A DNA stretch of 64,000 nucleotides, from positions 3,389-67,388 of the IMG/VR virus record IMGVR_UViG_3300033996_001333. The stretch is one strand, 5' to 3'. This document shows positions 1 through 64,000 of the stretch, piece after piece. Both the position numbers and the translations under genes were made by a program. Every line of letters starts with the position of its first letter. Position 1 is the first letter of the stretch. The notes beneath the pieces were generated by a model. That model was given only the letters and a program-made list of their open reading frames with translations, was not told the origin of the DNA and did not search any database. Source of the DNA: a virus.

Positions 1-348
1 TGTGACTCGAAGGGGTACTGCTGGTGGGGTAATGAAGCCATAGCTGGAAGTTCGCACCCGGTGTTTTCCTGTAGTTGCTGGAAATACTCTGCCAGGGTTG
101 GGGACGGCAGCCACTGGTTGCCCTACTACGCACTTCCTGTGGTACCTGCTCGCCCCAAGCTCTAAACTGGCACGGGTCACAAATCAGACGGCAAGCAGAC
201 CGACTCCACCTAAAAAGTATGCGAACTTTCTAAAAGTTTTCAGAAAAGTGGGTGGCTTGAGCGTCCCACTCCTCTTTTCACGAGCGTTTCCCCCAAGCTT
301 ACGACACAAATTTTCCAGTACTTAGTCTCTCAGACCCACTCACAAACG

Positions 349-807
349 ATGACCATTCAAACAAGACAAGCAGTTTTTGAAACCAACAGTTCAAGCACTC
401 ACTCACTCAGTATCTCTTCAAGTTCCACAGATCTCCTTGATACTTTGCCCTTGAACGAACAGGGGGAAGTGGTCCTCAATGGGGGCCAGTTTGGCTGGGA
501 AGTGGAAGACTACTCCGATGCGGGCACTAAGGCGAGTTACGCGGCCATTTACGTTTCCGAGTGGTCCGGGGAAAAGAGTGCGGAGTTCAAGGAAGTTCTT
601 GACACAGTGATCAAGCAGCAAACGGGTTGCTCAAACGTTGTATACGATTTATCTACAGACTGGTCTCACCCACGGGAAACATCGTACATCGACCACCAGT
701 CTGTTGAAGGGGGTCAGCTAGACTACTTGTTCGAAGACCCAGAACTTTTGCGACAGTTTATCTTTAACCCTCGCAGTGTCCTTCATACCGACAATGACAA
801 CTACTGA
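349..807 (+). CDS. hypothetical protein
   Basis: 152 aa ORF on + strand. No recognisable motif. Confidence 0.4.
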   Translation: MTIQTRQAVFETNSSSTHSLSISSSSTDLLDTLPLNEQGEVVLNGGQFGWEVEDYSDAGTKASYAAIYVSEWSGEKSAEFKEVLDTVIKQQTGCSNVVYDLSTDWSHPRETSYIDHQSVEGGQLDYLFEDPELLRQFIFNPRSVLHTDNDNY

Positions 808-1690
808 GACAGTCCTTCACGCGTACAAAAACGGTAACTGCAACGTTACTTTGTGGTCTGGCGGCACCAAGACTCGAGAGACTCTGGACGCAGACCACCC
901 TTGGGCAGAACACCCGGAAAGCATTGACATCAAGGTTACAAATTTTTGCGACCTTGCGTGCCCTTACTGCCACGAAAACTCCACTCTCGAAGGAAAGCAC
1001 GGGGATCTGAACCGCTTACTTACAGTTTTGGAGCCTTTACCACCGGGCGTAGAGCTGGCGATTGGGGGCGGGAACCCGCTATCCCACCCTGACCTTATCC
1101 CCTTCCTTCGAGAAGTTCGCAATAAGGGTTTGGTAGCCAATTTGACTGTGAATGAACGGCACCTGGAACCTTACCAGTTTCTTTTAGGGTATCTGAGAAG
1201 GAAGGACTTGGTAAAAGGGGTCGGAGTTTCTGTGACCGGTGCAAACCTGCCCCTGGTAAGACAATTCCTGAAAAACAACCCGCACACCGTGTTTCATGTG
1301 ATTGCTGGTGTGCACTCGCCCAGAGTTCTATCAGACCTAAGCACCCTCCCGAACAGCAAAACTCTTGTGCTTGGGTACAAAACCTTTGGCCGTGGTATCC
1401 AGTTCTACGGTAACAAGACCAAGAAGCTTCTTTCCGAATGGTACCGGGCCATCCCAACTTTCCTTGGAAAGATTCACTTATCGTTCGACAACCTTGCTGT
1501 GGAACAACTAAACATCAGAAGATTGCTCACGAACGAGGGTTGGTCAAAGTTTTACATGGGAGACGACGGTAGCTTCACAATGTACATCGACGCTGTCGAA
1601 GGCACGTACGCAAAAACAAGCAGGAGCAGCGAACGCACTCCGTTCGATAGCACGGACCTACTCACTTACTTCCAAAGTTTGTCCAAGTGA
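776..1690 (+). CDS. radical SAM domain protein
   Basis: CxxxCxxC motif (FCDLACPYCHEN) about 60 aa from the N-terminus, followed by a glycine-rich GGGNP stretch. 304 aa. Confidence 0.6.
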   Translation: MSFIPTMTTTETVLHAYKNGNCNVTLWSGGTKTRETLDADHPWAEHPESIDIKVTNFCDLACPYCHENSTLEGKHGDLNRLLTVLEPLPPGVELAIGGGNPLSHPDLIPFLREVRNKGLVANLTVNERHLEPYQFLLGYLRRKDLVKGVGVSVTGANLPLVRQFLKNNPHTVFHVIAGVHSPRVLSDLSTLPNSKTLVLGYKTFGRGIQFYGNKTKKLLSEWYRAIPTFLGKIHLSFDNLAVEQLNIRRLLTNEGWSKFYMGDDGSFTMYIDAVEGTYAKTSRSSERTPFDSTDLLTYFQSLSK

Positions 1691-1691
1691 A

Positions 1692-1739
1692 GGGACGGTT
1701 TTCCGCCCTTGTTTCTGCGCTGCGGATACGCTAAAGTTA
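1692..1739 (+). promoter_or_regulatory. intergenic hairpin-TATAGT element copy 1 (degenerate)
   Basis: GGGACGGTTTTCCGCCCTTGTTTCTGCGCTGCGGATACGCTAAAGT. GC hairpin plus T-tract plus second inverted repeat plus -10-like box. Confidence 0.5.
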
Positions 1740-1745
1740 TCCTGA

Positions 1746-2150
1746 ATGAAGCAGCAAAACACACAACCAACTCCAACCGACACAAAACAGATGAAAAAAG
1801 CTATTTACAAGTTCTTCTTCGATTGCGGACGAATGGGCGAGCTTGAGGGAATTTTCGTTGCCGAACCTCAAGAAGTCAAAAGGTTGATCGATAGCGGGAA
1901 AGAACTTTACTTCGGTGAAGTTCTCGGAAAGCACAGCGAAATTTCCGGAGTTGTCTCCGTGGAAAATTTCATCTTCGTAACAGATGAGGAAGAAATTGTA
2001 AACTTCTTCGAGATTCACGAGATGGCAACGGGCATTAACCCGCTTAGTTACTTCGAAGAAGAGGGTGCTGAGGATGACATTAATGAAGAGGACAGTGGTG
2101 GCGACGTTCTAAGCGAGGACCATTCTTTTGAGGGCTTCCCGTGGAACTAA
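1746..2150 (+). CDS. hypothetical acidic protein
   Basis: 134 aa with Glu/Asp-rich C-terminus. Follows element copy 1. Confidence 0.45.
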   Translation: MKQQNTQPTPTDTKQMKKAIYKFFFDCGRMGELEGIFVAEPQEVKRLIDSGKELYFGEVLGKHSEISGVVSVENFIFVTDEEEIVNFFEIHEMATGINPLSYFEEEGAEDDINEEDSGGDVLSEDHSFEGFPWN

Positions 2151-2365
2151 TCAACACTAAACTGATCGACAAGCTAAGGTCCGTAGCCTCGAAGCGCCAC
2201 CTTTTAGACCGAATGGACGAGCAGGGGGCATATGACTTTGACCTGAGCAACATAGACAGGGTGGACGACGCCTTTGACAGTGGATGCAAAGTCGGAGAGA
2301 TTTATTTTGCACGAGAACTTTGCACACTATTACGCATAGAGTACACAATTGAGTCCGACGACTGA
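2141..2365 (+). CDS. hypothetical protein
   Basis: 74 aa ORF. Start overlaps the upstream stop. Confidence 0.4.
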   Translation: MELINTKLIDKLRSVASKRHLLDRMDEQGAYDFDLSNIDRVDDAFDSGCKVGEIYFARELCTLLRIEYTIESDD

Positions 2366-2379
2366 CTTACTGACCCCCA

Positions 2380-2730
2380 ATGAGCAAACCCCAAACAACC
2401 TTCAGCAACCTCTTAAGCAAACTTCAAGGGCTTAGCCTCAAGCAAACTGGTTACTGGGTTGACGACCTTCCGGAAGACATCTACGAAAACTTCTTCTACG
2501 ACACCAACTACGAAGTTGTGGCTAGGGACTTAGACCTTGATAGGCACAGGTGGTACGAAATTTCCACAGAAGTGATCAAGATTCACGGGTCTTTCCTTGG
2601 AATACGCCAAGTTACCCATATGAAGAACGAAAACGACAGTGTCGGAGACGCTAGCTTCGTGTATCAATTCTTTGAAATGCAGGAGAAAACAGTGACTTCC
2701 TACGAAAAGGTGCCAGGCAAATGCCCTTAA
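2380..2730 (+). CDS. hypothetical protein
   Basis: 116 aa ORF. Confidence 0.45.
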   Translation: MSKPQTTFSNLLSKLQGLSLKQTGYWVDDLPEDIYENFFYDTNYEVVARDLDLDRHRWYEISTEVIKIHGSFLGIRQVTHMKNENDSVGDASFVYQFFEMQEKTVTSYEKVPGKCP

Positions 2731-3065
2731 TTTACGTCTCGGCACCTTACAACGACCGCGACCCTACTGTTGTAAAGTTTCGTATGAACGCGGTGACTTA
2801 CGAACTCGCACACCTTGCATCGAAAGGGTTAGTGGCATTCTCGCCGTTGCTTATGCACTTTGCCCTGAGTTCAGGTATCGACTTGCCTACCGACTACAAA
2901 TTCTGGGAAAACCAGTGCCTAACGCTGCTGAGTAAGTCCGACGAGCTCTACGTCTTAACCTTACCTGGTTGGTGTGAGTCCACTGGAGTTCAGTCCGAGA
3001 TCTCTTTCGCACAGCTAAAGGGATTACCTTTCTCTCTCCACATTCCTGCGCTTCTAGGCGGTTAA
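2721..3065 (+). CDS. hypothetical protein
   Basis: 114 aa ORF overlapping the upstream gene by 10 nt. Confidence 0.45.
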   Translation: MPLIYVSAPYNDRDPTVVKFRMNAVTYELAHLASKGLVAFSPLLMHFALSSGIDLPTDYKFWENQCLTLLSKSDELYVLTLPGWCESTGVQSEISFAQLKGLPFSLHIPALLGG

Positions 3066-3130
3066 CCGTTTGCTCGGGGACGGTTTCCCGGCTTGGTTTC
3101 TCGAAAAGAAAGGGCTATAATACCTATAGC
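3061..3130 (+). promoter_or_regulatory. intergenic hairpin-TATAAT element copy 2
   Basis: GTTAACCGTTTGCTCGGGGACGGTTTCCCGGCTTGG...GGGCTATAATACCTATAGCCC. Double motif plus -10-like box. Confidence 0.55.
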
Positions 3131-3138
3131 CCAAACAA

Positions 3139-3154
3139 CCCCCCCCCCCCCCCC
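3139..3154 (+). repeat. C16 homopolymer tract in the EF-Ts leader
   Basis: 16 consecutive C between the -10-like box and the ATG at 3162. No SD sequence. Confidence 0.9.
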
Positions 3155-3161
3155 AAGTAAC

Positions 3162-3770
3162 ATGTCTTCCACCCCTCCAACAATCCTACAAGTTAAGTCC
3201 CTGCGAGAAAAGACCGGTGCGGGCCTGATTCTCTGCAAAGAAGCACTCATTTTTTCTGACAGTGATGAGGCCGGTGCGATCACGTGGCTGCGGCAGAAAG
3301 GAGTCGCCCTGGCTGACGGCAAGATCGGTCGGAGCGCACGAGAAGGTACTGTGGGCAGCTACATTCACACTGGCGGTAAGGTTGGAGTCCTTATCGAGGT
3401 CAACTGCGAAACGGACTTTGTGGCCAAGTCCGAACCCTTTCAGGAACTTGTTCGAAATCTTTCGATGCAAATTGCAGCGTGCCCCTCTGTGTGCCACGTT
3501 TCAATCTTTGATATCCCTGAGGAGACTCTCCTTGAGGAGACTCGGATTGAGTCCGGAAAGGCAGACCTTGCGAAGAAGCCCGAGGCAATTCGAAACAAGA
3601 TCGTTGAGGGTCGTGTGGCAAAGCGATTCAGAGAGCTGTCTCTCATGGACCAGCCCTACATCAAAGACAACTCAATGAGTATCGAAACATACGTGAAGAA
3701 CTTCGCTGCAATAGTTGGCGAAAACATCGTTGTGAAGCGATTCGTACGTTTTGTCCTCGGCAGCTCTTGA
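3162..3770 (+). CDS. tsf: translation elongation factor Ts (EF-Ts) homolog
   Basis: LREKTGAGLILCKEAL matches the EF-Ts N-terminal UBA-like motif (LRERTGAGMMDCKKAL). GKVGVLIEVNCETDFVAKSEPFQ matches the EF-Ts core (ILEVNCQTDFVAK). The C-terminus matches KPExI..KIVEGR...LSLLxQPFI. The track ORF 3093 has an N-terminal extension through the poly-C tract that is probably not translated. Confidence 0.8.
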   Translation: MSSTPPTILQVKSLREKTGAGLILCKEALIFSDSDEAGAITWLRQKGVALADGKIGRSAREGTVGSYIHTGGKVGVLIEVNCETDFVAKSEPFQELVRNLSMQIAACPSVCHVSIFDIPEETLLEETRIESGKADLAKKPEAIRNKIVEGRVAKRFRELSLMDQPYIKDNSMSIETYVKNFAAIVGENIVVKRFVRFVLGSS

Positions 3771-3784
3771 GTCTCCTTAAACAA

Positions 3785-4051
3785 ATGTGGTGCCCAGCCC
3801 TTTTACCATTGTGGATGCGAATGCCCCTGCCTCCGAGGGGCAAAAGACTCGAAGAGCTTCGAGCTGAGACCCTAGCCCTGAAGGAGGAAGAACTTTCCCT
3901 GAAGGAGGAAGAACTTTCCTACCGAGAAGACACACTGAGGCTAAGAGCCGAAGAGCTGAGGCTAAGAGCCCAGACCCTGGCCCTTAAAGAGCTGGGGCTT
4001 GAAATTGAGTTAAACGAGTTAAACGAGTTGAAACAACCCCGAAAACAATGA
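3785..4051 (+). CDS. coiled-coil protein with internal tandem repeats
   Basis: Repeats EELSLKEEELS and LRLRAEELRLRAQ. The DNA has a 21-bp tandem duplication at 3878-3921 and 3x GAGTTAAAC at 4008-4035. Confidence 0.4.
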   Translation: MWCPALLPLWMRMPLPPRGKRLEELRAETLALKEEELSLKEEELSYREDTLRLRAEELRLRAQTLALKELGLEIELNELNELKQPRKQ

Positions 4052-4260
4052 ACATCGAACTTGCAACACCTGGAACACGAGTAGCCTACGTCCCACTTCA
4101 TGCCTCAGGATGCCTAGACCACTTTGACGTTGAGTACGGCACGGTATCCTCTCACAATGGTAAGAATGTTTTCGTAAAGTTCAACGAGGCAGTGTCCCGT
4201 TTTGGGTGGGACGGGGCTACATCTCAGGCTTGTGACCCTGCCGATTTAGTAAAGGTTTGA
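4048..4260 (+). CDS. hypothetical protein
   Basis: 70 aa. Start overlaps the upstream stop (ATGA). Confidence 0.4.
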   Translation: MNIELATPGTRVAYVPLHASGCLDHFDVEYGTVSSHNGKNVFVKFNEAVSRFGWDGATSQACDPADLVKV

Positions 4261-4354
4261 CCGATTAGCCCTTAGCGGGTTTCCCTGTCTTGTTCACGTT
4301 ACAAACACCCGCTACACTTAGTTATCATACTCCGAAAACAACCTGAGCTTAAGC

Positions 4355-4612
4355 ATGGACAAGCCTTTCCTCTTGATTGCCGGTGATCATTACTACCCTT
4401 CACAAGGGTCAGAAGATTGGATAGCTCGTTTTGAAACTGTGAGCGAGGCTAGAGAGCAAATCGAGTACGTTGATTGTCCACGATTCTTCAAGTCTGGCCC
4501 CATGAAAGGCCAACTAAAAAGCAACAACATAACCTACCGAATTAAGTGCAGCAAAGACCCAGACCAGGAGTACGACTGGTACGAGATTGTTGACGTAAGG
4601 GACTGGGATTGA
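4355..4612 (+). CDS. hypothetical protein
   Basis: 85 aa ORF. Confidence 0.45.
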   Translation: MDKPFLLIAGDHYYPSQGSEDWIARFETVSEAREQIEYVDCPRFFKSGPMKGQLKSNNITYRIKCSKDPDQEYDWYEIVDVRDWD

Positions 4613-4654
4613 AAACCGCTAGTAACACACGTAGACAAACCAGTAACTGGAAAA

Positions 4655-5797
4655 ATGACAATTACACGAAAAGAAATTGAAGACGGGATGATCCTGTTTT
4701 GCAAGTCAGGCAGCCACGCCTATGGCCTCAACACCGAGATGTCCGACTTGGACTTTAAGGGAATCTGTGTGGCGCCACAGCGGTTTTACACCACTCTCGA
4801 AACATTTGAGCAAAAGGATAAGGGGTGGGTAGGGGAGCAACAAGACGAGGGTGAGTTCAACTCTAGATTCCCTGAGTTAGATAACTCGGATTCAGTGGTG
4901 TACGGCATTCGCAGGTACCTGAGCTTGTTGCGGTCGCAAAACCCCAACATTTTGGAGATGCTCTGGCAGACTCCCGACAGCTACCTGTACCTTGACTTTC
5001 TGGGGCAGTCGCTAATTGACAACCGGAGGAAGCTAATTTCCAGGAGAATCTCTGGCACATTCGTTCAGTACGCAAGGTCCCAGATCAAGAAAATGGAGAC
5101 TCACCGCAAATGGCTCTTAAACCCTCCAACACGGCGACCGGAGTGGGAGGACTACGGTGTCTCTTCCCCGAGCTTAACCCCGTCTCAAATCGAGTCTTTC
5201 ATCGAGTACTTGTACTTGCTGATTAAAGACAGAATCGAGTACTACCAACCTTCAGTCGAGCTGTACGAGCTTCTCAACGACCGTGTTGATTGGAAAGGAA
5301 TTTTGAAGCAGAGTGTCTTACCGGAGGAGTGCTTCAATGAAACACAGAAAATCACGAGAGCAAGCGATGAGTACATGGCCCTTCTCCACTCAAGCCAACA
5401 GTACCGGTCAGATTTAAAACGGTGGAGTAATTACCAAGATTGGTTGACTAATCGGAATGTGAAGCGATCCGAAATTGAGCGGGCCTGTGGGTACGACGGG
5501 AAGAACGCCAGCCACTGTGTTCGACTTATGAAAATGGCCATTGAGGGAATGCGAACCGGAGAGCTTCTTGTGAATAGAAAGTTGGTTGGGGACGCAGATT
5601 TTCTTCTGGACATTAAGTACGGCAGGATTACGTATGACGAACTAAGCACAATTGTAACTCAGCTCTTTAAGGAGGCTGAGCACGTGGGGAAGAACGAGTG
5701 CGTCTTGCCGAACACGGTAGATGACCAACTCATCAACACTCTCTGTGCTGAGACTGTGGAAAAATTTCAAAGTCTCGGTTGTATTGAGAACCGGTGA
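4655..5797 (+). CDS. pol-beta-type nucleotidyltransferase (PF10127/RlaP-like)
   Basis: Near the N-terminus, GSHAYGLNTEMSDLDFKG matches the GS...DxD nucleotidyltransferase motif. 380 aa. Confidence 0.55.
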   Translation: MTITRKEIEDGMILFCKSGSHAYGLNTEMSDLDFKGICVAPQRFYTTLETFEQKDKGWVGEQQDEGEFNSRFPELDNSDSVVYGIRRYLSLLRSQNPNILEMLWQTPDSYLYLDFLGQSLIDNRRKLISRRISGTFVQYARSQIKKMETHRKWLLNPPTRRPEWEDYGVSSPSLTPSQIESFIEYLYLLIKDRIEYYQPSVELYELLNDRVDWKGILKQSVLPEECFNETQKITRASDEYMALLHSSQQYRSDLKRWSNYQDWLTNRNVKRSEIERACGYDGKNASHCVRLMKMAIEGMRTGELLVNRKLVGDADFLLDIKYGRITYDELSTIVTQLFKEAEHVGKNECVLPNTVDDQLINTLCAETVEKFQSLGCIENR

Positions 5798-6306
5798 GCG
5801 CAAGGGTAACATTTTCTGTGCGAATGCATACTACTCCCATGACAATTGAGACCGAAGCCGTCGAAAAAATTGAGTTGGTTTTCTCGCACATAAAAAACGT
5901 GCAAAGGAGCTGTTACAAGCTTGGCCTGAAGCTAATGAAACGCGGCGACATTGAGCTGGGGCGCAACTTAATCGCAAACGGGCAGATCCATGACAATTCA
6001 AAGTTTAAGGGAATTGAGTTTGCACACCTTTTTCATTCAGACCCCTTGCTGTCCGAAGTCGTAAAACACCATCAGTCAGTGAACCCGCACCACCCTGAAT
6101 ACTGGGGGAGCATTCACGACATGCCCAAAGTTTACGTCGCGGAGATGGTTTGCGATTGGTACGCAAGGTCCACCGAGTTCGGAACAGGAGTGAGAGAGTG
6201 GATTGACGACAAGGCAACCGAAAAGTTCGCCTTTACAGTTGAAGATCCCATCTACGCGACCATACAGGAAATGCTATCGTTACTCCTTGAGCCTTCCTTC
6301 GCCTGA
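5794..6306 (+). CDS. hypothetical protein, possibly HD-like
   Basis: GTG start overlapping the upstream stop. The His/Asp-rich region HSDP...HHQSVNPHHPEY is only a weak match. Confidence 0.35.
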   Translation: MSARVTFSVRMHTTPMTIETEAVEKIELVFSHIKNVQRSCYKLGLKLMKRGDIELGRNLIANGQIHDNSKFKGIEFAHLFHSDPLLSEVVKHHQSVNPHHPEYWGSIHDMPKVYVAEMVCDWYARSTEFGTGVREWIDDKATEKFAFTVEDPIYATIQEMLSLLLEPSFA

Positions 6307-6333
6307 CTCCTGCAATTTCTTGGCTAAACCAGA

Positions 6334-6398
6334 GGCGGTTAACCGCTTGCTCCGGGGCGGTTTCCCGGCTTGCTTCTGCTCGGCAGAAACGGTATAGT
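6334..6398 (+). promoter_or_regulatory. intergenic element copy 3 (double motif)
   Basis: GGCGGTTAACCGCTTGCTCCGGGGCGGTTTCCCGGCTTGCTTCTGCTCGGCAGAAACGGTATAGT. Confidence 0.6.
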
Positions 6399-6414
6399 AT
6401 TTACATGAGCAGCG

Positions 6415-6693
6415 GTGCTCAGACACTTAGCCCTCAACTCAGGAGATCCAATGGACTTTCAGGAATTTGTCGAATGGGCTTCTAACCAGCCTCAGACCCA
6501 GGGTATTCGGTGGGGTCAGCACCTTGTTAACCAGCTCATGAAGCTGAGCCCCACGGCTTATAGCCGAGTCCCAGAGGACCTAGACCCCTTCTACAGCGAC
6601 ACTCTTGTCCCAGGGTTCCTGGCCTTCCTGGGCGATAACTGGGGGAGTCTTACCACTCCGCTGTACCACCCTGAGATGGAGGAATGCGCTTAG
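6415..6693 (+). CDS. hypothetical protein
   Basis: 92 aa ORF downstream of element copy 3. Confidence 0.45.
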   Translation: MLRHLALNSGDPMDFQEFVEWASNQPQTQGIRWGQHLVNQLMKLSPTAYSRVPEDLDPFYSDTLVPGFLAFLGDNWGSLTTPLYHPEMEECA

Positions 6694-6869
6694 TCCCCCG
6701 GTCAAACAAAGCCAGGGCAGCCCTGGAAAAGTCTATGGGCGGTGACAGCGCCGTTCGGCTGGAAAAACGCACTGGCAACAAAGTACTTGTCTCTTCCAAG
6801 AGTGGGTACTGCGTGTGGGTCGACCTTTCGGGAGACCCGAACTGGGATCTTGTCCTTTAATCCTGCCCC

Positions 6870-7169
6870 ATGAAGTTTATACTGAGTTTAACCCTCTGCG
6901 CTCTATGCTTGTTTTCTTCGGCACAACCTGCTTTCGCCTACCACCCGGAAGGGTGGAGACCTTTCTGGTCAAAGGACGCCCAGAGAGTCACAGAGGAAAA
7001 CTGCAAGTTAGTCGCTGGAGCACAAAGTGTTGGGACACAAACTTGGGAGTTTCTCTACAAGTGCCCCAACGGTGACTCCTTCTGGTCCGAGGTTCTCATT
7101 CCATTCAACCCCACACTGCTTACTCCGCCCTTCTCATCAAATGGAAAAGCGTCACCAGACTCAGACTGA
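6870..7169 (+). CDS. small secreted protein
   Basis: N-terminal signal peptide MKFILSLTLCALCLFSSAQPAFA. 99 aa. Confidence 0.45.
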   Translation: MKFILSLTLCALCLFSSAQPAFAYHPEGWRPFWSKDAQRVTEENCKLVAGAQSVGTQTWEFLYKCPNGDSFWSEVLIPFNPTLLTPPFSSNGKASPDSD

Positions 7170-7356
7170 AGTCCCCTCGCAGACCTTGGGAGACCCCATA
7201 GCCCTGAGTAGCACAGTTGTGGATGGCCTCTGGATCCTGATAATTTTGGCACTATCCCTCTCTGCTCTATTCAGGGTCTCCCGAAGCAGGGTCTTTCGCC
7301 AGAAGTCCCGGTTTTGACTACACTAAAAACACTCTCCGGTAACTCCCGCAAAGTCC

Positions 7357-7542
7357 ATGGAACTCTATCGTAGTCTCACAGCTGAAGAAGAGGACTCTTT
7401 TCGTAGCTGGGCCAGGGAAAACTACGTCCCGTTTTCTGAGATAAAAGGATTCTGGCACCCTTCTGTGCAAGCAGAGTGTGTGCTGATAAACTCTCAAGCT
7501 GGCCAAGATTTCTCCACATCGGCTCTACTGAAGGAGTTTTGA
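7357..7542 (+). CDS. hypothetical protein
   Basis: 61 aa ORF. Confidence 0.35.
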   Translation: MELYRSLTAEEEDSFRSWARENYVPFSEIKGFWHPSVQAECVLINSQAGQDFSTSALLKEF

Positions 7543-7589
7543 CGGCATGCTCCGGTTTACTTTCACTTAGCACTAACTACACTGTTAAA

Positions 7590-7847
7590 ATGAGGCAATC
7601 CAGCCAACCCGACCCCCAGCTCACTCTGATGATCGAAGTTGATGACCTGCTTATGAAGTACCGAAAAGAGATACTCGAAACGAAGCAGGTTATCCCTTGG
7701 GCGGGTACGAAGGTTGGACCCTGCTACGCTGTTCCCCAGGACCAAATTGTAGGTGGGTTTGAGGGGCTGAAGAAAGAGCTTTTGGCGCTTTTAGTACGAA
7801 AATACGACGTGAAACCGATACTTACGGGGCTTGCCGCTCATGATTGA
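7590..7847 (+). CDS. hypothetical protein
   Basis: Internal ATG of track ORF 7476..7847. Coding-like composition. Confidence 0.4.
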   Translation: MRQSSQPDPQLTLMIEVDDLLMKYRKEILETKQVIPWAGTKVGPCYAVPQDQIVGGFEGLKKELLALLVRKYDVKPILTGLAAHD

Positions 7848-8037
7848 AGGGGACCTTGAAAAGTTGGTAGAAAATAGAGACATTCTGAGCTACTCTTACT
7901 CGGAGGTTAAAGGCTGCCAGGGTTCACATGGCGGAGAATACCTGCAACTCATTTTACCGTCCGGAGCTTGCATAGGGATAGGCTCCTGGTCAACACCCAC
8001 CCCTGAAACGAGTGGGCTAAGCATAGAAGTTTATTAG
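7831..8037 (+). CDS. hypothetical protein
   Basis: 68 aa ORF ending just before the ncRNA region. Confidence 0.35.
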   Translation: MPLMIEGDLEKLVENRDILSYSYSEVKGCQGSHGGEYLQLILPSGACIGIGSWSTPTPETSGLSIEVY

Positions 8038-8039
8038 GC

Positions 8040-8400
8040 GGACAGTCCTACCACACGACATTAAACTGGGTGTAGCTCTGGAAGATAGTGCCCTATACAG
8101 GGGTTCGAATCCCCTCACCTCCATTTGAGAACGTGACCGTCCCTTCTTCAACCTTCCGACTTACTGAGAAGGCAGGGTCACTGTGGGTTAAACTCCCACC
8201 TCTAGTCAAGGGGGTGCCATGGTCTCGCTAGGGTAAAGATGTCGCCTGAGTGAAAGCCGCTTGCATAAGCACAAAATAGACGCTAACAACATCGTCAAAT
8301 TCGAGAGGATTGCCGTTGCCGTTTGAGCAACCGCACTCTGACTCATAACTCGGGGGTTTCGGCCCCCTTACACCGCCAACTTTCCTAGCCAAAACAGCAC
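8040..8400 (+). ncRNA. ssrA: tmRNA (ssrA), circularly permuted two-piece type
   Basis: ORF-free 390-nt region. Acceptor piece: T-arm AGGGGTTCGAATCCCCT plus 3' acceptor strand CACCTCC at 8099-8123. Coding piece: GGGGGTGCCATGGTCTCGCTAGGG at 8210 resembles the tmRNA 5' end GGGGCUG.AAUGGUUUCGACG, and pairs with the 3' strand including a G3-U wobble. The tag ORF at 8282-8326, GCT AAC AAC ATC GTC AAA TTC GAG AGG ATT GCC GTT GCC GTT TGA, encodes (A)ANNIVKFERIAVAV*. Compare the Synechocystis tag ANNIVPFARKAAPVAA. Confidence 0.65.
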
Positions 8401-8428
8401 CCTACACTCCAACCCACGCTGAAACACT

Positions 8429-8797
8429 GTGAACCTTGAACTAAAGGCCCTTAGTCCTTCAGGAAAGAAAAAGGCCAAGAAACTAATGTTGGACCCCGTA
8501 GAAATACGAAACTACGGTGTATTTAACTGGGCAGATTTCAAAAGTTCAGAAGACTTCTACCGGTTTAAGGTGGAGTGGGACACACACCAGGTCATGCGGG
8601 AGATCTTGTCTGGTTTGAACACCGAAGAGGTCACCCCGAATCCGACGAGCGACGCGGGAATTAACTGGACGAACTTGTCCGAGTCTCAAGAGAAAGTATT
8701 TAAGAACTTTGCCTGCATCGTCCTTGACCTAAGGCAGAAAGTGGAAAACGCTGAAGAAGCGGCGAGAGGAGTTTCACGGAGGTTGGACCGAGTATGA
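8429..8797 (+). CDS. hypothetical protein
   Basis: 122 aa ORF. Confidence 0.45.
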   Translation: MNLELKALSPSGKKKAKKLMLDPVEIRNYGVFNWADFKSSEDFYRFKVEWDTHQVMREILSGLNTEEVTPNPTSDAGINWTNLSESQEKVFKNFACIVLDLRQKVENAEEAARGVSRRLDRV

Positions 8798-9029
8798 AGT
8801 TGTTGTTGCTGAGGGGCCAGACGGAAGAAGGTATATAGCCGAACAAATAGAGCTTTCGAACTCAGTTTGGGACTACGACAGAGAAAGTTGGTTAGTAACT
8901 GAGTTTGGTCCTAGAATTGGTTCCGATGTGTTGCCTTCAGATTGGTGGGACAAGGACGCCATAAACCACTGGGGACGTTCTCAAACTTACGACAATCTTG
9001 ATGCGTTTGCCATACTAGCATCCCACTAA
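8733..9029 (+). CDS. coding-like ORF without a canonical start; possible +1-frame continuation of 8429..8797
   Basis: Open frame YEVVVAEGPDGRRYIAEQIELSNSVWDYDRESW...DNLDAFAILASH* with no ATG or GTG. It overlaps the previous ORF in another frame. Confidence 0.3.
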   Translation, partial: GRKWKTLKKRREEFHGGWTEYEVVVAEGPDGRRYIAEQIELSNSVWDYDRESWLVTEFGPRIGSDVLPSDWWDKDAINHWGRSQTYDNLDAFAILASH

Positions 9030-9083
9030 GACTCCGACACGTTAACCCATCAGAACCAGGCAGGGGCCTAAATCAGTAGGAAA

Positions 9084-9779
9084 ATGAAGATCCAATCAAA
9101 ATTCAAGGACTACTACGACTATGTGGAGTATTTGTACTCTCAAGAAGGTGGTGACCCCTCGAACACTTACGTTCGCAAAGAGCTGTCACAGCCTGACCAA
9201 CCGGACTCTTCGAATGTGTACGTAAACGTCAACGAAACCGAACGCATACCAGAAGTACCCACCAGAAGAGACTACTACGGGGAGATCCTTCCGTGGGCGT
9301 TTAAGTGGTGCTCAGTTTGCGGAGAGCTGTACCTTCTTGTCTCAAAGATAAGTTTTACTCCTGATTGGAGACTAATTACAGAAGACCACCCCTCTCTGCG
9401 CATGGTACACAGCAGCCACCGAAGATGGTTCGAAGAAATTAGGATGGACGAAATATGGGGAGTTCCGAACAAAAGTTGTGTCGATATCTCAAGACAACTT
9501 CAGGTTCCCGTATTCGTGATAGAGCCCACTCCGAGGTTCAGCGGACTCAAAAAGTCGCCTCAAGTGGCCGTAAGTCGCGAGATCCCAATCCTTGGGAAGT
9601 TGGGATTCGCCTCAGCAATTCCGGCTGAGCAAATGTACCAAAATATATCAATGTTTATGGCCTCGCTGAGGGATAGCCCAGACAGTGTTCCGCCTGTGAG
9701 TGTATCGGACAAGGATCGACTCGTGCAGAAGGGGTTTGACGCTAAGATATCTTTTCGAGGAAAGTTCCCCCGTGCATAG
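9084..9779 (+). CDS. hypothetical protein
   Basis: 231 aa ORF. Confidence 0.5.
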   Translation: MKIQSKFKDYYDYVEYLYSQEGGDPSNTYVRKELSQPDQPDSSNVYVNVNETERIPEVPTRRDYYGEILPWAFKWCSVCGELYLLVSKISFTPDWRLITEDHPSLRMVHSSHRRWFEEIRMDEIWGVPNKSCVDISRQLQVPVFVIEPTPRFSGLKKSPQVAVSREIPILGKLGFASAIPAEQMYQNISMFMASLRDSPDSVPPVSVSDKDRLVQKGFDAKISFRGKFPRA

Positions 9780-9868
9780 CCCTTGCCCATGGTGCGAGAC
9801 TCTAACCCTTACCTTGGGTCTTATATCCACCCAAGCAAGCCCGCTCAAACAAGAACCATACAAGGAAA

Positions 9869-10730
9869 AATGACAACTTTCGACAAATGCCTCGGAGCCT
9901 TTATTGGCCTTGCGATCGGTGACGCGATGGGTGCGCCAGTGGAGTTCTCTCCACCGGGGACCTTTGAGACCGTCACAGGTTACCGAGCAGGGGGGCCCTT
10001 TAATCTGCCGTCAGGCTACTGGACGGACGACACATCGCAGGCTGTTTGCCTTGCCGAGTCTTTTATTCATTGCAATGGGCAGATCAATCTTGGAGACCAA
10101 ATGCGTCGGTACTCCAACTGGTACGAGTACGGAAGGAACAGCTCAACAGGTGTCTGTTTTGACATCGGCAATGGAACACTTCGTGCAATTGAGACTTTTC
10201 TCGTTGAGGGGTCTTTGAGTCTCTATCCGGAGAATTCGAAAGGAAACGGGTCTTTGATGCGTTTATCCCCCGTTTCTATTGTGTACCACAAGTCAAGTGA
10301 GCAGGACGCTGTAGCAGCGTGTGACGCGTCATCATCAACAACCCATGGCCACTTGGCATCCGACCTATGCAAAGATCTCGGTCGTTTGCTGCACCAATAC
10401 TTAAATGGCACGGGGGGAAAACCTGAAGTCTCGCCGGAGGGAATTGAAAATTCCGGGTACGCACCGAAGTCCTTAAACGCCGCACTCTACCACTTTGGGT
10501 CAACTTCGTCCTTTGAAGAGGCCATCCTGCAGGCTGTGAACTACGGGGACGACTCAGACACGGTTGCTGCGATTACGGGGCAGCTAGCAGGTGCTTACTA
10601 CGGTTACAAGGCTATTCCTAAGCGATGGGTTTCGGGGTTGCACGACAGCGAAAGACTTTTGCTCATAGCGAGCACTTTGTACGACCTTTCGTTTGGGACG
10701 GTTTCCCCCCTTGTTTCTACTCTGAAATAA
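9869..10730 (+). CDS. ADP-ribosylglycohydrolase (ARH/DraG family)
   Basis: GAFIGLAIGDAMGAPVEF, YWTDDTSQ, GNGSLMRLSPV and YGDDSDTVAAITGQLAGAYYG are ARH family signatures. Start taken at MTTFDK. Confidence 0.75.
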
Positions 10731-10738
10731 CGTATAAT
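10695..10738 (+). promoter_or_regulatory. intergenic element copy 4
   Basis: GGGACGGTTTCCCCCCTTGTTTCTACTCTGAAATAACGTATAAT. Overlaps the 3' end of the ARH gene. Confidence 0.5.
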
Positions 10739-10766
10739 ACCCTTACTTAAGCTCTCGAAACCGCAA

Positions 10767-11138
10767 ATGCATTTCTACGCGATCACACGCCGCGACCTTG
10801 ACCCTGCTCAGCAAGCTATTCAGGCGGCTCACGCACAAGTCGAGTTTGCGAGAGTACACCCTGATTCTTTAGCCCAAGACCACCCACCTTTCGTATGGCT
10901 ATCGGCTGAGAACAAGTGGGAGCTTTTGCAACTCTCGTGTGTTCTTCGGAGTTACGGACTCTCGGTGGTAGAATTTCACGATCCGGACTACAAGGGGTTT
11001 GACCCCAGTGCCCTAGCGTGCCTGGTCGACGAAGACCACCGTTATTTGCTCTCTGAGTTCCCTTTATGGGTTCCGTTCAGGACGCAGTGGTATAACTTTT
11101 CGGTGCCCGACCGCTTGGTGAACCACGCGGAGGGGTAA
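10767..11138 (+). CDS. hypothetical protein
   Basis: 123 aa ORF between the ARH and ART-like genes. Confidence 0.45.
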   Translation: MHFYAITRRDLDPAQQAIQAAHAQVEFARVHPDSLAQDHPPFVWLSAENKWELLQLSCVLRSYGLSVVEFHDPDYKGFDPSALACLVDEDHRYLLSEFPLWVPFRTQWYNFSVPDRLVNHAEG

Positions 11139-11147
11139 AGTACCTTA

Positions 11148-12368
11148 GTGCTTAGTTCGGTTGTACGAATGTACGGAGAAATTTCCCCCGATACCCTAGC
11201 GTTAATACACGACTTCACACGTTGTGTGAAACCGGACGGCGGGGTGTATGGTACAGCAGGACAGTGCCGCAAGGGGGTGGAGTCCGCAAAGGAAACTCGC
11301 AGCATTCGAAGAGAATCTGTTCTCAAGAATGTCAAGATTTACGAAAAGAATGACCCTGACGCTCTAAACAAGAATCTAAGGACTCTTGAGAGGATGTTCT
11401 TATCAAAGCCAGGGTACCGCACACCTCTCACAGAGAGTGCCCTCACCGCAATGCGATACCTTCGCCTAAAGTCCCACTTGGAGAAGAAGGCAGAGCAAAC
11501 ACAACAAAAGGGAGCCCTTCAGGATCAATACGAAGAATTAGTGAGAAACTCACCGAAGTACACGCAAACACCAGGATCGAGCAAACCTTTACCGAAAGCC
11601 TCGGTTGAGAAAGAGGTTGAGCTTCTCGAAAAGGAACTTGAAGCACTGAAGAAAAGAGTCCGAGTAATAGGGGAGCCTACCGACGACGTGTCAAGAGAGA
11701 AGCTTTTACACCTGCAAAAGGAAGGTATGGAGCTCGGTCGAACACTTTCGAGTGCTCGCAAGGGCACCTTGTTACCGCCGATTCTCACTTCTGTGTACGA
11801 ACGGCAAGGGTTCAATGCTCGACCGGAGGTTGTTGCAACGCGATCGGGACTGGAATCAAGAAAGGATATAGCCAGGAACCCTGACGGAAGACCAATTGTA
11901 GCTTATCGCGGTATAAGTTCAAATGAGTTTTCATTGCAGTTCAAAGGTGGTGGTCCCGAAGGAGACAAGCATTTTCCTGGTGGCGGAATTTATGGGAATG
12001 GGAGCTATTCTGCTTCTGCCCCTTTGTCTGGCAAGGTTAAGCATGATAAGTGGGCTCAAGACACGGCGAAGGACTACACGGGTGAAAGTGGGGATAAGTC
12101 AATAAGGGTTTCAGCCTTTGCATTCCGGTCTGACGCTCTACTCGTACAGTTTGAGGGGGACGGGAAGCAGTTTAAGCAGTGGGAAGGAGAGACCCTGCAG
12201 AAAGCAAGAGAGATTACGGGGTACGACCATCACGATGTGGGGTCAGCCGCTGCATCTCTGGGAATACATGCGTATAGAGTTCCACAGACCGATGGCCAAG
12301 ACTTCTGGGTTGTACTTAATCGGGGAGCAATTATCGTCGCAAACGACCCCGAATTAACACCGGACTAA
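11148..12368 (+). CDS. putative ADP-ribosyltransferase (Alt/Mod-like R-S-ExE candidate)
   Basis: The C-terminal half has AYRG (Arg), GSYSAS (STS-like) and QWEGE (ExE-like). The N-terminal half is coiled-coil. Confidence 0.4.
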   Translation: MLSSVVRMYGEISPDTLALIHDFTRCVKPDGGVYGTAGQCRKGVESAKETRSIRRESVLKNVKIYEKNDPDALNKNLRTLERMFLSKPGYRTPLTESALTAMRYLRLKSHLEKKAEQTQQKGALQDQYEELVRNSPKYTQTPGSSKPLPKASVEKEVELLEKELEALKKRVRVIGEPTDDVSREKLLHLQKEGMELGRTLSSARKGTLLPPILTSVYERQGFNARPEVVATRSGLESRKDIARNPDGRPIVAYRGISSNEFSLQFKGGGPEGDKHFPGGGIYGNGSYSASAPLSGKVKHDKWAQDTAKDYTGESGDKSIRVSAFAFRSDALLVQFEGDGKQFKQWEGETLQKAREITGYDHHDVGSAAASLGIHAYRVPQTDGQDFWVVLNRGAIIVANDPELTPD

Positions 12369-12369
12369 A

Positions 12370-12525
12370 ATGAACATCAACAACCCCACCACCAGTCGCA
12401 CTCTCGCGGCACTCATCCAGAACATTGCAGCGGATTCCCGCGAGCAGTTTCGACAGGATGCCGCCAAGGCCCCAGACATGAAAACCTTTCTGAAAGGGTT
12501 GAACCGATACAAATCAACTCTGTGA
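12370..12525 (+). CDS. small hypothetical protein (51 aa)
   Basis: ATG immediately after the upstream stop. Below the track size cutoff. Confidence 0.35.
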   Translation: MNINNPTTSRTLAALIQNIAADSREQFRQDAAKAPDMKTFLKGLNRYKSTL

Positions 12526-12913
12526 GACTTTCTTGCGGTGAGACTGCTTATGGCGAAGCAATGGAAAAGCTTTTCACAGCCCAGTGGAACATTCCTCAAG
12601 CAGCCGCTGCACTCGGAAAGCCAGCGAGCGAGGAAAGCTGGGAAGAAACGAAAGAATTATTCCGTGAGTATTGCTTGGAACACCCACCTATCGCCTTCAA
12701 CGCCGGGTAGTTTACCAACTCGAGAAAGCGATATACTGTGAAAGTCCTGAGACGTAAATACGTCGCCCGTTATGAGTGGGTTCCCTGTCTTCGCAGACAA
12801 GGTAGGACTCGGAGCCTAACATTGCGCTCTTAAATCAACTGTGCCGTGGGAAAACGCACCTTGAAACAGGTGAGTGACCGTTTCCTATACGGATGCCGAA
12901 TTCTCTTCAATAA

Positions 12914-13552
12914 ATGCTCAACCTTGCTACACTTGTGGCCGTCTCCCTCGTTGGAACTGCTGCAACCCCCTTCAGCAACACCGTTGCCGCTAGGGACATT
13001 GCCCCAGAAACAACTTTCGAATCGCGCTTCATTTGCACAGGCTGCGGTCCAATCAATTCTCTGCCAACTCTCGCTTACAAGCTCACACCAGAGCGTAGAG
13101 CCCTGTTAAACACCATTCGCTTCGCTGAAGGAACCTGGAAAGAAGGCCATAGTGATGGCTACCGGGTTGTATTTGGGGGTGGAACGGTGTCCACGCTAGA
13201 CAGACATCCAAATCAAGTACGTTACTCGCTGCGTTATGCTAGCGCAGCGGCAGGTGCCTACCAGTTCATGCCCGCCACTTGGCGAGAGGCGTCCATCAAA
13301 CTAGGTCTCAACGACTTCGGGCCAGCCAGCCAGGACCAGGCTGCTCTTTATTTGATTGACAGGCGCAACGCTCTCGGTCTAGTTGACGCGGGACGAATCA
13401 CTCCGACACTAGTATCAAAGCTCGCACCAGAATGGGCTTCCCTTCCAACTTACAATGGAAGCAGTTACTACGATCAGCCGGTCAAAACCTACGACAACCT
13501 TCGCCTCTTCTACGAAAACAACTTGGCGATGCTGCGCCAGGAGGAAGGTTGA
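12914..13552 (+). CDS. lambda R-type lytic transglycosylase endolysin with N-terminal signal/SAR segment
   Basis: AEGT, GYRVVFGGG, DRHP, AAGAYQFMPATW, LGLNDFGPASQDQAALYLIDRRNAL and WASLP align to lambda R (SEGT, GYDVIVGGE, SDHP, GAGRYQLLSRWW, LGLKDFSPKSQDAVALQQIKERGAL, WASLP). N-terminal hydrophobic MLNLATLVAVSLVGTAA. Confidence 0.75.
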   Translation: MLNLATLVAVSLVGTAATPFSNTVAARDIAPETTFESRFICTGCGPINSLPTLAYKLTPERRALLNTIRFAEGTWKEGHSDGYRVVFGGGTVSTLDRHPNQVRYSLRYASAAAGAYQFMPATWREASIKLGLNDFGPASQDQAALYLIDRRNALGLVDAGRITPTLVSKLAPEWASLPTYNGSSYYDQPVKTYDNLRLFYENNLAMLRQEEG

Positions 13553-13671
13553 TGGGCGGTTTCCCGAACTTTACCTTAGGCTCTTTACGAGTTATACTGG
13601 GGTCCAGCCCGAAACGGCTTCAGCTAGGAACACCTTCGCTGGGCCAACGGGCACTGAGCCGTGGTTGCGCA

Positions 13672-14061
13672 ATGCAACAAACACGGATGTTCAACTCTAC
13701 TTTATCCATGCGTCTTACAAGACTCGCTTCATTCTTCCTCGCTGCCGGACTTCTTTCCGGAGCCCCCGCTCAAGCCAAGCAGTGCGGTCAAGCCAGCTGG
13801 TACGGTCCAGGACTGTACGGAAACAAAACTGCCAACGGCGAGACCTACCGTCCTGGGACAATGACTGCTGCTCACCCCTACCTCCCCCTCGGGTCTTGGG
13901 TGCGAGTTGTCAATCGCGACAACGGTCTTATTGCCGACGTTCGCATTAACGACCGGGGACCGTTCGTTGGTGGACGAATCATCGACTTGGGACACGGATC
14001 TGCTCAACGCCTTCGAGTAACTGAGAGTGGACTCGCTAACGTTTGCATCACTCGCATTTAG
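13672..14061 (+). CDS. RlpA-like double-psi beta-barrel protein (secreted)
   Basis: GQASWYGPGLYGNKTANGETY...GSWVRVVNRDNG...VRINDRGPFVGGRIIDL is an RlpA/DPBB signature. Signal peptide present. Internal start of track ORF 13432. Confidence 0.65.
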   Translation: MQQTRMFNSTLSMRLTRLASFFLAAGLLSGAPAQAKQCGQASWYGPGLYGNKTANGETYRPGTMTAAHPYLPLGSWVRVVNRDNGLIADVRINDRGPFVGGRIIDLGHGSAQRLRVTESGLANVCITRI

Positions 14062-14068
14062 CCCCTTC

Positions 14069-14100
14069 GGGTGATGACCCTGGTTATCACCCTTTTCCTT
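14069..14100 (+). terminator. rho-independent terminator
   Basis: GGGTGATGACCCTGGTTATCACCC hairpin followed by TTTTCCTT. Confidence 0.55.
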
Positions 14101-14102
14101 AG

Positions 14103-14381
14103 TTGTCTTTCCCAATGATCTTCTACGATTCAGCCACCGCTCAACGATTTGGGACTCAATTGTGCGAAGCACGGCTTTCTCAGGGATGGTCCAAGCAGGA
14201 CATTGCGTTTGCCGCACAAATACCCGTAGAACTTCTTCGAAAGATTGAGCGTGGCTCCGAGGTAGACGTGGGATTTGTGGCAGATGTTGCAAAAGTGCTT
14301 GGGATTGTATTCACAATACTGCCTTTCCGTTCAACACCGTTTTTTACCGTCGAATGTAATTCTCTTGAGGTTAATCCATGA
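14103..14381 (+). CDS. XRE-family HTH protein
   Basis: LSQGWSKQDIAFAAQIPVELLRKIERG is HTH-like. Confidence 0.5.
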   Translation: MSFPMIFYDSATAQRFGTQLCEARLSQGWSKQDIAFAAQIPVELLRKIERGSEVDVGFVADVAKVLGIVFTILPFRSTPFFTVECNSLEVNP

Positions 14382-14623
14382 AAATGTTACAGCTTAAGCA
14401 GAAAGAACCCAACGGCTTCACCCTCTTAGAACTCGTAATTTGCGTCTCCATCACTCTCATACTCCTTTCTATTTCATCGAGTTTACTCTTTGGTAAAAGT
14501 CCGTACAGAATGAGTGACTGTGTTCGATCCGGGGGAAACTGGACCGAAGGCACGGAGAACGGCAGCCCTCTCGCTCTTTGCACTTATGGCCCTGGCCATG
14601 GCTCCACAAGTCCTGAGAACTAA
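14378..14623 (+). CDS. small membrane protein with prepilin-type N-terminal motif (alternatively holin/spanin-like)
   Basis: KEPNGFTLLELVICVSITLILLSI resembles the G/FTLIE class III signal of type IV pilins. Start overlaps the upstream stop (ATGA). Confidence 0.45.
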   Translation: MKMLQLKQKEPNGFTLLELVICVSITLILLSISSSLLFGKSPYRMSDCVRSGGNWTEGTENGSPLALCTYGPGHGSTSPEN

Positions 14624-14745
14624 CGCAACCACCGTAGTTGTAACTCTAAGAGGGTTAGCAAAGTTTTGCAAAGGTTCGCACCCTTACAACTACTTTCCGG
14701 GAATTGTAACCCGGTTCTGTACAGAAAACACACACAAAAACAAAC

Positions 14746-15312
14746 ATGACTTTTAAACTTATTGCCGCATTGGCAGTTGTCTCCTTCCTGTCAACTCCTG
14801 TAATGGCGTCCGAGGTTGGAAATTACGTCGGAGTTGGAGTGAATCTTAACCGCCAAGGCGTTGACGGTACTGAGTACACTTCGAATCGCACGGTCGCTGG
14901 TGTCGCAGTTCAGTCTCGGTTCCGTCTGAGCGAGCCATCCAAGGTATCCGCTTCTGTTCGCCCGTACTTTAACTTTGCGGCTGGACCGAACAGCCAAACT
15001 GGTACTGCCGCTGGTGTCCTTGGCACCGTTGATTTCTCCCTTACCGGACGCGAAGTTGCTGATTCGTATATGAGTGACACGAACCTTTACGTTGGTGTGG
15101 GGGGTCAATGGGCGTTGACAAACAACGGACAAGCCAATTACCAGACGAGCGTAGGCCAAGGTTCCCAGTTCCTCTTCGTTGCTGGTGTTGAGCGTTCCTT
15201 CTCGCCGTCCCTCGTCGGGTTCGCTGACGTGAAGTTCCCCACTCAAACGAATGGTGTTTCGGGGACGGCCTACGCACCTGTCGGCACCGTTGGCCTGGGA
15301 TTCAAGTTCTGA
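14746..15312 (+). CDS. outer-membrane beta-barrel protein (OmpA/OmpW-like)
   Basis: Signal peptide MTFKLIAALAVVSFLSTPVMA, alternating beta-strand pattern, C-terminal GLGFKF aromatic terminus. Confidence 0.55.
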   Translation: MTFKLIAALAVVSFLSTPVMASEVGNYVGVGVNLNRQGVDGTEYTSNRTVAGVAVQSRFRLSEPSKVSASVRPYFNFAAGPNSQTGTAAGVLGTVDFSLTGREVADSYMSDTNLYVGVGGQWALTNNGQANYQTSVGQGSQFLFVAGVERSFSPSLVGFADVKFPTQTNGVSGTAYAPVGTVGLGFKF

Positions 15313-15327
15313 TCCCCGTCTAATAAA

Positions 15328-15353
15328 AGGGAGGGTAACCCTCCCTCTTTCCT
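15328..15353 (+). terminator. rho-independent terminator
   Basis: AGGGAGGGTAACCCTCCCT followed by CTTTCCTT. Confidence 0.5.
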
Positions 15354-15366
15354 TCAAAACCACAAA

Positions 15367-15708
15367 ATGATCAACTTTCGACAGGACATAAAAGAACGAC
15401 TTGAGCGGTCTAAGTTGACAGAACTAGACCTTGAAGAAGCTTGTTGCAACTACGTTTATTTGCGGCTGGGTGTAAACCCTTGCATGTCACTTAAGCAGTA
15501 CTACGAGATGAAGGGAGTGTATGTAAACGACTACAGCGAGGATAGCGATGTCAATAAACCTCTTTGGGTGGAACAGATTCACCATGTCATGTCGTTTATA
15601 GAAATGACGCTGGCTGTTTCTGGCATGGTAAGCACTAAGGCGGACAGGCAAATAGACGAGATTTTTAGGGCGGCAGCAGAGGAACCCTCACGGGTTGCCC
15701 CCGATTAA
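15367..15708 (+). CDS. hypothetical protein
   Basis: 113 aa ORF. Confidence 0.45.
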   Translation: MINFRQDIKERLERSKLTELDLEEACCNYVYLRLGVNPCMSLKQYYEMKGVYVNDYSEDSDVNKPLWVEQIHHVMSFIEMTLAVSGMVSTKADRQIDEIFRAAAEEPSRVAPD

Positions 15709-15724
15709 ACATACGGTGGGTCAA

Positions 15725-15771
15725 GGGGACGGTTTCCCGCCCTTGTTTCTGCATCGCAGAAACGCTATATT
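15725..15771 (+). promoter_or_regulatory. intergenic element copy 5 (canonical)
   Basis: GGGGACGGTTTCCCGCCCTTGTTTCTGCATCGCAGAAACGCTATAT. Confidence 0.6.
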
Positions 15772-15794
15772 AAATCAGTTGAAGGACACCCGCA

Positions 15795-16163
15795 ATGACA
15801 AACCCGCAGTGGGACGACAAAGAGTACCGGGAAGCTTATATGGAAGCATCCATTGAGCAAGCGATTTCCTGGCAAGTAAAAATAAACAGGCAAAAGCGAG
15901 GTTTAACAAAACAACAACTTGCAGATAAGGCTGGAGTTAAAGTGGGAGTTATAGAGAGGTTAGAAGACCCCGAGATAAACGACCACAGCATCGATCTCCT
16001 GGTGAAAGTGGCCAAAGCTTTTGACTGTGCTCTGTCAATTAAACTAATTCCCTACGAGCAACTCGCGCAAGAAAGTCTCGATTTGTCCGAAGAGGCTCAG
16101 TATGCCCCACCCTTTCACACTCGCACCTACCCGTTAACCCACTCGCCGGAACAAACCCAATGA
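15795..16163 (+). CDS. XRE-family HTH protein
   Basis: RQKRGLTKQQLADKAGVKVGVIERLE is HTH-like. Confidence 0.5.
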   Translation: MTNPQWDDKEYREAYMEASIEQAISWQVKINRQKRGLTKQQLADKAGVKVGVIERLEDPEINDHSIDLLVKVAKAFDCALSIKLIPYEQLAQESLDLSEEAQYAPPFHTRTYPLTHSPEQTQ

Positions 16164-16426
16164 CACCCCTTAGAGACAGAATCCAAGTACTTACCAAGCA
16201 AAACCTCCAACAACTAATCGAAGACTACGAGCAGTTCGAGAGAGACGGGGCGATTGGAGACTGCTACCTTCGTTCAACTGCGAAAGAATTTGCAGAGTCT
16301 CTCGGGATACAGGTATCCGACGTGTTGTGGATGGATAGGGTCGCCTTCGAGGCATACCGTGAGCTTTTCTATCGAGTACTGCAGGACTTACCGTACGAGT
16401 GCAGCGGAAGTGGGTACAAGGTCTAG
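16160..16426 (+). CDS. hypothetical protein
   Basis: 88 aa. Overlaps the upstream stop. Confidence 0.45.
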   Translation: MTPLRDRIQVLTKQNLQQLIEDYEQFERDGAIGDCYLRSTAKEFAESLGIQVSDVLWMDRVAFEAYRELFYRVLQDLPYECSGSGYKV

Positions 16427-16440
16427 TTTTACCCCGTGCG

Positions 16441-16488
16441 CGGCGGGAAACCGTCCTTTACCCTCGCCCCTAAACAAGCTATAGTAAG
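16441..16488 (+). promoter_or_regulatory. intergenic element copy 6 (GC hairpin in inverted orientation)
   Basis: CGGCGGGAAACCGTCC...CTAAACAAGCTATAGT. Confidence 0.45.
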
Positions 16489-16507
16489 CTCACACCGTAA
16501 AACAACA

Positions 16508-17449
16508 ATGCACGTGACCGAAACTAAAGAGTATCAGAAAACAGAGCCGATTGAGGTTTACTCGAATCGCGACGGACAAAACCTGTACAAGATTTCAAAG
16601 ACCTCCTTTACGTTCAGTGCCGGTGAAAGGCAGGTCCGGTTGCACGACACTCCAACAAATTCGACTGACATTATCGTAGACGCAGACATACACAGCGGAG
16701 AAAGTTTCGCAGAACTTCTTCTGACTCTGTCGGCCATCAAAGACCTTCCTGTGCTGCGAAGTCTACAATTGGACATCCCGTACTTACCTTATAGCCGCCA
16801 AGACCGCCAGTGCGCTGAAGGGGAAGCGTTTTCGCTAAGAACTTTTGTAAAAGCTCTCGCCCCTTATCTTAAGGGAGTGTGCGACCGGGTGTACACATGG
16901 GACGTGCACAGCCACGTTGCAAATGAGCTCTTTCGAACCGAAATCGGCTGCGAGTTCAACAACCTACAACCCCAACTGTTTCTCCAGAAGTTCAAAGACC
17001 GGGGGCAAGAGTTTAGTGCTGAGACAATTGTGATTGCTCCGGATAAAGGTGCAGTCGAAAGAGCAACCCTCGTACAACAAACACTGGGGCTCCACTCTGT
17101 AGTGTACGCTACGAAAGTTCGCAACCCTGAAGACGGGCAAATCCTAAGGACGGAAGTTCCAGAAGACGTCAGTTACAAGGGCAAAAACCTTCTGATTGTG
17201 GACGACATCTGCGATGGCGGTCGCACCTTTATCGAACTCGCCAAGGTGCTACGTCAGTTCGACCCGTCTCGAATTGACCTCTATGTAACTCACGGAATTT
17301 TCTCCAAGGGTTTTAAGGTGTTTGGGAGCTTAATCGACAACTTTTTCGTTGCGAACTTGCTCCCGTATAAAGCCTTTTACCAAGAGTTACCCTCGTACTT
17401 GACCTACCTTCGTACCGAAAACTACCCCACCCCACGCAACCAACCATGA
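16508..17449 (+). CDS. ribose-phosphate pyrophosphokinase homolog (Prs-like, or ADP-ribose pyrophosphokinase Adps-like)
   Basis: IPYLPYSRQDRQ matches MPYxGYARQDR. LIVDDICDGGRT is the PRPP-binding loop. Stop overlaps the next ATG. Confidence 0.75.
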   Translation: MHVTETKEYQKTEPIEVYSNRDGQNLYKISKTSFTFSAGERQVRLHDTPTNSTDIIVDADIHSGESFAELLLTLSAIKDLPVLRSLQLDIPYLPYSRQDRQCAEGEAFSLRTFVKALAPYLKGVCDRVYTWDVHSHVANELFRTEIGCEFNNLQPQLFLQKFKDRGQEFSAETIVIAPDKGAVERATLVQQTLGLHSVVYATKVRNPEDGQILRTEVPEDVSYKGKNLLIVDDICDGGRTFIELAKVLRQFDPSRIDLYVTHGIFSKGFKVFGSLIDNFFVANLLPYKAFYQELPSYLTYLRTENYPTPRNQP

Positions 17450-18960
17450 AAATTTTTGCGCCCCACGCAACCGACTTTTACAAGACAGGACACCCTTCGC
17501 AAAACCCTGAAGGCACCGAAGTAATCTACGCCAACATGACGGCAAGGTCCGACCGTCTGGCGAACATGCCCGCTGACTTCGACCACAAGATCGTCGTGGC
17601 CAACATCCAGGGGACAATGAAATGGATGCTGAGGGATCTTTGGAATGAGACCTTTTTTCAGCAACCCAAGGCCAAGGTGTTGGACAAATACAAGCGGCGA
17701 ATGGACTCCTCGCTCGGAGAAGGTGTTGTCGGCACTGACCACATTGCTGAGCTTCACGACCTGGGTTACATGCCGCTGCATGTGAAGGCACTACCCGAGG
17801 GCAGCCGTGTTAACATCGGAGTGCCGTTTCTGACGGCGCAAAACACACACAATGAGTTTAAGTGGCTGGCCCCGTGGTTAACCAACTATGTCGAAACCGC
17901 CAAGTCGTCTGAGCTGTGGAAGGCCATCAACGTGGCAACCATCGCCTACGAGTTTCGCCGTCTTCTCGACCACTACGCTGAAACCACAGGGAGTAATCCG
18001 CAGTTTGTTGACTTTCAGGGGCACGACTTCTCCGCTCGCGGAGTCGGAGGCATTCACGATGCCGCTGCGCACCAAATCGGCCACCTTTTTTCCTTCAAGG
18101 GCACGGACACAATCCTTTCCATTGATTATTTGGAGGATTACTACGATTGCGGTTCCAATTTCATTGGGGGTAGTATTCCCGCTACGGAACACAGTGTGAC
18201 CTGCCTTGGCGGTCAAAGAAACGAATTAGAGACAATTCGTCGAATTATTACAAAAGTATACCCAACTGGGCCGGTCAGTGTAGTTTTTGACACTTGGAAC
18301 TACTGGGATGCACTGACTGTTATTGCACCCGCACTTAAGGAAGACATCTTAAATCGTCGTCCGAATTCTCAGGGCATCGCTAAGGTCGTATTCCGTCCCG
18401 ACAGTGGTGACCCTGAGAAAATCATCTGCGGTGACGCTGACGCTGAGCCAGGTAGCCGAGAGTACAAAGGTTCGCTTGAGCTTTTATGGGAGGTCTTCGG
18501 AGGAACGGTAAACGAGAAGGGTTTCAAGGTACTGAACCCTCGAGTTGGCTTAATTTACGGCGACTCAATCACTCTTCCACGGGCCAGGGCCATCCTGGAG
18601 CACATGAGGCAGCTTGGGTGGGCGTCCGAAAACATCGTGTTCGGTATCGGTTCCTACACCTATCAATACCATACACGGGACACGTTCGGTATCGCATACA
18701 AAACGACCTGGGGGCAAATTAACGGTGTCGCCGTTGAAACTATGAAGGACCCCATTACGGATCGCGGCACGAAAAAGTCGGCGTTGGGTCTACTGCGAGT
18801 TGAAAAGGATGGGGAGAACTTTGTTCTTCATCAACAGCAGACTCGTGAGCAAGAGCAGCGAGGCGAGCTTCGCACCGTGTTCTTAAACAGCGTGGTTTAC
18901 GGGGAGGATGTAAACTCACTGCCTAACATTCGTACTCGACTTCTCAACCCCGCAGCTTAG
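17446..18960 (+). CDS. nicotinamide phosphoribosyltransferase homolog (Nampt/NadV-like, or Namat-like)
   Basis: 504 aa. N-terminal TDFYKTGH (compare the Nampt TDSYK motif), internal FKGTDT. ATGA overlap with the Prs-like gene. Confidence 0.7.
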   Translation: MKIFAPHATDFYKTGHPSQNPEGTEVIYANMTARSDRLANMPADFDHKIVVANIQGTMKWMLRDLWNETFFQQPKAKVLDKYKRRMDSSLGEGVVGTDHIAELHDLGYMPLHVKALPEGSRVNIGVPFLTAQNTHNEFKWLAPWLTNYVETAKSSELWKAINVATIAYEFRRLLDHYAETTGSNPQFVDFQGHDFSARGVGGIHDAAAHQIGHLFSFKGTDTILSIDYLEDYYDCGSNFIGGSIPATEHSVTCLGGQRNELETIRRIITKVYPTGPVSVVFDTWNYWDALTVIAPALKEDILNRRPNSQGIAKVVFRPDSGDPEKIICGDADAEPGSREYKGSLELLWEVFGGTVNEKGFKVLNPRVGLIYGDSITLPRARAILEHMRQLGWASENIVFGIGSYTYQYHTRDTFGIAYKTTWGQINGVAVETMKDPITDRGTKKSALGLLRVEKDGENFVLHQQQTREQEQRGELRTVFLNSVVYGEDVNSLPNIRTRLLNPAA

Positions 18961-19059
18961 GCTTGGTACAAGGGGGTTTACACCCCCTGTTCCGGGGTAT
19001 AATTCTGAAAGAACTGACGTTCCCTCGTGCGATGGGGAAACACTTAAATCACCAAGGTC

Positions 19060-19650
19060 ATGGACTACAAGACAATCGCATACAAGAAAACCATTCTGGT
19101 TTTAAATGCCACGTACGAACCCTTGAACCAGACCTCGTGGCGAAGGGCTAGAGTGCTTGTATTGAAGGACAAGGCCCATGTCGTGTCCAGCCGCACCATT
19201 CGCCTAAAGACATACGTTAAGGTTCCCCAAGCCAAGATGGCAGCGGCGAAGCCCTCTCGCACCTTGATTCTAAAACGGGACAATCACACCTGCCAGTATT
19301 GCGAGTACTCCGGTCCTAAACTAACACTGGATCACGTTTTACCAAAGTCAAGAGGTGGCCAAGACACGTGGCAAAACCTTGTCACCAGCTGCCTTGAGTG
19401 CAACAATTGCAAGGACAATCGCACCCCGGAAGAGTGGGCGGTTGCCCTGAAGAAGGTGTTTTCGAAGGAAACCACGAATGTTTCTTCACTGCCTTTTAGC
19501 TGGGATAGCTTTCAGATTGGGATGATGGAAACCCGCGTCACTCGACGTGGCACCACTCTCGCCTCAAAACCGAAGGCACCTTACAGCAAAATGTCCGTTA
19601 CAATCAGCACGGCGGAAGTTGAAGAGTGGCGTGAGTACGTCTATGTCTGA
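19060..19650 (+). CDS. HNH endonuclease
   Basis: CQYCEY...LTLDHVLPKSRGG...WQNLVTSCLECNNCK is an HNH motif. Confidence 0.75.
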   Translation: MDYKTIAYKKTILVLNATYEPLNQTSWRRARVLVLKDKAHVVSSRTIRLKTYVKVPQAKMAAAKPSRTLILKRDNHTCQYCEYSGPKLTLDHVLPKSRGGQDTWQNLVTSCLECNNCKDNRTPEEWAVALKKVFSKETTNVSSLPFSWDSFQIGMMETRVTRRGTTLASKPKAPYSKMSVTISTAEVEEWREYVYV

Positions 19651-20020
19651 CTCTGGGCAGTGTATACGACACTCCCATGAGGACCTAAAGGGGACATCCT
19701 GGTGCGGGAGAACCCTTTGTAGCTCCGACTGGGTGTTTCAGAGTTTAGACCATGCTGCGTGCGCTCAAATGGGCGAGAGTTGCCAAGTTCCTTGCAAAAG
19801 GTGCCTAGAGACGGCTACGGAAGCATTGAGGGGGAGCTATACGCTACCCGCCCAGCAAAACAGCAACCCTGAGCAAACCACCCCGGACGACTCCATTCAT
19901 GGGCATAAGATACTTGGAGAACTACAGAGAATTGTAGACCTTATTGGGGAAGGGCAGGTTAGACTGGATTCCACAACACAAGATATCACCTATAGTAATC
20001 TTTGGGACCTTTACGACTGA
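19643..20020 (+). CDS. hypothetical protein
   Basis: Internal ATG of track ORF 19547 overlapping the HNH stop. Confidence 0.4.
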   Translation: MSDSGQCIRHSHEDLKGTSWCGRTLCSSDWVFQSLDHAACAQMGESCQVPCKRCLETATEALRGSYTLPAQQNSNPEQTTPDDSIHGHKILGELQRIVDLIGEGQVRLDSTTQDITYSNLWDLYD

Positions 20021-20027
20021 GTTCACC

Positions 20028-20306
20028 ATGTTAAATAAACGCCTACAAGAAATCCTAAGCCAGCACCCTGACGACTTCGAAGTTATCCTGGCTACTCGCA
20101 GAAAACACGGCTATTGCTTTGAGAACGAGTTTACTATAGACAACATGGAAGTAAATCATTGTAGCTATACCACAAAGTGGCAGAGTAACATCGATCACTA
20201 TTCCTTCGTATACACTATATGTCAGTATCGAGACGAAGTTGACGGTGAACTTGTTGACCTTGAAATTCCCATGGTAACAAAGAGAGTCATAGTTTTAGAG
20301 GCTTAG
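20028..20306 (+). CDS. hypothetical protein
   Basis: Internal ATG (MLNKRLQEIL) of track ORF 19944. Confidence 0.45.
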   Translation: MLNKRLQEILSQHPDDFEVILATRRKHGYCFENEFTIDNMEVNHCSYTTKWQSNIDHYSFVYTICQYRDEVDGELVDLEIPMVTKRVIVLEA

Positions 20307-20309
20307 TCT

Positions 20310-20492
20310 GTGCGAAAGGTTAAAGGAATAGTAAAGGGAGCGAAGTTGCTGGCTGAACTCACCCTGTACTTTGCCGTGGCGTGCGGATCAGCTTATGGTG
20401 CCTTGAGACAGGGTTGGCCACCCGAGATTCTGGCGGTGTCAGTAATTGCCGGCGGGTGGACTTACTTATTCTTGGACTCAGATGGCTACTAG
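20310..20492 (+). CDS. small membrane protein
   Basis: GTG start, two hydrophobic segments, 60 aa. Confidence 0.35.
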   Translation: MRKVKGIVKGAKLLAELTLYFAVACGSAYGALRQGWPPEILAVSVIAGGWTYLFLDSDGY

Positions 20493-20504
20493 CCCACATA
20501 CTCG

Positions 20505-20565
20505 ATTAACCGTTTGCTTTAGGGCGGTTCTCCGCCTTGTTTATGCTCCGAAAAAGCGGTAAAAT
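20505..20565 (+). promoter_or_regulatory. intergenic element copy 7 (double motif)
   Basis: GATTAACCGTTTGCTTTAGGGCGGTTCTCCGCCTTGTTTATGCTCCGAAAAAGCGGTAAAAT. Confidence 0.5.
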
Positions 20566-20592
20566 AACCAAGTAGCCAAGACCCATACAAAA

Positions 20593-21072
20593 ATGACACC
20601 TTCCCCTCTGTATAAATCCAGTGGTAGCTACTTTATTGACTTTCCACCCCTACCTGGAGAGGAGGAGGGATGCAATCACGTAGAAATATACGAGTACGAC
20701 CACTGTGAGTGGTTCTGGTTGAACGAGGAAGAACACTCGGGTCCTTGGGGTAGCCTCAAAGAAGCTGAAGGGTCAGCACGTGGAATTTACGCAAGCAAGT
20801 GTTTGGAGAGAGTTCGCAACGATCTAAAAGACGCTTTTGAGCCCTTTAATGGCGAATGCTTAGATGCGTCTAACGTGGAAACCCTCAAGGACTCTCTACG
20901 AGACGTGATTGTAAAGTACATCCCACTACCGTCTGTGCCAGTACTAAACTGGAAAGTTTTTTGCGACGATTCAAACAACTCTCCGCAAGATATCGGCAAT
21001 GGCGTGATAAACGTTACAATCATCTGCTCAACCTCAAGAACCAGTAAACACGAGACCCCAAATGACCAGTAA
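20593..21072 (+). CDS. hypothetical protein
   Basis: 159 aa ORF. Confidence 0.5.
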   Translation: MTPSPLYKSSGSYFIDFPPLPGEEEGCNHVEIYEYDHCEWFWLNEEEHSGPWGSLKEAEGSARGIYASKCLERVRNDLKDAFEPFNGECLDASNVETLKDSLRDVIVKYIPLPSVPVLNWKVFCDDSNNSPQDIGNGVINVTIICSTSRTSKHETPNDQ

Positions 21073-21183
21073 CAACGGAAATCAATCACCGTACACTCCA
21101 CGAAAACCAGTTTTACCGACACCGCCAGTAGTGCGGTCAAATAAGTCTAGCCCTTACGACGCAAGCGGGAGACCTAAAGCAGA

Positions 21184-21447
21184 ATGACACCAAATTCTCT
21201 TCAACTCACAATAAAAACATTTAACTACTGGAAGAATTGGATTTCGGTACCACAGGAAACTACCCTTTGGGCCCTCAATTGTGACACTGAAGGTCTTTTC
21301 TGGCACGACGGCCACCACGCAACTTTCTGGTACCTGCTGAGTGTTTCGTGGTATGCCATGAACGATAAGCTTTACGCTTACACCGGCTGCAAAGAACCTT
21401 TTGACGGGTTGCTTCAGGACTTTGATCTTGACGAATACTACTCCTGA
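21184..21447 (+). CDS. hypothetical protein
   Basis: 87 aa ORF. Confidence 0.45.
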   Translation: MTPNSLQLTIKTFNYWKNWISVPQETTLWALNCDTEGLFWHDGHHATFWYLLSVSWYAMNDKLYAYTGCKEPFDGLLQDFDLDEYYS

Positions 21448-21454
21448 CTTCACC

Positions 21455-21781
21455 ATGAACTTTCGAACCGCATGGCTTCGCTTTTACTACTCGGTAAAAG
21501 ACTCTTTCGATGTGTTGGAGTGTCCTGACGACTACGATCACAGTGAGTCAGCCTTACCTCCACATGTTGACTGCCGGTTTATCCACGTCAACTCGAGATC
21601 AGGTGCGCTAGGGAACTTTCGGTGGGTAAACTCAAACCCTTCCTCAGAGGGCTGTGTCAATACCTGGGGACGAATCATCTGGGCTGGACGATGGTCCCTG
21701 TTTGTTGTACCAGGTCGAATTCCCCGGTCCACGAGAAGCAAAAGACTCGAAGAGCTTCGGGCTCCGCGTTGGGGCGGTTAA
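21455..21781 (+). CDS. hypothetical protein
   Basis: Internal ATG (MNFRTAW). The 3' end runs into the intergenic element and contains the 24-mer shared with 3838-3862. Confidence 0.4.
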   Translation: MNFRTAWLRFYYSVKDSFDVLECPDDYDHSESALPPHVDCRFIHVNSRSGALGNFRWVNSNPSSEGCVNTWGRIIWAGRWSLFVVPGRIPRSTRSKRLEELRAPRWGG

Positions 21782-21839
21782 CCGTTTGCTCCGGGGCGGT
21801 TTCCCCGCCTTGCCTTTCCGAGAGGAAAGCGGTATACTT
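21772..21839 (+). promoter_or_regulatory. intergenic element copy 8 (double motif)
   Basis: GGCGGTTAACCGTTTGCTCCGGGGCGGTTTCCCCGCCTTGCCTTTCCGAGAGGAAAGCGGTATACT. Confidence 0.6.
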
Positions 21840-21866
21840 AACTTGTGACCCCCAAAGACTCTTCAA

Positions 21867-22025
21867 ATGGCACAGAAACTTTTCAAAGTTGAGCGGTACG
21901 AATTTGACTTTGTGCTGGTCGAAGACGCAAAACAGGCCAGAGACTTTGAGATCGGGGACAGCGACCCGACAAAGACTGTGACTGAGATCACAGAGATGTC
22001 TCCCGAACAAGAGGGGTTTAAATAG
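21867..22025 (+). CDS. small hypothetical protein (52 aa)
   Basis: MAQKLFKVERYEFDF... directly downstream of element copy 8. Confidence 0.35.
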   Translation: MAQKLFKVERYEFDFVLVEDAKQARDFEIGDSDPTKTVTEITEMSPEQEGFK

Positions 22026-22240
22026 AACCCGTGCGATGCTAGATCCCGCACTTGGGCTGACGAAACCTGCGGCGAATGGCTCAAGCGTACCGAAAGGGAC
22101 CGTCTTCGTGAGAAAGAAGCAGAGCAACTTGTAGGACTTGCCTTGTCTAAGCTTTCCTCAGTGGAGAAAGCCGCAGTTTTGGAATGGGCGTCGAAACAAC
22201 CTAAGGTCTGACCTTTGCTCTGGTAACCTACTACAAGAAA

Positions 22241-22483
22241 ATGCCCAACCCAACTAGCGAAATCTTCGACAAGATCCTAAGTTTCGACCCCCTTGATGCC
22301 GCCGAACGTTTAACCGGATATTTCTACAAAGAGAGCTCAGGAACAGTGTCCCTCGGAATGGCAATGGCTCAGGAACACAATCGTCTAAAGTCCCGAGCTC
22401 TGTCTGATGCCAACGACCGATTGAAGTGCAGAAGGCGATCCAAGGGCGGTTACCTTAAACCCACACAAAATTGTTCAACATAG
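22241..22483 (+). CDS. hypothetical protein
   Basis: 80 aa ORF. Confidence 0.4.
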   Translation: MPNPTSEIFDKILSFDPLDAAERLTGYFYKESSGTVSLGMAMAQEHNRLKSRALSDANDRLKCRRRSKGGYLKPTQNCST

Positions 22484-22526
22484 CTAGAGAAACCTTCAAC
22501 GAGACTCCAAGGTACACAGCCACCGA

Positions 22527-22931
22527 ATGAAACTCCTAACCCACCAGAGAAGCCACGACTCGAACCCACTAAGAGACGACTTTCTCTTCGACGACGGAAA
22601 CTTTTACCGCAGAGTAAGTCCGAGAGAGATACCACCAGAATGGCTCGAGTCCACAGGCTATGATATCCACGGGTATTACCCTATAGCCAACCCAAACAAA
22701 GTCAAAGATCTAGAAACAGCGTACCAACAGTGGTCATCACCCACTAATCCAGAGAGACAAACTTGCAAGCCTATGGCAACCCCTACGATAGACCCTCAGC
22801 AGATTCAGCAACTTATTGAGGCAATTCAACAGCTTTCCGCAAAGCTCGACGCCCTTTCAGTCGTTGACCACACCGTGGACAAGATAACGGATAGCATTCT
22901 CACGTACAGTCTGCTTTTCCCGAAGATTTGA
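22527..22931 (+). CDS. hypothetical protein
   Basis: 134 aa ORF. Confidence 0.45.
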   Translation: MKLLTHQRSHDSNPLRDDFLFDDGNFYRRVSPREIPPEWLESTGYDIHGYYPIANPNKVKDLETAYQQWSSPTNPERQTCKPMATPTIDPQQIQQLIEAIQQLSAKLDALSVVDHTVDKITDSILTYSLLFPKI

Positions 22932-22946
22932 CACTATGGGCCGCCA

Positions 22947-22993
22947 AGGGCGGTTACCCCCCCTTGTTTCTGCGCCGCAGAAACGCTATAGTA
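22947..22993 (+). promoter_or_regulatory. intergenic element copy 9 (canonical)
   Basis: GGGCGGTTACCCCCCCTTGTTTCTGCGCCGCAGAAACGCTATAGT. Confidence 0.6.
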
Positions 22994-23015
22994 GTTAGGT
23001 TGGAACCGAAGCACC

Positions 23016-23333
23016 ATGGAAAACCCCCCTGAGTATATCACGATTAAACAGACCTGCTTTCTGGACCACGAAACCACCTTCAGTGGGAAGTTTAGCGACA
23101 TAAAGAAAGCTCTTGACAAGCTCGAAAGAGATGGTTGGGAGGGTATTGAGCTTACTAGTGGGAAGTACGAGGGGTCTGATGTGTTCAATCTCTATAGGCA
23201 CCGCCTAGAAACAGACGAAGAGCGGGACAAAAGGGTGAAGGCTCTTGGTCAAAAGGCGAAAAAAGAAGCTATTGCAAAGGAAGTGCGGCGGCAAAGGTAC
23301 GAAACGTTAAGGAAGGAATTTGAAAAAGATTAG
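23016..23333 (+). CDS. hypothetical protein
   Basis: 105 aa with Lys/Glu-rich C-terminus. Confidence 0.45.
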   Translation: MENPPEYITIKQTCFLDHETTFSGKFSDIKKALDKLERDGWEGIELTSGKYEGSDVFNLYRHRLETDEERDKRVKALGQKAKKEAIAKEVRRQRYETLRKEFEKD

Positions 23334-23385
23334 TTGCCCCGCACCCCTTAACCCCTACCTAAGACACTCGACTATCTAATCTCGC

Positions 23386-23592
23386 ATGGACCCGAATCGC
23401 AACTCACTCGAAACCCTTCTCAAATTGCCAACTCACCGGCTGTTAACCTATTATCGTGCAAACTTTTCCAGCTTCGCCTACGACGAAGACGAAGAGGGTT
23501 CCGCAACTAAGCATTTTGAGCACCGAAAAGCCGCAATCAAGGAAGAGCTGGCACGTCGAGAGCATGTTTCTAGGGCTAAGACCCGCAACTGA
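23386..23592 (+). CDS. hypothetical protein
   Basis: 68 aa ORF. Confidence 0.4.
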   Translation: MDPNRNSLETLLKLPTHRLLTYYRANFSSFAYDEDEEGSATKHFEHRKAAIKEELARREHVSRAKTRN

Positions 23593-23633
23593 CCTGTTAC
23601 CCCTAAACTTCACATTCATCCCACTAGTGTAAA

Positions 23634-23867
23634 ATGGCAAGAATCACCGAAGAACAAGGTTTAAGCTTAGCTCAAGATGTTTGGATTGTTGACTTGCATG
23701 AGTCTGAGCGAGAATGGGGAAGCGAGTCCTGGTCCGAATTCTTCACGACTTTTGTGGAGGCCAACGAGCGGTATACTACAGTGAACGCCGTAAACCCTGC
23801 GGATCATGTTCCCGACTACTACATCGTTGCATCGAAGCCTCGCAAGGCCATCCCGCGTCTTACTTGA
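23634..23867 (+). CDS. hypothetical protein
   Basis: 77 aa ORF. Confidence 0.45.
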   Translation: MARITEEQGLSLAQDVWIVDLHESEREWGSESWSEFFTTFVEANERYTTVNAVNPADHVPDYYIVASKPRKAIPRLT

Positions 23868-23876
23868 CTACCTTGA

Positions 23877-23946
23877 GGGGCGGTTAACCCCCTTGCCCTA
23901 GGGCGGTTTACACCCTTGTTTCTGCTCTGCAGAAACGGTATAATTG
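23877..23946 (+). promoter_or_regulatory. intergenic element copy 10 (double motif)
   Basis: GGGGCGGTTAACCCCCTTGCCCTAGGGCGGTTTACACCCTTGTTTCTGCTCTGCAGAAACGGTATAAT. Confidence 0.6.
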
Positions 23947-23950
23947 GTTC

Positions 23951-24601
23951 GTGACCAAAGCACCCCAACCCATGAAGTCTCCCCCTGAATCAGTTACAGG
24001 AAAACTTTTGCTGAAGCCAGGGGACAGTGTGTTTGTTCCTGGAAAAATACTTAAAAATTCACCCGACGGTCGAACCTGGGGCACTGAAGTTCCTTACCTT
24101 CACTTTCGGAAGAGTCCAGTAAAAGACGGTCTCTACGTTGTGTCCGACATCTGGATGCACCCGAAAGCAACAGACCCGAACGTTCCATCCTCGTACTGCT
24201 ACACTCTGGTAAGAGTCCGTGAGGATCGAACCTGGACAAATGAACGGCGTAATCACAGAACACTAAGAAGCTGCTTCTCCCCGGAAGACATGTCAGAGAC
24301 AAAACTCCCGTACAACTGCCTCGACTGGGACCAGCTCCTTCGAGACCAAGTAGTTACGTCCTACGCGTACACCCCTGGTGAAAAGTTCGACATGGACGAG
24401 TTTAGAAAAGATCTGGGCCAAGTTCTTTACAAGCACAAGGTTACTCTGTCAGTAGACACGAAGTTCTCCGACGACTGGGACGAGCACGGCACAAACCACC
24501 TTGTTGTCCTCGCTAACGGGGAAATAAGGGGTGACCTTGGGTCTGACTTTCCAAAGCGGAGATCAGCGCCAGCCTGGGACAGTGGGAAACGAAATCGCTA
24601 G
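23951..24601 (+). CDS. hypothetical protein
   Basis: 216 aa ORF upstream of the RNA ligase. Confidence 0.5.
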   Translation: MTKAPQPMKSPPESVTGKLLLKPGDSVFVPGKILKNSPDGRTWGTEVPYLHFRKSPVKDGLYVVSDIWMHPKATDPNVPSSYCYTLVRVREDRTWTNERRNHRTLRSCFSPEDMSETKLPYNCLDWDQLLRDQVVTSYAYTPGEKFDMDEFRKDLGQVLYKHKVTLSVDTKFSDDWDEHGTNHLVVLANGEIRGDLGSDFPKRRSAPAWDSGKRNR

Positions 24602-24656
24602 TCCCAACCTTGCCCAGATAAACAAAACTCAACGGTCCCACCCACCTAAAGCTGTC

Positions 24657-25769
24657 ATGGAACCTTTAAACCTGCGCCACTTTCTAATCGACTGGTTAAA
24701 CTACCGGGTCGAGACTGCTTTTGAAGCACTTGCCGAGCACGACATTCGTGTTGCTCGCGACGAACGTTACCCTGCTCTTTTTAACTTGAAGTATGGCAGT
24801 GTAATGGCGGACAAGTCACTACCGATTGTTCGTGCCTGCCGTGGTGCCGTAGTCGAACTTGTTGACGATGGCACGGGCTCCCCGTACTTTCGGCTGGTTG
24901 CGTACGCCTTCGACCGCTTTTTCAACGTTGGCGAGGGGTATGCCGCTGAGATTGATTGGTCCACTGCCCGTGTAGCTGAGAAGTATGACGGGTCTCTGAT
25001 CAAGTTGTTCAACTATAAAGGAGAGTGGTTGGTATCAACATCGGGTTCAGTCGCTGGTTCTTCGGAAGTCGGGACCACGGGTCGCTCCTTCTCCGAGTTG
25101 TTTTGGCACGTTTTTAACGAAGTTGGATATGACCGGGCTGACCTCGACCCTTATTTTGTCTACGTCTACGAGTTGTGCCACAAAGACAACAAAATTGTTG
25201 TAGACTACGAGACTCCCTTACTACCTCTTCTGGCTGTTCGAAGCCGCTTTGACGATCTAAACGAAGTGGATCTCAAGCATTTTGAAAACCGCTTCAACAT
25301 CGCTCAGACCTACGACCTGCGCTCACATGAAGCTGTAACGCAGTTTGTAAACGACTCCTCTCGTGGTACCGCTGAAGGCGTAATTATTGTCGACGGAAAC
25401 GGAAACCGCCAGAAAGACAAGTCCAACGTCTATTGTCAGTTGCACAGGGTTAAAGGAAACGGCGAACCGGATTTCTCCGAGCTTTTCCTGAACGACGACT
25501 TGGAAGAGTTTCTGCTTCACTTTCCCGAGTATCGTGGGGGTTTTGACGTTCACCTGCGTTCCATCGAAGTGATGGAGAGTGCGGTGAGCGAGAACATGAG
25601 GGCTCACAACCATCTTAACCAGAAGGATTTCGCTCAAGCCGTACTTGCCGAGTCAAAAGAACTTTCTGGAGCATGCTTTGCGATTCGATCCGGCAAAGTC
25701 GGATCCTTTGCAGAGTGGCTCGAAGGTTTAACCCCGAAAAAGCTCGACGTTTTGCTCGGAATTTCCTGA
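24657..25769 (+). CDS. RNA ligase, T4 Rnl1-like
   Basis: AEKYDGSLIKLF is nucleotidyltransferase motif I (KxDG), like T4 Rnl1 KEDGSL. 370 aa taken from the internal ATG (MEPLNL). Confidence 0.65.
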   Translation: MEPLNLRHFLIDWLNYRVETAFEALAEHDIRVARDERYPALFNLKYGSVMADKSLPIVRACRGAVVELVDDGTGSPYFRLVAYAFDRFFNVGEGYAAEIDWSTARVAEKYDGSLIKLFNYKGEWLVSTSGSVAGSSEVGTTGRSFSELFWHVFNEVGYDRADLDPYFVYVYELCHKDNKIVVDYETPLLPLLAVRSRFDDLNEVDLKHFENRFNIAQTYDLRSHEAVTQFVNDSSRGTAEGVIIVDGNGNRQKDKSNVYCQLHRVKGNGEPDFSELFLNDDLEEFLLHFPEYRGGFDVHLRSIEVMESAVSENMRAHNHLNQKDFAQAVLAESKELSGACFAIRSGKVGSFAEWLEGLTPKKLDVLLGIS

Positions 25770-25805
25770 CTAGTCCCTTTCTCCTTGCGCACCTACCCGA
25801 GACAA

Positions 25806-26039
25806 ATGTACAAAGTCACATTCACAAACGCCCACCTCGAAAACAGCACCATCGAGTGCGATTATCTCATAGAACTAAGCGGTATTCCGGCAAAGGGAAG
25901 CACGTTGACACTAGAGCAAGTAACCTACCGTGTAGGCGATGCCCACTGGGTTATTAACTATGATGACAGCCCCATGAATAGAGGGAGGCACGCCGACGTT
26001 TCCGTACAGATTGAGTTGTTTCCCGTTCCCTTCAACTAA
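25806..26039 (+). CDS. hypothetical protein
   Basis: Internal ATG (MYKVTF) of track ORF 25785. Confidence 0.4.
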   Translation: MYKVTFTNAHLENSTIECDYLIELSGIPAKGSTLTLEQVTYRVGDAHWVINYDDSPMNRGRHADVSVQIELFPVPFN

Positions 26040-26050
26040 CCTGAGCCAAA

Positions 26051-26533
26051 ATGGCAAAGTCCCCTCACTACATCAACTCCAAAGGTGAAGAAATCGACTT
26101 CACAGTTCAAGTAGCCACTCGTCCGAATCTCCGAGACGGAATTTCGTATATGTTCCAATACCGTGGAAAGTCCATTCTTGAGCAGATGTTTGACAAGTGC
26201 GAAGTTGACTCTTCCGTAGAAGAATTTGACCTTGAGTACCCCGAACGATGGGCGAACTTGCTGGAGCTGAGGGCCATTCCTGATCGAATGCTGGTGTGCT
26301 TCCCCAACCTTAGAAAGGTATTCGTTCAAACCCACTCTGTTTACCTTATTCAGAGCGTGCATAGTGGCCACGTTTTTGTCGAACAACTAATAGATGCTGA
26401 CGGTAATAAAATAACTTACTACGACGAGGGAAACGCCACAGACTTGACAAAGCGATATTGCCCACCTAATCGAGAGTGTAAGGGACTCATGGTTGTGTCT
26501 CCCACTTCAGCTCAGTACATTCCAGGGGGTTGA
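26051..26533 (+). CDS. hypothetical protein
   Basis: 160 aa ORF. Confidence 0.5.
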   Translation: MAKSPHYINSKGEEIDFTVQVATRPNLRDGISYMFQYRGKSILEQMFDKCEVDSSVEEFDLEYPERWANLLELRAIPDRMLVCFPNLRKVFVQTHSVYLIQSVHSGHVFVEQLIDADGNKITYYDEGNATDLTKRYCPPNRECKGLMVVSPTSAQYIPGG

Positions 26534-26598
26534 GGGGGAAACCGCCCCGGAAAACGGCGGTTTCCACCCTTGTTTTCTTCGGAAAACAACGCTATAAT
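26534..26598 (+). promoter_or_regulatory. intergenic element copy 11 (double motif, first unit inverted)
   Basis: GGGGGAAACCGCCCCGGAAAACGGCGGTTTCCACCCTTGTTTTCTTCGGAAAACAACGCTATAAT. Confidence 0.55.
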
Positions 26599-26644
26599 AG
26601 GTTCGTGCAGGGGCAAACCCTCTCCAAACATTTCTCGATCCAAA

Positions 26645-26941
26645 ATGTCAATGCGAACCATCGTTAAAGGCTACCGGAGTCCCGAAGACCCTGAGCACCA
26701 AAAGCACCTTAAAGTCTTGAGGGTCTGTCGCGAGGTAGGAGTTTCTCTACCAGAAGAAACCTCTGAGTACTTTGGATCCTACGAGCCAGAGTGTATTGAC
26801 CCCGACAGCACCTTGGAGGTTGAAGTACCGTTTGTACCGTTTCGACAAGTTCATCCGATTGAGGGCGTACACGGATACGAGGTTGTAGTGAGCGAAATTC
26901 CAAAGGGGGTGCACAAAATCCGCTTCGAAAACAGCTACTAG
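26645..26941 (+). CDS. hypothetical protein
   Basis: Internal ATG (MSMRTIV) of track ORF 26570. Confidence 0.45.
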   Translation: MSMRTIVKGYRSPEDPEHQKHLKVLRVCREVGVSLPEETSEYFGSYEPECIDPDSTLEVEVPFVPFRQVHPIEGVHGYEVVVSEIPKGVHKIRFENSY

Positions 26942-27387
26942 GGTCCCCCTTTCCTTTTCCACCCCTACCCACCCCAGCTCAATGTTCTTTCTCTTTACCG
27001 CAGCATACGCCAGCACCTGCTGTGGAGCCTACTGTGCTCTTCTTGAAAGGAAGTACCTATCCGGCAGTTCAGCTTTGTTAGCATGGGTGTGGCCGATAAC
27101 CGCATTGGTCTTCGTTTCACGCAAGGTTTTCTTAGCAATTGTTGACTAGTGCAACCCACTCCAAAAATGACGACTCTAACAATCTGTCTGAGAAGCGGCA
27201 ACCAACTGCGCCTTCCCCACATCCAAGACTGGAAGATTCGCACTGTAAGTAAGAAAGTTGCGTATTTGGAAAAAGAGGGGTCGGTTTGCAAACTTGCTCC
27301 CTTACCCGAAACTTATTATTGATAGCATAGATCTTTCGCAGATTGAAGCGATCACCTCCACCTAGCCATCCGAAAGCCCAAAGCGAG

Positions 27388-28026
27388 ATGAACCCGCAAC
27401 TTTCAAACAAAGTCAACAGCTTGTGGGGTCTTGGCCTCTTTGCGGCTGCAAGAGAGTATACGACTACTCTGAAAAGCCGCTGCGACAGAAAAGTCAGCGA
27501 GGTTCCATACTTTCTCTGGAAAAGCTGGGCGCTGACGGAGGCGTTCGAGGCTGGCGCTGTTTTTGCTCTTTCACGTGGAAGGCTCTTGTCTCTATCCCAG
27601 CTGGAACTGTACCTTGGGCTTAAGAACCAGTTCGACGAGTTTCCTCGCAGCGACTACAACGACCTGGACTTGTACGGCATTAAGACAGACTTAGGGAGAC
27701 TCGATGTGAAAACCGCAACGAAAGAACTGCTAAGAAACCTAAAGCCACGCTGTGATTACTGGCGTCCTTTTCCTTTCTCCAACCTGTGGCACGGTTGGGC
27801 GTTAATGGAAGCCTACAAAGATGGGGCAGTGTTTGCAGTTAGCGACGGGAGTTTCACTTCCTTAGGAAACTTCCATGAGCATCACAATAAGTACACGAGG
27901 TACCTGCGACTCAGAGAAAAAGTCTCTGGAGTGCCTTGTGCGGAGCAAACCTTTTTCTACATAAACCCTCTTAAAACGGGAGGGCTTGAAGCTCAATCCA
28001 CGTGCGAGTGGTCCCTCCCTTTGTAG
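27388..28026 (+). CDS. hypothetical protein with internal duplication
   Basis: Two homologous halves: FLWKSWALTEAFEAGAVFALSRG and NLWHGWALMEAYKDGAVFAVSDG. Confidence 0.45.
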   Translation: MNPQLSNKVNSLWGLGLFAAAREYTTTLKSRCDRKVSEVPYFLWKSWALTEAFEAGAVFALSRGRLLSLSQLELYLGLKNQFDEFPRSDYNDLDLYGIKTDLGRLDVKTATKELLRNLKPRCDYWRPFPFSNLWHGWALMEAYKDGAVFAVSDGSFTSLGNFHEHHNKYTRYLRLREKVSGVPCAEQTFFYINPLKTGGLEAQSTCEWSLPL

Positions 28027-28035
28027 TAAACTCCA

Positions 28036-28404
28036 TTGAAAATGTCAGAGATCAAAGTTGTAAACAAGTACCACTTGGGGCGAGAGACGAAGCCCCCCGA
28101 GGGTGTTGTACGCCGAGCAATTCACCGTGGAACTGCCCTTGGTAATCCGCTGCCGATGAAGGACTCTAGCCAGGTCGAGAGAGACCGCGTCTGCGATGGT
28201 TACGAAGAGTGGTTGCCTCCAAGGCTACTTCAGAAAGGTGCCGAACTTGCGCAGTTTCAAGAGTTGCTCGCGATTGTTCAAGATCCGAGCGTGAAGTCCC
28301 TGGAGCTAATTTGCTTTTGTGCGCCAAAGCGTTGTCACGGAGACACTGTGAAGAGACTACTTGAGCTTTCCTCTGCCCCTCTGCATGGTCCTGAGGACCC
28401 ATAG
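28036..28404 (+). CDS. DUF4326-like protein
   Basis: LICFCAPKRCHGDTV resembles the DUF4326 C.CAP..CHGD motif. Confidence 0.45.
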   Translation: MKMSEIKVVNKYHLGRETKPPEGVVRRAIHRGTALGNPLPMKDSSQVERDRVCDGYEEWLPPRLLQKGAELAQFQELLAIVQDPSVKSLELICFCAPKRCHGDTVKRLLELSSAPLHGPEDP

Positions 28405-28447
28405 GGCGGTTTCCCCCTTGCCCTTTTTCGTAATAAAAGGTATAGTA
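28404..28447 (+). promoter_or_regulatory. intergenic element copy 12 (short)
   Basis: GGGCGGTTTCCCCCTTGCCCTTTTTCGTAATAAAAGGTATAGT. Confidence 0.5.
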
Positions 28448-28469
28448 TTAATGTGACTCCCCCGAAGCA

Positions 28470-28697
28470 ATGACAATTGATGAAACGAACCTTCTTTATG
28501 CAAAGGCAAAACTACGAAAAGACGGTGTTTACTCTTTTCATGGGAATTACTGGGCAGTCAAAGACAGACAGTTTGTCGCCTTTATGGACCTCGCAGGAGT
28601 GTGCTATCAAAGGTTTAGTTCATTTAACGTTTTAATTGCACATTTTGAGTCTTACGGTCGAAGAAAGAAATTAAGGGAGTGGTTGCTCTCCCAATAG
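28470..28697 (+). CDS. hypothetical protein
   Basis: 75 aa ORF. Confidence 0.4.
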   Translation: MTIDETNLLYAKAKLRKDGVYSFHGNYWAVKDRQFVAFMDLAGVCYQRFSSFNVLIAHFESYGRRKKLREWLLSQ

Positions 28698-28726
28698 CCC
28701 ATTCAGTCTCACCTTTACCACAAAAC

Positions 28727-29749
28727 ATGACCACTTCAACATCGGCTCCTAACATTCGCACTGCTCTAGTTAGGCTAATCGAGGTGGCTGAAGCCACAGC
28801 TGACTCCTTCAACATCGGCTTAATGAATGACGCCATTGATGCAGCTACCGCTGCACTAAATGCCGAGCCGAGTGAGAATGTGCCAATTCCAGACCATGCG
28901 AGCATGCTCGCTTTCGCATGTGGCCGTGAGCCCTGGGCAACATGGCTGAAATCTGGAGGCTCCCTGGAATCGGCTCACCTTGAGCTGTCTGATCTGATGC
29001 TGGCTGTTCTTGCCCGATGGGGCCAATCCACCCCGCCAGCGCCGGAGCCGGGGGAGGTGGCGGGGGTTGCGGAATGGATGAACAAGCGTGGACAGACGGC
29101 AGACCTAGGAGTAAAGGATTGGTATTTCCGCTCTGCCACCCTGCTCCAGCAGCAGGCTGCCGAGCTGGCTGCCCTGCGGATTGCGCATGAGGCGGATCAA
29201 GGGAAAGTGGAAGAGACTGTCGATGCCTTGGTAAAAGCTGAGGCCACCTTGACAGATGTAGTTGAGGGAGAGTCCCCCGTTGATTGCGGTCCCAGCAATG
29301 ATCATAATTATTTTGCCGAACAATGTGGTCACCTTGAAGCAGGTCTTGAAAAATGTGAAGAACTCCTGGAAAGTATACGGTCAGTGATCAAGAGACATGA
29401 AATCGGAAAGCATAGCCCATCAAACGGCTTAGAGTCAGTATCAGTATCCGAGCGGCTGCCAGGAAGAGAGGATTGTGATAATGAGGGACGCTGCTGGTGG
29501 TTGATGCAACCCCTTGCGGCTACGGCTTCACCGTCCTGGGTGTTTGGTTTATCTTCCATTAAAGATGATCAGGGTGGAGTATTTTTCCAAACCCACTGGC
29601 TCCCCCACGATGCCATTCCTCTACCTCAGAATGTGGGAGTGCTATCTTCAGATGGCGGATATGAAGCGGGAAATATGTGGGTGGGCCACACTCGCCCCAA
29701 CAGTGACGCCAGTGGGGTTGAGCAAGCAGCTACCAGGGGAGAAGGATGA
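28727..29749 (+). CDS. hypothetical protein
   Basis: Internal ATG (MTTSTSAPNIRTAL). About 340 aa. Confidence 0.5.
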   Translation: MTTSTSAPNIRTALVRLIEVAEATADSFNIGLMNDAIDAATAALNAEPSENVPIPDHASMLAFACGREPWATWLKSGGSLESAHLELSDLMLAVLARWGQSTPPAPEPGEVAGVAEWMNKRGQTADLGVKDWYFRSATLLQQQAAELAALRIAHEADQGKVEETVDALVKAEATLTDVVEGESPVDCGPSNDHNYFAEQCGHLEAGLEKCEELLESIRSVIKRHEIGKHSPSNGLESVSVSERLPGREDCDNEGRCWWLMQPLAATASPSWVFGLSSIKDDQGGVFFQTHWLPHDAIPLPQNVGVLSSDGGYEAGNMWVGHTRPNSDASGVEQAATRGEG

Positions 29750-30396
29750 GGGAGTCTAATTTCCACCGGAAACACCTTGTTTCTAAGGACTTTTCGGGGT
29801 CCGATATGCCTTACAGCACTTTCTTCGGGTCCAAACTCTGGCGTGTTGATTTCAGCTTCACTGACTTAACTGGTGCTGACTTTAGGCACTCCCTCATTCG
29901 CCGTTGCAACTTTAATGGTGCTATACTCAAAGGTGCTTTGTTTGATGGGTGTAGATTCGGGGCACTCAAATCTTCTTTTGTGGGTACCACCCTACCCCAC
30001 CTTGGGGGTATTCCAGTCCAGGGGGCATTTCATGCTTATACGATAGCCGACTCTGGCTTGATTAGACTTGTTGTCCCTGCAGACGCCAGACGAGGGGTTA
30101 GTCTTCAGGGGTGTAAGTGGGTGTCTCATGCAAGAGTTTGCGAAGGCTCCGGAAGGTGCTGGGGTGTCGTTCACAGAGGGGTGTACAAAAGAGCAAAGTA
30201 TATTAAGGGGGAAGTTTCATCCCCTGGGTGGAATATAGTCGTCTTCCTAACCAGGGGTGAAGCACTTGACGCTTTGGAGGAAGCCGCACGATTCAGTGTG
30301 CTGAAGCCTTACCCGTTGGATTTTGAAGGGAGCTACGGGGACTGGGAGAGCAGAAGGCGGCTTCCCCTACTTGCCTCCGTGGATCAAACGAGCTAA
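29746..30396 (+). CDS. hypothetical protein with pentapeptide-repeat-like segment
   Basis: FSFTDLTGADFRHSLIRRCNFNGAILKGALFDGCRFG. ATGA overlap with the upstream gene. Confidence 0.45.
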   Translation: MRESNFHRKHLVSKDFSGSDMPYSTFFGSKLWRVDFSFTDLTGADFRHSLIRRCNFNGAILKGALFDGCRFGALKSSFVGTTLPHLGGIPVQGAFHAYTIADSGLIRLVVPADARRGVSLQGCKWVSHARVCEGSGRCWGVVHRGVYKRAKYIKGEVSSPGWNIVVFLTRGEALDALEEAARFSVLKPYPLDFEGSYGDWESRRRLPLLASVDQTS

Positions 30397-30405
30397 ACTT
30401 ACCTC

Positions 30406-30735
30406 ATGAATAAGAAAGTTAAAAAGCGACTCCAATCGCGCGTCCAACGTGAAGTTTTCGACTTCTCGCACCCTCTGGACCTGGGCAAAGTGGTACGCAA
30501 AATTAAGAAGAATAGGAGAGCCATTCAGGCGCTCCGGGCTTTTCACTTTGCTTACGACCCAGACAGAAGGAGCGGCGAGGAAACCTATGGCTACACGAGT
30601 CTAGAAAGCATCGAGTCAAGCCTTGAGTATATTTGTGATCGCTGGGGCTGCGCCTTTCGCTTAACTTGGCTCCTCGGAGTCCCGAACGCGGTAGCCAACC
30701 TAAAGAGTCCCCCAAGTTATCGAAATGACGTCTAA
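30406..30735 (+). CDS. hypothetical protein
   Basis: 109 aa ORF. Confidence 0.45.
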   Translation: MNKKVKKRLQSRVQREVFDFSHPLDLGKVVRKIKKNRRAIQALRAFHFAYDPDRRSGEETYGYTSLESIESSLEYICDRWGCAFRLTWLLGVPNAVANLKSPPSYRNDV

Positions 30736-31036
30736 TCCCACAAAAGTTCTTCAGACTGAAATTGAGTCCCTCTTAAAATCTCTGAAAAAAGACATTCAAA
30801 ACGACTATCGTGCTTACGAAGAAGACACCCTTCCAGGGATTTTGGTGACGATTGGTGCCGATTTGAACGATGACGGTTCCTTCTCTTGGGGTTTCCAAAC
30901 CGGAGACAACAGCTATACTGGAGGAGCTTACGGCTTCCCCCACTGGGCAGTAGTCGGTCTCTATCGCCGAAGCAACTGCCGTGCTCTTGCGCAAGACGTC
31001 GTAGAGCAGATAACTGCGGAGTCAAACTTCAAGTAG
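30725..31036 (+). CDS. hypothetical protein
   Basis: 103 aa ORF. Confidence 0.45.
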   Translation: MTSNPTKVLQTEIESLLKSLKKDIQNDYRAYEEDTLPGILVTIGADLNDDGSFSWGFQTGDNSYTGGAYGFPHWAVVGLYRRSNCRALAQDVVEQITAESNFK

Positions 31037-31073
31037 CCCAACCTCTTACAACCCTAACCACACCCCGAGTAAA

Positions 31074-31433
31074 ATGCCCTGCCGTGACCCTTTTTATGAT
31101 GTGCCTCACCACGACTTCCGCTCTCCTAAGAGCGAGAGTGCCGGAGAACAAGCAAAGGACAACTTGCGCCTGTACGGTGTGTCCGTAAGCGACGCGGAAC
31201 TTCCTGGAGCGCTCATGGAAATTTCATGCTATGCGTTCACTGAGCTTGAAAAAACAAGGGATGTTTTTGATGTGCACGTCCTAGATTTGGAGCTAGACCC
31301 GGTTCCCCCTGTTTACCAGGAATGGTGGGCCAATCACAAGTTACGAGATGCTGAGCGAATGAAGGTAGTTAAGGAAATTGCCTTGGCCAAGTTGACTGAG
31401 GAGGAGAAAAGAGCCTTAGGACTTTGCACGTAA
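31074..31433 (+). CDS. hypothetical protein
   Basis: 119 aa ORF. Confidence 0.45.
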   Translation: MPCRDPFYDVPHHDFRSPKSESAGEQAKDNLRLYGVSVSDAELPGALMEISCYAFTELEKTRDVFDVHVLDLELDPVPPVYQEWWANHKLRDAERMKVVKEIALAKLTEEEKRALGLCT

Positions 31434-31485
31434 CTACGTGGTTGTTCCCTGGCCCCTTACCCCCTGATCCCCCAGCACGCTAATC

Positions 31486-31896
31486 ATGCAAACCGAGACC
31501 CAATTCCGTGAAAATATAGGTAAGCTTAGAGTGCTAGAAGACGGCTGGCTTGACGGCGAGTGCAAAGCCCCTTCGAAAGAGCTTTTGGATTGGTTCGAAA
31601 GCTGGGTGTTTGATTTTTTCTACAAGAACTTCCCTCCAAACTCGTACCCAACGGTCTTTTCAGGCTGTGATGGTGGTCTCGAACTTGAGTGGTTGACTTC
31701 CGGTTTATGCCCCTCACTCGATATCGATCCCTGTTATGTAACCAACAAGCAACCCGCATGGTTTCACATGATTGACCCGTATTCCCCTGAAGGTTACTTT
31801 GAACTTTACGTTAGTCTAGATGACCCTGCGGACCGGGAATGGGTCGGGAAGCTACGAGAAGTTCTAGCACAACCTACTCAAAAAACAATCAAATGA
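31486..31896 (+). CDS. hypothetical protein
   Basis: 136 aa ORF. Confidence 0.45.
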   Translation: MQTETQFRENIGKLRVLEDGWLDGECKAPSKELLDWFESWVFDFFYKNFPPNSYPTVFSGCDGGLELEWLTSGLCPSLDIDPCYVTNKQPAWFHMIDPYSPEGYFELYVSLDDPADREWVGKLREVLAQPTQKTIK

Positions 31897-32270
31897 CAAT
31901 CATTTACGCTGTTATAGACTTCTACGGGACAGAAGAAGCCGAGGTAGTGGGCTTATTCTCGACCATGAAACTCGCTGAGGACCTAAAAAAGGAACTTCCC
32001 TACTCGGAAATCAAAGAGTACTTCTTGGATCCTCTTACGGAAAACCCCCCTGGGCAAGAGTTCTGGTTTGTGAAAGTAGTGTCTGGTGAGGTTAAAGAGT
32101 GTTACTCTGTGGGCGCTTGTTGCGGCGCTATTCCACCCCCGAGAGAACTCCGTATCAGTTCTAAAGGGGAACTCATAAGCACGACGCACTGTTGGGCGAA
32201 CGACGAAAAACAAGCCAAGTCAATTTCCCTAAACGATTATTTTGTGCAGACTTGCACAATAACGGATTAG
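31893..32270 (+). CDS. hypothetical protein
   Basis: Internal ATG (MTIIYAV). ATGA overlap with the upstream gene. Confidence 0.45.
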   Translation: MTIIYAVIDFYGTEEAEVVGLFSTMKLAEDLKKELPYSEIKEYFLDPLTENPPGQEFWFVKVVSGEVKECYSVGACCGAIPPPRELRISSKGELISTTHCWANDEKQAKSISLNDYFVQTCTITD

Positions 32271-32291
32271 ACGACTACTTTACTGGAACAA

Positions 32292-32858
32292 ATGAACAAA
32301 CTAAGATCAATTACTGATAAGGTATTAAGAGTTGGCTGGGAGGACAGTGCCCGTGGCGGAAGGCGACCCTTTCGCTTATCCGTGTGGATTGAAGACACAC
32401 TACATTGGTGGAAAACGGGAGAGTCAACGATTCACTGTGTGAATGGGCTTAAACATCACCGGGTTTTTCTGAGTGCCACGGGAGCCCCGCACACGGCACC
32501 GCTTGATGCACCTTTCACTAGACGGGGAGAGGAAAGGCCACCCCTTAATACAAGTCTGATCACGGTGATGGAAGATAGCATTTCGAGACTAGAGCAAATG
32601 ACGAGAGACACGAGAGAGAAAACGGCTCGAATTCGTGAGGAAACAGCGATAATTGAAGAGGAGACCGCCCAGTTTCGGGAGCACACAGAACGGCTTAAGG
32701 AAGAAAATTCAAGACTGCGGGAGGAGGTTCGCCTTAAGCAGATTCAGCGCCGTGAGCGGAGGATAAAAAGGGAAAGGGAAGCGGAGGACAGGTTGCAAAG
32801 CATTGAGCTAAGACTGCAAAAATTGGAGGATGCCCTCGAAAAGCCATTCGCAGGGTAA
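32292..32858 (+). CDS. coiled-coil protein
   Basis: C-terminal heptad-rich REKTARIREETAIIEEETAQFREHTERLKEENSRLREE. Confidence 0.45.
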   Translation: MNKLRSITDKVLRVGWEDSARGGRRPFRLSVWIEDTLHWWKTGESTIHCVNGLKHHRVFLSATGAPHTAPLDAPFTRRGEERPPLNTSLITVMEDSISRLEQMTRDTREKTARIREETAIIEEETAQFREHTERLKEENSRLREEVRLKQIQRRERRIKREREAEDRLQSIELRLQKLEDALEKPFAG

Positions 32859-32895
32859 GCGACCTTTCGAGTTGTTAGGGTCGTGCAAAGTTTTA

Positions 32896-32960
32896 GGGGG
32901 CAAACCGCCCTAAACGTTCTGTTTTCCGTCTTGTTTCTGCGGGGCAGAAACGGTATACTA
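32896..32960 (+). promoter_or_regulatory. intergenic element copy 13
   Basis: GGGGGCAAACCGCCCTAAACG...CTTGTTTCTGCGGGGCAGAAACGGTATACT. Confidence 0.55.
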
Positions 32961-32985
32961 AATGAGTTGAGTTCCCCCAAAAACA

Positions 32986-33225
32986 ATGGATTCCACTAAC
33001 GCATCCGATTTGCTTACAACGCTTGAAAACCGTGTCTTGCACGAGAACGAGAAGCGAGGGGAAGCAGAGGCGAAAGCCGAACGTTTCGCTCACGCACTCG
33101 TAACCGTTTTGGATGGAGTGCAAGACCACGAACTGCAGATCATGACGGGTCTGTGTGAAGCCGACTGCAACGAGATAGCTCGCACTCGCTCTGAGGCTGC
33201 CACTCTTGTTCGTGTGCGTCTCTGA
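32986..33225 (+). CDS. hypothetical protein
   Basis: 79 aa ORF. Confidence 0.4.
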   Translation: MDSTNASDLLTTLENRVLHENEKRGEAEAKAERFAHALVTVLDGVQDHELQIMTGLCEADCNEIARTRSEAATLVRVRL

Positions 33226-33316
33226 GGGGGTAACCGGTTGCCCTGGGGCGGTTTACCCCCTTGCCCTTCCGAAGGGAAAACGGTATAGTTACTTCAGTCC
33301 ACTTGAGCAACCATGT
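33226..33316 (+). promoter_or_regulatory. intergenic element copy 14 plus conserved leader
   Basis: GGGGGTAACCGGTTGCCCTGGGGCGGTTTACCCCCTTGCCCTTCCGAAGGGAAAACGGTATAGTTACTTCAGTCCAC...GCAACCATG. Leader shared with 36876, 37186 and 51340. Confidence 0.55.
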
Positions 33317-33417
33317 TTCCCCTGAACGACCTTTCCGCACTTCACAGCATCTTCTTCACGTTGCTTGGTCTGGTTTCATTGATTCTTGTCCTCAATCGGC
33401 CCCAAACCCGAGCTTGA
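33313..33417 (+). CDS. small hydrophobic peptide (34 aa)
   Basis: MFPLNDLSALHSIFFTLLGLVSLILVLNRPQTRA. ATG at the conserved ...GCAACCATG leader. Confidence 0.3.
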   Translation: MFPLNDLSALHSIFFTLLGLVSLILVLNRPQTRA

Positions 33418-33455
33418 CTCCCTCCACAAATTCCCCCGTCTCATTACCAAACAAA

Positions 33456-33917
33456 ATGACTCTTACGGCACAAGCGGTCCGGCATGCCCAGGCAATCGCG
33501 TTAGACACCAACCCTGGCCTTCCCGCCTTACCTTTCATTCCTGCTACTTGGCTCCCGTCCGACGGCCTTTCTCCTGATCAGCAGGAGGCTAACCTGCTAC
33601 ATGTGGCCTTGTGGGTGGTCGAACGCGATTTGCACAACTTTGATATGGATCAGTGGCACGCCGCCTGGGTTCACTTGTTTGGTGTAGCTCGCAGGGGCTC
33701 CCTGCACATGCTCAACGCATGTGGAACTATCCACTGCATCGCCGGTTTCAGCCAGTTGATGGCGGGTCAGATGGGGTTTGAGCTCACCCCCTGTCTCGCT
33801 GGGACTCGATTGCTTGGTGCAGAAGCCGCATGCCACTTTCGGGACAGCAACGAAGATGGCCTTGCATTCCTTAAAGAGGTGATTGCTCGTAACTCCGCCA
33901 CGTCATTTTCACTATGA
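33456..33917 (+). CDS. paralog A of the LPxLPHIP/CGTVHC family (unknown function)
   Basis: LPALPFIPATW...EANLLHVALWVVERD...CGTIHCIAGFSQLMAG...FLKEVIARNS. One of four paralogs. Confidence 0.55.
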   Translation: MTLTAQAVRHAQAIALDTNPGLPALPFIPATWLPSDGLSPDQQEANLLHVALWVVERDLHNFDMDQWHAAWVHLFGVARRGSLHMLNACGTIHCIAGFSQLMAGQMGFELTPCLAGTRLLGAEAACHFRDSNEDGLAFLKEVIARNSATSFSL

Positions 33918-34363
33918 ACACGATTCTCACCAGGCTTGCCGTTGATTCTATTCGTCACGCCCTGGCCTTGAACACCGGCCCCGGCATTCCACGGCTACCA
34001 CACATTCCAAACAACCTGCTGACGGACATTCTGTTCCCGAAACAGCGGGAGGAAAATCTTTTATTCCTTTCCCTGTGGGTGATTGAGAGAGACTCACATA
34101 ATCTTGAAATGAGTACTTGGCATGCGGATGCCAAGACAGGCTACACAGGAGTCGTAACCCTTCAAAACTGTGGCGAGGTCCATTGCATTTCGGGATTCGC
34201 ACAAGTTATGTGTGGTGAAAAGGGCTTCTTCATGTACCCTGGATTTGTTGGTCGCTTGCTACTTGGGGACGAAGCAGGCACGCACTTCACTGACAGCAAC
34301 GCCGACGCACTTTGCTTCCTTCGCCGAGTTATTTCACGTAATTCCCCTGGTGCTAGTGCTTGA
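33914..34363 (+). CDS. paralog B of the LPxLPHIP/CGTVHC family
   Basis: IPRLPHIPNNL...ENLLFLSLWVIERD...CGEVHCISGFAQVMCG...FLRRVISRNS. ATGA overlap with paralog A. Confidence 0.55.
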   Translation: MNTILTRLAVDSIRHALALNTGPGIPRLPHIPNNLLTDILFPKQREENLLFLSLWVIERDSHNLEMSTWHADAKTGYTGVVTLQNCGEVHCISGFAQVMCGEKGFFMYPGFVGRLLLGDEAGTHFTDSNADALCFLRRVISRNSPGASA

Positions 34364-34370
34364 AACAAGA

Positions 34371-34673
34371 ATGGAAACCGAAAACCTAAACCTGCGGTCT
34401 TTGTGCCGCAAGCAACAAATTGCACTTGCAGTGTTGCGGTCAATGTGCAATTCACAGACGGGCCACCTAGTACTTGAGAATTGGGAGCCAACACTCGACG
34501 ATCTCGACCGCCGTGTGGATGCAGCACTGGCTGAGGTCCCTGCCCCAGGAGACAACTTTCCTGAGAAAACCGGCTTCTTTCGCAAGGCGAAGAATGCAGT
34601 TTTCGACTTTCTGTGCGGCTTCAATCTCCATGACAATGGTGATTGCTACAGGGCAACAACCCACCCACGTTAA
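34371..34673 (+). CDS. hypothetical protein
   Basis: Internal ATG (METENLNLRSL) of track ORF 34170. Confidence 0.4.
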   Translation: METENLNLRSLCRKQQIALAVLRSMCNSQTGHLVLENWEPTLDDLDRRVDAALAEVPAPGDNFPEKTGFFRKAKNAVFDFLCGFNLHDNGDCYRATTHPR

Positions 34674-34737
34674 ACTACGGGTGTAAACTACGACCCGTGA
34701 GACCCTGCTCACTTAAAAACAACGAACCTTAAACAAA

Positions 34738-35148
34738 ATGACTACCTCTACCGAAACACGTCCGAGCACTCAGGCAAGTTCACTAACCATCCCTAGTCTC
34801 CCGCACATTCCAGAAAGTTGGGACATTGTGCTTTCCCCTGAACAACAAGGAGAGAACTTACGGCACGTTGCACTCTGGATTGTGGAGCGTGACTTGGATA
34901 ACTTCAATATGTTTGCGTACCACCTGAATGGGGACTACACCAATTACTGGGAGGGAATAAACACCAGTAACTGCGGTACGGTTCACTGCATCGGAGGTTT
35001 CTCACAAGTTATGTGTGGAGAACTGGGCTTCACTGTCCACCCTCGGATTGCAGGAAACAGGCTGTTAGGAGAAGAGGCCGAAAGCCACTTCTCGGACACC
35101 ACTGAAGACGGTCTTGCTTTCCTTCGGGAAGTGATCGCTCGCGGTTAG
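34738..35148 (+). CDS. paralog C of the LPxLPHIP/CGTVHC family
   Basis: IPSLPHIPESW...ENLRHVALWIVERD...CGTVHCIGGFSQVMCG...FLREVIARG. Confidence 0.55.
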   Translation: MTTSTETRPSTQASSLTIPSLPHIPESWDIVLSPEQQGENLRHVALWIVERDLDNFNMFAYHLNGDYTNYWEGINTSNCGTVHCIGGFSQVMCGELGFTVHPRIAGNRLLGEEAESHFSDTTEDGLAFLREVIARG

Positions 35149-35149
35149 T

Positions 35150-35368
35150 ATGCAACGAAACTACCCCTTCAGTCGAAAACACCGTCACCCGAAGGGGTCT
35201 CGGTGGGTCGAGGTGAAAGATGGGCTGAGGCTAACCCCAAATGAGAAGCTCATTCGTAAGCTGGACAAAGAGCGGGGTTCCCCCGAAGAGGTTACGCCAG
35301 TTGAAATACAAGTCTCATTAGGGCTTGTCCTCGTGGTGCTACTTTCGGTGCTTTATCTATTCGGTTGA
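35150..35368 (+). CDS. small protein with C-terminal transmembrane segment
   Basis: ...VSLGLVLVVLLSVLYLFG at the C-terminus. 72 aa. Confidence 0.4.
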   Translation: MQRNYPFSRKHRHPKGSRWVEVKDGLRLTPNEKLIRKLDKERGSPEEVTPVEIQVSLGLVLVVLLSVLYLFG

Positions 35369-35517
35369 TTCCCCCAGTTTGTCACATTAAATTCGACACA
35401 GTTTACCTCCCCATCGAAGACGCAATTTCTGCCGCCGCAGACTGGTGAGAACTATCAACCTGAAATCGACGGGCACTCTCTCATTAGGGTTTTATCGGTC
35501 GTTTCTCCGTAGCATAA

Positions 35518-35567
35518 GGGCAGGGCGGTTTCCCCCCTGCCTTTCCGGAAGGAAAGCGGTAAACTAA
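35518..35567 (+). promoter_or_regulatory. intergenic element copy 15
   Basis: GGGCAGGGCGGTTTCCCCCCTGCCTTTCCGGAAGGAAAGCGGTAAACT. Confidence 0.55.
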
Positions 35568-35586
35568 ACTAGTTCAAAGCACTCAG

Positions 35587-35916
35587 ATGAATCTCGCTCA
35601 GCTCGAAAAGAGCATCCCCAACAGTTACACTCTAACAATTTCAAAGTCCCTAAAGAGGGACCAGGGCGACTGGTGGGACCGCTGGACCTGGGCCTTAAAC
35701 AGCAGCGACAAACTCTACGAATCCCCCTGGTTCGGCTTCTCAACGTTACACGAAGTTCTCGAGGATCTTTCCACTCACCTTGAGCTTTACTCCGAGCTTT
35801 TTCAGAGCGACACGGCACACAAGGAAGAAACGGAAGAGGTGCTCACAGATGGCGAGCTCGATGAGCTTGTTAGGTGTTTGTCCTATCAGGACCCCGAACC
35901 CCGAATATCTAACTAG
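35587..35916 (+). CDS. hypothetical protein
   Basis: 109 aa ORF. Confidence 0.45.
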   Translation: MNLAQLEKSIPNSYTLTISKSLKRDQGDWWDRWTWALNSSDKLYESPWFGFSTLHEVLEDLSTHLELYSELFQSDTAHKEETEEVLTDGELDELVRCLSYQDPEPRISN

Positions 35917-35947
35917 CTTACCTTAAACCGCACCCCTAAACCTGAAA

Positions 35948-36838
35948 ATGACAGTCACACTGAAAGCCACTCATCTTGTAAACGAGGGAAGCTACCTTGT
36001 TCAGAGGAGCCGTCACAATGGCCTTGAGGTAGATGGAATCCCTATAACAACAAACACTTTCGTTGTGTCGGATCTATCGACCATCCTCAATGTTAACGTA
36101 ATTCCCGCCACAATTACGCATTACACGGGAGAGAATGGCGACACGATGCCAGTTGAATCTTTTAGGAGGGAGAAAGAATACCTTAGCTCCAAAGGTTTTC
36201 CGGAAGAGGGGTACTCAAGCTGCTACATCTTTGAGAATCTCGACGACGAATTTACCTATAAGCGTTTTATCCAAAGGTGGAAGCCGGTGTACGGCGTGTC
36301 ACGAACGGTAAAGGAGCCTGTCACAGTTGAATTGACGGAAGTTCGGACCGACTCCGGCGACCCAGACATTCAGTCTATGTGGAACTCTCCGCAATGCGCA
36401 ACCAAGGCACACCTATACACCTTAGACCGCAATGCGATTTCTCTCCGAGACTTCAAAGCTTGTTGCGAAGCTCATGGCTTAGACTACAATATCCCGTCCC
36501 ACAGCGGTATTCGATTTGCAAAGATCGACGGGAAGTACGCCGGGTTTGACGACATGGACTTTTCCAAGTCTCCCCCTTTCATTGGTACTCTCGACCAGTG
36601 CAAAGCAGAAAAGTTGTCTCTTTACAAGAGGGTGACGAATACTATCAAACTATACATTGCGAAGTATAGGACGAAACCCGCACTGAAAAACGCTGCAGAG
36701 GTTCTATCCGATCTAGACACCATTTGGGTCTTGGTACAGAAAGCCACACCCATGAAAGCCTCTCGCGACAATCACACTGCCGCACTCGCCGCAATCAGTA
36801 AGCTGCAGACCTCGGTTCGTGAGGAGTTGTTGGACTAA
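35948..36838 (+). CDS. hypothetical protein
   Basis: 296 aa ORF. Confidence 0.5.
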   Translation: MTVTLKATHLVNEGSYLVQRSRHNGLEVDGIPITTNTFVVSDLSTILNVNVIPATITHYTGENGDTMPVESFRREKEYLSSKGFPEEGYSSCYIFENLDDEFTYKRFIQRWKPVYGVSRTVKEPVTVELTEVRTDSGDPDIQSMWNSPQCATKAHLYTLDRNAISLRDFKACCEAHGLDYNIPSHSGIRFAKIDGKYAGFDDMDFSKSPPFIGTLDQCKAEKLSLYKRVTNTIKLYIAKYRTKPALKNAAEVLSDLDTIWVLVQKATPMKASRDNHTAALAAISKLQTSVREELLD

Positions 36839-36907
36839 GGCGGTTCACCCCCTTGCCTTCCCGGCAGGAAAGCGATATAGTTACTTCAGTCCACGCACGC
36901 AACCATG
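36838..36907 (+). promoter_or_regulatory. intergenic element copy 16 plus conserved leader
   Basis: GGCGGTTCACCCCCTTGCCTTCCCGGCAGGAAAGCGATATAGTTACTTCAGTCCACGCACGCAACCATG. Confidence 0.55.
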
Positions 36908-37123
36908 ACCTTCGACCCTCAAGCAGAAGCACGCTCAATGCTGCTTTGTTGGGAAAAGTACTACGTTATTCCACCTAACACTAAAACACTTCGAGATTGC
37001 GCTGAGCATGGCGCTACACACTGCGCCTACGGCTGGCCAAAGTTTCCGGACCCCAGATGGAACAGTGAGCAGATCGAAGCGTATCTTGCTGCCTACTGCT
37101 CTGCCCCGCATAGTCCGTGCTGA
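36905..37123 (+). CDS. hypothetical protein (duplicated N-terminus M-T/A-F-x-PQAEA)
   Basis: The first ~25 codons are near-identical in DNA to the gene at 37217. Confidence 0.45.
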   Translation: MTFDPQAEARSMLLCWEKYYVIPPNTKTLRDCAEHGATHCAYGWPKFPDPRWNSEQIEAYLAAYCSAPHSPC

Positions 37124-37148
37124 GGCACACCCACCGATCCCTTTCTTT

Positions 37149-37219
37149 GGGGCGGTTTACCCCCTTTCTTTCTCGAAGAGAAAGCGGTATAGTTACTTCA
37201 GTCCACGCACGCAACCATG
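37149..37219 (+). promoter_or_regulatory. intergenic element copy 17 plus conserved leader
   Basis: GGGGCGGTTTACCCCCTTTCTTTCTCGAAGAGAAAGCGGTATAGTTACTTCAGTCCACGCACGCAACCATG. Confidence 0.55.
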
Positions 37220-37492
37220 GCCTTCCACCCTCAAGCAGAAGCCGATCTCGAAGCACTTTGGCTGGGGCTTCCCGAAGAAACCCGAAGCAAGGTTGAGAAG
37301 ATGCCCGCAGGTTTGCGAGATTCTTTTCTGAAGTTGGCCCACTCCTATGCACTTTCCGCCTACGAACTTGGATCTCGGCGATCCAGGCAAGACTGCCACC
37401 GGGCTATTTTACTTGTGGCTGAGAAGGTGCATCCCGACAGCAACTTGGAAAGTTTTCTGGAGCCTGACTACGGAATGGTGCCCCGTGCGTAG
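37217..37492 (+). CDS. hypothetical protein (duplicated N-terminus)
   Basis: MAFHPQAEADLEAL. Shares promoter, leader and start with the gene at 36905. Confidence 0.45.
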   Translation: MAFHPQAEADLEALWLGLPEETRSKVEKMPAGLRDSFLKLAHSYALSAYELGSRRSRQDCHRAILLVAEKVHPDSNLESFLEPDYGMVPRA

Positions 37493-37528
37493 ATCTACCA
37501 ACGAACCAATGAATCTTAGCAAAGTTTT

Positions 37529-37783
37529 TTGAATTTCCGCTACCCCCTGAACCGAAGCAAAGCCGTGATCAACCCTAAGCCACCGATAACAGATGCGCAA
37601 AGTAACATGTTAAGGCTTATTGAACGCAGCACGGACTCAGGGGACGGATGGCGCTCAGTGTCTAGCCTCCTTTGGAATCTAGTGGTGGAGCAAAGCCATC
37701 CAGAACTAACTGAGTTGGATCAAGAAAACAAGCGGGTCCGGTTTACACCGGAAGGACTCATTGTGATGAAGTATTTGCCATGA
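37529..37783 (+). CDS. hypothetical protein
   Basis: 84 aa ORF. Confidence 0.35.
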   Translation: MNFRYPLNRSKAVINPKPPITDAQSNMLRLIERSTDSGDGWRSVSSLLWNLVVEQSHPELTELDQENKRVRFTPEGLIVMKYLP

Positions 37784-38034
37784 CTCTTGAGTCACCAATT
37801 CTTAATCTTGCAGAGTTTCTCGGCAAAGAAGTTATCATTCTGCTACGCAACGGTCCTACACAAGCCGGAGTTATTATACCTTCTTCGATTGAGTTGCTGC
37901 CATGGGGCTGGATGACCGGGTTGTACCCCTACTCCATAGACTCAGCTCCAGCTCTTACTTGGACCGGCACAGGTCGGTGGGATATTATTGATGAACACGA
38001 GTACGACATTATGAAAATTGATCTAAAAAACTGA
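37780..38034 (+). CDS. hypothetical protein
   Basis: 84 aa. ATGA overlap with the upstream gene. Confidence 0.4.
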   Translation: MTLESPILNLAEFLGKEVIILLRNGPTQAGVIIPSSIELLPWGWMTGLYPYSIDSAPALTWTGTGRWDIIDEHEYDIMKIDLKN

Positions 38035-38044
38035 ATGAGAAACA

Positions 38045-38600
38045 ATGATTGAGGCTAAAGGGGCAATGAAAGTGTACACAGGAATTGGGGGGCGAGAGAC
38101 ACCTGGTCCGATTCTGGCACTTATGGGCCGAATTTCGGCAAGGATGGACCGTCTAGGATTCACACTGCGCTCGGGTGGTGCAGACGGGGCTGACTCAGCT
38201 TTTGAGGAACACTCTACGAGAAAAGAGATATTTCTCCCGTACAACGGCTTTAATGGAAGGCACCACGATGGCGTATCCTACTTTGACTACCTTTTGTGTC
38301 CAGGACGAGAGCTAGCTCAAGAAAGCGTGGAGCGGTTCCACCCCGCACCCTCTCGGCTCTACGGTAAGGGGCGAAAGTTAATGGCTAGGAACGCGATGCA
38401 AGTCCTAGGGAGAGACTGCAAGAGCCCAACAGACGTGGTAATTTGCTGGACAAAAACGGTAAGGATGTCGGTGGAACTTCGCAGGGGATTCGCATCGCTA
38501 GGTTTCACAACATTCCTATCCTTAACCTTGGCAACTCGGCCACAGAGACCTATCTCACTGCTTTCACAGACGATTCCGACTCGCCTTTTGTACTTCCTTA
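38045..38600 (+). CDS. SLOG-family protein (DUF2493/DprA-like), apparently frame-shifted
   Basis: YTGIGGRETP...LRSGGADGADSAFEE is a DUF2493/SLOG motif. Near 38452-38456 (CAAAAAC) the coding signal moves to the -1 frame, which reads ...GKDVGGTSQGIRIARFHNIPILNLGNSATETYLTAFTDDSDSPFVLP*. The track ORF tail beyond about 38470 reads as non-coding. Confidence 0.45.
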
Positions 38601-38666
38601 GGGCGGTTTCCCGGTTATCCTGGGGCGGTTTCCCCGTTTGTTTTCCAGACGGAAAACGCTATAGTA
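38601..38666 (+). promoter_or_regulatory. intergenic element copy 18 (double motif)
   Basis: GGGCGGTTTCCCGGTTATCCTGGGGCGGTTTCCCCGTTTGTTTTCCAGACGGAAAACGCTATAGT. Confidence 0.55.
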
Positions 38667-38708
38667 TGTTTATACGGGACAAAACCCGCAATCCATCCCT
38701 CAGACAAA

Positions 38709-38987
38709 ATGGCATTCACATCCGAAGGAACAATCGAGATCGACCTTCCCGAGTTATGGGAATGGGTTCACGACAACTATCTCCCTGTCCCCAGGGGGTC
38801 TGAGGTACGTTATGGGGTGCCCCGCATCAACCGTGGGAACTCCGTCATGGAAATTGACTTTGCGGCTGCTACCGAGTGCGATCCGGCGGATTGGGCGGTG
38901 AAGCCGAAGGCGGTGACCCAGTGGGATTCTACTGGCGCTGCACCAACTGAGGGTCCTACCGAGGGGGGGAGCTCAACATACCATTGA
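38709..38987 (+). CDS. hypothetical protein
   Basis: 92 aa. The 3' end contains a G7 tract at 38963-38969. Confidence 0.45.
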   Translation: MAFTSEGTIEIDLPELWEWVHDNYLPVPRGSEVRYGVPRINRGNSVMEIDFAAATECDPADWAVKPKAVTQWDSTGAAPTEGPTEGGSSTYH

Positions 38988-38988
38988 G

Positions 38989-39138
38989 CTGCGTGTATCG
39001 CAAAACTTTTATGACGTGGTGACCCTTCTTGCAAAGACTGACGGTATAAGTAAAGCCGACGTCATAAGAAGGGCTGTGGAGCTATTCGCCAGAGAGGCAG
39101 CCGAAGAGCTCCAGAGAACTCACCCACTTAACAACTAA
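38989..39138 (+). CDS. ribbon-helix-helix (CopG/Arc-like) domain, no canonical start
   Basis: ELRVSQNFYDVVTLLAKTDGISKADVIRRAVELFAREAAEEL is a classic RHH pattern. It lies in the +1 frame relative to 38709..38987, immediately after the G7 tract. Confidence 0.4.
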   Translation: MRVSQNFYDVVTLLAKTDGISKADVIRRAVELFAREAAEELQRTHPLNN

Positions 39139-39159
39139 AAACAAACACCCTAAGGAAAA

Positions 39160-40281
39160 ATGGCAAACATCGAACGCAAACTCGCCTCCGTCCGACAAGT
39201 AACGGAGATTCGCCCAATCCCGGACGCCGACGCAATTGAGTGCGCCATCGTGGGAGGTGGCTGGCCCGTTGTCGTGAAGAAGGGGGAGTTCCAAGCTGGC
39301 GATCTTGCAATCTACTTCGAGATTGACTCGTGGATCCCCCACGGGCTTGCCCCGTTCTTGTCAAAGGGGAAGGAACCAAGGGAGTACAATGGAGTGAAGG
39401 GGGAAAGGTTGAAAACCGTCCGGCTCCGTGGCCAAGTCTCTCAGGGTCTCCTACTTCGCTTCTCGGACATCTCTCCAAGCTTCTACGTTGTTTCGCTAGC
39501 TGAACCTTATGGGGGGAGGGGATCTCTCCGAGTTGATGAGTGTGTGTGGGAAGAAGGCGAAGATTTCACTCTAGAGTTTGGCATTCAGAAATGGGAGGCC
39601 ACGGTCCCCGCTTGCCTTGCCGGACAAGTGCGTGGAAACTTCCCGAGTTTTTTGGTTAAGAGTGACCAAGAGAGATGTCAAAATATCGTGAGAAAAATCT
39701 TCGAGGAGCACAAGGAGGAAACCTACGAAGTATCCTTGAAGCTGGACGGGTCTTCCTGCACCATTTATGCCCGAGACGGGGACAGTGGCGTGTGTAGCCG
39801 CAACCTAGACCTTAAGGAAACAGAAGGAAACAGCTTCTGGAAGGCTGCTCGAGAACAAGGTGTAATCGACGCCTTGCTGTCCTATAATAAGGAAACCGGT
39901 CGCAACATTGCTCTTCAGATGGAGCTGTGCGGTGAAGGAATTCAAGGAAACCAAGAAGGAATCAAAGGACAACGGCTTTTTCTTTTTGACGTCTTCGACA
40001 TCGACACTCAGACCTACATGAAGCCGGGGCAGCGACTTGTTTTCCTTGACGAGGTTTTGACTGAGCTTGGGGCCAAGTTGGAACACACTCCCATTATTGA
40101 CCTTCGAACTTACGTTGCCGGACGATTCGCCAACCTTGACGAGCTACTTGCTTATGCAGATGGTCCGTCTATGAACCCAAAAGTCAAGCGTGAAGGTGTG
40201 GTGTTCAAATCGTACGACTCCGCGTTCTCCTTCAAGGCCATTAGCAACGAGTGGTTGCTGTGGAAAGGGAAGAAAGGGTGA
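39160..40281 (+). CDS. RNA ligase, DraRnl/DRB0094-like (Rnl5 family)
   Basis: N-terminal KLASVRQVTEIRPIPDADAIECAIVGGGWPVVVKKGEFQAGDLAIYFEIDSWIP resembles the DRB0094-family N-domain. Motif I candidate VSLKLDGSS (KxDG). Confidence 0.55.
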   Translation: MANIERKLASVRQVTEIRPIPDADAIECAIVGGGWPVVVKKGEFQAGDLAIYFEIDSWIPHGLAPFLSKGKEPREYNGVKGERLKTVRLRGQVSQGLLLRFSDISPSFYVVSLAEPYGGRGSLRVDECVWEEGEDFTLEFGIQKWEATVPACLAGQVRGNFPSFLVKSDQERCQNIVRKIFEEHKEETYEVSLKLDGSSCTIYARDGDSGVCSRNLDLKETEGNSFWKAAREQGVIDALLSYNKETGRNIALQMELCGEGIQGNQEGIKGQRLFLFDVFDIDTQTYMKPGQRLVFLDEVLTELGAKLEHTPIIDLRTYVAGRFANLDELLAYADGPSMNPKVKREGVVFKSYDSAFSFKAISNEWLLWKGKKG

Positions 40282-40299
40282 GGGTGAATTGCCCCTTAA

Positions 40300-40343
40300 G
40301 GGCGGTTTCCCGCCCTTGTTTCTCCGGGGGCAAAACGCTATAA
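40300..40343 (+). promoter_or_regulatory. intergenic element copy 19 (canonical)
   Basis: GGGCGGTTTCCCGCCCTTGTTTCTCCGGGGGCAAAACGCTATAAT. Confidence 0.6.
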
Positions 40344-40376
40344 TAAATGAGTCAGTTCACCCCGCACTAAACCTAA

Positions 40377-40649
40377 ATGTCCGCCCCAACCTCGTATGAG
40401 TACCCTCAGGGCACTACTCCCGAAGCGATTGAAGCCTTTCGCACCATCTGGTGTCAAACACCCGAAGACGACATCCGCTTAGGTCCCGTCTTTGAAATAT
40501 TCCTGAAGGGGTTTGTTGCCGGTCGGATTTCCATATTTGAGCAACTTTCCTACGGCATCTCGGACTTGGACGAGAGGGTTGAGGACCTGGAGCGATTCCG
40601 AAACGCAACCGCAAATTACGACTCGTTCGGCGACTACACACGACAATAA
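40377..40649 (+). CDS. hypothetical protein
   Basis: 90 aa ORF. Confidence 0.45.
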   Translation: MSAPTSYEYPQGTTPEAIEAFRTIWCQTPEDDIRLGPVFEIFLKGFVAGRISIFEQLSYGISDLDERVEDLERFRNATANYDSFGDYTRQ

Positions 40650-40762
40650 AGCCACTATTCCAAACTCTCCTGACCTAACCTTAGTTGTAGCTGTACGTTA
40701 TTCACATACGGCTCAGTACGCCCTACGGTTACACTCTCCGGTCCAAACCGCAAATCTCAAAA

Positions 40763-40975
40763 ATGGAACTACTTGCCATAGCCCTGTTCAGTGTAGCCAT
40801 CGGTGCCATAGGCTACACCTGCGATCGACGAGACTGGAACGGGGGCTTCTGCAGGGAGTCCGGTAAACCGTGGGTTCAGTTTGACACCGCAAGCGATGGC
40901 TCCCGAGGATATAGGGACGGGTCTGATAACTACATTTGGATTTCTTATCCCGTCGACCACTCGAAAGTTTCCTAG
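40763..40975 (+). CDS. hypothetical protein
   Basis: 70 aa with N-terminal hydrophobic segment. Confidence 0.4.
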   Translation: MELLAIALFSVAIGAIGYTCDRRDWNGGFCRESGKPWVQFDTASDGSRGYRDGSDNYIWISYPVDHSKVS

Positions 40976-41023
40976 TGCCCTCAACCGTGCCATTTCAACT
41001 CCCCATATACACAACCACCCCAA

Positions 41024-41326
41024 ATGATAAATCCAGAAGACCGAATCTTGTTCGACCCTCTCACTGAAACTTTCACGTATCCTGACGGGATTCAAGAAAC
41101 CCTGGCCCAATACAAACGACGAACTTACCAGTTCGAGTACATTCGCAATCTCCAGAGTGCACTCGAAGAACTTAAGGTTCTTTACCAAAACCCTGGCTGC
41201 ATGACCAAATCCGAGTACGAAAAGGCCAAAGAGAAAATCCAGGACGAGTTCGACTACTGGGAACTCAACCTTTTCATCGAGTACGACGATGACGACTTTG
41301 GTAGTTCACCTAAGTATCCGCATTAA
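41024..41326 (+). CDS. hypothetical protein
   Basis: 100 aa ORF. Confidence 0.45.
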   Translation: MINPEDRILFDPLTETFTYPDGIQETLAQYKRRTYQFEYIRNLQSALEELKVLYQNPGCMTKSEYEKAKEKIQDEFDYWELNLFIEYDDDDFGSSPKYPH

Positions 41327-41359
41327 CACAAAACTCTGGCTAACTCATCACTCGTCAAA

Positions 41360-41527
41360 ATGTCTCCACTACTCTCCGCGCTCATCTGGATGTTTATAAT
41401 GTGGGTGTCCATATTTTTGGGTCTCGTACGTTACAGGGAAAATAAACTAGGGTGGGCTTCCTTTAATTTTTTGACCACCGTATTAGCACTTTGCAACCTT
41501 ATAGGTTTGCTTCTGAAACCCAATTAA
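41360..41527 (+). CDS. small membrane protein (55 aa)
   Basis: MSPLLSALIWMFIMWVSIFLGLV... has two hydrophobic segments. Below the track cutoff. Confidence 0.35.
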   Translation: MSPLLSALIWMFIMWVSIFLGLVRYRENKLGWASFNFLTTVLALCNLIGLLLKPN

Positions 41528-41531
41528 CCGT

Positions 41532-42041
41532 ATGAGTACACTTTATAGGGCCAACGGAGACCTGTTAGTGCTGGCTCGCAAGGGTCAGTTTGACATAATT
41601 GTCCACGGCGCCAATTGTTTTAATAAGATGGCTTCAGGCATCGCGGGGCAAATAAGCCGTGAGCACCCTGAAGCAGCGAACGTTGACCTTTCCACTCGGG
41701 CAGGGGACCGGGGCAAACTCGGTCGTTTTACCATGGCACAGGTTCAAGGGAGCGGTAACCATACTTTCTACATTGTCAACGCATATACTCAGTACTCGTA
41801 CGGAAGGGGCAAAGACATTTTCGAGTATGACTTTTTCCGAGACTTTCTCAAAAGTTTTCAAACTTTTTTAAGGAGCGGCGCCATGGCTGCGCCACTGGAC
41901 GGGAAGTTTGCGGTAGGATTCCCATACATTGGGTGCGGTCTCGCTGGCGGAGACGAAGAAAAGATAGTGAATATGCTCGAAAGTTTTTCCGGATCGTGCC
42001 ACGATATTGCGGAAGTCACTCTCGTACGGTACGTGCGATGA
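41532..42041 (+). CDS. macro domain protein (ADP-ribose binding/hydrolase)
   Basis: IVHGANCFNKMASGIAGQI and GFPYIGCGLAGGD match the macro-domain patterns VNAAN...GGGVA.AI and FP.I.tGi.G. Confidence 0.65.
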   Translation: MSTLYRANGDLLVLARKGQFDIIVHGANCFNKMASGIAGQISREHPEAANVDLSTRAGDRGKLGRFTMAQVQGSGNHTFYIVNAYTQYSYGRGKDIFEYDFFRDFLKSFQTFLRSGAMAAPLDGKFAVGFPYIGCGLAGGDEEKIVNMLESFSGSCHDIAEVTLVRYVR

Positions 42042-42216
42042 CCTCTCTGCAGTGGTTAAACATCGCCTCGTGTGCTGCTCGTCGCCTCTTTGGCCTACGA
42101 CTTCAAGGGTCGTCCACTGCCGAGTCTCAGACCGGAGAGAAAGCAACTATAGACATGGCGCTGTCCAAGGCGAATTTAAGATCGTATTTCCAGCCGAACA
42201 GCACAAGATGACAGTT

Positions 42217-42262
42217 GGGGGCGGTTTCCACCCTTTGCTTTTCGGGGTAAATGGGCTATACT
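42217..42262 (+). promoter_or_regulatory. intergenic element copy 20
   Basis: GGGGGCGGTTTCCACCCTTTGCTTTTCGGGGTAAATGGGCTATACT. Confidence 0.5.
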
Positions 42263-42317
42263 AGCTTTAGGGAGTTCACCCTCTACAACGAACTCCTAGA
42301 AACCTTTCTCAAAGAAA

Positions 42318-42638
42318 ATGAAAACCTTTCTTGAACCCTTGCGCAGAGTCAACTACGTGGTTGTTGGTAACAGAGCCGTGGACGCGGCACTGACTACGAT
42401 TGCGTGGTCCGTTCTCCTTTTTGGCCTTGCGGGCAAGGCTGCTAAGGCTCTAAGACCCCACCTTGTCGTTGCCCTGAAGGCACTGCTTAATGCCCTGGAG
42501 GAGCCACCGTCACCGGTCCAACCCCTTGCTCTTGCAGAGTCTCCTGCGCCATCCCCGGTTGTCTCAGCACCTGCTGTCGCCAGAAAAAGGCCCACCCGTC
42601 GCGAGCCTGCACAACACAAAGGATTTCTACGTGGCTAA
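42318..42638 (+). CDS. hypothetical protein
   Basis: 106 aa, Ala/Pro-rich. Confidence 0.4.
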   Translation: MKTFLEPLRRVNYVVVGNRAVDAALTTIAWSVLLFGLAGKAAKALRPHLVVALKALLNALEEPPSPVQPLALAESPAPSPVVSAPAVARKRPTRREPAQHKGFLRG

Positions 42639-42682
42639 GGGCGGTTTCCCGCCCTTGCCTTTCAGACGGAAAAACGCTATAG
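42639..42682 (+). promoter_or_regulatory. intergenic element copy 21 (canonical)
   Basis: GGGCGGTTTCCCGCCCTTGCCTTTCAGACGGAAAAACGCTATAGT. Confidence 0.6.
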
Positions 42683-42689
42683 TTATATC

Positions 42690-43427
42690 ATGAATAACGT
42701 TACTTCCAATTTTGCCTTCATCGGCGACCTACACTCTCAGAGAAAGCCCCTGCTCAAAGCACTCGATTATTGCCGAGGAGCAAATTGCACACCAATTTTC
42801 CTCGGCGACCTTTTTGACTCTCGCATGGAAACAAGCGACAGTGTGGGTGTGTACAAAGCCGTTCGGCAAGCCGTGGAAGAAGGGGCGATTGTGCTTCGAA
42901 GCAACCACCAAAACAAGCTGGAGCGTTACGCTCGCGGGAACAACGTGGTTCTTAAAGAGGGCTTTGAGCGTACTGTGCAAGACTTCTCAGACGCAGGTAT
43001 CCCTATTGAGGAAGTCTCTGCCTGGCTGGAAACTTTTCCCTACGGGGTTGCCTTGCGAGATTCCAGAGGGACAGAGTACCGTTGTGCTCACGCGATGTTT
43101 CCGAAGTGGGTTCTTGTTCCGCCGTCTTACACAGGAGTATACCGTGTGAATGAGGTTACGAGAAAAGCCAAGGACTACATGCTATTTGGTCCTCGCCGTC
43201 CCGGTGCGGTGTACCCTCAAGATGAGACTCGTGTCTTTTGGTGGGAAGAGGAATGCGATCGGACCTGGGTTCGTGTCGCAGGGCACTACCACCACGTTCA
43301 CACGAGCGAGAAGAGCCTGGTTCTCGACGGTCAGATGGGTGGCAGCACTCAGAAAAGTTTTGACCCGGCGCACGCTCGCCTCTGTGTGTGGAACCTGGAA
43401 GAACAGACCCTTGTTCAGTTTGCTTAG
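42690..43427 (+). CDS. calcineurin-like metallophosphoesterase
   Basis: FIGDLHSQ...IFLGDLFDSR...SNHQN matches the GDxHG / GDxxDRG / GNH(E/D) pattern. Confidence 0.6.
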   Translation: MNNVTSNFAFIGDLHSQRKPLLKALDYCRGANCTPIFLGDLFDSRMETSDSVGVYKAVRQAVEEGAIVLRSNHQNKLERYARGNNVVLKEGFERTVQDFSDAGIPIEEVSAWLETFPYGVALRDSRGTEYRCAHAMFPKWVLVPPSYTGVYRVNEVTRKAKDYMLFGPRRPGAVYPQDETRVFWWEEECDRTWVRVAGHYHHVHTSEKSLVLDGQMGGSTQKSFDPAHARLCVWNLEEQTLVQFA

Positions 43428-43445
43428 TCTCCCAACCCTTAACTT

Positions 43446-43670
43446 ATGAACCCCAACCCCTACGACACTGCCTTACATGGTAAGGCGTTTTCCCTTGGCG
43501 ATGCGATTCAGACTCGACTATGGGACCTTTCCGTGCAATGTCATCTCCTCCTTGATCGCGGACAGTTTGACCTCGTAAGGTTACTCCAAGCTGAGGGCGA
43601 AGCTCTCGCTCAGGCATACGAAAACCAAGAACCCTTCCTTGTAACACACTTTAACCGGAATGAAAGCTGA
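43446..43670 (+). CDS. hypothetical protein
   Basis: 74 aa ORF. Confidence 0.4.
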   Translation: MNPNPYDTALHGKAFSLGDAIQTRLWDLSVQCHLLLDRGQFDLVRLLQAEGEALAQAYENQEPFLVTHFNRNES

Positions 43671-44004
43671 CAGAGTAGTTCGAGGCGGCAAAGTCGCCGT
43701 TTTATATAGCCCAGGCTTTGGCGCTGGTTGGAGCACATGGAACTCCAGTGATGGTGAGGGTACCGACGGTCTCGAAAACTTTCTGTTGTTCGACCCCACC
43801 CTGGTGCACATGGTTGAAGACGACCGCCGAGACTCCATTCCAGAGTACGTTGAGTCCGTTTATCCTGACTCCCACTTTTATGGCGGCGGCGCGAGACAAC
43901 TTTCAATTTACTGGGTACCTGAAGGGGTTATGTTTAAGGTTACGGAATACGACGGGTCTGAGTCCCTTGAGTTTCGTGACGCTGAAGACTGGAAAATTGC
44001 TTAG
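43660..44004 (+). CDS. hypothetical protein
   Basis: 114 aa ORF. Confidence 0.45.
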   Translation: MKADRVVRGGKVAVLYSPGFGAGWSTWNSSDGEGTDGLENFLLFDPTLVHMVEDDRRDSIPEYVESVYPDSHFYGGGARQLSIYWVPEGVMFKVTEYDGSESLEFRDAEDWKIA

Positions 44005-44025
44005 TTGCCTACCCTGTAACCCCAC

Positions 44026-44187
44026 ATGCTAATACGAGTTCTTGGTGTCGCTGCTGGCATGTCCCTACTTCTGCTCATTCTTCTTTTGAGGGGACTTCCA
44101 GTGGTGTTCTTCCTTAAAATTGTACCGCTAGCACTCCTCCTTGGTGTCGCAGTTGCGTTTATTTACGCCGGCATTTCTCCGGATTAA
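44026..44187 (+). CDS. small membrane protein (53 aa)
   Basis: MLIRVLGVAAGMSLLLLILLLRGLPVVFFLKIVPLALLLGVAVAFIYAG. Confidence 0.35.
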   Translation: MLIRVLGVAAGMSLLLLILLLRGLPVVFFLKIVPLALLLGVAVAFIYAGISPD

Positions 44188-44204
44188 CACTCGCTCTTTT
44201 AATT

Positions 44205-44360
44205 ATGGAAACCGTCACGATTTCAAAAACCGAATACGAAAGATTAGTTGAAGGGCAACTTGAACTCAACGCTCTTCATCAATTTGGGGTTGATAACTGG
44301 TGTTGGTACGATGACGCCGTTAGTTCAATTCAAGAAGAAGAAGAAAATGATGAGCCCTAG
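44205..44360 (+). CDS. small acidic protein (51 aa)
   Basis: METVTISKTEYERLVEGQLELNALHQFGVDNWCWYDD... Confidence 0.3.
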   Translation: METVTISKTEYERLVEGQLELNALHQFGVDNWCWYDDAVSSIQEEEENDEP

Positions 44361-44401
44361 ACTCATCTTTTAACCACAACACCCACTCTCAAACTTCTAT
44401 T

Positions 44402-45220
44402 ATGTCACTCGCAAAAATTGGTATCGGCGTTGGTGCCGGTGCTCTCCTTCTCGCCCTCACCGCTGGTCAGTTCACTACGATCAACACCGGTGAAAACGGG
44501 CTCTATGTCGGTTTCGACGGCCAAGTGAAAAACGAGGTTCTGACACCAGGCATTAAGTACGACGGGTTCGGATCCATTAAGGTGTTCAACACCCGAAAGA
44601 TCACGGTAACTGCAAACGACCTTCGCCCGAAGACCAAGGACAACACCATCATGAAAGAGATGGATGTTACTGTAACATACAGCATCAACCCTAACTCCCT
44701 TTACGAGTTCTTCACCAACTACGATCTGACTAATCACGGGATTGCCGAAAATGGTCAGCTTCAATTAATGTCCAGCTACATTTCCAGGTTGATTACATCC
44801 GCCGTAAATCAGTCTGTCGATGAGTTCCCCGCACTAGCTGTAAACAGCAGCCTGGAACAGATTCAAGACACAATCAAAACCAACCTGTCCGAAGCTCTTC
44901 GAAAGAACGGCCTTGACGGTAAAATAACCGTCGACTCCATCATCGTAGGCAAAGCTGACTTACCAGACGAATTGGTGGCGTCGGTGAATCGTGTAGTTGC
45001 CGCCCAATCTGGTTTAAAAGAGCAGCAAGTTAAGACTGAAACGGCTCAACTTAAGGCCGAGGAAAACAAGGCACTGGCGTCCACAGTGACTTCGCAGTCT
45101 CTTGAGTACCAACGTCTTGAGGTTCTCCGTGAAGCCATGAAAAACGGCAGTATTCAAAAGATTCTGATTAACGGTGCCAACGTGCTCTCCCTATCCGAGG
45201 GTGTTTTTAACTCGAAGTGA
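44402..45220 (+). CDS. SPFH/Band 7 (prohibitin/HflC-like) domain protein
   Basis: N-terminal transmembrane segment followed by INTGENGLYVGFDGQVKNEVLTPGIKY...ITVTANDLRPKTKDNTIMKEMDVTVTYSI. Confidence 0.6.
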   Translation: MSLAKIGIGVGAGALLLALTAGQFTTINTGENGLYVGFDGQVKNEVLTPGIKYDGFGSIKVFNTRKITVTANDLRPKTKDNTIMKEMDVTVTYSINPNSLYEFFTNYDLTNHGIAENGQLQLMSSYISRLITSAVNQSVDEFPALAVNSSLEQIQDTIKTNLSEALRKNGLDGKITVDSIIVGKADLPDELVASVNRVVAAQSGLKEQQVKTETAQLKAEENKALASTVTSQSLEYQRLEVLREAMKNGSIQKILINGANVLSLSEGVFNSK

Positions 45221-45231
45221 GTGTGGTCCGG

Positions 45232-45283
45232 GGGTAAGGACGGGAAACCGCCCCTTGCTTCCCCGTAGCAAACACGCTAGTAT
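45232..45283 (+). promoter_or_regulatory. intergenic element copy 22 (GC hairpin inverted)
   Basis: GGGGGTAAGGACGGGAAACCGCCCCTTGCTTCCCCGTAGCAAACACGCTAGTATT. Confidence 0.5.
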
Positions 45284-45340
45284 TACCTTACATTGACCCG
45301 CGCATTGGCGCCATAGCCCACAGGAAACCGCAAAGAAAAC

Positions 45341-45730
45341 ATGGGAATGTACACAGAGATTTACGTCAACGTTGACCTCAAAGCATCGACACCTGACGAC
45401 GTCATTACCGTTCTCAAGGCAATGTGCGGAAAGCTTGACAAGGAGGCGGAAAGAGATGCCCTGAAGGACCTTCCAGACCGCTGGGGTCAGCTTTTCAGTG
45501 ACGGCAGCTATTACACTCCACGAACACACTGCAAGTTCCTAGAACAAGACACGATCTCAAAGCAGTGGGCACTCCTAGGAAAAGGCGACATTAAGAACTA
45601 CCGGGGAGAAATTCAGGAGTTCTTTGAATGGATTTCGCCGTGGGTAGACGGCAATAAGGGTGACTTTATTGGCTACTCACGGTACGAGGAAGACCAACAA
45701 CCGCAACTCTACTTCTTGACAAAACAATGA
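45341..45730 (+). CDS. hypothetical protein
   Basis: 129 aa ORF. Confidence 0.5.
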   Translation: MGMYTEIYVNVDLKASTPDDVITVLKAMCGKLDKEAERDALKDLPDRWGQLFSDGSYYTPRTHCKFLEQDTISKQWALLGKGDIKNYRGEIQEFFEWISPWVDGNKGDFIGYSRYEEDQQPQLYFLTKQ

Positions 45731-45936
45731 ACTTCGACAACTTTGGCCAAATTTGGAACGAGTCCCTTGGCCGATTCACAAAGTCCGGGCGCGACGCCAT
45801 TCACGAAACGAAAATTGAGGAATGGGTAGATAGGGGCATTGACCTTGCCTTTGACCCTTCCTTCTGGGAAGGTATGGTTCGTGAAGCCGTAGAACGTCTT
45901 CAAGAAGAGATCGCAGGTACGGACAACCTGCGCTGA
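45727..45936 (+). CDS. hypothetical protein
   Basis: 69 aa. ATGA overlap with the upstream gene. Confidence 0.4.
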   Translation: MNFDNFGQIWNESLGRFTKSGRDAIHETKIEEWVDRGIDLAFDPSFWEGMVREAVERLQEEIAGTDNLR

Positions 45937-45985
45937 TTGCACCGCCGTCCGACCCAAACTCCTGATCAACCAACCCCGCAAAACC

Positions 45986-46489
45986 ATGGGACTTGACTCC
46001 TACCTTTACGCTGAGAAATACCTTGGCAACTACGACCATTCGTCCGACGAAGAAAAAGAAACGTATAACAAGATTGTAACAGCTTTGGGTCTGACCGACT
46101 TTGCAGCCGTTGGGCGCAACAGTCTTTACACGCGAGTCGAAGTTGCTTACTGGCGTAAAGCCAACCACATTCACAAGTTTTTTGTGGATCTATCTGAGGG
46201 AGAAGACAACTGCGAAGACATTGATGTTGGCCGAGACGACTTGGTAGAACTTCTCTCTCGGTGCAAAAAACTCCTCGAAAGTAGGGACACCCCTGCGGAA
46301 ACAAACACAGTAAACCCTGCGGAGATCCTACCCACCGAAGGGGGATTCTTCTTCGGCTCGACAGACTACGGTGAGAATTACTACGCCGACCTTGAACACA
46401 CAGTCAAAGTCCTGGAGAAAGTCCTCAACCACCCTGCGATTCCTGAAGGGGACTACAGTTGGAGATTCGTGTACCGGGCCTCCTGGTAG
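45986..46489 (+). CDS. hypothetical protein
   Basis: 167 aa ORF. Confidence 0.5.
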   Translation: MGLDSYLYAEKYLGNYDHSSDEEKETYNKIVTALGLTDFAAVGRNSLYTRVEVAYWRKANHIHKFFVDLSEGEDNCEDIDVGRDDLVELLSRCKKLLESRDTPAETNTVNPAEILPTEGGFFFGSTDYGENYYADLEHTVKVLEKVLNHPAIPEGDYSWRFVYRASW

Positions 46490-46648
46490 TTCCCAGGATT
46501 TACTGCGTTAGGTTTTAACTATGCTTGGGTGTCGATGGCTCAGCAACCTTTGAGGATTTCCTCCACCATTTGACCATCGAGTCCTTACCCATAGCGCAAA
46601 GTTGATACAGCTTTAATTTGTATCCAAACAAACAATCAACTTGAGAAA

Positions 46649-48133
46649 ATGACAACGCCATCCTTTTTAAACGCACTCGAAAACGAGTTTAACCAAACCA
46701 TCACCGCTAACGGTGCAAAGGCATACAAGTCCACCGAGTCTAAGTGCCTGGACCTCTTTGGAAAGATTGCAGCTTGCCGTGACAACATCAGCGAAGCAAC
46801 TCGCCTATTCAATCTTGCTTATGCCGAAAACCCTGAGACCGCAACTCGAATCCTGTTTTGGGCACGCGACATTCGTGGGGGCCAGGGAGAGCGAAAGATC
46901 TTTCGAGAAGTTTTTAAGGAACTCGTCCTCAATGACGCTGCAATTGGTGCCAGGCTAGTTAGCCTGATTCCACAGTACGGTCGCTGGGATGATGTGGTAG
47001 CCCTCGACGGTACCTTAGTTTGGGGCATCGCACTCGAAGCAATTAAGGCACAACTGAACGCCGACCTAAATACGGAAGTTGGAAAGTCAGTGTCACTTCT
47101 GGCAAAGTGGCTGCCTTCCATTAACGCTTCCAGCCAGGACTCTAAGAGGATTGGCCGAAAAATTGCCGAAGCAATGGGTTGGACCGAGAGACAGTACCGC
47201 AAGGCACTGACTGCCCTCAGGACCCAAGTCAAAATTGTTGAGCAGCCAATGTGTGCTCGTGAGTGGGAAAGCATTGACTATAGCAAGTTGCCTTCTCGGG
47301 CCGGCTTTATGTACCGTAAAGCTTTCGTCAAGCGCGACGGCAACCGCTACCAATCCTACCTTGACTCGGTAGAAAAAGGTGAGGCAAAAATCAATGCCGG
47401 TACGATCTACCCTTACGAGATCGTGCACAAGTACCTTTACGGGGGCGATAGGAGTGATCAAACCTTAAACTTAATGTGGGAAGCTCTACCCAACTACATG
47501 GAAGGAGAGCAGCTGAACGGCCTGGTAATTGCCGACGTCTCAGGATCAATGGGAAACAACGGCGGCATGCCCATGGCGGTTTCAATCTCGCTGGCGATGT
47601 ACATCGCTGAGCGTAACACCGGGGCATGGAAGGATAAGTTCCTAACCTTCTCCGGAAGTCCGCAGTTGCAGTCGGTTACAGGGAGAAACGTTGCTGAGCG
47701 TGTTAGTAACCTTAGTCGGGCCGACTGGGGTGCGAATACAGACCTGCAAGCAGTCTTCAATCTTGTGTTGGCTACCGCAACGAGGAACCATATTCCTGAG
47801 GGGGAAATGCCGCGCAAGCTCATCATTGTCTCAGACATGCAGTTTGATTCCTGCTGCAGAAACAACTCAGTGACAAACTTTGAGGCGGTGCGAATCAAGT
47901 ATGCTCAAGCAGGGTATTCCTTGCCGGAACTTGTCTTCTGGAATGTTAGCTCTAGCGGCAACGTACCTATGAAAATGCATGATACGGGGACTTGCCTGGT
48001 CTCCGGATGCAGCCCTTCAATCCTGAAAGCTGTGCTTACTGGCGGGGTAATTACGCCTGTAGGGGTTATGCGTGACGCTGTTTACACTGAAAGGTACGAC
48101 GCTGTCGGTGCCGTATTTGCTGAAGGAGCATGA
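46649..48133 (+). CDS. vWA/MIDAS protein with N-terminal helical TROVE/DUF2828-like region (Ro60-like architecture)
   Basis: C-terminal LVIADVSGSMGNNGGMPMAVSISLAMYIAE carries the vWA MIDAS motif DxSGS. The helical N-terminal 300 aa and the 494-aa size fit DUF2828/Ro60-like proteins. Confidence 0.5.
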   Translation: MTTPSFLNALENEFNQTITANGAKAYKSTESKCLDLFGKIAACRDNISEATRLFNLAYAENPETATRILFWARDIRGGQGERKIFREVFKELVLNDAAIGARLVSLIPQYGRWDDVVALDGTLVWGIALEAIKAQLNADLNTEVGKSVSLLAKWLPSINASSQDSKRIGRKIAEAMGWTERQYRKALTALRTQVKIVEQPMCAREWESIDYSKLPSRAGFMYRKAFVKRDGNRYQSYLDSVEKGEAKINAGTIYPYEIVHKYLYGGDRSDQTLNLMWEALPNYMEGEQLNGLVIADVSGSMGNNGGMPMAVSISLAMYIAERNTGAWKDKFLTFSGSPQLQSVTGRNVAERVSNLSRADWGANTDLQAVFNLVLATATRNHIPEGEMPRKLIIVSDMQFDSCCRNNSVTNFEAVRIKYAQAGYSLPELVFWNVSSSGNVPMKMHDTGTCLVSGCSPSILKAVLTGGVITPVGVMRDAVYTERYDAVGAVFAEGA

Positions 48134-48315
48134 TCTGGATCAAATTGCCGGGTGCCCTCTGCATCGTTCTGCAAACCGTTTTCATAACTTTGAAGGTAGC
48201 GGGTCAGGTTTCCTGGCCCTGGCTCACAGTGCTTTCACCGACCCTTGTGCCAATTTTTCTACTTGGGTCGGGAGCCCTTTGGATGATTCTTCAACTACTT
48301 TCGCATGAGAAATAA
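48130..48315 (+). CDS. small membrane protein
   Basis: Two hydrophobic helices. ATGA overlap with the upstream gene. Confidence 0.4.
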   Translation: MIWIKLPGALCIVLQTVFITLKVAGQVSWPWLTVLSPTLVPIFLLGSGALWMILQLLSHEK

Positions 48316-48318
48316 CTA

Positions 48319-48507
48319 ATGTTTGAGAATCTCGCAGTTTCGTTAATGACAGCCCAGGGTCTCCTCCTCGGGTTGAAATTAACGGGGCAAATAACCTGGC
48401 CATGGCTCTCAGTGTTTAGCCCAATCGTAATCTTAGGCTCTGTGTCCATTTTGTCACTCATTCTGCTTCTGCTACTGTCGAATTTGTATGCAAGGTCAAC
48501 CAAGTGA
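48319..48507 (+). CDS. small membrane protein (paralog of the previous)
   Basis: VSLMTAQGLLLGLKLTGQITWPWLSVFSPIVILGS resembles ITLKVAGQVSWPWLTVLSPTLVPIFLLGS in the preceding ORF. Confidence 0.4.
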   Translation: MFENLAVSLMTAQGLLLGLKLTGQITWPWLSVFSPIVILGSVSILSLILLLLLSNLYARSTK

Positions 48508-48760
48508 ATCGCATAGCGAGTGGGCTCCCTTTTCCTCTTCTTTGCGGGAGGAGTACGACAGTCTTGTAGAAAACTTACGAAGTCGTGGCCTAGACAATGT
48601 TATTTCTTGGGAGAACTTTCTAAGAGACTTCACACCCTTAGTTGGACACGAAATACCAACCGAGTACCGCCATTACGACGTAAGAGTGTCGGAAGATGGT
48701 GAAGTTATCGAGTTGTACAAGGGGACTCGACGAGTAACAAATTTGAGCCAGGGCGGTTAA
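48488..48760 (+). CDS. hypothetical protein
   Basis: 90 aa ORF. Confidence 0.4.
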   Translation: MQGQPSESHSEWAPFSSSLREEYDSLVENLRSRGLDNVISWENFLRDFTPLVGHEIPTEYRHYDVRVSEDGEVIELYKGTRRVTNLSQGG

Positions 48761-48808
48761 CCGCCCCTAGCGGTTCGGTTTTCACCCTTTCCTTCGCTCA
48801 GCAAAACC
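48751..48808 (+). promoter_or_regulatory. intergenic element copy 23 (double motif)
   Basis: GGGCGGTTAACCGCCCCTAGCGGTTCGGTTTTCACCCTTTCCTTCGCTCAGCAAAACCGCTATAGT. Confidence 0.55.
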
Positions 48809-48822
48809 GCTATAGTTCACGT

Positions 48823-49272
48823 ATGGAAAACACCCCAGTATACAGCATCTTCTCGGGGATACCTCCTTTCTCAGTTAGCCCTAAAGCAATGTGGAAGTTT
48901 AACAAACCCCTGAGTCAATTGCGCTCCTTTCGTGACAGTTTACTGAGGGACGACCAACACACCTACGCCGCAAGGCTTGGAGAAATTGTGGAGTCCCTCG
49001 AAGAGTGGTATGAAGGTTCCATGGAGTCGAGCGAAGAGGTAGAGGGGGCTGAGGGAGTAGGTGGCTTTGAGGAGTTAAGCAAAGTGTACAGAGAGGCAAA
49101 CTCAATCTACGAGTCTAAGCTCTCCGATGAAGCCAAGTATGACCTTATTTTCTCCAAGAAGATATCGCAAAAAGTCCCCTTCTCGTGGTACGACCCTGAC
49201 ACATCTTACGAGGAGGACGTAAGGTACTTTATGAACGCCTTTCGAGAGTACATGGGTGATTCTCCGCGATAG
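48823..49272 (+). CDS. hypothetical protein
   Basis: 149 aa ORF. Confidence 0.5.
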   Translation: MENTPVYSIFSGIPPFSVSPKAMWKFNKPLSQLRSFRDSLLRDDQHTYAARLGEIVESLEEWYEGSMESSEEVEGAEGVGGFEELSKVYREANSIYESKLSDEAKYDLIFSKKISQKVPFSWYDPDTSYEEDVRYFMNAFREYMGDSPR

Positions 49273-49399
49273 GTGCCGTGCGGGATCTCTGCTTGAGTCC
49301 GTTTACCCCTAGCACTTCCAACCTATGATACGGATGTGGAGCTCAAGGTTCCACTCCTCGCCCCCTTAACCTCCACCCAGCAAAGCGGTGCGAAAAAAC

Positions 49400-49521
49400 C
49401 GAAGAGTAGCCAAGTGGTTAGGCAGCGGTAATGCAAAAAGATTACCTAGCTTAGGTAATTCAGCAACTACCCAATACGCAAAAGGAACCGCCATACGCAA
49501 GTTCGAATCTTGCCTCTTCGA
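49400..49521 (+). tRNA. tRNA-like gene with about 50-nt insertion in the anticodon region
   Basis: Acceptor CGAAGAG/CTCTTCG, D-arm GCC-AAGTGGTTA-GGC, T-arm GCAAG-TTCGAAT-CTTGC, variable CATAC. The anticodon-stem-like helix GCGGT/ACCGC encloses 57 nt. Anticodon undetermined. Confidence 0.4.
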
Positions 49522-49683
49522 CTTTGCCTTCGGCAAACATAGATAGTTCAGCGATTTACCCTAACTCTCTTGGGAAAAACAACTATCTAGCTAAACCCAA
49601 ACTTTATCCCCATAATGATAGTAAAAGACCTTTATTCTCGATCCAAGTAATTTGCCAAGCAAACTTAGATAGAACAAAAAGAT

Positions 49684-49929
49684 ATGACACCCACTGAAGC
49701 AGGTTTTGACGGTGACAAGGGCATACGACTAGGAATGACAAACATGCAGGGCGGTGGATTGTACCGGCTTCCACGGAGTAAAACTGCACCCACAAACTCC
49801 CAAAACAAATCGTTAAAGAACATGCTGGTCTGGCATTACCCTGACGACAGCGACTCTAAGCTCTTGTTCTGTAACTCTGACGGAGAGTGGTTTAACTTAA
49901 CCTTTGAACCCATTAACATTGGAGAGTAG
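49684..49929 (+). CDS. hypothetical protein
   Basis: 81 aa ORF between the tRNA-like genes. Confidence 0.4.
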   Translation: MTPTEAGFDGDKGIRLGMTNMQGGGLYRLPRSKTAPTNSQNKSLKNMLVWHYPDDSDSKLLFCNSDGEWFNLTFEPINIGE

Positions 49930-49985
49930 CTCAAGGGCTAAGAAAAACTTTCAGTATCGCTCCAGGTAGTTTTCGGAGCAAATAC

Positions 49986-50097
49986 GGGACCGTAGCTCAA
50001 CTGGTAGAGCACGAAAAGTTATCTTGACAAAGATACATCAGCAATTAAATTACCTCTTTTAAAGGCGCGGTTGCAGGTTCGAGTCCTGCCGGTCCCA
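49986..50097 (+). tRNA. tRNA-like gene with about 40-nt insertion in the anticodon region
   Basis: Acceptor GGGACCG/CGGTCCC, TA, D-arm GCTC-AACTGGTA-GAGC, T-arm GCAGG-TTCGAGT-CCTGC. 61 nt lie between the D-arm and the T-arm where 21-22 are expected. Confidence 0.4.
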
Positions 50098-50111
50098 TTC
50101 CCATTTTTGCT

Positions 50112-50654
50112 ATGACTAACAGCAAGACCTCATTTCTCCTAACTCAAAACCACCTGAAACTGCTGAGAAGAATGCACGTTGGGTGGAGCAACTGTGAATT
50201 CGGTGCTCCGGAAATAGACCCGAAAAGACCGTATGGCAACAGTTGGGTTATCGGAGACATACACGAAATTCTGACTGGAGAAGACCTAGAAGAATTGACC
50301 GAGTCACAGGAAGAGGAGTACAGGCAACTTCACGAACAAACTCAAACAGCCCTCCAAATCATTCTCTCTACGGGGAAGTTTGAGGAAGGTTTGTACATGC
50401 TTACTGAACCGTATTCTTCTACATGGGTGCGGAAAGCCATGATCAATTCCATGGCCTACAAAGACTACACAGCCAGTATGGTCTTCGATACTGAAGACAA
50501 GATTATTGTTGGTCGTGTCCTAGACATCGACGACATTATCTCGTTTCACGGCGAAACGATAGCTGAATTTGAATCCAACTTTCATGCAGCCATCGAAGAC
50601 TATCTAGCCGCATCCCAGGAACTTGGCTCTTCGCCGGAAAAGCCCGCAAGTTAA
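50112..50654 (+). CDS. hypothetical protein flanked by tRNA 3'-end repeats
   Basis: 180 aa. Begins 15 nt after the tRNA-like gene and is followed by a 28-nt copy of the tRNA 3' end. Confidence 0.5.
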   Translation: MTNSKTSFLLTQNHLKLLRRMHVGWSNCEFGAPEIDPKRPYGNSWVIGDIHEILTGEDLEELTESQEEEYRQLHEQTQTALQIILSTGKFEEGLYMLTEPYSSTWVRKAMINSMAYKDYTASMVFDTEDKIIVGRVLDIDDIISFHGETIAEFESNFHAAIEDYLAASQELGSSPEKPAS

Positions 50655-50662
50655 GGTACTTC

Positions 50663-50690
50663 GAGTGTCTAAGGTTCGGTTTCAGGTTCG
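50663..50690 (+). repeat. partial duplicate of the tRNA 3' end (direct repeat of 50069-50097)
   Basis: TCAGGTTCGAGTCCCGCCGGTTCCA resembles GCAGGTTCGAGTCCTGCCGGTCCCA. No matching 5' acceptor strand upstream. Confidence 0.5.
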
Positions 50691-50720
50691 AGTCCCGCCG
50701 GTTCCATTTTCACACGAACA

Positions 50721-50918
50721 ATGAACAGAGTTTCAATTGCGATCTTGGCGCTTTGCACCGCTTTATCTGGCAACGAGGCATTGTGCAAGACTCAAGTGGT
50801 AGTAACAGGCAGGAACGCAGAAGAAGTACAAAGAAATGCGTTCAGGGCCAAAATGAGCTACCCGCTCAGACCGGTGAAATGTAGTCAACGGTGCTCTCAA
50901 TTGCGGGAAAGAGACTGA
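50721..50918 (+). CDS. small secreted protein
   Basis: Signal peptide MNRVSIAILALCTALSGNEA. 65 aa. Confidence 0.4.
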   Translation: MNRVSIAILALCTALSGNEALCKTQVVVTGRNAEEVQRNAFRAKMSYPLRPVKCSQRCSQLRERD

Positions 50919-50942
50919 GGTTCGGGTCTTAGCTCCAGAGGA

Positions 50943-50987
50943 AGGGCGGTTTACCCCCTTGCCTGTCTGAAAGAAAGGCGGTATGAT
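50943..50987 (+). promoter_or_regulatory. intergenic element copy 24
   Basis: GGGCGGTTTACCCCCTTGCCTGTCTGAAAGAAAGGCGGTATGAT. Confidence 0.5.
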
Positions 50988-51010
50988 TATAGGGTAGCCG
51001 AGCAAGTCCA

Positions 51011-51289
51011 ATGGAGCAGCCCACAAATCTCTCTCCCGAAGCACAAGCAATTCGTGCTCAAGCCATCAATGCGTATTGGAGCAGGGCTAGAACCGAAGTT
51101 GATCTGATTGTAGCAGCCGCTCTTCGCGCTGCCGCTGACCAGGTTGTTCCCGAGGATTACGCTTCTTTCACTGGGAATACAGAGTGGGACAATGGTCTAG
51201 AAGCAAGGAACGACTCTGTCCGTGAGTCCCTCCTTGGTATTGCCGCTGAGCTAGAGAGTCGATTCACTAGCTCGATCCAAGAGCGGTAA
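51011..51289 (+). CDS. hypothetical protein
   Basis: 92 aa ORF. Confidence 0.45.
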   Translation: MEQPTNLSPEAQAIRAQAINAYWSRARTEVDLIVAAALRAAADQVVPEDYASFTGNTEWDNGLEARNDSVRESLLGIAAELESRFTSSIQER

Positions 51290-51379
51290 ACCGTTTTCCT
51301 CGGGCGGTTTACCCCCCTTTCCTTTCCGACAGGAAAGCGGTATAGTTATTTCAGTCCAAGCAACCCCTCACAAACCATG
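51285..51379 (+). promoter_or_regulatory. intergenic element copy 25 plus conserved leader
   Basis: GGTAAACCGTTTTCCTCGGGCGGTTTACCCCCCTTTCCTTTCCGACAGGAAAGCGGTATAGTTATTTCAGTCCAAGCAACCCCTCACAAACCATG. Confidence 0.55.
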
Positions 51380-52204
51380 CCCGCTTTCGCCATCACCAAC
51401 GACCTTAACTGGTCCGTCTCCCCAAGGCCCACGGCATCGCTTAACTCCCAGGGAGTCTGGGTTGCGGATCCAGACCGCAAAGCGATACACCGGGACGACA
51501 CCGACGAACGCCTCGGATATGTTTCCACCGGGTACGAGGTGGTGCAAAATGCCCAGCTTCTCCAGATGATCAACCCTATGGTTGAAGAGGGGCTTCTGGT
51601 AGTGGAAAACATGGGATACTTGGCTCACGGGGCCAAGGTGTTTGCCCAGGCGAAAATCAACCAGGAGTTTCGTGTAGTTGGCGAGGACTACAACGCCTAC
51701 ATTACTCTTCTGAATGGGCACACGGGAAACGCCTCCGTGGCCATCGGTCCGGTTGCCACTCGCGTAATTTGCGGCAACACTTTTTCGATGGCTTACTCTA
51801 ACATCGGAGAAAAATTCCGCCACTCTTCCGGAGTGAACGAGCGGGTTTTGGCGAGCACCGCAGTTCTTGACTACGTTAACGGGGCGATGAAGAAGTACTC
51901 CGAGAGCGTTGAAACCATCGCAAGTGCAACTTGCACTTCAACCCAATTCCGTGCCTTCCTTGAGGCAACTTACAAGAAAGAAGCGGACAAAATGCGCAAT
52001 GTCAACGTTCTCAACGACCTGTTTTACAATGGGGCGGGAAACGAAGGGCGTACCTTTTACGATGCCATGAATGCGGTTACGGACTTTAGTTCCAATCGTA
52101 GTCGAAAGAGCGAGACCGGACGCTTCGGTTACGCAAACTTCGGTCAAGGCGCAACCATCAACCAGCGGGCCATGGAAGTAGCCCTTGAAATGGCTACTGT
52201 CTAA
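51377..52204 (+). CDS. DUF932-like phage/plasmid protein
   Basis: 275 aa. Overall pattern (...YVSTGYEVVQN...GAKVFAQAKINQEF...) recalls the DUF932/TIGR03299 family. Low certainty. Confidence 0.4.
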   Translation: MPAFAITNDLNWSVSPRPTASLNSQGVWVADPDRKAIHRDDTDERLGYVSTGYEVVQNAQLLQMINPMVEEGLLVVENMGYLAHGAKVFAQAKINQEFRVVGEDYNAYITLLNGHTGNASVAIGPVATRVICGNTFSMAYSNIGEKFRHSSGVNERVLASTAVLDYVNGAMKKYSESVETIASATCTSTQFRAFLEATYKKEADKMRNVNVLNDLFYNGAGNEGRTFYDAMNAVTDFSSNRSRKSETGRFGYANFGQGATINQRAMEVALEMATV

Positions 52205-52228
52205 CTAGCGAGTGTCGGGCCCAGGGGT

Positions 52229-52277
52229 GGGGGCGGTCTCCCGCCTTGCCCCCCTGCCGTGCACATGCTAAAGTTAG
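52229..52277 (+). promoter_or_regulatory. intergenic element copy 26 (degenerate)
   Basis: GGGGGCGGTCTCCCGCCTTGCCCCCCTGCCGTGCACATGCTAAAGT. Confidence 0.4.
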
Positions 52278-52304
52278 TCAGCTAACCCTAAACCTCAACC
52301 CTCA

Positions 52305-52550
52305 ATGAAGTACCGCATTCGAGAAGAAATCCGTACCGAAAACGGTGAAAGGATTAGCCGGTTCTACTGCGAACACAGGTTCCTGTGGTTATGGTGGGAC
52401 ACTTTTATCCACTATGGAAGTGTAGATGATGAAGACGAAATAGGTAAAAGGACAACGATTTATTTTAATACAAAACAAGAAGCGCTAAAGGCTTTGCGCG
52501 ATCATCTTCAGCCCCCAAAGTTAACAGAAGTGAGATTTCACGAAGTATGA
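52305..52550 (+). CDS. hypothetical protein
   Basis: 81 aa ORF. Confidence 0.45.
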   Translation: MKYRIREEIRTENGERISRFYCEHRFLWLWWDTFIHYGSVDDEDEIGKRTTIYFNTKQEALKALRDHLQPPKLTEVRFHEV

Positions 52551-52837
52551 GACCCGCAAACCTTTGCTTTAACGCTGTCGTAGGCCTTATGTCCATTACT
52601 GCGGCACTCGGACTAGTAATTCTAGTGGTGGCGGCAATTGACGTGGCCATCCGTAGAGCCGATGAGAATACCTCCAAGACTGAGAGAGAAGAAGCGAAGG
52701 TCTTAGCCGAAAAGTGCAAGCTGGTGAGTAACTCAGTTCGTGCAGACCCGTACATAACCGAGAGGCCCCTAAGCCTCCACATTTGCAACGACCAGGGGGT
52801 CTCAACTTATTTTGTAACGCGTAAGCCGTTCCCCTAA
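52547..52837 (+). CDS. membrane protein
   Basis: N-terminal transmembrane helix. ATGA overlap with the upstream gene. Confidence 0.45.
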   Translation: MRPANLCFNAVVGLMSITAALGLVILVVAAIDVAIRRADENTSKTEREEAKVLAEKCKLVSNSVRADPYITERPLSLHICNDQGVSTYFVTRKPFP

Positions 52838-52909
52838 AGTTGCTTAGCGAGGGAAACCCCTCACCGTTCCCCTTTTTCCAAACAAACTACTGTATTTTCG
52901 AACGAAACA

Positions 52910-53461
52910 ATGACCTCAGCAACTTGCACCGAAGCACTGACGCCAGCTGAAGCCACTCGGGTTGCTCACCGGATGTGCACATCACAAGGGCTCCCTCCGC
53001 TCCCGCATATCCCGGCGAATTTCCTACTCGCCCTTGACGCCTTAGAGGAGTGCACGTACAGAAACGTAGAAGACTTGGGAGGGTTGACACCCGAACAACA
53101 GGAAGCCAATCTCCTCCATGTCGCACTATGGATTGTTGAGCGCGACCGGAAAAACCTCCACATGGAGAGGTGGCACAAGCTCTGGTTTGACATTTCCCCA
53201 ACAACTTACGAAGACTGGTGCTTCTACGAGGAACCTTCGAACGAAGCCGGTTTTCACACGTGCGGGACCGTCCACTGTCTGGCGGGCTTCGCGCAGGTTA
53301 TGGGGGGGATTGGTGCTTTTGCTCTCACACCTGACGAAGCGGGAGAGGTGCTTCTCGGATCGAATGCAGCAGGCCACTTCTTCGACACTGACGAACAAGC
53401 ACTTGTTTTCCTGGAACAAGTTATTGAACGTAATTCCCATTCAGTACCCCCCACTGAGTAG
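52910..53461 (+). CDS. paralog D of the LPxLPHIP/CGTVHC family
   Basis: LPPLPHIPANF...EANLLHVALWIVERD...CGTVHCLAGFAQVMGG...FLEQVIERNS. A fourth copy 18 kb from the A-C cluster. Confidence 0.55.
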   Translation: MTSATCTEALTPAEATRVAHRMCTSQGLPPLPHIPANFLLALDALEECTYRNVEDLGGLTPEQQEANLLHVALWIVERDRKNLHMERWHKLWFDISPTTYEDWCFYEEPSNEAGFHTCGTVHCLAGFAQVMGGIGAFALTPDEAGEVLLGSNAAGHFFDTDEQALVFLEQVIERNSHSVPPTE

Positions 53462-53462
53462 T

Positions 53463-53756
53463 ATGAAAATCACGTATAACGCACCGTCGAAAGTTGAACG
53501 CACCGTCAAACTTAACGAGTCCGATTTCCCGCCCCTTTATGGCGCGATCCGAGACTGTTTCCTGCAGAGACTTAAATCTTTCGGCTTGTCCAACCCGTTC
53601 TTCCCCTTTGAGTACGAAGCGATCGAGTTCTGTCGCACGGCGGGAGTTGATACGACTAATCGCATAGACGTGGTCGAATTCTTTGAGACGCTTCTTTTGA
53701 GGGGAACCCCGGAAGTTTCAAACATTTCGGAGGAAGATGAAAACGGCAATCACTAG
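53463..53756 (+). CDS. hypothetical protein
   Basis: Internal ATG (MKITYNAPSK). Confidence 0.4.
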   Translation: MKITYNAPSKVERTVKLNESDFPPLYGAIRDCFLQRLKSFGLSNPFFPFEYEAIEFCRTAGVDTTNRIDVVEFFETLLLRGTPEVSNISEEDENGNH

Positions 53757-54180
53757 CTTAAGGGTGGCCGAGAAGGTTTCGGTGCAGTCGGGAGACTTCC
53801 CCGACATCCCCTATCTTATTGTCAACCTAACATGGAAAGTATCCCCCAACAGCACGCACTTTCAGTGGTTTCTCGACGATACGAAAGATATCGTGCAGCA
53901 GTTAAGCGTCGTAAATCCTGAAAAATGGGACGACCCGTTCTCACTATTCGAAATAGAATTTGAAAAAGTTTGGATTCCGCACGGAGATAGGTGGAAGTAC
54001 ATTCCAAAGTTCAACACTTTCTGGTACAAGGATTACGTTTCAGACTGCCCGGTCGTTAGGGCCACCTTAAAAGAGCTCGAACACTTTCAGCAGAGGGAAG
54101 AGTTTTCGTCGGAGTACCGGTTTTTTGATGAGAGTATTTTGTACAAGCATCTCTCGGTCTTGTGCACCTTTACGGACTGA
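53737..54180 (+). CDS. hypothetical protein
   Basis: 147 aa ORF. Confidence 0.45.
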   Translation: MKTAITSLRVAEKVSVQSGDFPDIPYLIVNLTWKVSPNSTHFQWFLDDTKDIVQQLSVVNPEKWDDPFSLFEIEFEKVWIPHGDRWKYIPKFNTFWYKDYVSDCPVVRATLKELEHFQQREEFSSEYRFFDESILYKHLSVLCTFTD

Positions 54181-54518
54181 TCCGGGTAAATTACACTATA
54201 CAGACCTTTCGCAGAGCAACGTTGGAACAAACGAATAAAGAGCCAGAATGTTGCCGCAGAAGTTTCGGCGCATCCTTGATTGACACAGCTAAACGAATGC
54301 TGGAAGATCCGTCGTTCGCCCCTCGCCAAGTGGCAAAGGACCGACTCGCACTTTGTGAGAGCAACGTGTGCGGATCCTTTGAAGAAAAAAGTTCAACCTG
54401 TGACGAGTGCGGATGCTTTCTTCCCGCTAAGACAACCATGGCAAACATGCGGTGCCCGCGAGACTACTGGGTTGAGTGGGTGAGAGGGGAGTCCAATGAC
54501 GCGGGAGAGGGGGCTTAA
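54162..54518 (+). CDS. Cys-rich hypothetical protein (possible zinc ribbon)
   Basis: CESNVCGSFEEKSSTCDECGC...MRCPRDYW. Confidence 0.35.
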   Translation: MHLYGLIRVNYTIQTFRRATLEQTNKEPECCRRSFGASLIDTAKRMLEDPSFAPRQVAKDRLALCESNVCGSFEEKSSTCDECGCFLPAKTTMANMRCPRDYWVEWVRGESNDAGEGA

Positions 54519-54580
54519 GTCAGGGGTGCCTTGCAGATAAGGTTTACTCCCCCTTGTGGAACGCTATTCTAAACGTGAAA

Positions 54581-54652
54581 GCCCTGGTAGCTCAGTGGAA
54601 GAGCACTGTCCTTCTAAGACACCGGTCGTGGGTTCGAATCCCCCTCAGGGCG
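54581..54652 (+). tRNA. tRNA-Arg (anticodon UCU)
   Basis: GCCCTGG-TA-GCTC-AGTGGAA-GAGC-A-CTGTC-CTTCTAA-GACAC-CGGTC-GTGGG-TTCGAAT-CCCCC-TCAGGGC-G. 72 nt, one mismatch each in the anticodon and T stems. Confidence 0.6.
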
Positions 54653-54696
54653 TCGGTTGCCTTTGCAGCCACACTAAACAACAACAACAATACAAA

Positions 54697-54861
54697 ATGG
54701 CAAATCTTTCTCTAGTTGATCGTGCCGCACGAATTAGCAACAAAAGCCCCAGGGGAGCAAAGCTCCTTCTGAAGCTCAGCGAGGCAATCACCGGCACTGA
54801 AGTTCAAAGGGCCCTTGACGAATTTGACTTGGCGTTCGGAGTTCAAACTCCCTCTGTCTGA
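54697..54861 (+). CDS. small hypothetical protein (54 aa)
   Basis: MANLSLVDRAARISNK... with an A-rich start context. Within track ORF 54556. Confidence 0.35.
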   Translation: MANLSLVDRAARISNKSPRGAKLLLKLSEAITGTEVQRALDEFDLAFGVQTPSV

Positions 54862-54903
54862 GCTTTACCTTGGGTTCCATCCCACACGGTGGTTCCCTTT
54901 CCT

Positions 54904-54992
54904 GGGCGTGTGGTGTACGGTGCACAGGGACCCTTATACAGTCCTCTCCGGCAGATTACCGGCTAGTTAGGGTTCGACTCCCTACACGCCTA
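54904..54992 (+). tRNA. class II-like tRNA (long variable arm), anticodon uncertain (possibly UAU)
   Basis: Acceptor GGGCGTG/CACGCCT, T-arm AGGG-TTCGACT-CCCT, variable hairpin CCGG-CAGATTA-CCGG. The anticodon stem GGACC/AGTCC has a 31-39 mismatch. 89 nt. Confidence 0.45.
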
Positions 54993-55082
54993 CTTAGTTT
55001 CAAGTCCTCGAAAACTCGTTAAAGAACACACCCACAGGTCATATCCGGTGAACGACACAGGAGTGGCCCACCACGGTGACAA

Positions 55083-55167
55083 GGAAGAGTGGCTGAGCGG
55101 CCGAAAGCAGCAGCTTCGAACACTGTAGAGGGTTAAACCTCCGGGGGTTCAAATCCCCCCTCTTCCG
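55083..55167 (+). tRNA. tRNA-Ser (anticodon CGA)
   Basis: GGAAGAG-TG-GCTGAGCGGCCGAAAGC, a class II D-arm aligning to E. coli tRNA-Ser. Anticodon loop TTCGAAC, variable arm GAGGGTTAAACCTC, T-arm GGGGG-TTCAAAT-CCCCC, acceptor CTCTTCC. Confidence 0.6.
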
Positions 55168-55234
55168 TTTACGGTTTCCCCTTTGAACACATAGAGGTTC
55201 AACGGCGCTAAAGAAACCGTTATACACATGCAAA

Positions 55235-55576
55235 ATGACAATTAAAGACAAACCGGAATTCGTGAATGAAGTAATTTCACGGGTGATTAACAACGCACCA
55301 ATAAGCGAAGTTCTCCGCGTATACTCTCTCTCCGTGAAAGCGGCAATTGACGAACTTGACGACGACGGCTTCTTTCAGGCCGTGCTTAACGCGGGGTACA
55401 CAGACCTGATTGAAAAGTACGCTGACTTAGACGACCTTGACGAATTTGTTGAGGGTTTCTCGGGTAGTGAGGGAAGTGTGGTCTACGAGAACACAGGAAG
55501 GTCGGAAGTTCAAAGTGCTCTTGACGAGCTTAACCTTGACGTTGGTCTGTGCCTGGACGAATGTTCCCCTTCCTAG
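55235..55576 (+). CDS. hypothetical acidic protein
   Basis: 113 aa ORF. Confidence 0.45.
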   Translation: MTIKDKPEFVNEVISRVINNAPISEVLRVYSLSVKAAIDELDDDGFFQAVLNAGYTDLIEKYADLDDLDEFVEGFSGSEGSVVYENTGRSEVQSALDELNLDVGLCLDECSPS

Positions 55577-55755
55577 ACGAGACTGACTGGCTTTTGCCTC
55601 TGAGGCAAGCGTCCTTTTTAGCAGAGAAGCGCGCACTATCCTTGGAAAGTCGCGTAAGAGAACTGAGGCGAACTAAGCGGAAACTGAGGCAGAGGAGAGT
55701 AGAGCTACAGAAAGAAGAGTCTCAGATTCTGCGGGCTATACTTAAAACCCGGTGA
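55549..55755 (+). CDS. hypothetical basic protein
   Basis: 68 aa, Arg/Lys-rich C-terminus. Confidence 0.35.
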   Translation: MPGRMFPFLDETDWLLPLRQASFLAEKRALSLESRVRELRRTKRKLRQRRVELQKEESQILRAILKTR

Positions 55756-55756
55756 A

Positions 55757-55803
55757 AGGGGACGGTTTCCACCCTTGCCTTTCTGGATCAAAGGGGCTAT
55801 AAT
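55757..55803 (+). promoter_or_regulatory. intergenic element copy 27
   Basis: GGGGACGGTTTCCACCCTTGCCTTTCTGGATCAAAGGGGCTATAAT. Confidence 0.55.
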
Positions 55804-55833
55804 GGGTGTGTAAGCGAGCTTAGTTCTTCAAGT

Positions 55834-56358
55834 ATGAAGCGTGCCATCAAAATTGACGGCAAGGTTACCGTCCCCAATTTCACTATTGAAAAACTCCTGC
55901 GGTCGGTGTCAGAAGACGCAGCGGGCACCAGTAGGTCCGACCCACGGTTGTGGACTCTCGGCGATGTCGGGTCCAAGCCAGTGCCGGACTGGCTTCGCTC
56001 CACTTTGCAAGAGGCACTTTTGCTTCTAAATCGTGCAGAACAGCAATACAGGTTTCCATCCCCGACTGAAAATATGCGTCGCGAGGGCGCCACGGTTGTG
56101 TACGGGAAAGGGTCCGTAGGTTCGCACGAAGACTACGAAATGACTGGTTTGTCTCTCTTGGTTTTTCTCGGGGGGCACACCCCTGACGACGAAGCACCCT
56201 ACGGCAGCCAGCTCATATCTGAAGGCGAATTTTACGCTGGCGGAAAAATGACATTGATGAGGCCAGGGGACGCGCTAGTTTTTGACGATAGGAAAACGCA
56301 CTCTTGGATGGCCAACGGCTGCTGGTTCTTTATCGTTAGCCCCCTCAACAAAGTTTAG
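55834..56358 (+). CDS. hypothetical protein
   Basis: 174 aa ORF. Confidence 0.5.
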   Translation: MKRAIKIDGKVTVPNFTIEKLLRSVSEDAAGTSRSDPRLWTLGDVGSKPVPDWLRSTLQEALLLLNRAEQQYRFPSPTENMRREGATVVYGKGSVGSHEDYEMTGLSLLVFLGGHTPDDEAPYGSQLISEGEFYAGGKMTLMRPGDALVFDDRKTHSWMANGCWFFIVSPLNKV

Positions 56359-56359
56359 T

Positions 56360-56569
56360 ATGCCAAAACTTCTCCCACTTAATTCTTTCGTCGAACAAGT
56401 TGCACAACATTCCTTTAACAACTGGGATGGTGGCGGAGACGGCAGAATTGCGGACTTATTTTGGCCTGCGATTATCTACGGTGTGCCTGAAGTTGATTTA
56501 GAAAGGAAGGTTAGGGCAAAGTTTCAGGACATAAAAGCTGAGTATAACGAAAGATTCATCTTCAACTAA
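56360..56569 (+). CDS. hypothetical protein
   Basis: Internal ATG (MPKLLPLNSF). Confidence 0.4.
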   Translation: MPKLLPLNSFVEQVAQHSFNNWDGGGDGRIADLFWPAIIYGVPEVDLERKVRAKFQDIKAEYNERFIFN

Positions 56570-56587
56570 CCAACCGACAAGTGAAAG

Positions 56588-57193
56588 GTGCCGAAAAGTA
56601 TTCTCTGCCAAATTAACCCCCGAGGGCGCCTACAAAAACCTGAAACACTTCAGGAGTACGGAAAGCTTCGGGACTACATGATTCAAAGGCCCTGGGAGTC
56701 GCTCAGTGACGGGGACTTCATTGAGCTAGTTACCGAGAAAGGTTGCACCTTTTACGGTTGCCTGTTCAAAGGACTCGACCTCATGGAACTTCAGTATCAG
56801 CGTTTGTGCTGGCATACGCAAACTCTCATTGGAGTGGACTTTGACAAGTGCGAAGTTCACCCCGAGAAAATGGTCAAGCTTTACACTGAGCTAGGCTACA
56901 AGCCTTGGCTCGCTTACCGAACGTTTTCTGACGGCCAACACCTTGGAAAAAGCTCCTACCGGCTCCTGTGGAAAGTTGACGTGAATCTAAATGTTTCCTA
57001 CGAAGAAACTCATGGCTTTATCAAAGCACTTGCCGCGTTAGCTGGGAAAGGGGTGGCGGACAAGCATAGCATGGACCCTAGCCGAATGTGGCAAGGTTCT
57101 CGAAAGGGATACGTGCACTACGACCCTGACGCCCCTTTGCTCGACCTGACGGGGCATCCGGTCCCGAAAACACCTAAAACACCTGACACTTAG
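56588..57193 (+). CDS. hypothetical protein
   Basis: 201 aa with a GTG start. Confidence 0.45.
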   Translation: MPKSILCQINPRGRLQKPETLQEYGKLRDYMIQRPWESLSDGDFIELVTEKGCTFYGCLFKGLDLMELQYQRLCWHTQTLIGVDFDKCEVHPEKMVKLYTELGYKPWLAYRTFSDGQHLGKSSYRLLWKVDVNLNVSYEETHGFIKALAALAGKGVADKHSMDPSRMWQGSRKGYVHYDPDAPLLDLTGHPVPKTPKTPDT

Positions 57194-57202
57194 AAAACAT
57201 CT

Positions 57203-57706
57203 GTGAAAACCGCTGTAACGTTTGGTCGGTTTAACATTGGTCATCCTGGCCACGTTGAGCTAGTTAAAAAGTTACTCACCCTCGGTTCGACCGCTAAAGT
57301 ATATGTGTCCGTGGGGAGAAAGAACAACGATTGGGACCTTCGAGTTTTACTTCTGCGAACGCTATGCCGCCAAGCAAGCATTGACCTGAGTAGGGTATCA
57401 TTTCTAAAGGCCATCGATCCCTATGCGGGGTTGTCAGATGTGCTAAAAAGCAGGAAGCCAAGCGAGGTGGTTCTCGTTCTGGGGTCTGACCAAGCTTCAC
57501 TCGGACTGCAACTTTCGCACTGCTTTGGTGTTTCTTTTCACGAGAACGAACGAAGTGGTTCGAGCACGGCACTAAGAAAGGTTTTAGACCAAGGCAAAAC
57601 TCCTGCGCCTTTCCAGGGAAACAGGTACGCTTTTAAACTTGCAACACTCTTGAGGCACAATGAAAAGTTCCGAAAAGCTCAAAGAAAAGTTAAGGCGTCT
57701 GCTTAA
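57203..57706 (+). CDS. cytidylyltransferase-fold nucleotidyltransferase, NMN adenylyltransferase (NadM)-like
   Basis: TFGRFNIGHPGHVELVKK resembles the (H/T)xGH motif GRFQPFHxGH of NadM-type NMNAT. GTG start. Confidence 0.5.
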   Translation: MKTAVTFGRFNIGHPGHVELVKKLLTLGSTAKVYVSVGRKNNDWDLRVLLLRTLCRQASIDLSRVSFLKAIDPYAGLSDVLKSRKPSEVVLVLGSDQASLGLQLSHCFGVSFHENERSGSSTALRKVLDQGKTPAPFQGNRYAFKLATLLRHNEKFRKAQRKVKASA

Positions 57707-57881
57707 GGGCTGCCCTGGCGTCAAAGTGGGTGCGTCATGGCCCTGGAACGACCTGGAGTTTAGAGAGATTGCCTGGGTGGTTCAAGACTATGTGAACAAC
57801 AGTGGGGACGTTGTGAATGAGGACCCTCTTCATGAGTGGGTTGAAGAGTATAACTTTTTCCGGTCTGAGACCAAAAGCTAA
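57660..57881 (+). CDS. hypothetical protein
   Basis: 73 aa ORF. Confidence 0.35.
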   Translation: MKSSEKLKEKLRRLLKGCPGVKVGASWPWNDLEFREIAWVVQDYVNNSGDVVNEDPLHEWVEEYNFFRSETKS

Positions 57882-57887
57882 AGTTGG

Positions 57888-57950
57888 CCGGTAAACCGCT
57901 TGTCCTTGGGCGGTTTCCCGCCTTGCCCTGACGAGGAATAACGGTATAAT
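57888..57950 (+). promoter_or_regulatory. intergenic element copy 28 (double motif)
   Basis: CCGGTAAACCGCTTGTCCTTGGGCGGTTTCCCGCCTTGCCCTGACGAGGAATAACGGTATAAT. Confidence 0.55.
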
Positions 57951-57956
57951 ATAAAT

Positions 57957-58421
57957 ATGGAAAACAACCTCGAAGCATATGTGATGGTCGGTGCCCCTGG
58001 CTCCGGTAAGTCAACCCATGTGGCTAAGCTACTAGAGCTTCACCCAGATGCCGTTGTACTTTCCGGCGATGAAATCCGCGCCGAGCTCTACGGGAACGCG
58101 GACATTCAGGGAAATTACGTAGAAATCCACGACCGCATGCTTGAGATTCTGGAGGAGAGTGTCGGTCGCACCGTGATTATGGACGGAACACATTACAGGG
58201 CAGCTTACCGCAAGGAAGCAGTTGCCATGCTAAACTCGTACGGTTACTGCAAAATCACCGCTGTTGTCCTTGACAAGCCTCTCGCCGTTTGCTTGCGGCA
58301 AAATGCCTCTCGCGACCGCAAGGTTCCGGAAGAAGTAATTGAGCGCATGCACGCCTCCTTACAAGCTTCCCTCAAGAATATCACCAACGAACCCTTCCAC
58401 CGTACTGACTTTGTATACTGA
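57957..58421 (+). CDS. P-loop polynucleotide kinase-like protein (T4 Pnk kinase-domain-like)
   Basis: VMVGAPGSGKST Walker A motif. 154 aa, about the size of the Pnk kinase module. Confidence 0.55.
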   Translation: MENNLEAYVMVGAPGSGKSTHVAKLLELHPDAVVLSGDEIRAELYGNADIQGNYVEIHDRMLEILEESVGRTVIMDGTHYRAAYRKEAVAMLNSYGYCKITAVVLDKPLAVCLRQNASRDRKVPEEVIERMHASLQASLKNITNEPFHRTDFVY

Positions 58422-58425
58422 CGAA

Positions 58426-59133
58426 ATGATAACTTACGACGAAAAGTTACACCCAGGTGACGTAGTTGCCCTTGGTGACATTCACGCGACCTGGACTCTT
58501 TTCGAACAATTTCTAAATTGGGTGAAAGGGTCTCAAGCCACCGTCATACTTTTAGGTGACATGATTGATCGTGGTAGGGGCGACCTGAAAGTTTTGGAGT
58601 ATACGAAAAAGCTCCTCGACGATCCGGAAAGTTGGGGGCTTCAAGCCTTTTATGCCCTGATGGGGAACCACGAGAGGATGTTTCTTGACGCCCTTGACGA
58701 CCCAAGTAGTTACGCTCTGTGGATTCAAAACGGCGGAAACTATGACCAGGTGGGTGAGATGGAAAGAAAGCATAAGGAGTGGATTCGGGAGCTGCCCTTA
58801 TACATGACAATTGCGGACACTCTCTTCATTCACGCGGGGATCTACCCCGGTCACGACCCTGCAAAGCTCATTGTCGATGGAAGGGGGGAGGCACTGCTAT
58901 GGATTCGTCAACCTTTCTTGACCTATGGGCCGGAATTCGAAGGGTGGAACCCGAGACTGAAGAAAGTTGTTCACGGGCATACTCCCACCAACTTCGAAGA
59001 GCCCCCACAGGACTATATCCCGATTGTGATGGGGCAACGCGTAAATATTGACACATGCGCATACTCCAAGCCAAAGGGTCGCCTAACCGCTTACAACGTT
59101 ACTCGAAATACTTTTCACCAGTTCTCACGGTAA
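58426..59133 (+). CDS. calcineurin-like metallophosphoesterase (lambda phosphatase/Pnkp phosphoesterase-like)
   Basis: VVALGDIHATW...ILLGDMIDRGRG...MGNHE matches GDxHG / GDxxDRG / GNHE. Confidence 0.65.
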   Translation: MITYDEKLHPGDVVALGDIHATWTLFEQFLNWVKGSQATVILLGDMIDRGRGDLKVLEYTKKLLDDPESWGLQAFYALMGNHERMFLDALDDPSSYALWIQNGGNYDQVGEMERKHKEWIRELPLYMTIADTLFIHAGIYPGHDPAKLIVDGRGEALLWIRQPFLTYGPEFEGWNPRLKKVVHGHTPTNFEEPPQDYIPIVMGQRVNIDTCAYSKPKGRLTAYNVTRNTFHQFSR

Positions 59134-59176
59134 CCTTACAAGGACTAGTATAGAGCCAAGTTCCGACACCAAAACA

Positions 59177-60061
59177 ATGAAACTGCTTCTCGTAGACACA
59201 TCTGCACTATTTTATCGCTCTCGATCAGCTCTCTGTCGAGCTATGGGTGAAATGGTTACGAGCTATGGAGCTCCAGTAACTGGGACTTATGGGTTTTGCA
59301 ACGCCTTACTTGCCGTGATGGCTCAGTACGAGTACGATTGCGTAGTTCCTTGTACAGATAAAGGTGGAAACTTTCGCAAGAAAGAATCCGGTACTTATAA
59401 GGCGAACCGAGAAAAAGCCAGCGTTGAGCACTACTCCGACCTTTCCCTCCTGGTTGAAGACGTCCTTCCAGCTCTTGGCTTTTCGCCAGTGGGTGCCCAG
59501 GGTTTTGAGGCGGACGATGTTGTAGCCCATATTTCTCGTAACTCTCCTGGATATAGTGAAGTTCACATTTTGACTTGCGACAAGGACTTGCTTCAGCTTG
59601 TCAACGACAGAGTAAAGGTACTGCTTTTCAACTCAGCTAAGAAAATGGAGCTGGTTGACATTGAGGGGGTTAAAGGGCACTTCGGTGTTCCCCCCTCAGA
59701 CGTCAAGTTCTTCAAGGCTTTGTCTGGGGACTCCTCAGATAACATATCAGGTGTCTCCGGCGTTGGCCCGAAAACCGCTGTGAAGATAATCCAAGAGTGC
59801 CACACCAGCGGTACAAACTCAGAGCTGTCGCTCACCGATCGAATCGCGTTCCATCCTAAGGTGGTTTCAACTGCGTCCACATTCTTTAGTAACCTTCGCT
59901 TGGTCACTCTTGAGAACGACGTCCCCGACATGTCGTGGTACGCCTCTTCACCGCCGTCTGAACAGAGTGTAAAAGCAGTCTTTGAGGGCTTAGAGTTCAA
60001 GTCATACTTAAAGCCAGCACGGTTGAGCAAGATTCTGGAAACACTCAAGGTTGTTTCGTAG
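59177..60061 (+). CDS. 5'-3' exonuclease / flap endonuclease (T4 RNase H-like)
   Basis: MKLLLVDTSALFYRS, FEADDVVAHI and ILTCDKDLLQLV align to T4 RNase H. H3TH motif GVSGVGPKTAVKII. Confidence 0.7.
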   Translation: MKLLLVDTSALFYRSRSALCRAMGEMVTSYGAPVTGTYGFCNALLAVMAQYEYDCVVPCTDKGGNFRKKESGTYKANREKASVEHYSDLSLLVEDVLPALGFSPVGAQGFEADDVVAHISRNSPGYSEVHILTCDKDLLQLVNDRVKVLLFNSAKKMELVDIEGVKGHFGVPPSDVKFFKALSGDSSDNISGVSGVGPKTAVKIIQECHTSGTNSELSLTDRIAFHPKVVSTASTFFSNLRLVTLENDVPDMSWYASSPPSEQSVKAVFEGLEFKSYLKPARLSKILETLKVVS

Positions 60062-60338
60062 GACGAATAACTACCGATCACACCTTCGGACCATGAAATA
60101 CCCACGTGTCCGCCCCAGACTCACTTACCTCCGCATCCTTGGAAATATTGCGTTGGTAGTTGGACAATTTGTTTTGCTTTTCTTGGACCGCAAGGTGGGC
60201 CTATTAATTCTGATTACAGGGAGCACTCTGAGCCTTCCATTCTTTGTAAAGAAAAAGCAGTGGGATGTGGTAGCTGTCATCGTAGTAGGAATTACCCTGA
60301 ACGTCTTTGGGCTAATACACAATCCAGTCCCTAACTAG
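60051..60338 (+). CDS. membrane protein
   Basis: Three hydrophobic segments. 95 aa. Confidence 0.4.
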   Translation: MFRRTNNYRSHLRTMKYPRVRPRLTYLRILGNIALVVGQFVLLFLDRKVGLLILITGSTLSLPFFVKKKQWDVVAVIVVGITLNVFGLIHNPVPN

Positions 60339-60353
60339 TCCTTGTGGGAGAGT

Positions 60354-60420
60354 GGGCGGTTAGCCCTCCTTCATGGGGCGGTTTTCGCCCTTTGTTTCTG
60401 CCTCGCAGAAACGGTATAGT
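60354..60420 (+). promoter_or_regulatory. intergenic element copy 29 (double motif)
   Basis: GGGCGGTTAGCCCTCCTTCATGGGGCGGTTTTCGCCCTTTGTTTCTGCCTCGCAGAAACGGTATAGT. Confidence 0.6.
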
Positions 60421-60422
60421 AA

Positions 60423-60860
60423 ATGTATGGAAAACGACTCAGTCCGCTCCAAACTTGGACCCCGCCAAAAGGGCCGAAAACGAAAAGGCAGGGCCAAGCC
60501 CCAAGCTCTTCGCCAAGCGAGAGCTCGCCGCGCCAGCCTCCTTCAAAAGTTGACCCCTCAGTCCCACCCGCAAGCAAAGCAATGACCTGCACCCCTGCCA
60601 CTGAGAAGAGTGAAACTAATGCTTCTGCCCTTGCGTCTGAGTACAACGGGGTTTGGGCGTCTGTTCACGATGCCCGAAAGAAGCTTATCCAAGCGAACTG
60701 CCCCTCTCGCGGTACTAGGGATGAGGAAGCATGGGAGTTATTCTGCGAGGAACGGGAAGCGGCTCTTGAAAAGCTCAGGCAAGTAGAGGACTACCTCATG
60801 GACTTGGCTTTCCAGTACTCCTGCGAAGCTTCTCGCAACCTTTCTGTGGAGCATGTGTAG
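60423..60860 (+). CDS. hypothetical protein (the first 50 codons overlap an alternative basic 52-aa ORF 60428..60586 in another frame)
   Basis: The C-terminal half is coding-like. The N-terminal part is low-complexity. The alternative frame encodes MENDSVRSKLGPRQKGRKRKGRAKPQALRQARARR... Confidence 0.35.
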   Translation: MYGKRLSPLQTWTPPKGPKTKRQGQAPSSSPSESSPRQPPSKVDPSVPPASKAMTCTPATEKSETNASALASEYNGVWASVHDARKKLIQANCPSRGTRDEEAWELFCEEREAALEKLRQVEDYLMDLAFQYSCEASRNLSVEHV

Positions 60861-60863
60861 GAC

Positions 60864-61193
60864 ATGGAAAACAGCAACTTAAGCAAAATTAAGCCGAAAC
60901 TGCGAACGAACGGCAGAGTCTCGGGGAACTTCGGAAGGAACAAAATCCAAGGTAAACTAGGAACCCTGGACATCAGCTCTGAGGTACTGAACAAGGAAAA
61001 CCTGCAGATCCCAAACCGGGCCGCAGTTTACGAGCGACTCGAACAAGCCTATAATACCACCACGGACCCTAAACTTAGGGCCACCCTGGCTGAAATGCTT
61101 AGAAAGCGAAAAGCTACGGTCCGAGTCAGAGATGTGACGAAAACCAGCAAACCACGATCAGACTACTGGGATGAGGTCAACCGTGTTCGATAA
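60864..61193 (+). CDS. hypothetical protein
   Basis: 109 aa ORF. Confidence 0.45.
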   Translation: MENSNLSKIKPKLRTNGRVSGNFGRNKIQGKLGTLDISSEVLNKENLQIPNRAAVYERLEQAYNTTTDPKLRATLAEMLRKRKATVRVRDVTKTSKPRSDYWDEVNRVR

Positions 61194-61422
61194 ACCTGCC
61201 CCGTACAAGTCACCCCTTCGAGTTGGGTTTAACTTCCCATCGTTCGTAACCTACAAGTGCCCCACTACGGATGTACTCGTGGGAAAAGTTTACAAAAATG
61301 CCGAAGGAAAGTGGTATCTTACCTCTTCGTACCTAAGGTGGCAACCAATCGAGGTTTTCACTAAGATAGGGGGCTTTCTCTTCCTAAACCAACTTCACAA
61401 GAGGCGACACCATACCCAATGA
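61171..61422 (+). CDS. hypothetical protein
   Basis: 83 aa ORF. Confidence 0.4.
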   Translation: MRSTVFDKPAPYKSPLRVGFNFPSFVTYKCPTTDVLVGKVYKNAEGKWYLTSSYLRWQPIEVFTKIGGFLFLNQLHKRRHHTQ

Positions 61423-61541
61423 AACCAACAAACCCCACTCGAACACTCAACCATCTGAACCTTGTTAAGAAGGGTACCCAGAAGAGGGTGGCACTCTACA
61501 AGGCTCAGCTTGAAATGGCCAAAAAACCACAATCCTAACCC

Positions 61542-61805
61542 ATGAGCCATACTTCCGCGATTACACAGGTCTTTACACAAGGTGAAGGTGAAGAAATTCA
61601 CCGTTCGGTGAGTCTCCCCAACTCAGACTGGCTCGTTTTAGCTCAGTGTGCCGAAGCCTTTTCCTCCACCTTTAGGGCACAAGCGAGTCAGGTAGTTGCC
61701 ACTTATGTGACACGTGGACAGCTTGATTTGGCTGTGAGCGAGGCAGCGAAAATGAACATATTGCTTCAACAGCTAGACAGCATTCACATTGCCCTTATGT
61801 CGTGA
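61542..61805 (+). CDS. hypothetical protein
   Basis: 87 aa ORF. Confidence 0.4.
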   Translation: MSHTSAITQVFTQGEGEEIHRSVSLPNSDWLVLAQCAEAFSSTFRAQASQVVATYVTRGQLDLAVSEAAKMNILLQQLDSIHIALMS

Positions 61806-62203
61806 CGCCTAAAAATAACCCCTTAGTGGTGTTTGATATTGACATGACACTCACGAGTGAGTGGTATTACGAAGACAATGTTGCAACGCTTCGAGCCAAT
61901 TTGCCACTCGTTCAACTTGCAGTATCTCTAGCTGTATCCGGTGTTACAATCCTTATATCCACTGCTCGCCCAAATCGTCTTCGAGCCGACTCAGAAAACT
62001 GGCTACAAAGTGTGGGTGTTAAGTTCGACGCCTTATACATGAGAGAGGACGGGGACGATCGCCCCGACCACTACGTTAAGACCGAGCAAGCTCTCGCAAT
62101 TATTGAAGATTTCGGACGTCCTTCACTTTGGTACGACGACAACCAAGACAACTGTAAAGTTGTGAGAGAACTTGGGATTCCTTGTGTTCAGGTTATGCAA
62201 TGA
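61802..62203 (+). CDS. HAD-superfamily phosphatase (Pnk 3'-phosphatase-like)
   Basis: VVFDIDMTLTS is the DxDxT HAD motif I. GTG start overlapping the upstream stop. Confidence 0.55.
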   Translation: MTPKNNPLVVFDIDMTLTSEWYYEDNVATLRANLPLVQLAVSLAVSGVTILISTARPNRLRADSENWLQSVGVKFDALYMREDGDDRPDHYVKTEQALAIIEDFGRPSLWYDDNQDNCKVVRELGIPCVQVMQ

Positions 62204-62246
62204 TTCATACACACTCGCACCACCCCCTAGGAAAAGAAGAGACATA

Positions 62247-62612
62247 ATGGCTACCATGGCCGAAATGAGCTTCCACCTACCTAATGTCGTGCCAGAGAGA
62301 CAGGAGCTTGTTGCAAACCTTATGGTAGAGCAACTTCGTGGTGCTTCCCACCTGCCAAAACAACACCCTCAACGCCAAACAACAACCATGAAAATTGATT
62401 CCGTTATTTCTGTTTCACTTCCTCGCGAGACATGGTCGCTCATAAACGACCTTCTCAAGGAGAAGCAAGCGTCTTTCGAACGTGACATTGACCGAGTGGA
62501 CGACATCGGTAGGGCTGACTACGCTCAAGTTCTAATTGATTGCGCCGAGCAATGCAAGCAAGCATCAGACGAAATCTGTTTAGCACATTCCCTGGCGTCT
62601 TTCGACCTTTGA
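62247..62612 (+). CDS. hypothetical protein
   Basis: Internal ATG (MATMAEMSF). Confidence 0.4.
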   Translation: MATMAEMSFHLPNVVPERQELVANLMVEQLRGASHLPKQHPQRQTTTMKIDSVISVSLPRETWSLINDLLKEKQASFERDIDRVDDIGRADYAQVLIDCAEQCKQASDEICLAHSLASFDL

Positions 62613-62668
62613 GCACAGACGCTGAGCGGAGCTCAACTTCCAGGTTAGTACCCCAACCCTTCAGTCAA

Positions 62669-62977
62669 ATGTTGTCCACTGACACACGACTCCAGCTACA
62701 AGATATTGCCGACCGTATCTCAAGACACGAGGAGATTTCCCTTAAGGAGATTTCCCTTATTCAGAAATGGTCAGACCACAATCGCCACGCCTACGAGATC
62801 CTTCAGAAAGCACGTCGGAGGGCAATCTCGGGGGAGCCTGAGCCGGGGTCTCTCGACGAACTTATCGACGGGATGAACCTCGGCTTTGCGGATCCTTCCT
62901 CTCATTTAGTTGGACCCCAATCCCCAGACGATCTTGCAAACTTTTTCAGGGCGCCTCCGTGGCTGAGACATGACTAA
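62669..62977 (+). CDS. hypothetical protein with 15-bp tandem repeat
   Basis: Internal ATG. GAGATTTCCCTTAAG GAGATTTCCCTTATT at 62731-62762 encodes EISLKEISLI. Confidence 0.35.
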   Translation: MLSTDTRLQLQDIADRISRHEEISLKEISLIQKWSDHNRHAYEILQKARRRAISGEPEPGSLDELIDGMNLGFADPSSHLVGPQSPDDLANFFRAPPWLRHD

Positions 62978-63145
62978 GGGCCATGGTACTTCTGAGACAT
63001 GGGCAGAGGCCAAGCTCGAGACTTTAGATCCCACGACCCCATGGTACGAGTTTCTCTCCTACTGTGAAGCTTGTCGAAGCTTAAACGTGAAAGCGTCTGT
63101 AGGTCGCTTCACCCGTTACCAAAACTATATTCAAACAATTTCGCT

Positions 63146-63949
63146 ATGAGTTACACAGGACAGTTAATAACCTTTGAAGGTCTTGACGGCTGCGGAAAAA
63201 CAACTCAGCTTAAGGCTGTTTCTGAGTGGCTTTCGAGCAGTGGTCAATTACCTGGGGGGGTGAAAGTTGTCACAACTCGAGAGCCAGGATGTTTACCAGG
63301 TGTGCGAGACTTGCTTAAGGACCCTAAGGCTGCGATCACACCGAAAGCCGAACTTTTACTGCTCATGGCCGACCGGGCTCAGCACGTTGCAACAGTAATA
63401 ATGCCGGAGCTAGAAAAGGGCAACTGGGTGTTATGCGACCGATTTTACGCAAGCACCTTAGCCTATCAAGGGTGGGGACGAGGTTTGGGATCTGAAGCGG
63501 TAGAGAAAGCCCACGAACTTGCCTGCGGAGTCTTGTACCCTGACTTAGAACTGTTTTTCGACGTTCCCGTTGATGAGTCTATGAGACGGCTCTCAAGGCG
63601 AGAAAACGACGGGCTGACTGTCCGAGACAGATTTGAGCGGTCAGAACGACCTTTTTTCGACCGTTTGCTTACAGGGTTTCAAACCCCTAACGAACAACTG
63701 GGACTGAAATGTTACCCCGTGGTTACAATCGACGGGTGTCAAACGGTTGACGAGGTTACTCAGGAATGCATACGACAAGTGTCCAAGCTTTTACCACGTG
63801 AGGAGAACTTCACGAATGTGCCACCGTGCCGAGCAAAAGATCCTGAGTTTTGGTACGACACTTCTAAAGAAACTTACAAAGTTCGGCTTGAGCGGGAGAC
63901 CTCATGGAGTCAGCCACGATCTTGCAAGACTGACGAAAAACTTTGTTAA
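63146..63949 (+). CDS. tmk: thymidylate kinase with C-terminal extension
   Basis: ITFEGLDGCGKTTQ is the Tmk P-loop. Start at the internal ATG (MSYTGQ). 267 aa, about 60 aa longer than a typical Tmk. Confidence 0.65.
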   Translation: MSYTGQLITFEGLDGCGKTTQLKAVSEWLSSSGQLPGGVKVVTTREPGCLPGVRDLLKDPKAAITPKAELLLLMADRAQHVATVIMPELEKGNWVLCDRFYASTLAYQGWGRGLGSEAVEKAHELACGVLYPDLELFFDVPVDESMRRLSRRENDGLTVRDRFERSERPFFDRLLTGFQTPNEQLGLKCYPVVTIDGCQTVDEVTQECIRQVSKLLPREENFTNVPPCRAKDPEFWYDTSKETYKVRLERETSWSQPRSCKTDEKLC

Positions 63950-64000
63950 AACTTCCACATTTGATATGAAACCTTTTCTACACGGGAGGATACATGCCAG

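What the first reader, a model, noticed from the sequence alone, without database searches (positions are those of the whole stretch)
39160..40281. Distributed RNA-repair toolkit: two distinct RNA ligases, a Pnk-like kinase, HAD and calcineurin-type phosphatases, a pol-beta nucleotidyltransferase
The window encodes the following.
- An Rnl1-like ligase (24657-25769, motif I KYDGS).
- A DraRnl/DRB0094-like ligase (39160-40281, KLDGSS plus the characteristic N-terminal domain).
- A P-loop kinase of Pnk kinase-module size (57957-58421).
- An adjacent lambda-phosphatase-type phosphoesterase (58426-59133).
- A HAD DxDxT phosphatase (61802-62203).
- A second metallophosphoesterase (42690-43427).
- A PF10127-like nucleotidyltransferase (4655-5797).

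Together these cover 5'-OH kinase, 2',3'-cyclic/3'-phosphate removal and sealing, the T4 Pnk/Rnl1 solution to host anticodon nucleases.

In bacterial Pnkp these activities are fused in one polypeptide. Here they are split into separate genes. Two mechanistically different ligases suggest more than one RNA substrate class.
Basis: partly seen in the sequence, partly recalled or inferred. Interest (0 to 1): 0.6.

Follow-up and report, generated by a model that had tools for sequence, protein, structure and literature searches.

The report
Phage RNA-repair kit with Ro60-like RNP
A large uncultured phage carries a scattered but recurrent set of RNA-repair enzymes (two RNA ligases, an end-healing kinase and phosphatases, an RNA-tailing enzyme), a kind of kit already described for giant phages, and next to it a Ro60-like protein with two odd tRNA-shaped RNAs that look like a new type of partner RNA.

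Summary
The focal ORF (39160-40281) is a full Rnl5/DraRnl-type nick-sealing ligase with every catalytic residue of the Naegleria exemplar. The kinase and the adjacent lambda-type phosphoesterase form a conserved two-gene cassette. It is split relative to bacterial Pnkp and often has a HAD_PNKP phosphatase nearby. Rnl5 recurs within 10 kb of Rnl1-family ligases, Pnk-type kinases and HAD_PNKP in several different gene arrangements, so the kit is a recurrent association. It is dispersed, not an operon, and function is inferred. Such distributed kits are already described for jumbo phages (Iyer et al. 2021), so the kit itself is a new member of a known kind. Caveat: both phosphoesterases also occur in a phage that lacks ligases. 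New here: the DUF2828/DUF7788 gene (46649-48133) folds like Ro60 (TROVE+vWA). It is followed by two tRNA-shaped RNAs (49400-49521, 49986-50097) whose anticodon arm carries a conserved hairpin-CAGCAAU module. 47 of 48 loci with a close homologue of this gene carry 1-4 such RNAs. This resembles the Ro60-Y RNA pairing, but the RNA design is undescribed.

The parts
39160..40281 (+). Rnl5 (DraRnl/NgrRnl-type) ATP-dependent nick-sealing RNA ligase: N-terminal OB domain plus nucleotidyltransferase domain
   Evidence: The counterparts of NgrRnl R4, D53, K121, R149, K170, D172, R190, E227, F248, E312 and K326 are all conserved (alignment read against PMC7261155).
24657..25769 (+). Distant Rnl1-family RNA ligase (T4 RnlA-like). 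Motif I is KYDGS; the counterparts of E159, E227/G228 and K240/K242 are present.
   Evidence: It falls below the TIGR02308 equivalog cut-off (45.5 vs 242 bits).
57957..58421 (+). Pnk-type P-loop 5'-OH polynucleotide kinase (AAA_33): GAPGSGKS P-loop, D-x-x-R motif and lid arginines aligned to the CthPnkp kinase domain
   Evidence: best NCBIfam model TIGR04075 bacter_Pnkp, positions 11-151, 3.9e-16.
58426..59133 (+). Lambda-phosphatase-type binuclear metallophosphoesterase (MPE1), cassette partner of the kinase. Motifs GDIH, GDMIDRG, GNHE, HAG and GHT are present.
   Evidence: The kinase-MPE1 cassette is conserved in 4 of 4 sampled homologue neighbourhoods and in L017.
61802..62203 (+). Stand-alone HAD_PNKP 3'-phosphatase (DIDMT nucleophile motif)
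   Evidence: A HAD_PNKP gene lies 1-1.2 kb downstream of the kinase-MPE1 cassette in L301 and L302 and near an Rnl1 gene in L027.
42690..43427 (+). Second metallophosphoesterase (MPE2) with variant motifs (GDLH, GDLFDSR, SNHQ, GHYHH). It is closest to the phosphatase domain of bacterial Pnkp.
   Evidence: It lies 1.3-9 kb downstream of Rnl5 in 8 of 80 Rnl5 loci.
41532..42041 (+). Macro-like protein in a 'phosphatase' PHROG, between Rnl5 and MPE2. It is a possible ADP-ribose-1''-phosphate-type phosphatase; its membership of the kit is tentative.
   Evidence: Pfam Macro E 0.0054, below cut-off. phrog_335 at 4.8e-39. Found near Rnl5 in 8 of 80 loci, including L056.
4655..5797 (+). RlaP (PF10127) Pol-beta-type nucleotidyltransferase with a GS...DLD motif. 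Characterised relatives add 1-2 NMP to RNA 3'-OH ends.
   Evidence: Biochemistry of relatives: PMC12776372. RlaP, Rnl1, Pnk, Thg1 and the CCA-adding enzyme cluster in Vibrio phage D69.
5794..6306 (+). DUF5662 protein whose start overlaps the RlaP stop codon by 4 nt. Function unknown.
46649..48133 (+). Ro60-like RNA-binding protein (DUF2828+DUF7788): helical-repeat TROVE-like domain plus a vWA domain with an invariant MIDAS motif (DVSGSM)
49400..49521 (+). tRNA-shaped RNA 1 (122 nt): intact acceptor, D and T arms. The stem GCGGU/ACCGC closes a hairpin-CAGCAAC module, and there is no anticodon loop.
   Evidence: 78.7 bits with model R1; Rfam tRNA 44.7 bits, no other family.
49986..50097 (+). tRNA-shaped RNA 2 (112 nt): a tRNA-Lys(UUU) body with a 39-nt hairpin-CAGCAAU module inserted between positions 28 and 29 of the anticodon stem
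   Evidence: 94.7 bits. Conserved with a compensatory change in L010.
59177..60061 (+). FEN/5'-3' exonuclease (T4 RNase H-like), a conserved downstream neighbour of the kinase-MPE1 cassette. It is relevant to the DNA-repair rival explanation.
54581..54652 (+). tRNA-Arg(UCU), an ordinary phage tRNA (tRNA supplementation)
55083..55167 (+). tRNA-Ser(CGA), an ordinary phage tRNA

Best explanation
The window is part of the accessory region of a large, probably jumbo, uncultured phage. It encodes a dispersed RNA end-healing and sealing kit of the kind phages use to keep the translation apparatus working when host nucleases cut tRNAs and other RNAs.

Inferred mechanism:
1. Breaks with 2',3'-cyclic or 3'-phosphate and 5'-OH ends are healed by the kinase-MPE1 cassette. 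The kinase phosphorylates the 5'-OH end. The lambda-type phosphoesterase opens and removes the cyclic or 3'-phosphate.
2. The stand-alone HAD_PNKP 3'-phosphatase and perhaps MPE2 assist.
3. RlaP can add back a nucleotide lost from the 3' end.
4. The Rnl1-family ligase seals breaks in single-stranded loops such as the anticodon loop. The Rnl5 ligase seals 3'-OH/5'-PO4 nicks that lie within duplex RNA.
5. A Ro60-like protein with two adjacent tRNA-shaped RNAs probably forms an RNP that binds damaged or misfolded RNA, or recruits tRNA-binding factors. The model for this is the bacterial rsr-Y RNA-rtcBA operon.

What is shown: the family memberships, the intact catalytic motifs, the conserved kinase-MPE1 cassette, the recurrent linkage of the genes, the Ro60-like fold and the strict gene-RNA association. 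What is inferred: all substrates, all activities and the cooperation between the parts.
For: Family assignments and motifs.

Fusion evidence: one tblastn piece spans the kinase/MPE junction in Bacillus SPbeta-like phages and in 778-aa Staphylococcus phage 'RNA ligase' proteins. phrog_8238 (737 aa) matches the kinase, MPE1 and MPE2.

Cassette: an AAA_33 kinase lies immediately upstream of MPE1 homologues of 50-53% identity in 4 of 4 neighbourhoods. HAD_PNKP follows 1-1.2 kb downstream in two of them.

Compact version: L017 carries Rnl5, macro-like, MPE2, HIGH nucleotidyltransferase, kinase, MPE1, FEN and HAD within 10 kb, in the window's order.

Genes within 10 kb of Rnl5 in 80 loci: Rnl1-family 20, Ro60-like 17, kinase 8, MPE2 8, HAD 3. 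They occur in at least five arrangements and at identities down to 26-32%, and the distant ones are verified by Pfam.

Vibrio phage D69 has phosphoesterase, Pnk, Rnl1, Thg1, RlaP and the CCA-adding enzyme within 12 kb.

Literature: distributed kits in jumbo phages (PMC7824862), RlaP activity (PMC12776372), Rnl5 nick sealing (PMC4408790 and PMC7261155).

Ro60-like fold.

RNA association: 47 of 48 close homologue loci carry the RNAs, all 120 hits are on the gene's strand, and there is no comparable hit elsewhere in 1.34 Mb.
Against: - The genes are spread over 57 kb among more than 100 unrelated ORFs, with no operon.
- MPE1 and MPE2 homologues occur in S-CBWM1, which lacks ligases, the Pnk kinase, HAD_PNKP, RlaP and the Ro60-like gene. 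All 120 closest MPE1 relatives are stand-alone lambda-phosphatase-like proteins, so a role as a protein phosphatase or nucleotide phosphatase is possible.
- The kinase lies next to a HIGH-family nucleotidyltransferase, and the cassette lies next to a FEN nuclease. These neighbours could point to NAD salvage or to DNA transactions.
- The physiological role of Rnl5 is uncharted, and its deletion sensitises Deinococcus to ionising radiation (PMC5397189).
- RlaP is never within 10 kb of Rnl5 in the 80 loci.
- The loci compared are partly related by descent, so counts overstate the number of independent events.
- No host nuclease target is known for this phage.
Confidence: 0.68

Rival explanations
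1. The genes are unrelated accessory functions that merely sit in the same hyperplastic region. MPE1 and MPE2 would be protein Ser/Thr phosphatases or Ap4A/nucleotide phosphatases. The kinase, with the upstream HIGH nucleotidyltransferase, would serve NAD salvage (NadR-like NMNAT plus riboside kinase). HAD would be a nucleotidase.
For: - MPE1's best NCBIfam models are PrpA/PrpB protein phosphatases and ApaH; MPE2 also matches PrpE.
- Both phosphoesterases occur in the ligase-less S-CBWM1, where the MPE2 homologue follows an NMNAT gene.
- The window encodes NAMPT-like and Prs-like genes and a HIGH nucleotidyltransferase at 57203-57706.
- The closest MPE1 relatives are all stand-alone proteins.
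Against: - The kinase's best matches are Pnkp, PSTK, Pnkp1 and T4 Pnk. No NadR kinase appears at E<0.1.
- The kinase-MPE1 pairing is conserved with HAD_PNKP nearby.
- Fused kinase-phosphoesterase-ligase relatives exist.
- Kinase homologues of 27-32% identity sit beside Rnl5 without any HIGH nucleotidyltransferase in L056 and L076-L080.
- HAD matches the PNKP-specific model, and the top PDB hits are Pnkp1 and T4 Pnk.
Confidence: 0.17
2. Rnl5, the kinase-MPE1 cassette, HAD and FEN act on DNA or on RNA-DNA junctions. They would heal and seal nicks with ribonucleotide 3' ends during phage replication or DNA repair, rather than repair cleaved tRNA.
For: - Rnl5 enzymes seal nicked duplexes whose 3'-OH strand is RNA, including an RNA strand joined to a 5'-PO4 DNA strand on a DNA template (PMC7261155; PMC4408790).
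- DraRnl loss sensitises D. radiodurans to ionising radiation (PMC5397189).
- FEN directly follows the kinase-MPE1 cassette in the window, L017, L303 and L305.
- T4 Pnk-type enzymes also act on DNA ends (own knowledge).
- A DprA-like gene lies just upstream of Rnl5.
Against: - Rnl5 recurs beside Rnl1-family (tRNA-type) ligases and a Ro60-like RNA-binding gene.
- RlaP relatives act on RNA only (PMC12776372).
- The same region carries tRNAs, a tmRNA and EF-Ts, which gives it a translation-maintenance theme.
- This rival could hold for Rnl5 and the cassette without excluding RNA repair by Rnl1.
Confidence: 0.1
3. The kit mainly processes phage-encoded RNAs. The module in the anticodon stem of the tRNA-shaped RNAs would be excised by an unidentified endonuclease. 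The exons would then be healed and rejoined, with Rnl5 sealing the nick left in the stem duplex. That would be protein-dependent tRNA splicing in a phage.
For: - Deleting the 39-nt (window) or 45-nt (L010) insertion gives a perfect 73-nt tRNA-Lys(UUU), with a co-varying stem.
- 55 of 84 distinct RNAs can form a 5-bp stem with a 7-nt loop around the module, against about 8% expected by chance, and 40 of those 55 keep U33.
- The junction lies inside a helix, which is the substrate type preferred by Rnl5.
- 'Enigmatic' tRNA introns have been reported in megaphages (10.1101/356790).
Against: - The window's other copy, and about a third of the family, have no recoverable anticodon stem-loop.
- Anticodon-loop positions 32-34 drift, and U33 is often lost.
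- The RNAs are tied to the Ro60-like gene, not to the tRNA arrays, and those phages already carry 26-30 normal tRNAs.
- No splicing endonuclease was found among the window's ORFs.
Confidence: 0.05

Closest known systems
Distributed RNA-repair complements of jumbo phages (Iyer, Anantharaman, Krishnan, Burroughs, Aravind 2021, PMC7824862) and the T4 Pnk/Rnl1/Rnl2 paradigm
   Same: The same components are present: several ATP-dependent RNA ligase families in one genome, Pnk kinases, HAD and calcineurin-like phosphatases, RlaP, a ROT/TROVE protein, phage tRNAs and NAD+ salvage genes. The same rationale applies, namely countering host attack on tRNAs.
   Different: This set pairs Rnl5 with a distant Rnl1. 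The review discusses RtcB, Rnl1 and Rnl2. The healing kinase is partnered with a lambda-type metallophosphoesterase in a two-gene cassette, with HAD as a separate gene, whereas T4 Pnk fuses the kinase to HAD. The genome appears related to cyanophage-like lineages.
Bacterial Pnkp (Clostridium thermocellum Pnkp/Hen1)
   Same: The kinase domain is the best structural and profile match (4gp7, TIGR04075). It is joined by a binuclear metallophosphoesterase of the lambda-phosphatase type, in the same N-to-C order (kinase, then phosphoesterase).
   Different: The parts are split into separate genes. There is no C-terminal ligase-like adenylyltransferase domain, and ligation would be supplied in trans by Rnl1 or Rnl5. 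No Hen1 methyltransferase was found in the window.
Rnl5 family: Deinococcus radiodurans DraRnl and Naegleria gruberi NgrRnl
   Same: Same domain order (N-terminal OB domain plus nucleotidyltransferase domain, no C-terminal domain). All active-site residues are conserved. The protein passes the curated equivalog cut-off.
   Different: It is phage-encoded. In near-identical relatives the catalytic domain has been swapped for a foreign allele next to a putative homing endonuclease (L015, L066).
Ro60-Y RNA RNPs: Salmonella rsr-yrlBA-rtcBA, Deinococcus Rsr/Yrn1, mycobacteriophage YrlA, Thermus phage phiLo Ro60/Yrl1-2
   Same: A TROVE-like helical ring plus a vWA/MIDAS domain. One or more small tRNA-related RNAs are encoded within a few hundred nucleotides on the same strand. 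The locus is linked to RNA ligase genes.
   Different: The protein is too diverged to hit the TROVE Pfam model and is filed as DUF2828/DUF7788. The RNAs are unpermuted tRNA bodies with open acceptor ends and a hairpin-CAGCAAU module in the anticodon arm. YrlA, by contrast, is permuted and carries a GNCGAA motif, and the phiLo RNAs are stem-bulge-stem Y RNAs. No Rfam Y-RNA family matches.

Membership tests
Rnl5 (DraRnl/NgrRnl nick-sealing RNA ligases) | N-terminal OB domain followed by a nucleotidyltransferase domain, with no C-terminal appended domain | tested here: met
   PF21189 covers residues 8-99 and PF09414 covers 188-360 of 373 aa. The protein aligns end to end with NgrRnl.
Rnl5 (DraRnl/NgrRnl nick-sealing RNA ligases) | Motif I lysine nucleophile plus motifs III, IIIa, IV and V, and the OB-domain ATP-contacting residues | tested here: met
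   KLDGSS, ELCGEG, FLFDVF, EGVVFK and FSFKAIS are present. The counterparts of R4, D53, K121, R149 and R190 are conserved.
Rnl5 (DraRnl/NgrRnl nick-sealing RNA ligases) | Score above the curated equivalog threshold (TIGR02306) | tested here: met
   191.9 bits against a cut-off of 151.15.
Rnl5 (DraRnl/NgrRnl nick-sealing RNA ligases) | Seals 3'-OH/5'-PO4 nicks in duplexes whose 3'-OH strand is RNA | not testable with these tools
   Requires biochemistry.
Rnl1 (T4 RnlA) | Rnl1-type nucleotidyltransferase domain with motifs I, III, IV and V | tested here: met
   PF09511 at 54.2 bits (cut-off 28.3). The counterparts of K99, E159, E227/G228 and K240/K242 are aligned.
Rnl1 (T4 RnlA) | Equivalog-level similarity to T4 RnlA (TIGR02308) | tested here: not met
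   45.5 bits against a cut-off of 242.25. It is therefore a distant family member, not an RnlA orthologue.
Rnl1 (T4 RnlA) | C-terminal helical tRNA-specificity domain | tested here: inconclusive
   The phrog_562 alignment reaches profile position 350 of 377, but the alignment to T4 Rnl1 stops at residue 257. No structure was predicted.
Bacterial Pnkp (CthPnkp) | Kinase, metallophosphoesterase and ligase-like domains in one polypeptide | tested here: not met
   The kinase (154 aa) and MPE1 (235 aa) are separate ORFs 4 nt apart, and no ligase-like domain is attached.
Bacterial Pnkp (CthPnkp) | Pnk-type kinase: P-loop, catalytic Asp-x-x-Arg and lid arginines | tested here: met
   GAPGSGKS, SGDEIR and RQNASRDRK align with the CthPnkp kinase domain.
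Bacterial Pnkp (CthPnkp) | Binuclear metallophosphoesterase motifs (DxH, GDxxDR, GNH[DE], H, GH) | tested here: met
   MPE1 has GDIH, GDMIDRG, GNHE, HAG and GHT. MPE2 has variant forms: GDLH, GDLFDSR, SNHQ and GHYHH.
Bacterial Pnkp (CthPnkp) | Partner Hen1 2'-O-methyltransferase | tested here: not met
   No methyltransferase family appears among the Pfam hits for the window's ORFs of 60 aa or more.
T4 Pnk | Kinase fused to a HAD 3'-phosphatase | tested here: not met
   The kinase (57957-58421) and HAD (61802-62203) are separate genes 3.4 kb apart.
T4 Pnk | HAD phosphatase with the DxDxT nucleophile motif, of the PNKP type | tested here: met
   DIDMT is present. PF25109 scores 60.1 bits (cut-off 27.6). 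PDB hits are Pnkp1 4xrp and T4 Pnk 1ltq.
RlaP (PF10127) | Pol-beta nucleotidyltransferase core (G-S...D-x-D), above the Pfam threshold | tested here: met
   67.1 bits (cut-off 23). The motif reads GSHAYGLNTEMSDLD.
RlaP (PF10127) | Gene adjacent to an RNA ligase gene | tested here: not met
   The nearest ligase is 19 kb away in the window. RlaP is not within 10 kb of Rnl5 in any of the 80 loci. It is 3 kb from Rnl1 in Vibrio phage D69.
Ro60/TROVE | Match to the TROVE sequence family | tested here: not met
   Pfam gives only DUF2828 and DUF7788. There is no PDB sequence hit at E<=10.
Ro60/TROVE | Helical-repeat ring plus vWA domain with a MIDAS motif (fold level) | tested here: met
Ro60/TROVE | Small partner RNA encoded next to the gene | tested here: met
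   47 of 48 loci with a homologue of at least 60% identity, and 12 of 16 loci at 39-41% identity, carry model-R1 hits on the same strand within about 2.2 kb.
Y RNA / YrlA | 5'/3' terminal stem as the Ro-binding module, GNCGAA motif, and (for YrlA) a permuted tRNA-like domain | tested here: not met
   Only the generic tRNA model matches. The RNAs have open acceptor ends and a hairpin-CAGCAAU module instead. The YrlA design is taken from PMC4201824.

The most novel reading that the evidence does not exclude
The DUF2828/DUF7788 proteins are a large, unrecognised branch of Ro60. Their partners are a new class of tRNA-derived RNAs: unpermuted tRNA bodies with a hairpin-CAGCAAU module in the anticodon stem, many still displaying an anticodon-like loop such as Lys-UUU.

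In this phage the RNP would work together with the ligase and end-healing genes. It could present bait tRNA anticodon arms to host anticodon nucleases, acting as a decoy or sensor. Alternatively, the RNAs could be precursors whose stem insertion is excised and re-sealed by the nick-sealing Rnl5, which would be a protein-dependent RNA cut-and-rejoin pathway in a bacteriophage.
Probability: 0.2. Interest if true: 0.85.

Novelty: new variant of a known kind. Interest (0 to 1): 0.55.

Why it matters
Host defences that cut tRNAs (PrrC, RloC, PARIS, Cas13 collateral cleavage and others) are now seen as widespread, and phage countermeasures are under active study. This locus gives three things.
- A clean natural example of the Pnkp end-healing module split into a conserved kinase-phosphoesterase cassette, with ligation supplied in trans by two different ligase families.
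- A physiological context for Rnl5 ligases, whose biological role is still unknown.
- A very abundant Ro60-like protein family (over 7,000 homologues) with a consistently adjacent, structurally conserved and undescribed tRNA-shaped RNA.

The last point makes the function of phage Ro60-type RNPs, and their link to RNA repair, directly testable by RIP-seq, northern blots and in vitro ligation.

Tried and rejected
- Megablast of 6 kb around the ligase against 50,697 phage records found nothing, so the phage has no sequenced close relative among isolates.
- I first read the 112-nt element as an intron-containing tRNA-Lys(UUU) needing splicing. I downgraded this after finding that the window's second copy, and about a third of the family, lack any anticodon loop. 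The RNAs also track the Ro60-like gene rather than the tRNA arrays.
- ARAGORN's intron-mode solution (Gly-ACC) was rejected as a weak all-A-U stem.
- Brute-force excision scored with ARAGORN was too permissive to be informative.
- I checked the minus strand of the module for a hammerhead core by eye and found no match. No Rfam ribozyme or Y-RNA family hits the region.
- The motif-only search of viral contigs returned mostly chance matches; only 3 further unrelated contigs (L113, L181, L183; 4 RNAs) were real.
- A search for literature on DUF2828 function found nothing.
- The idea that MPE1's close relatives would be kinase fusions was wrong: all 120 are stand-alone proteins, but the kinase is their conserved neighbour.
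- The putative homing endonuclease in L015 has no Pfam hit, so its GIY-YIG/NUMOD nature is unverified.
- The promoter/terminator scan around the RNAs was uninformative.
- The NadR-type riboside kinase reading of the kinase was considered and rejected on profile evidence.
Full report
CONTEXT

The window is a run of about 137 small ORFs, all on the + strand, at about 50% GC. No isolate phage matches it at the DNA level. The exact Rnl5 protein occurs on metagenome contigs. Near-identical genes lie on IMG/VR contigs of up to 277 kb, so the source is probably a jumbo phage. The nearest isolates by single proteins are cyanophages: S-CREM1 (Rnl5, 61% identity) and S-CBWM1 (MPE1 42%, MPE2 45%).

Pfam scans of every ORF of 60 aa or more show a region rich in translation-maintenance and counter-defence genes. 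These include EF-Ts, a permuted tmRNA, tRNAs, NAMPT-like and Prs-like genes, an ADP-ribosylglycohydrolase and a macro-like protein.

OBSERVATION

Focal ORF (39160-40281). It has the PHA02142 OB domain and the RNA_ligase domain. It aligns over its whole length with Naegleria gruberi RNA ligase (E 4.4e-85) and passes the curated DRB0094 equivalog cut-off. I read the alignment against the residues studied by Unciuleac et al. (PMC7261155). The counterparts of Arg4, Asp53, Lys121, Arg149, Lys170, Asp172, Arg190, Glu227, Phe248, Glu312 and Lys326 are all present.

Rnl1-like ORF. It matches PF09511 and T4 Rnl1, with the motif I lysine and the Glu159, Glu227/Gly228 and Lys240/Lys242 equivalents. It lies far below the RnlA equivalog threshold, so it is a distant member of the family.

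Kinase. Its best matches are the kinase domain of C. thermocellum Pnkp (4gp7) and the bacterial Pnkp model, followed by PSTK, Pnkp1 and T4 Pnk. The P-loop, D-x-x-R motif and lid arginines are conserved.

The rest. MPE1 has all the lambda-phosphatase motifs. MPE2 is a variant whose best models are the Pnkp phosphatase domain (TIGR04075, 4j6o). HAD has DIDMT and matches the PNKP-specific HAD model. RlaP is above threshold with the G-S...D-x-D core.

ARE THE GENES A SYSTEM?

They are dispersed over 57 kb, so linkage has to be judged from other genomes.

1. Fusion. A concatenated kinase+MPE1 query aligns as a single tblastn piece across the junction in Bacillus SPbeta-like phages. It does the same in Staphylococcus phage proteins of 778 aa annotated as RNA ligase or polynucleotide kinase. 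The two separate genes therefore keep the domain order of the fused form.

2. Cassette. The 120 closest MPE1 relatives are stand-alone proteins. Yet in 4 of 4 sampled neighbourhoods (50-53% identity) an AAA_33 kinase sits immediately upstream, with a 6-nt gap or an 8-nt overlap. HAD_PNKP lies 1-1.2 kb downstream in two of them, and FEN follows directly in the others.

3. Compaction. L017 holds Rnl5, macro-like, MPE2, HIGH nucleotidyltransferase, kinase, MPE1, FEN and HAD within 10 kb, in the window's order.

4. Recurrence. The table gives the number of the 80 loci centred on Rnl5 relatives (plus or minus 10 kb) that also carry each gene.

| Gene within 10 kb of Rnl5 | Loci (of 80) |
|---|---|
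| Rnl1-family ligase | 20 |
| Ro60-like gene | 17 |
| NAMPT-like gene | 11 |
| Pnk-type kinase | 8 |
| MPE2 | 8 |
| Macro-like gene | 8 |
| HAD_PNKP | 3 |

The Rnl1 genes occur in at least five arrangements: 8-9 kb upstream, 2-3 kb upstream, directly downstream, about 10 kb downstream, and on the opposite strand. Their identities go down to 26-30%. Pfam confirms the distant ones as RNA_lig_T4_1, AAA_33 and HAD_PNKP.

5. An island elsewhere. Vibrio phage D69 carries the nearest RlaP homologue and an Rnl1 homologue. It clusters a phosphoesterase, Pnk, Rnl1, Thg1, RlaP and the CCA-adding enzyme within 12 kb.

Caveats. Many of the loci are related by descent. RlaP is never near Rnl5. The complete genome of S-CBWM1 has MPE1, MPE2 and the HIGH nucleotidyltransferase but none of the ligases, kinase, HAD, RlaP or Ro60-like gene, so the phosphoesterases can exist without the rest.

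WHAT IS KNOWN

Iyer et al. 2021 (PMC7824862) describe this kind of complement in jumbo phages. It includes combinations of RNA ligase families thought to be non-redundant, Pnk kinases, HAD and calcineurin-like phosphatases, RlaP mirroring the ligases, a ROT/TROVE protein with a tRNA-like partner, tRNAs and NAD+ salvage.

RlaP proteins add one or two NMPs to RNA 3'-OH ends, preferring damaged RNA (PMC12776372). Rnl5 enzymes seal 3'-OH/5'-PO4 nicks in duplexes with an RNA 3'-OH strand. Their physiological role is uncharted, and DraRnl loss sensitises Deinococcus to radiation (PMC4408790, PMC5397189).

T4 itself already carries two different RNA ligases (own knowledge).

THE UNEXPECTED PART

The RNA. 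Rfam reported a 112-nt 'tRNA' at 49986-50097, with 52 nt where the anticodon arm should be. Removing 39 nt between positions 28 and 29 gives a perfect tRNA-Lys(UUU). The diverged relative L010 has a 45-nt insertion at the same place and a compensatory stem change.

Screening the fetched loci showed more such elements in three tRNA backbones. All have a homologous insertion (A-rich stretch, 6-bp hairpin, CAGCAAU, then A/U-rich stretch), and all lie downstream of the DUF2828/DUF7788 gene. A motif-only search of IMG/VR found three more unrelated contigs. Each carries a 64%-identical DUF2828 gene 200-500 nt upstream on the same strand, plus 26-30 ordinary tRNAs elsewhere.

The window has a second copy at 49400-49521. 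Its stem closes the module, and it has no anticodon loop.

The census. A covariance model (R1) built from 30 RNAs scores the two window copies at 95 and 79 bits, against about 31 bits for ordinary tRNAs. Across the 80 DUF2828 loci it finds 120 hits of at least 71 bits, all on the gene's strand. The breakdown by identity class is below.

| Identity of the Ro60-like homologue | Loci with the RNA | Position of the RNA |
|---|---|---|
| 60% or more | 47 of 48 (the 48th has no downstream DNA); 1-4 copies each | 57-2172 nt downstream |
| 42-59% | 0 of 16 | none found |
| 39-41% | 12 of 16 | 160-370 nt upstream |

In 1.34 Mb of Rnl5-centred loci, the only comparable hits (14) are those next to DUF2828 genes. 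The next best score is 44 bits.

Structure. The module hairpin co-varies: it is 98% paired, and 4 of 5 pairs show changes on both sides. My candidate filter favoured paired hairpins, so this is partly by construction. Of the 84 distinct RNAs, 55 can still form a 5-bp stem with a 7-nt loop around the module. Their anticodons are diverse, and 40 of the 55 keep U33.

Comparison with known Y RNAs. YrlA is circularly permuted and carries a GNCGAA motif (PMC4201824). The phiLo Yrl RNAs are stem-bulge-stem RNAs with a CGAA motif (PMC12135203). No Rfam Y-RNA family matches here.

My reading is that this is a diverged Ro60-like RNP with a new, tRNA-derived partner RNA design. Its closest analogue is the Salmonella rsr-yrlBA-rtcBA repair operon (PMC7790460, listed; own knowledge for the operon layout). 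Whether it cooperates with the ligases is inferred only from the 17-of-80 linkage.

VERDICT

The kit is a new member of a known kind. The split kinase-phosphoesterase cassette and the Ro60-like/tRNA-shaped-RNA pair are new variants of known kinds. The latter is the part most worth an experiment.

Noticed in passing
window 8068-8326 (+); ARAGORN call 8034-8417: A phage-encoded permuted (two-piece) tmRNA. It scores 67.9 bits on Rfam RF04321 (gathering score 47). ARAGORN gives the tag peptide ANNIVKFERIAVAV. This fits the translation-rescue theme of the region.
   Followed up: partly
window 3093-3770 (+): A phage-encoded elongation factor Ts homologue (PF00889, E 6.1e-30).
   Followed up: no
window 16436-17449, 17446-18960 and 57203-57706 (+): A Prs-like gene (ribose-phosphate diphosphokinase family) overlaps by 4 nt with a NAPRTase/NAMPT-family gene. 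This resembles the two-enzyme phage NAD+ reconstitution pathways. A HIGH-family (NMNAT-like, HPGH motif) nucleotidyltransferase sits just upstream of the kinase. NAMPT-like genes lie within 10 kb of Rnl5 in 11 of 80 loci.
   Followed up: partly
L015 10001-12217 and L066 10001-12166 (relatives with 97-100% identical flanking genes): The Rnl5 gene is a chimera. Its OB domain is nearly identical to the window's, but its catalytic domain is foreign (65% and 48% overall identity). It is followed by a 377-aa opposite-strand ORF that looks GIY-YIG/NUMOD-like by eye (no Pfam hit), then by a 60-aa remnant of the native ligase 3' end. This looks like gene conversion of the ligase driven by a homing endonuclease.
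   Followed up: partly
L074 12015-12119 (+): A separate phage lineage (Rnl5 47% identical, with an Rnl1-family gene nearby) has a tRNA-Lys(CUU)-like gene. It carries an insertion of about 32 nt, containing a hairpin, in the anticodon loop, without the CAGCAAU module. It scores 44 bits with model R1.
   Followed up: no
window 9783-10730 and 41532-42041 (+): An ADP-ribosylglycohydrolase (PF03747, 3.5e-61) and a macro-like protein in a 'phosphatase' PHROG. Both are candidates for reversing ADP-ribosylation or processing ADP-ribose phosphate by-products.
   Followed up: partly
window 38045-38803 (+): A DprA-like (phrog_768, 1.2e-42) protein lies directly upstream of Rnl5. It is conserved at that position in the close relatives.
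   Followed up: no
window 54904-54993 (+): ARAGORN calls a 90-nt tRNA-Ile(UAU) with a 3-bp D stem and a long extra arm. Neither Rfam nor model R1 supports it.
   Followed up: partly
window 19060-19650 (+); L181 9744-10181; L183 3456-3893: An HNH endonuclease (phrog_16726, 5.8e-49). Its homologues sit right next to the Ro60-like gene in other phages, so it is probably a mobile homing endonuclease.
   Followed up: no
window 33261-33917, 34170-34673 and 34738-35148 (+): These ORFs cross-match each other's homologues in L015 and L066 (about 48-66% identity). They appear to be a small tandem paralogous family of unknown function.
   Followed up: no
L305 6418-6911: Acb2/Tad1-hairpin and Tad2-like anti-defence genes lie 2 kb downstream of a kinase-MPE1-FEN cassette in a related contig.
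   Followed up: no
L265, L267, L269-L271, L273, L275-L284 (Ro60-like homologues of 42-59% identity): This clade of the Ro60-like family has no model-R1 RNA within 4 kb on either side. Whatever RNA it uses, if any, is different.
   Followed up: no

What the first reader, a model, noticed from the sequence alone, without database searches (positions are those of the whole stretch)
46649..48133. Ro60/TROVE-like vWA protein encoded next to the tRNA and tRNA-like cluster
A 494-aa protein combines a long alpha-helical N-terminal region with a C-terminal vWA domain carrying a MIDAS DVSGSMG motif. This is the architecture of Ro60 orthologs (Rsr) and DUF2828 proteins.

Bacterial Rsr binds tRNA-like Y RNAs and is often encoded with RtcB RNA ligase. 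Here the gene sits about 1.3 kb upstream of a run of tRNA or tRNA-like genes (49400-50097), two of which carry unusual inserts, and the replicon is rich in RNA-repair enzymes.

The tRNA-like RNAs could be Y-RNA analogues rather than decoding tRNAs.
Basis: inference. Interest (0 to 1): 0.6.

Follow-up and report, generated by a model that had tools for sequence, protein, structure and literature searches.

The report
Ro60-like phage protein with module-bearing tRNAs
A phage gene for a ring-shaped RNA-binding protein of the Ro60 type is always followed by unusual tRNA genes that carry the same conserved 40-50-base insert in the anticodon stem, which gives this widespread but uncharacterised protein family a concrete candidate RNA partner to test.

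Summary

Only two tRNA-like genes lie downstream (49400-49521 and 49986-50097), not a run. Both carry a conserved module: a 6-bp hairpin UAYCUW/WAGRUA followed by CAGCAAUUA. It is inserted in or next to the 5' strand of the anticodon stem.

I found 47 distinct elements of this kind on about 18 different tRNA bodies. All 71 distinct element-gene pairs are on the same strand as a DUF2828 gene, and 70 of 71 lie downstream of it (median 596 nt).

With the insert removed they read as normal tRNAs; element B is Lys-UUU. The discriminator base tracks the anticodon (permutation P about 0.008), so many look chargeable. They are not YrlA-type Y RNAs.

A preprint already proposed Y-RNA-like tRNAs next to a Ro60-like protein in Felixounavirus Bas63 (gp130, probably a homolog). 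The new element here is the module. The best reading is a Ro-like protein/tRNA cassette for tRNA handling or counter-defence. Binding is inferred, not shown.

The parts
46649..48133 (+). Gene for the 494-aa DUF2828/DUF7788 protein with a Ro60 fold (helical ring plus vWA domain)
46649..47503 (+). N-terminal alpha-helical region (about residues 1-285), structurally equivalent to the TROVE/HEAT ring. Contains the invariant RDIRGGxGER (73-82) and GRWDD (111-115) motifs.
47519..48052 (+). vWA domain (residues 291-468) with a complete MIDAS (D296, S298, S300, T364, D396). The DVSGSMG motif lies at 47534-47554.
   Evidence: Pfam DUF7788, E 2.7e-50. hhalign against a TROVE-protein alignment: 89.8% probability, E 1.8e-6, 191 columns. 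Invariant columns.
48130..48315 (+). 61-aa two-TM protein whose start overlaps the DUF2828 stop codon (ATGA). An accessory gene, not a core part.
   Evidence: Conserved 0-15 nt after the gene in most relatives of 75% identity or more, absent in the 62-65% clade.
48319..48507 (+). 62-aa paralog of the small two-TM protein (shared GQ[IV][ST]WPW motif)
   Evidence: tblastn cross-matches between the two ORFs and across loci.
49400..49521 (+). Type A tRNA-like gene (acceptor CGAAGAG). The anticodon stem GCGGU/ACCGC is intact and encloses 57 nt: a 50-nt insert (49430-49479) followed by AAAAGGA (49480-49486, A33).
   Evidence: Rfam tRNA, 44.7 bits. Missed by ARAGORN. Parse. Conserved in relatives.
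49443..49469 (+). Module core of element A: hairpin UACCUA-GCU-UAGGUA (49443-49457), linker AUU, motif CAGCAACUA (49461-49469)
49986..50097 (+). Type B tRNA gene (acceptor GGGACCG, discriminator A). The anticodon stem is split: C27 G28, then a 39-nt insert (50014-50052), then C29 C30 U31. The loop is CUUUUAA (50056-50062; anticodon UUU at 50058-50060).
   Evidence: Rfam tRNA, 48.5 bits. Parse, and ARAGORN call as tRNA-Lys(ttt) after in-silico removal of the insert. RNAalifold on 9 variants.
50020..50047 (+). Module core of element B: hairpin UAUCUU-GACA-AAGAUA (50020-50035), linker CAU, motif CAGCAAUUA (50039-50047)
24531..25769 (+). Context: Rnl1-type RNA ligase (possible sealing enzyme; any link to the cassette is inferred only)
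   Evidence: Pfam RNA_lig_T4_1, E 3.1e-14.
39160..40281 (+). Context: second RNA ligase (PHA02142 OB domain plus RNA_ligase). Lies 2-6 kb upstream of the DUF2828 gene in relatives.
   Evidence: Pfam. Synteny in L001, L003 and L005.
4655..5797 (+). Context: RlaP, an RNA-repair-pathway nucleotidyltransferase
   Evidence: Pfam PF10127, E 2.5e-18.

Best explanation
The gene and the two RNA genes form one conserved cassette. The protein is a Ro60-fold ring (helical TROVE-like ring closed by a MIDAS-bearing vWA domain) of the DUF2828 family. The RNAs are phage tRNAs with a conserved module bulging out of the 5' strand of the anticodon stem. The module runs: A-rich tract, 6-bp hairpin UAYCUW/WAGRUA, 3-4 nt linker, CAGCAAUUA, A/U-rich tract.

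I propose that the protein recognises this module, as Ro60 recognises the conserved stem of Y RNAs encoded beside it. The resulting RNP would handle these particular tRNAs during infection. It could hold them as protected pro-forms out of reach of host anticodon nucleases. It could also present them to the phage's end-healing and ligase enzymes, so that the phage keeps decoders for A-ending codons (Lys-UUU here).

Shown: the fold, the module, its covariation and the tight gene-RNA linkage. Inferred: physical binding. Speculative: whether the module is excised or retained, and the counter-defence role. The counter-defence idea is by analogy with Bas63 gp130, which counters the ppl system.

For: Linkage: in protein-retrieved loci every oversized tRNA hit lies downstream of the gene. 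A protein-independent pattern scan of IMG/VR found 49 tRNA-embedded modules, nearly all in loci with a DUF2828 homolog of 58-99% identity, plus one at 37%. 71 of 71 distinct pairs are on the same strand, 70 of 71 are downstream, and the median distance is 596 nt. The other tRNAs of the window (54581-55167) lack the module.

Module under constraint: the core is 86% identical between tRNA bodies whose acceptor stems are 33% identical. Hairpin pairs 3 and 6 covary with 0 and 1 mismatches in 36 distinct modules.

The split stem is real: 37 of 47 elements parse, against a mean of 1.9 for a random 3' strand.

Precedents: Ro60 partner RNAs are encoded next to the gene in bacteria and phages (PMC4201824, PMC12135203). 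DUF2828 genes adjoin tRNA arrays in 5 of 10 sampled phage clades. Bas63 gp130 is Ro60-like, sits directly upstream of tRNAs and counters the ppl defence (PMC11482910).
Against: No binding data exist for any DUF2828 protein. The linkage could reflect conserved synteny within one phage lineage, because the pairs are not phylogenetically independent. One module-tRNA (L128) has no DUF2828 gene within its 14.8-kb locus. Distant DUF2828 clades (43% identity or less) have no such module, and some have no tRNA nearby (Crossroads, nt-1, Ah1, Fnu1), so the protein cannot depend on this module in general. The module resembles neither the Ro-binding GGUCCGA nor the GNCGAA motif. The N-terminal ring shows no sequence-level similarity to TROVE.
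Confidence: 0.42

Rival explanations
1. The inserts are a new class of short, protein-dependent tRNA introns. The RNAs are ordinary decoders once the 38-56-nt module is cut out and the halves are sealed by the phage RNA ligases. The DUF2828 protein is a general RNA quality-control or counter-defence factor that merely shares the 'RNA neighbourhood'. At most it acts as a chaperone and has no specific module recognition.
For: With the insert removed, 39 of 47 elements are called as 70-74-nt tRNAs by ARAGORN. 24 of 37 have U33 and 31 of 37 have a purine at 37. Discriminator and anticodon agree with bacterial identity rules in 16 of 22 distinct combinations (P = 0.0075). The anticodons are mostly those that read A-ending codons, as is typical of phage tRNAs (the codon-usage point rests on general knowledge). 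The same module sits at about the same position in roughly 18 tRNA bodies, as introns do. The window encodes two RNA ligases, RlaP and a phosphoesterase.
Against: No endonuclease candidate was identified. No protein-spliced tRNA intron is known in bacteria or phages (general knowledge). No conserved splice-junction sequence or bulge-helix-bulge was seen. Some members have A33, G33 or C33, or 8-9-nt loops, including the window's element A. The strict same-strand downstream linkage to DUF2828 would be left unexplained.
Confidence: 0.25
2. One reading: the RNAs are non-decoding Y-RNA analogues. The tRNA body recruits tRNA-binding enzymes, the enlarged anticodon arm binds the Ro-like protein, and the RNAs never enter the ribosome.
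For: A 40-50-nt bulge in the anticodon stem is hard to reconcile with ribosome binding (inference). The architecture is a circular permutation of YrlA, in which the Ro-binding element emerges from the anticodon-stem position of a tRNA-like domain (PMC4201824). Element A has A33 and a class I body with a 'Leu' anticodon. Nearly identical bodies carry different triplets at 34-36, e.g. CCU, UAC and UCC on the [A/U]GGGGAA body.
Against: Discriminator-anticodon coherence suggests selection for charging: G73 with Asn and Asp, U73 with Gly. Element B is a canonical tRNA-Lys apart from the insert. There is no Rfam Y-RNA or YrlA match and no GNCGAA motif.
Confidence: 0.15
3. The co-location is only genome organisation, and the elements are decaying pseudo-tRNAs hit by a small mobile insertion. 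The cassette has no joint function.
For: Cyanophage B3's copy is annotated 'tRNA-Pseudo'. Phage accessory regions often cluster tRNAs with RNA-metabolism genes (general knowledge). Some members have aberrant loops.
Against: The cloverleaf arms and the split stem keep pairing through compensatory changes. The module core is as conserved as the T-loop while the protein diverges from 99% to 58% identity. Order and strand are invariant. No copies of the module were found outside tRNAs in these phages or among the cellular-genome matches returned, which a mobile element would be expected to leave.
Confidence: 0.08

Closest known systems
Ro60/Rsr with Y RNAs (YrlA/YrlB), including phage versions (mycobacteriophage cluster C, Thermus phage phiLo)
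   Different: There is no sequence-level TROVE match; only the vWA part is detectably homologous. The RNA topology is the reverse of YrlA: the ends lie in a normal acceptor stem and the special element emerges from the anticodon stem. There is no GNCGAA or GGUCCGA motif. The RNAs keep an anticodon loop and identity-consistent discriminators.
DUF2828/DUF7788 = PHROG 850 'RNA-binding protein' / SEA-PHAGES 'Ro-like RNA binding protein' (e.g. Bas63 gp130 by inference, LeBron gp53, Felix O1-like, A511-like, KVP40-like phages)
   Same: The window protein is a bona fide member (Pfam above cut-off, PHROG E 2.5e-149). It shows the same adjacency to tRNA genes seen in Felixounavirus, Tsamsavirus, Pecentumvirus and Enterococcus phages. 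Bas63 gp130 has already been compared with Ro60, and its neighbouring tRNAs have been suggested to be Y RNAs. That gp130 belongs to this family is inferred from its position and description, not checked on its sequence.
   Different: In those clades the neighbouring tRNAs are ordinary; the 'tRNA-OTHER' entries are class II tRNAs. The conserved hairpin-CAGCAAUUA module was found only in the cyanophage-like clade of the window, plus one locus (L104) whose homolog is 37% identical.
tRNA introns (cyanobacterial group I introns in tRNA-Leu/fMet; archaeal bulge-helix-bulge introns at non-canonical positions)
   Same: A conserved intervening sequence interrupts many different tRNA genes at a similar position, and the exons reconstitute a canonical cloverleaf.
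   Different: The insert is 38-56 nt with no group I core and no Rfam intron hit. It lies in the 5' strand of the anticodon stem (27/28 to 31/32), not in the loop. No BHB motif and no splicing endonuclease gene were recognised. Splicing has not been demonstrated.
Phage tRNA repair and anticodon-nuclease evasion (T4 Pnkp/Rnl1 versus PrrC; T5 tRNA variants versus PARIS and retron nucleases; the Salmonella rsr-yrlBA-rtcBA operon)
   Same: The genomic theme is the same: phage tRNAs, RNA ligases and a Ro-type protein together. The Lys, Asn and Thr anticodons are frequent nuclease targets (general knowledge).
   Different: No nuclease-resistance mechanism based on a stem insertion is known. No experimental link exists here.

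Membership tests
DUF2828/DUF7788 (PF11443 + PF25043; PHROG 850) | Pfam matches above the curated cut-offs for both domains | tested here: met
   DUF7788 171.1 bits (cut-off 27.1) and DUF2828 126 bits (cut-off 29).
DUF2828/DUF7788 (PF11443 + PF25043; PHROG 850) | Full-length match to the phage family profile | tested here: met
   phrog_850, E 2.5e-149, residues 6-484 against profile positions 4-475 of 476. 698 of 702 phage records cover at least 80% of the query.
Ro60/TROVE (PF05731 + PF25045) | Significant sequence match to the TROVE domain model | tested here: not met
   No PF05731 hit at E up to 1. The profile against PDB TROVE chains gives E about 0.5. hhalign against a 27-sequence TROVE alignment covers only residues 252-456, the vWA part.
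Ro60/TROVE (PF05731 + PF25045) | Fold: an alpha-helical (HEAT-like) ring closed by a vWA domain | tested here: met
Ro60/TROVE (PF05731 + PF25045) | MIDAS motif (DxSxS...T...D) in the vWA domain | tested here: met
   D296, S298, S300, T364 and D396 are invariant in 52 sequences.
Ro60/TROVE (PF05731 + PF25045) | Binds a Y RNA or misfolded RNA | not testable with these tools
   Needs RIP/CLIP or EMSA. Only genomic linkage is available.
YrlA-type bacterial Y RNA | Encoded within about 4 kb of the Ro-type gene on the same strand | tested here: met
   71 of 71 pairs on the same strand, median 596 nt downstream. In the window the distances are 1.27 and 1.85 kb.
YrlA-type bacterial Y RNA | 5' and 3' ends form the Ro-binding stem carrying GNCGAAN0-1G; the tRNA-like acceptor stem is closed by a loop | tested here: not met
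   The ends form a standard 7-bp acceptor stem with covariation. The only Rfam hits at E up to 5 are tRNA. The CGAAG at the 5' end of element A is only its acceptor stem.
YrlA-type bacterial Y RNA | tRNA-like D and T arms | tested here: met
   Rfam tRNA 44.7 and 48.5 bits. 10 of 16 arm pairs show compensatory changes.
Canonical decoding tRNA | Contiguous 5-bp anticodon stem with a 7-nt loop (U33, purine 37) | tested here: not met
   As encoded, B has a split stem with a 39-nt insert, and A has 57 nt between its stem strands with A33. After in-silico removal of the insert, B is canonical (CUUUUAA).
Canonical decoding tRNA | Aminoacylation identity elements consistent with the anticodon | tested here: inconclusive
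   16 of 22 distinct body/anticodon/discriminator combinations fit E. coli-type rules (permutation P = 0.0075). The sample is small and not phylogenetically independent. Charging itself is not testable here.
Group I intron in tRNA | A ribozyme core of 200 nt or more (P1-P9), inserted in the anticodon loop | tested here: not met
   The inserts are 38-56 nt and lie in the stem's 5' strand. No Rfam intron match.

The most novel reading that the evidence does not exclude
The module is the first protein-dependent (non-group-I) tRNA intron class in the bacterial/phage world. The Ro60-fold DUF2828 protein is its dedicated recognition platform. On this reading the phage makes 'pro-tRNAs' that host anticodon nucleases cannot recognise, and activates them by excision and re-ligation with its own RNA ligases.
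Probability: 0.15. Interest if true: 0.9.

Novelty: new variant of a known kind. Interest (0 to 1): 0.62.

Why it matters
DUF2828 is one of the most widespread phage 'RNA-binding' proteins. It is in 702 of 50,697 phage records and has thousands of metagenomic homologs. One probable homolog counters a bacterial defence system, yet no RNA partner is known for the family.

This cassette supplies a specific, sequence-defined candidate partner, with clear mutational handles in the hairpin and the CAGCAAUUA motif. That makes the question 'what does a phage Ro-like protein bind and do?' directly testable.

Separately, tRNA genes carrying a conserved non-group-I insert in the anticodon stem are not described in the literature I could search. 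Either they are spliced, which would be a new RNA-processing pathway in phage-infected bacteria, or they work with the insert in place, which would be a new kind of tRNA-derived RNA. The practical point is that tRNA finders miss these genes or label them as pseudogenes.

Tried and rejected
1. Sequence-only links to Ro60. phmmer against PDB found nothing. The profile against PDB gave E about 0.5 to TROVE chains. hhalign against one TROVE protein aligned only 42 MIDAS columns. Only structure comparison and an alignment-to-alignment hhalign were informative.

2. My first reading of B3's 'CUGCAAU' as a Cys anticodon loop, and of CAGCAAY as an anticodon-like loop, was wrong. It is the module motif. 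The true loop lies downstream.

3. Known ribozymes, introns or Y RNAs in the inserts: no Rfam family other than tRNA at E up to 5.

4. Pairing between the insert's 5' flank and the CAGCAAUUA motif. UAAUU/AAUUA pairs in types A and C but not in B, D or E, so it is not a general feature.

5. Analogous odd tRNAs next to DUF2828 in Felixounavirus and Tsamsa. These are ordinary class II tRNAs.

6. A cellular origin for the module. The scan of one genome per species returned 120 hits, none tRNA-embedded. The Nostocales enrichment is conserved coding sequence.

7. Promoter and terminator scan of 46400-50300: at chance level.

8. The small membrane protein overlapping the stop codon as a core partner: rejected, because it is absent in the 62-65% clade.

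9. NCBIfam and PADLOC: no hits.

10. The Burroughs and Aravind 2016 RNA-repair paper, which may discuss this family, could not be retrieved.

11. I did not confirm Bas63 gp130's family membership by sequence. It is inferred from its described position and from the gene being present in all 251 matching Ounavirinae records.
Full report
**The observation**

The ORF at 46649-48133 (+) encodes 494 aa. An essentially identical protein (99%, 494 aa) has been called on independent contigs. Pfam places it in DUF7788 (residues 291-468, E 2.7e-50) and DUF2828 (E 2.3e-36). PHROG 850, labelled 'RNA-binding protein', matches end to end (E 2.5e-149). The DVSGSMG motif is a MIDAS motif: D296, S298, S300, T364 and D396 are invariant in a 52-sequence alignment spanning 34-87% identity.

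The family is very large. There were more than 7,797 hits among the candidates scored. It occurs in 702 phage records from Felixounavirus, Listeria, Mycobacterium, Vibrio, Staphylococcus, Enterococcus, Bacillus and other phages. Depositors already call it 'RNA-binding protein', 'Ro-like RNA binding protein', 'vWFA protein' or 'DUF2828'. NCBIfam and PADLOC have no model for it.

**Is it Ro60-like?**

Sequence alone does not show it.
- The TROVE Pfam model gives no hit at E up to 1.
- phmmer finds no solved relative.
- The family profile touches solved TROVE chains only at E about 0.5, through the MIDAS segment.

Structure does show it. An AlphaFold2 model built on the 52-sequence alignment is confident (mean pLDDT 88.6, pTM 0.89).
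- Foldseek against the PDB puts nine Ro60/TROVE entries first, aligned over about 520-560 columns (E 2.9e-7 to 5.4e-4). TM is 0.47-0.54 for eight of them and 0.29 for apo human Ro60. Everything below matches only the vWA domain at TM about 0.2.

I also built a bona fide TROVE alignment around mycobacteriophage McGee gp233, which is Pfam TROVE plus vWA_Ro60. hhalign between the two alignments gives 89.8% probability and E 1.8e-6 over 191 columns. These columns run from the last ring helix through the whole vWA domain.

So the protein is a structural homolog of Ro60. Its vWA half is detectably homologous to Ro60's, and its ring has diverged beyond sequence recognition. It is a member of DUF2828, not of Pfam TROVE.

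**The RNAs**

ARAGORN finds no tRNA at 49400-50097. Its tRNAs are at 54581-55167. The Rfam tRNA model finds two matches, at 49400-49521 (122 nt) and 49986-50097 (112 nt). Each has 52-57 unaligned nucleotides in the anticodon arm. Nothing else in 44000-50200 matches any Rfam family at E up to 5. So there are two elements, not a run.

The 464 nt between them belong to a variable insertion. It is 464-1259 nt long in the window's close relatives, but the two elements are only 105-127 nt apart in relatives at 74-78% protein identity. It carries an 81-codon ORF whose substitutions are biased to third codon positions.

**A conserved module**

Relatives retrieved through the protein all carry oversized tRNA matches (110-128 nt) downstream of the gene. 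These include cyanophage B3, where the element is annotated 'tRNA-Pseudo-GCA'.

All of them share one insert design: an A-rich tract, a 6-bp hairpin UAYCUW/WAGRUA, a 3-4 nt linker, CAGCAAUUA, and an A/U-rich tract.

In 36 distinct modules the two hairpin positions that my search pattern left free covary.
- Pair 3: C-G 8, U-A 24, U·G 4, C·A 0.
- Pair 6: A-U 14, U-A 20, C-G 1, one mismatch.

A pattern scan of the whole IMG/VR collection, independent of any protein, found 113 module matches. Of these, 49 are followed by a T-loop. From all loci I extracted 47 distinct elements on about 18 different acceptor stems.

Between elements whose acceptor stems are only 33% identical, the module core is 86% identical, the same as the T-loop at 85%. 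That figure is somewhat inflated because the elements were ascertained with a pattern.

**Where the module sits**

In most elements the 5' strand of the anticodon stem is interrupted between positions 27 and 32. Element B of the window reads A26, C27 G28, a 39-nt insert, C29 C30 U31, the loop CUUUUAA, then AGGCG.

With position 27 fixed by the D stem, 37 of 47 elements give a perfect 5-bp split stem plus a 7-nt loop. A random 3' strand gives a mean of 1.9 (maximum 6), and sliding the window by 2 nt or more gives 0-2. All five pairs show several covarying pair types. RNAalifold on each group independently recovers the cloverleaf, the module hairpin and the short stem-loop. The acceptor, D and T arms show compensatory changes in 10 of 16 pairs.

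Element A of the window differs. Its stem GCGGU/ACCGC is intact and encloses 57 nt: a 50-nt insert followed by AAAAGGA, which has A at position 33.

**Decoders or mimics?**

With the insert removed in silico, 39 of 47 elements are called by ARAGORN as 70-74-nt tRNAs. They include Lys-UUU, Asn-GUU, Thr-UGU, Pro, Arg, Val, Gly, Met, Trp and Asp. 24 of 37 have U33 and 31 of 37 have a purine at 37.

The discriminator base follows the anticodon according to bacterial identity rules in 16 of 22 distinct combinations (permutation P = 0.0075). Examples are G73 with Asn and Asp, and U73 with Gly. The rules come from general knowledge, and the sample is small and not phylogenetically independent.

This argues that many of these RNAs are, or recently were, chargeable tRNAs, and element B fits tRNA-Lys. 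Against a simple decoder reading:
- A 40-50-nt bulge in the anticodon stem is hard to reconcile with ribosome binding.
- Several members have A33, G33 or C33, or 8-9-nt loops.
- Nearly identical bodies carry different triplets at positions 34-36.

The RNAs are not YrlA-like. Their ends form an ordinary acceptor stem, and there is no GNCGAA motif. Formally the architecture is a circular permutation of YrlA, in which the Ro-binding element emerges from the anticodon-stem position of a tRNA-like domain (PMC4201824).

**Linkage to the protein**

Across all loci holding both a gene and an element, 71 of 71 distinct pairs are on the same strand. 70 of 71 elements lie downstream, with a median distance of 596 nt.

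Among loci retrieved through the protein alone at 62% identity or more, all have at least one element. L003 and L022 were missed by my strict regular expression but do contain one.

The order is always A then B, with a type C element first in some phages. In the 62-65% clade the elements follow the gene directly, with no intervening ORF.

One locus with a 37%-identical homolog (L104) has a module-tRNA about 250 nt from the gene, on the upstream side. One element (L128) has no DUF2828 gene within its 14.8-kb locus.

A scan of one genome per prokaryotic species returned 120 matches. None is tRNA-embedded and none lies beside DUF2828.

The ordinary tRNAs of the window, 4.5 kb further on, lack the module.

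In more distant phage clades the module is absent. Even so, the gene adjoins or sits inside a normal tRNA array in 5 of 10 sampled clades: B3, Si3, Tsamsa, Listeria AG20 (with an RtcB ligase 1.2 kb away) and Enterococcus VRE9_4. It does not in Crossroads, nt-1, Ah1 and Fnu1. In Staphylococcus phage S-CoN_Ph9 the nearest tRNA is 2.3 kb away.

**What is already known**
- True TROVE Ro60 proteins of bacteria and phages bind Y RNAs encoded next to them (PMC4201824, PMC12135203).
- A comparative study of jumbo phages noted ROT/TROVE proteins with a tRNA-like partner among their RNA-repair genes (PMC7824862).
- The PhageMaP preprint is the most relevant. It reports that Felixounavirus Bas63 gp130 is structurally similar to Ro60 and lies directly upstream of the tRNA stretch. 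The authors suggest some of those tRNAs may be Y RNAs, and they show that gp130 counters the ppl defence system (PMC11482910). The gene is present in all 251 matching Ounavirinae records, and in phage Si3 it sits directly upstream of the tRNAs. I therefore infer that gp130 is a DUF2828 homolog, but I did not check its sequence.
- LeBron gp53, annotated 'Ro-like RNA-binding protein', is moderately toxic when overexpressed (PMC13148394).
- I found no description of the hairpin-CAGCAAUUA module, or of short inserts in the anticodon stem of phage tRNAs.

**Interpretation**

The best-supported reading is a conserved cassette: a Ro60-fold protein plus the tRNAs that display its probable binding module. 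Its role would be handling phage tRNAs in a genome heavily invested in RNA repair and translation. The window also encodes two RNA ligases, RlaP, a phosphoesterase, EF-Ts and a tmRNA.

Binding is inferred from linkage and from the Ro/Y-RNA precedent. Whether the module is excised (an intron) or retained (an RNP handle or shield) is open. I give the RNP reading 0.42, a protein-independent intron reading 0.25, a pure Y-RNA mimic 0.15 and coincidence or decay 0.08.

**Verdict**

The protein itself is ordinary in the sense of belonging to a known, already named family, and the Y-RNA idea has been published for a probable homolog. What is new and worth following is the conserved module in the linked tRNAs. 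It turns a vague 'RNA-binding protein' annotation into a testable protein-RNA pair. If the module is spliced, it would be a new kind of tRNA intron.

Noticed in passing
window 8034-8417 (+): The phage encodes a permuted (two-piece) tmRNA. ARAGORN predicts the tag ANNIVKFERIAVAV, and Rfam tmRNA_permuted scores 67.9 bits. Together with an EF-Ts homolog at 3093-3770 (Pfam EF_TS, E 6e-30), this shows unusual investment in translation rescue and elongation.
   Followed up: no
window 54904-54993 (+); also L001 17060-17148, L003 19540-19630, L005 18488-18579: A 89-92-nt 'tRNA-Ile(UAU)' with a long extra arm is called by ARAGORN but not by Rfam at the gathering threshold. It is conserved in relatives. 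A class II-like Ile tRNA would be unusual.
   Followed up: no
window 48130-48315 and 48319-48507 (+): Two paralogous two-TM proteins of about 60 aa (GQ[IV][ST]WPW motif). The first overlaps the DUF2828 stop codon (ATGA). They are conserved right after the gene in most relatives of 75% identity or more, and absent in the 62-65% clade.
   Followed up: yes
window 49522-49985 (ORF 49684-49929, +): The spacer between the two tRNA-like genes is a variable insertion (105-1259 nt among relatives). It carries an 81-codon ORF whose substitutions are biased to third codon positions, so it is probably a small gene rather than RNA.
   Followed up: partly
L009 1461-2012 (Listeria phage AG20): A ROOL RNA match (90.1 bits, below the gathering score of 99.1, E 6e-17) lies about 1 kb upstream of the DUF2828 gene, between tRNA genes. 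An RtcB 'tRNA splicing ligase' lies 1.2 kb downstream. This is another large structured RNA in the same neighbourhood.
   Followed up: no
L003 11946 and 12357: Extra CAGCAAUC motifs preceded by short hairpins occur downstream of the DUF2828 gene and outside any recognisable tRNA body. They may be free-standing versions of the module.
   Followed up: no
L128 264-725 and about 3545-3660: The only module-bearing tRNA found without a DUF2828 gene in its locus lies about 2.8 kb downstream of a TnpB/Cas12f-like fragment (OrfB_IS605 plus the TNB domain).
   Followed up: partly
window 9783-10730 and 16436-18960 (+): An ADP-ribosylglycohydrolase, a PRPP synthetase and a nicotinate phosphoribosyltransferase are encoded here, forming a NAD-salvage and ADP-ribose-removal set of the kind that counters NAD-depleting or ADP-ribosylating defences. 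Relatives also carry a NADAR gene near the RNA ligase (L001, L005).
   Followed up: no
type C elements, e.g. L001 11755-11872, L021 5793-5910, L025 5779-5896: Nearly identical tRNA bodies carry different triplets at positions 34-36 (CCU, UAC, UCC; also 8-nt loops), and the discriminator changes with them (A, A, U). This looks like rapid anticodon switching on one scaffold.
   Followed up: partly
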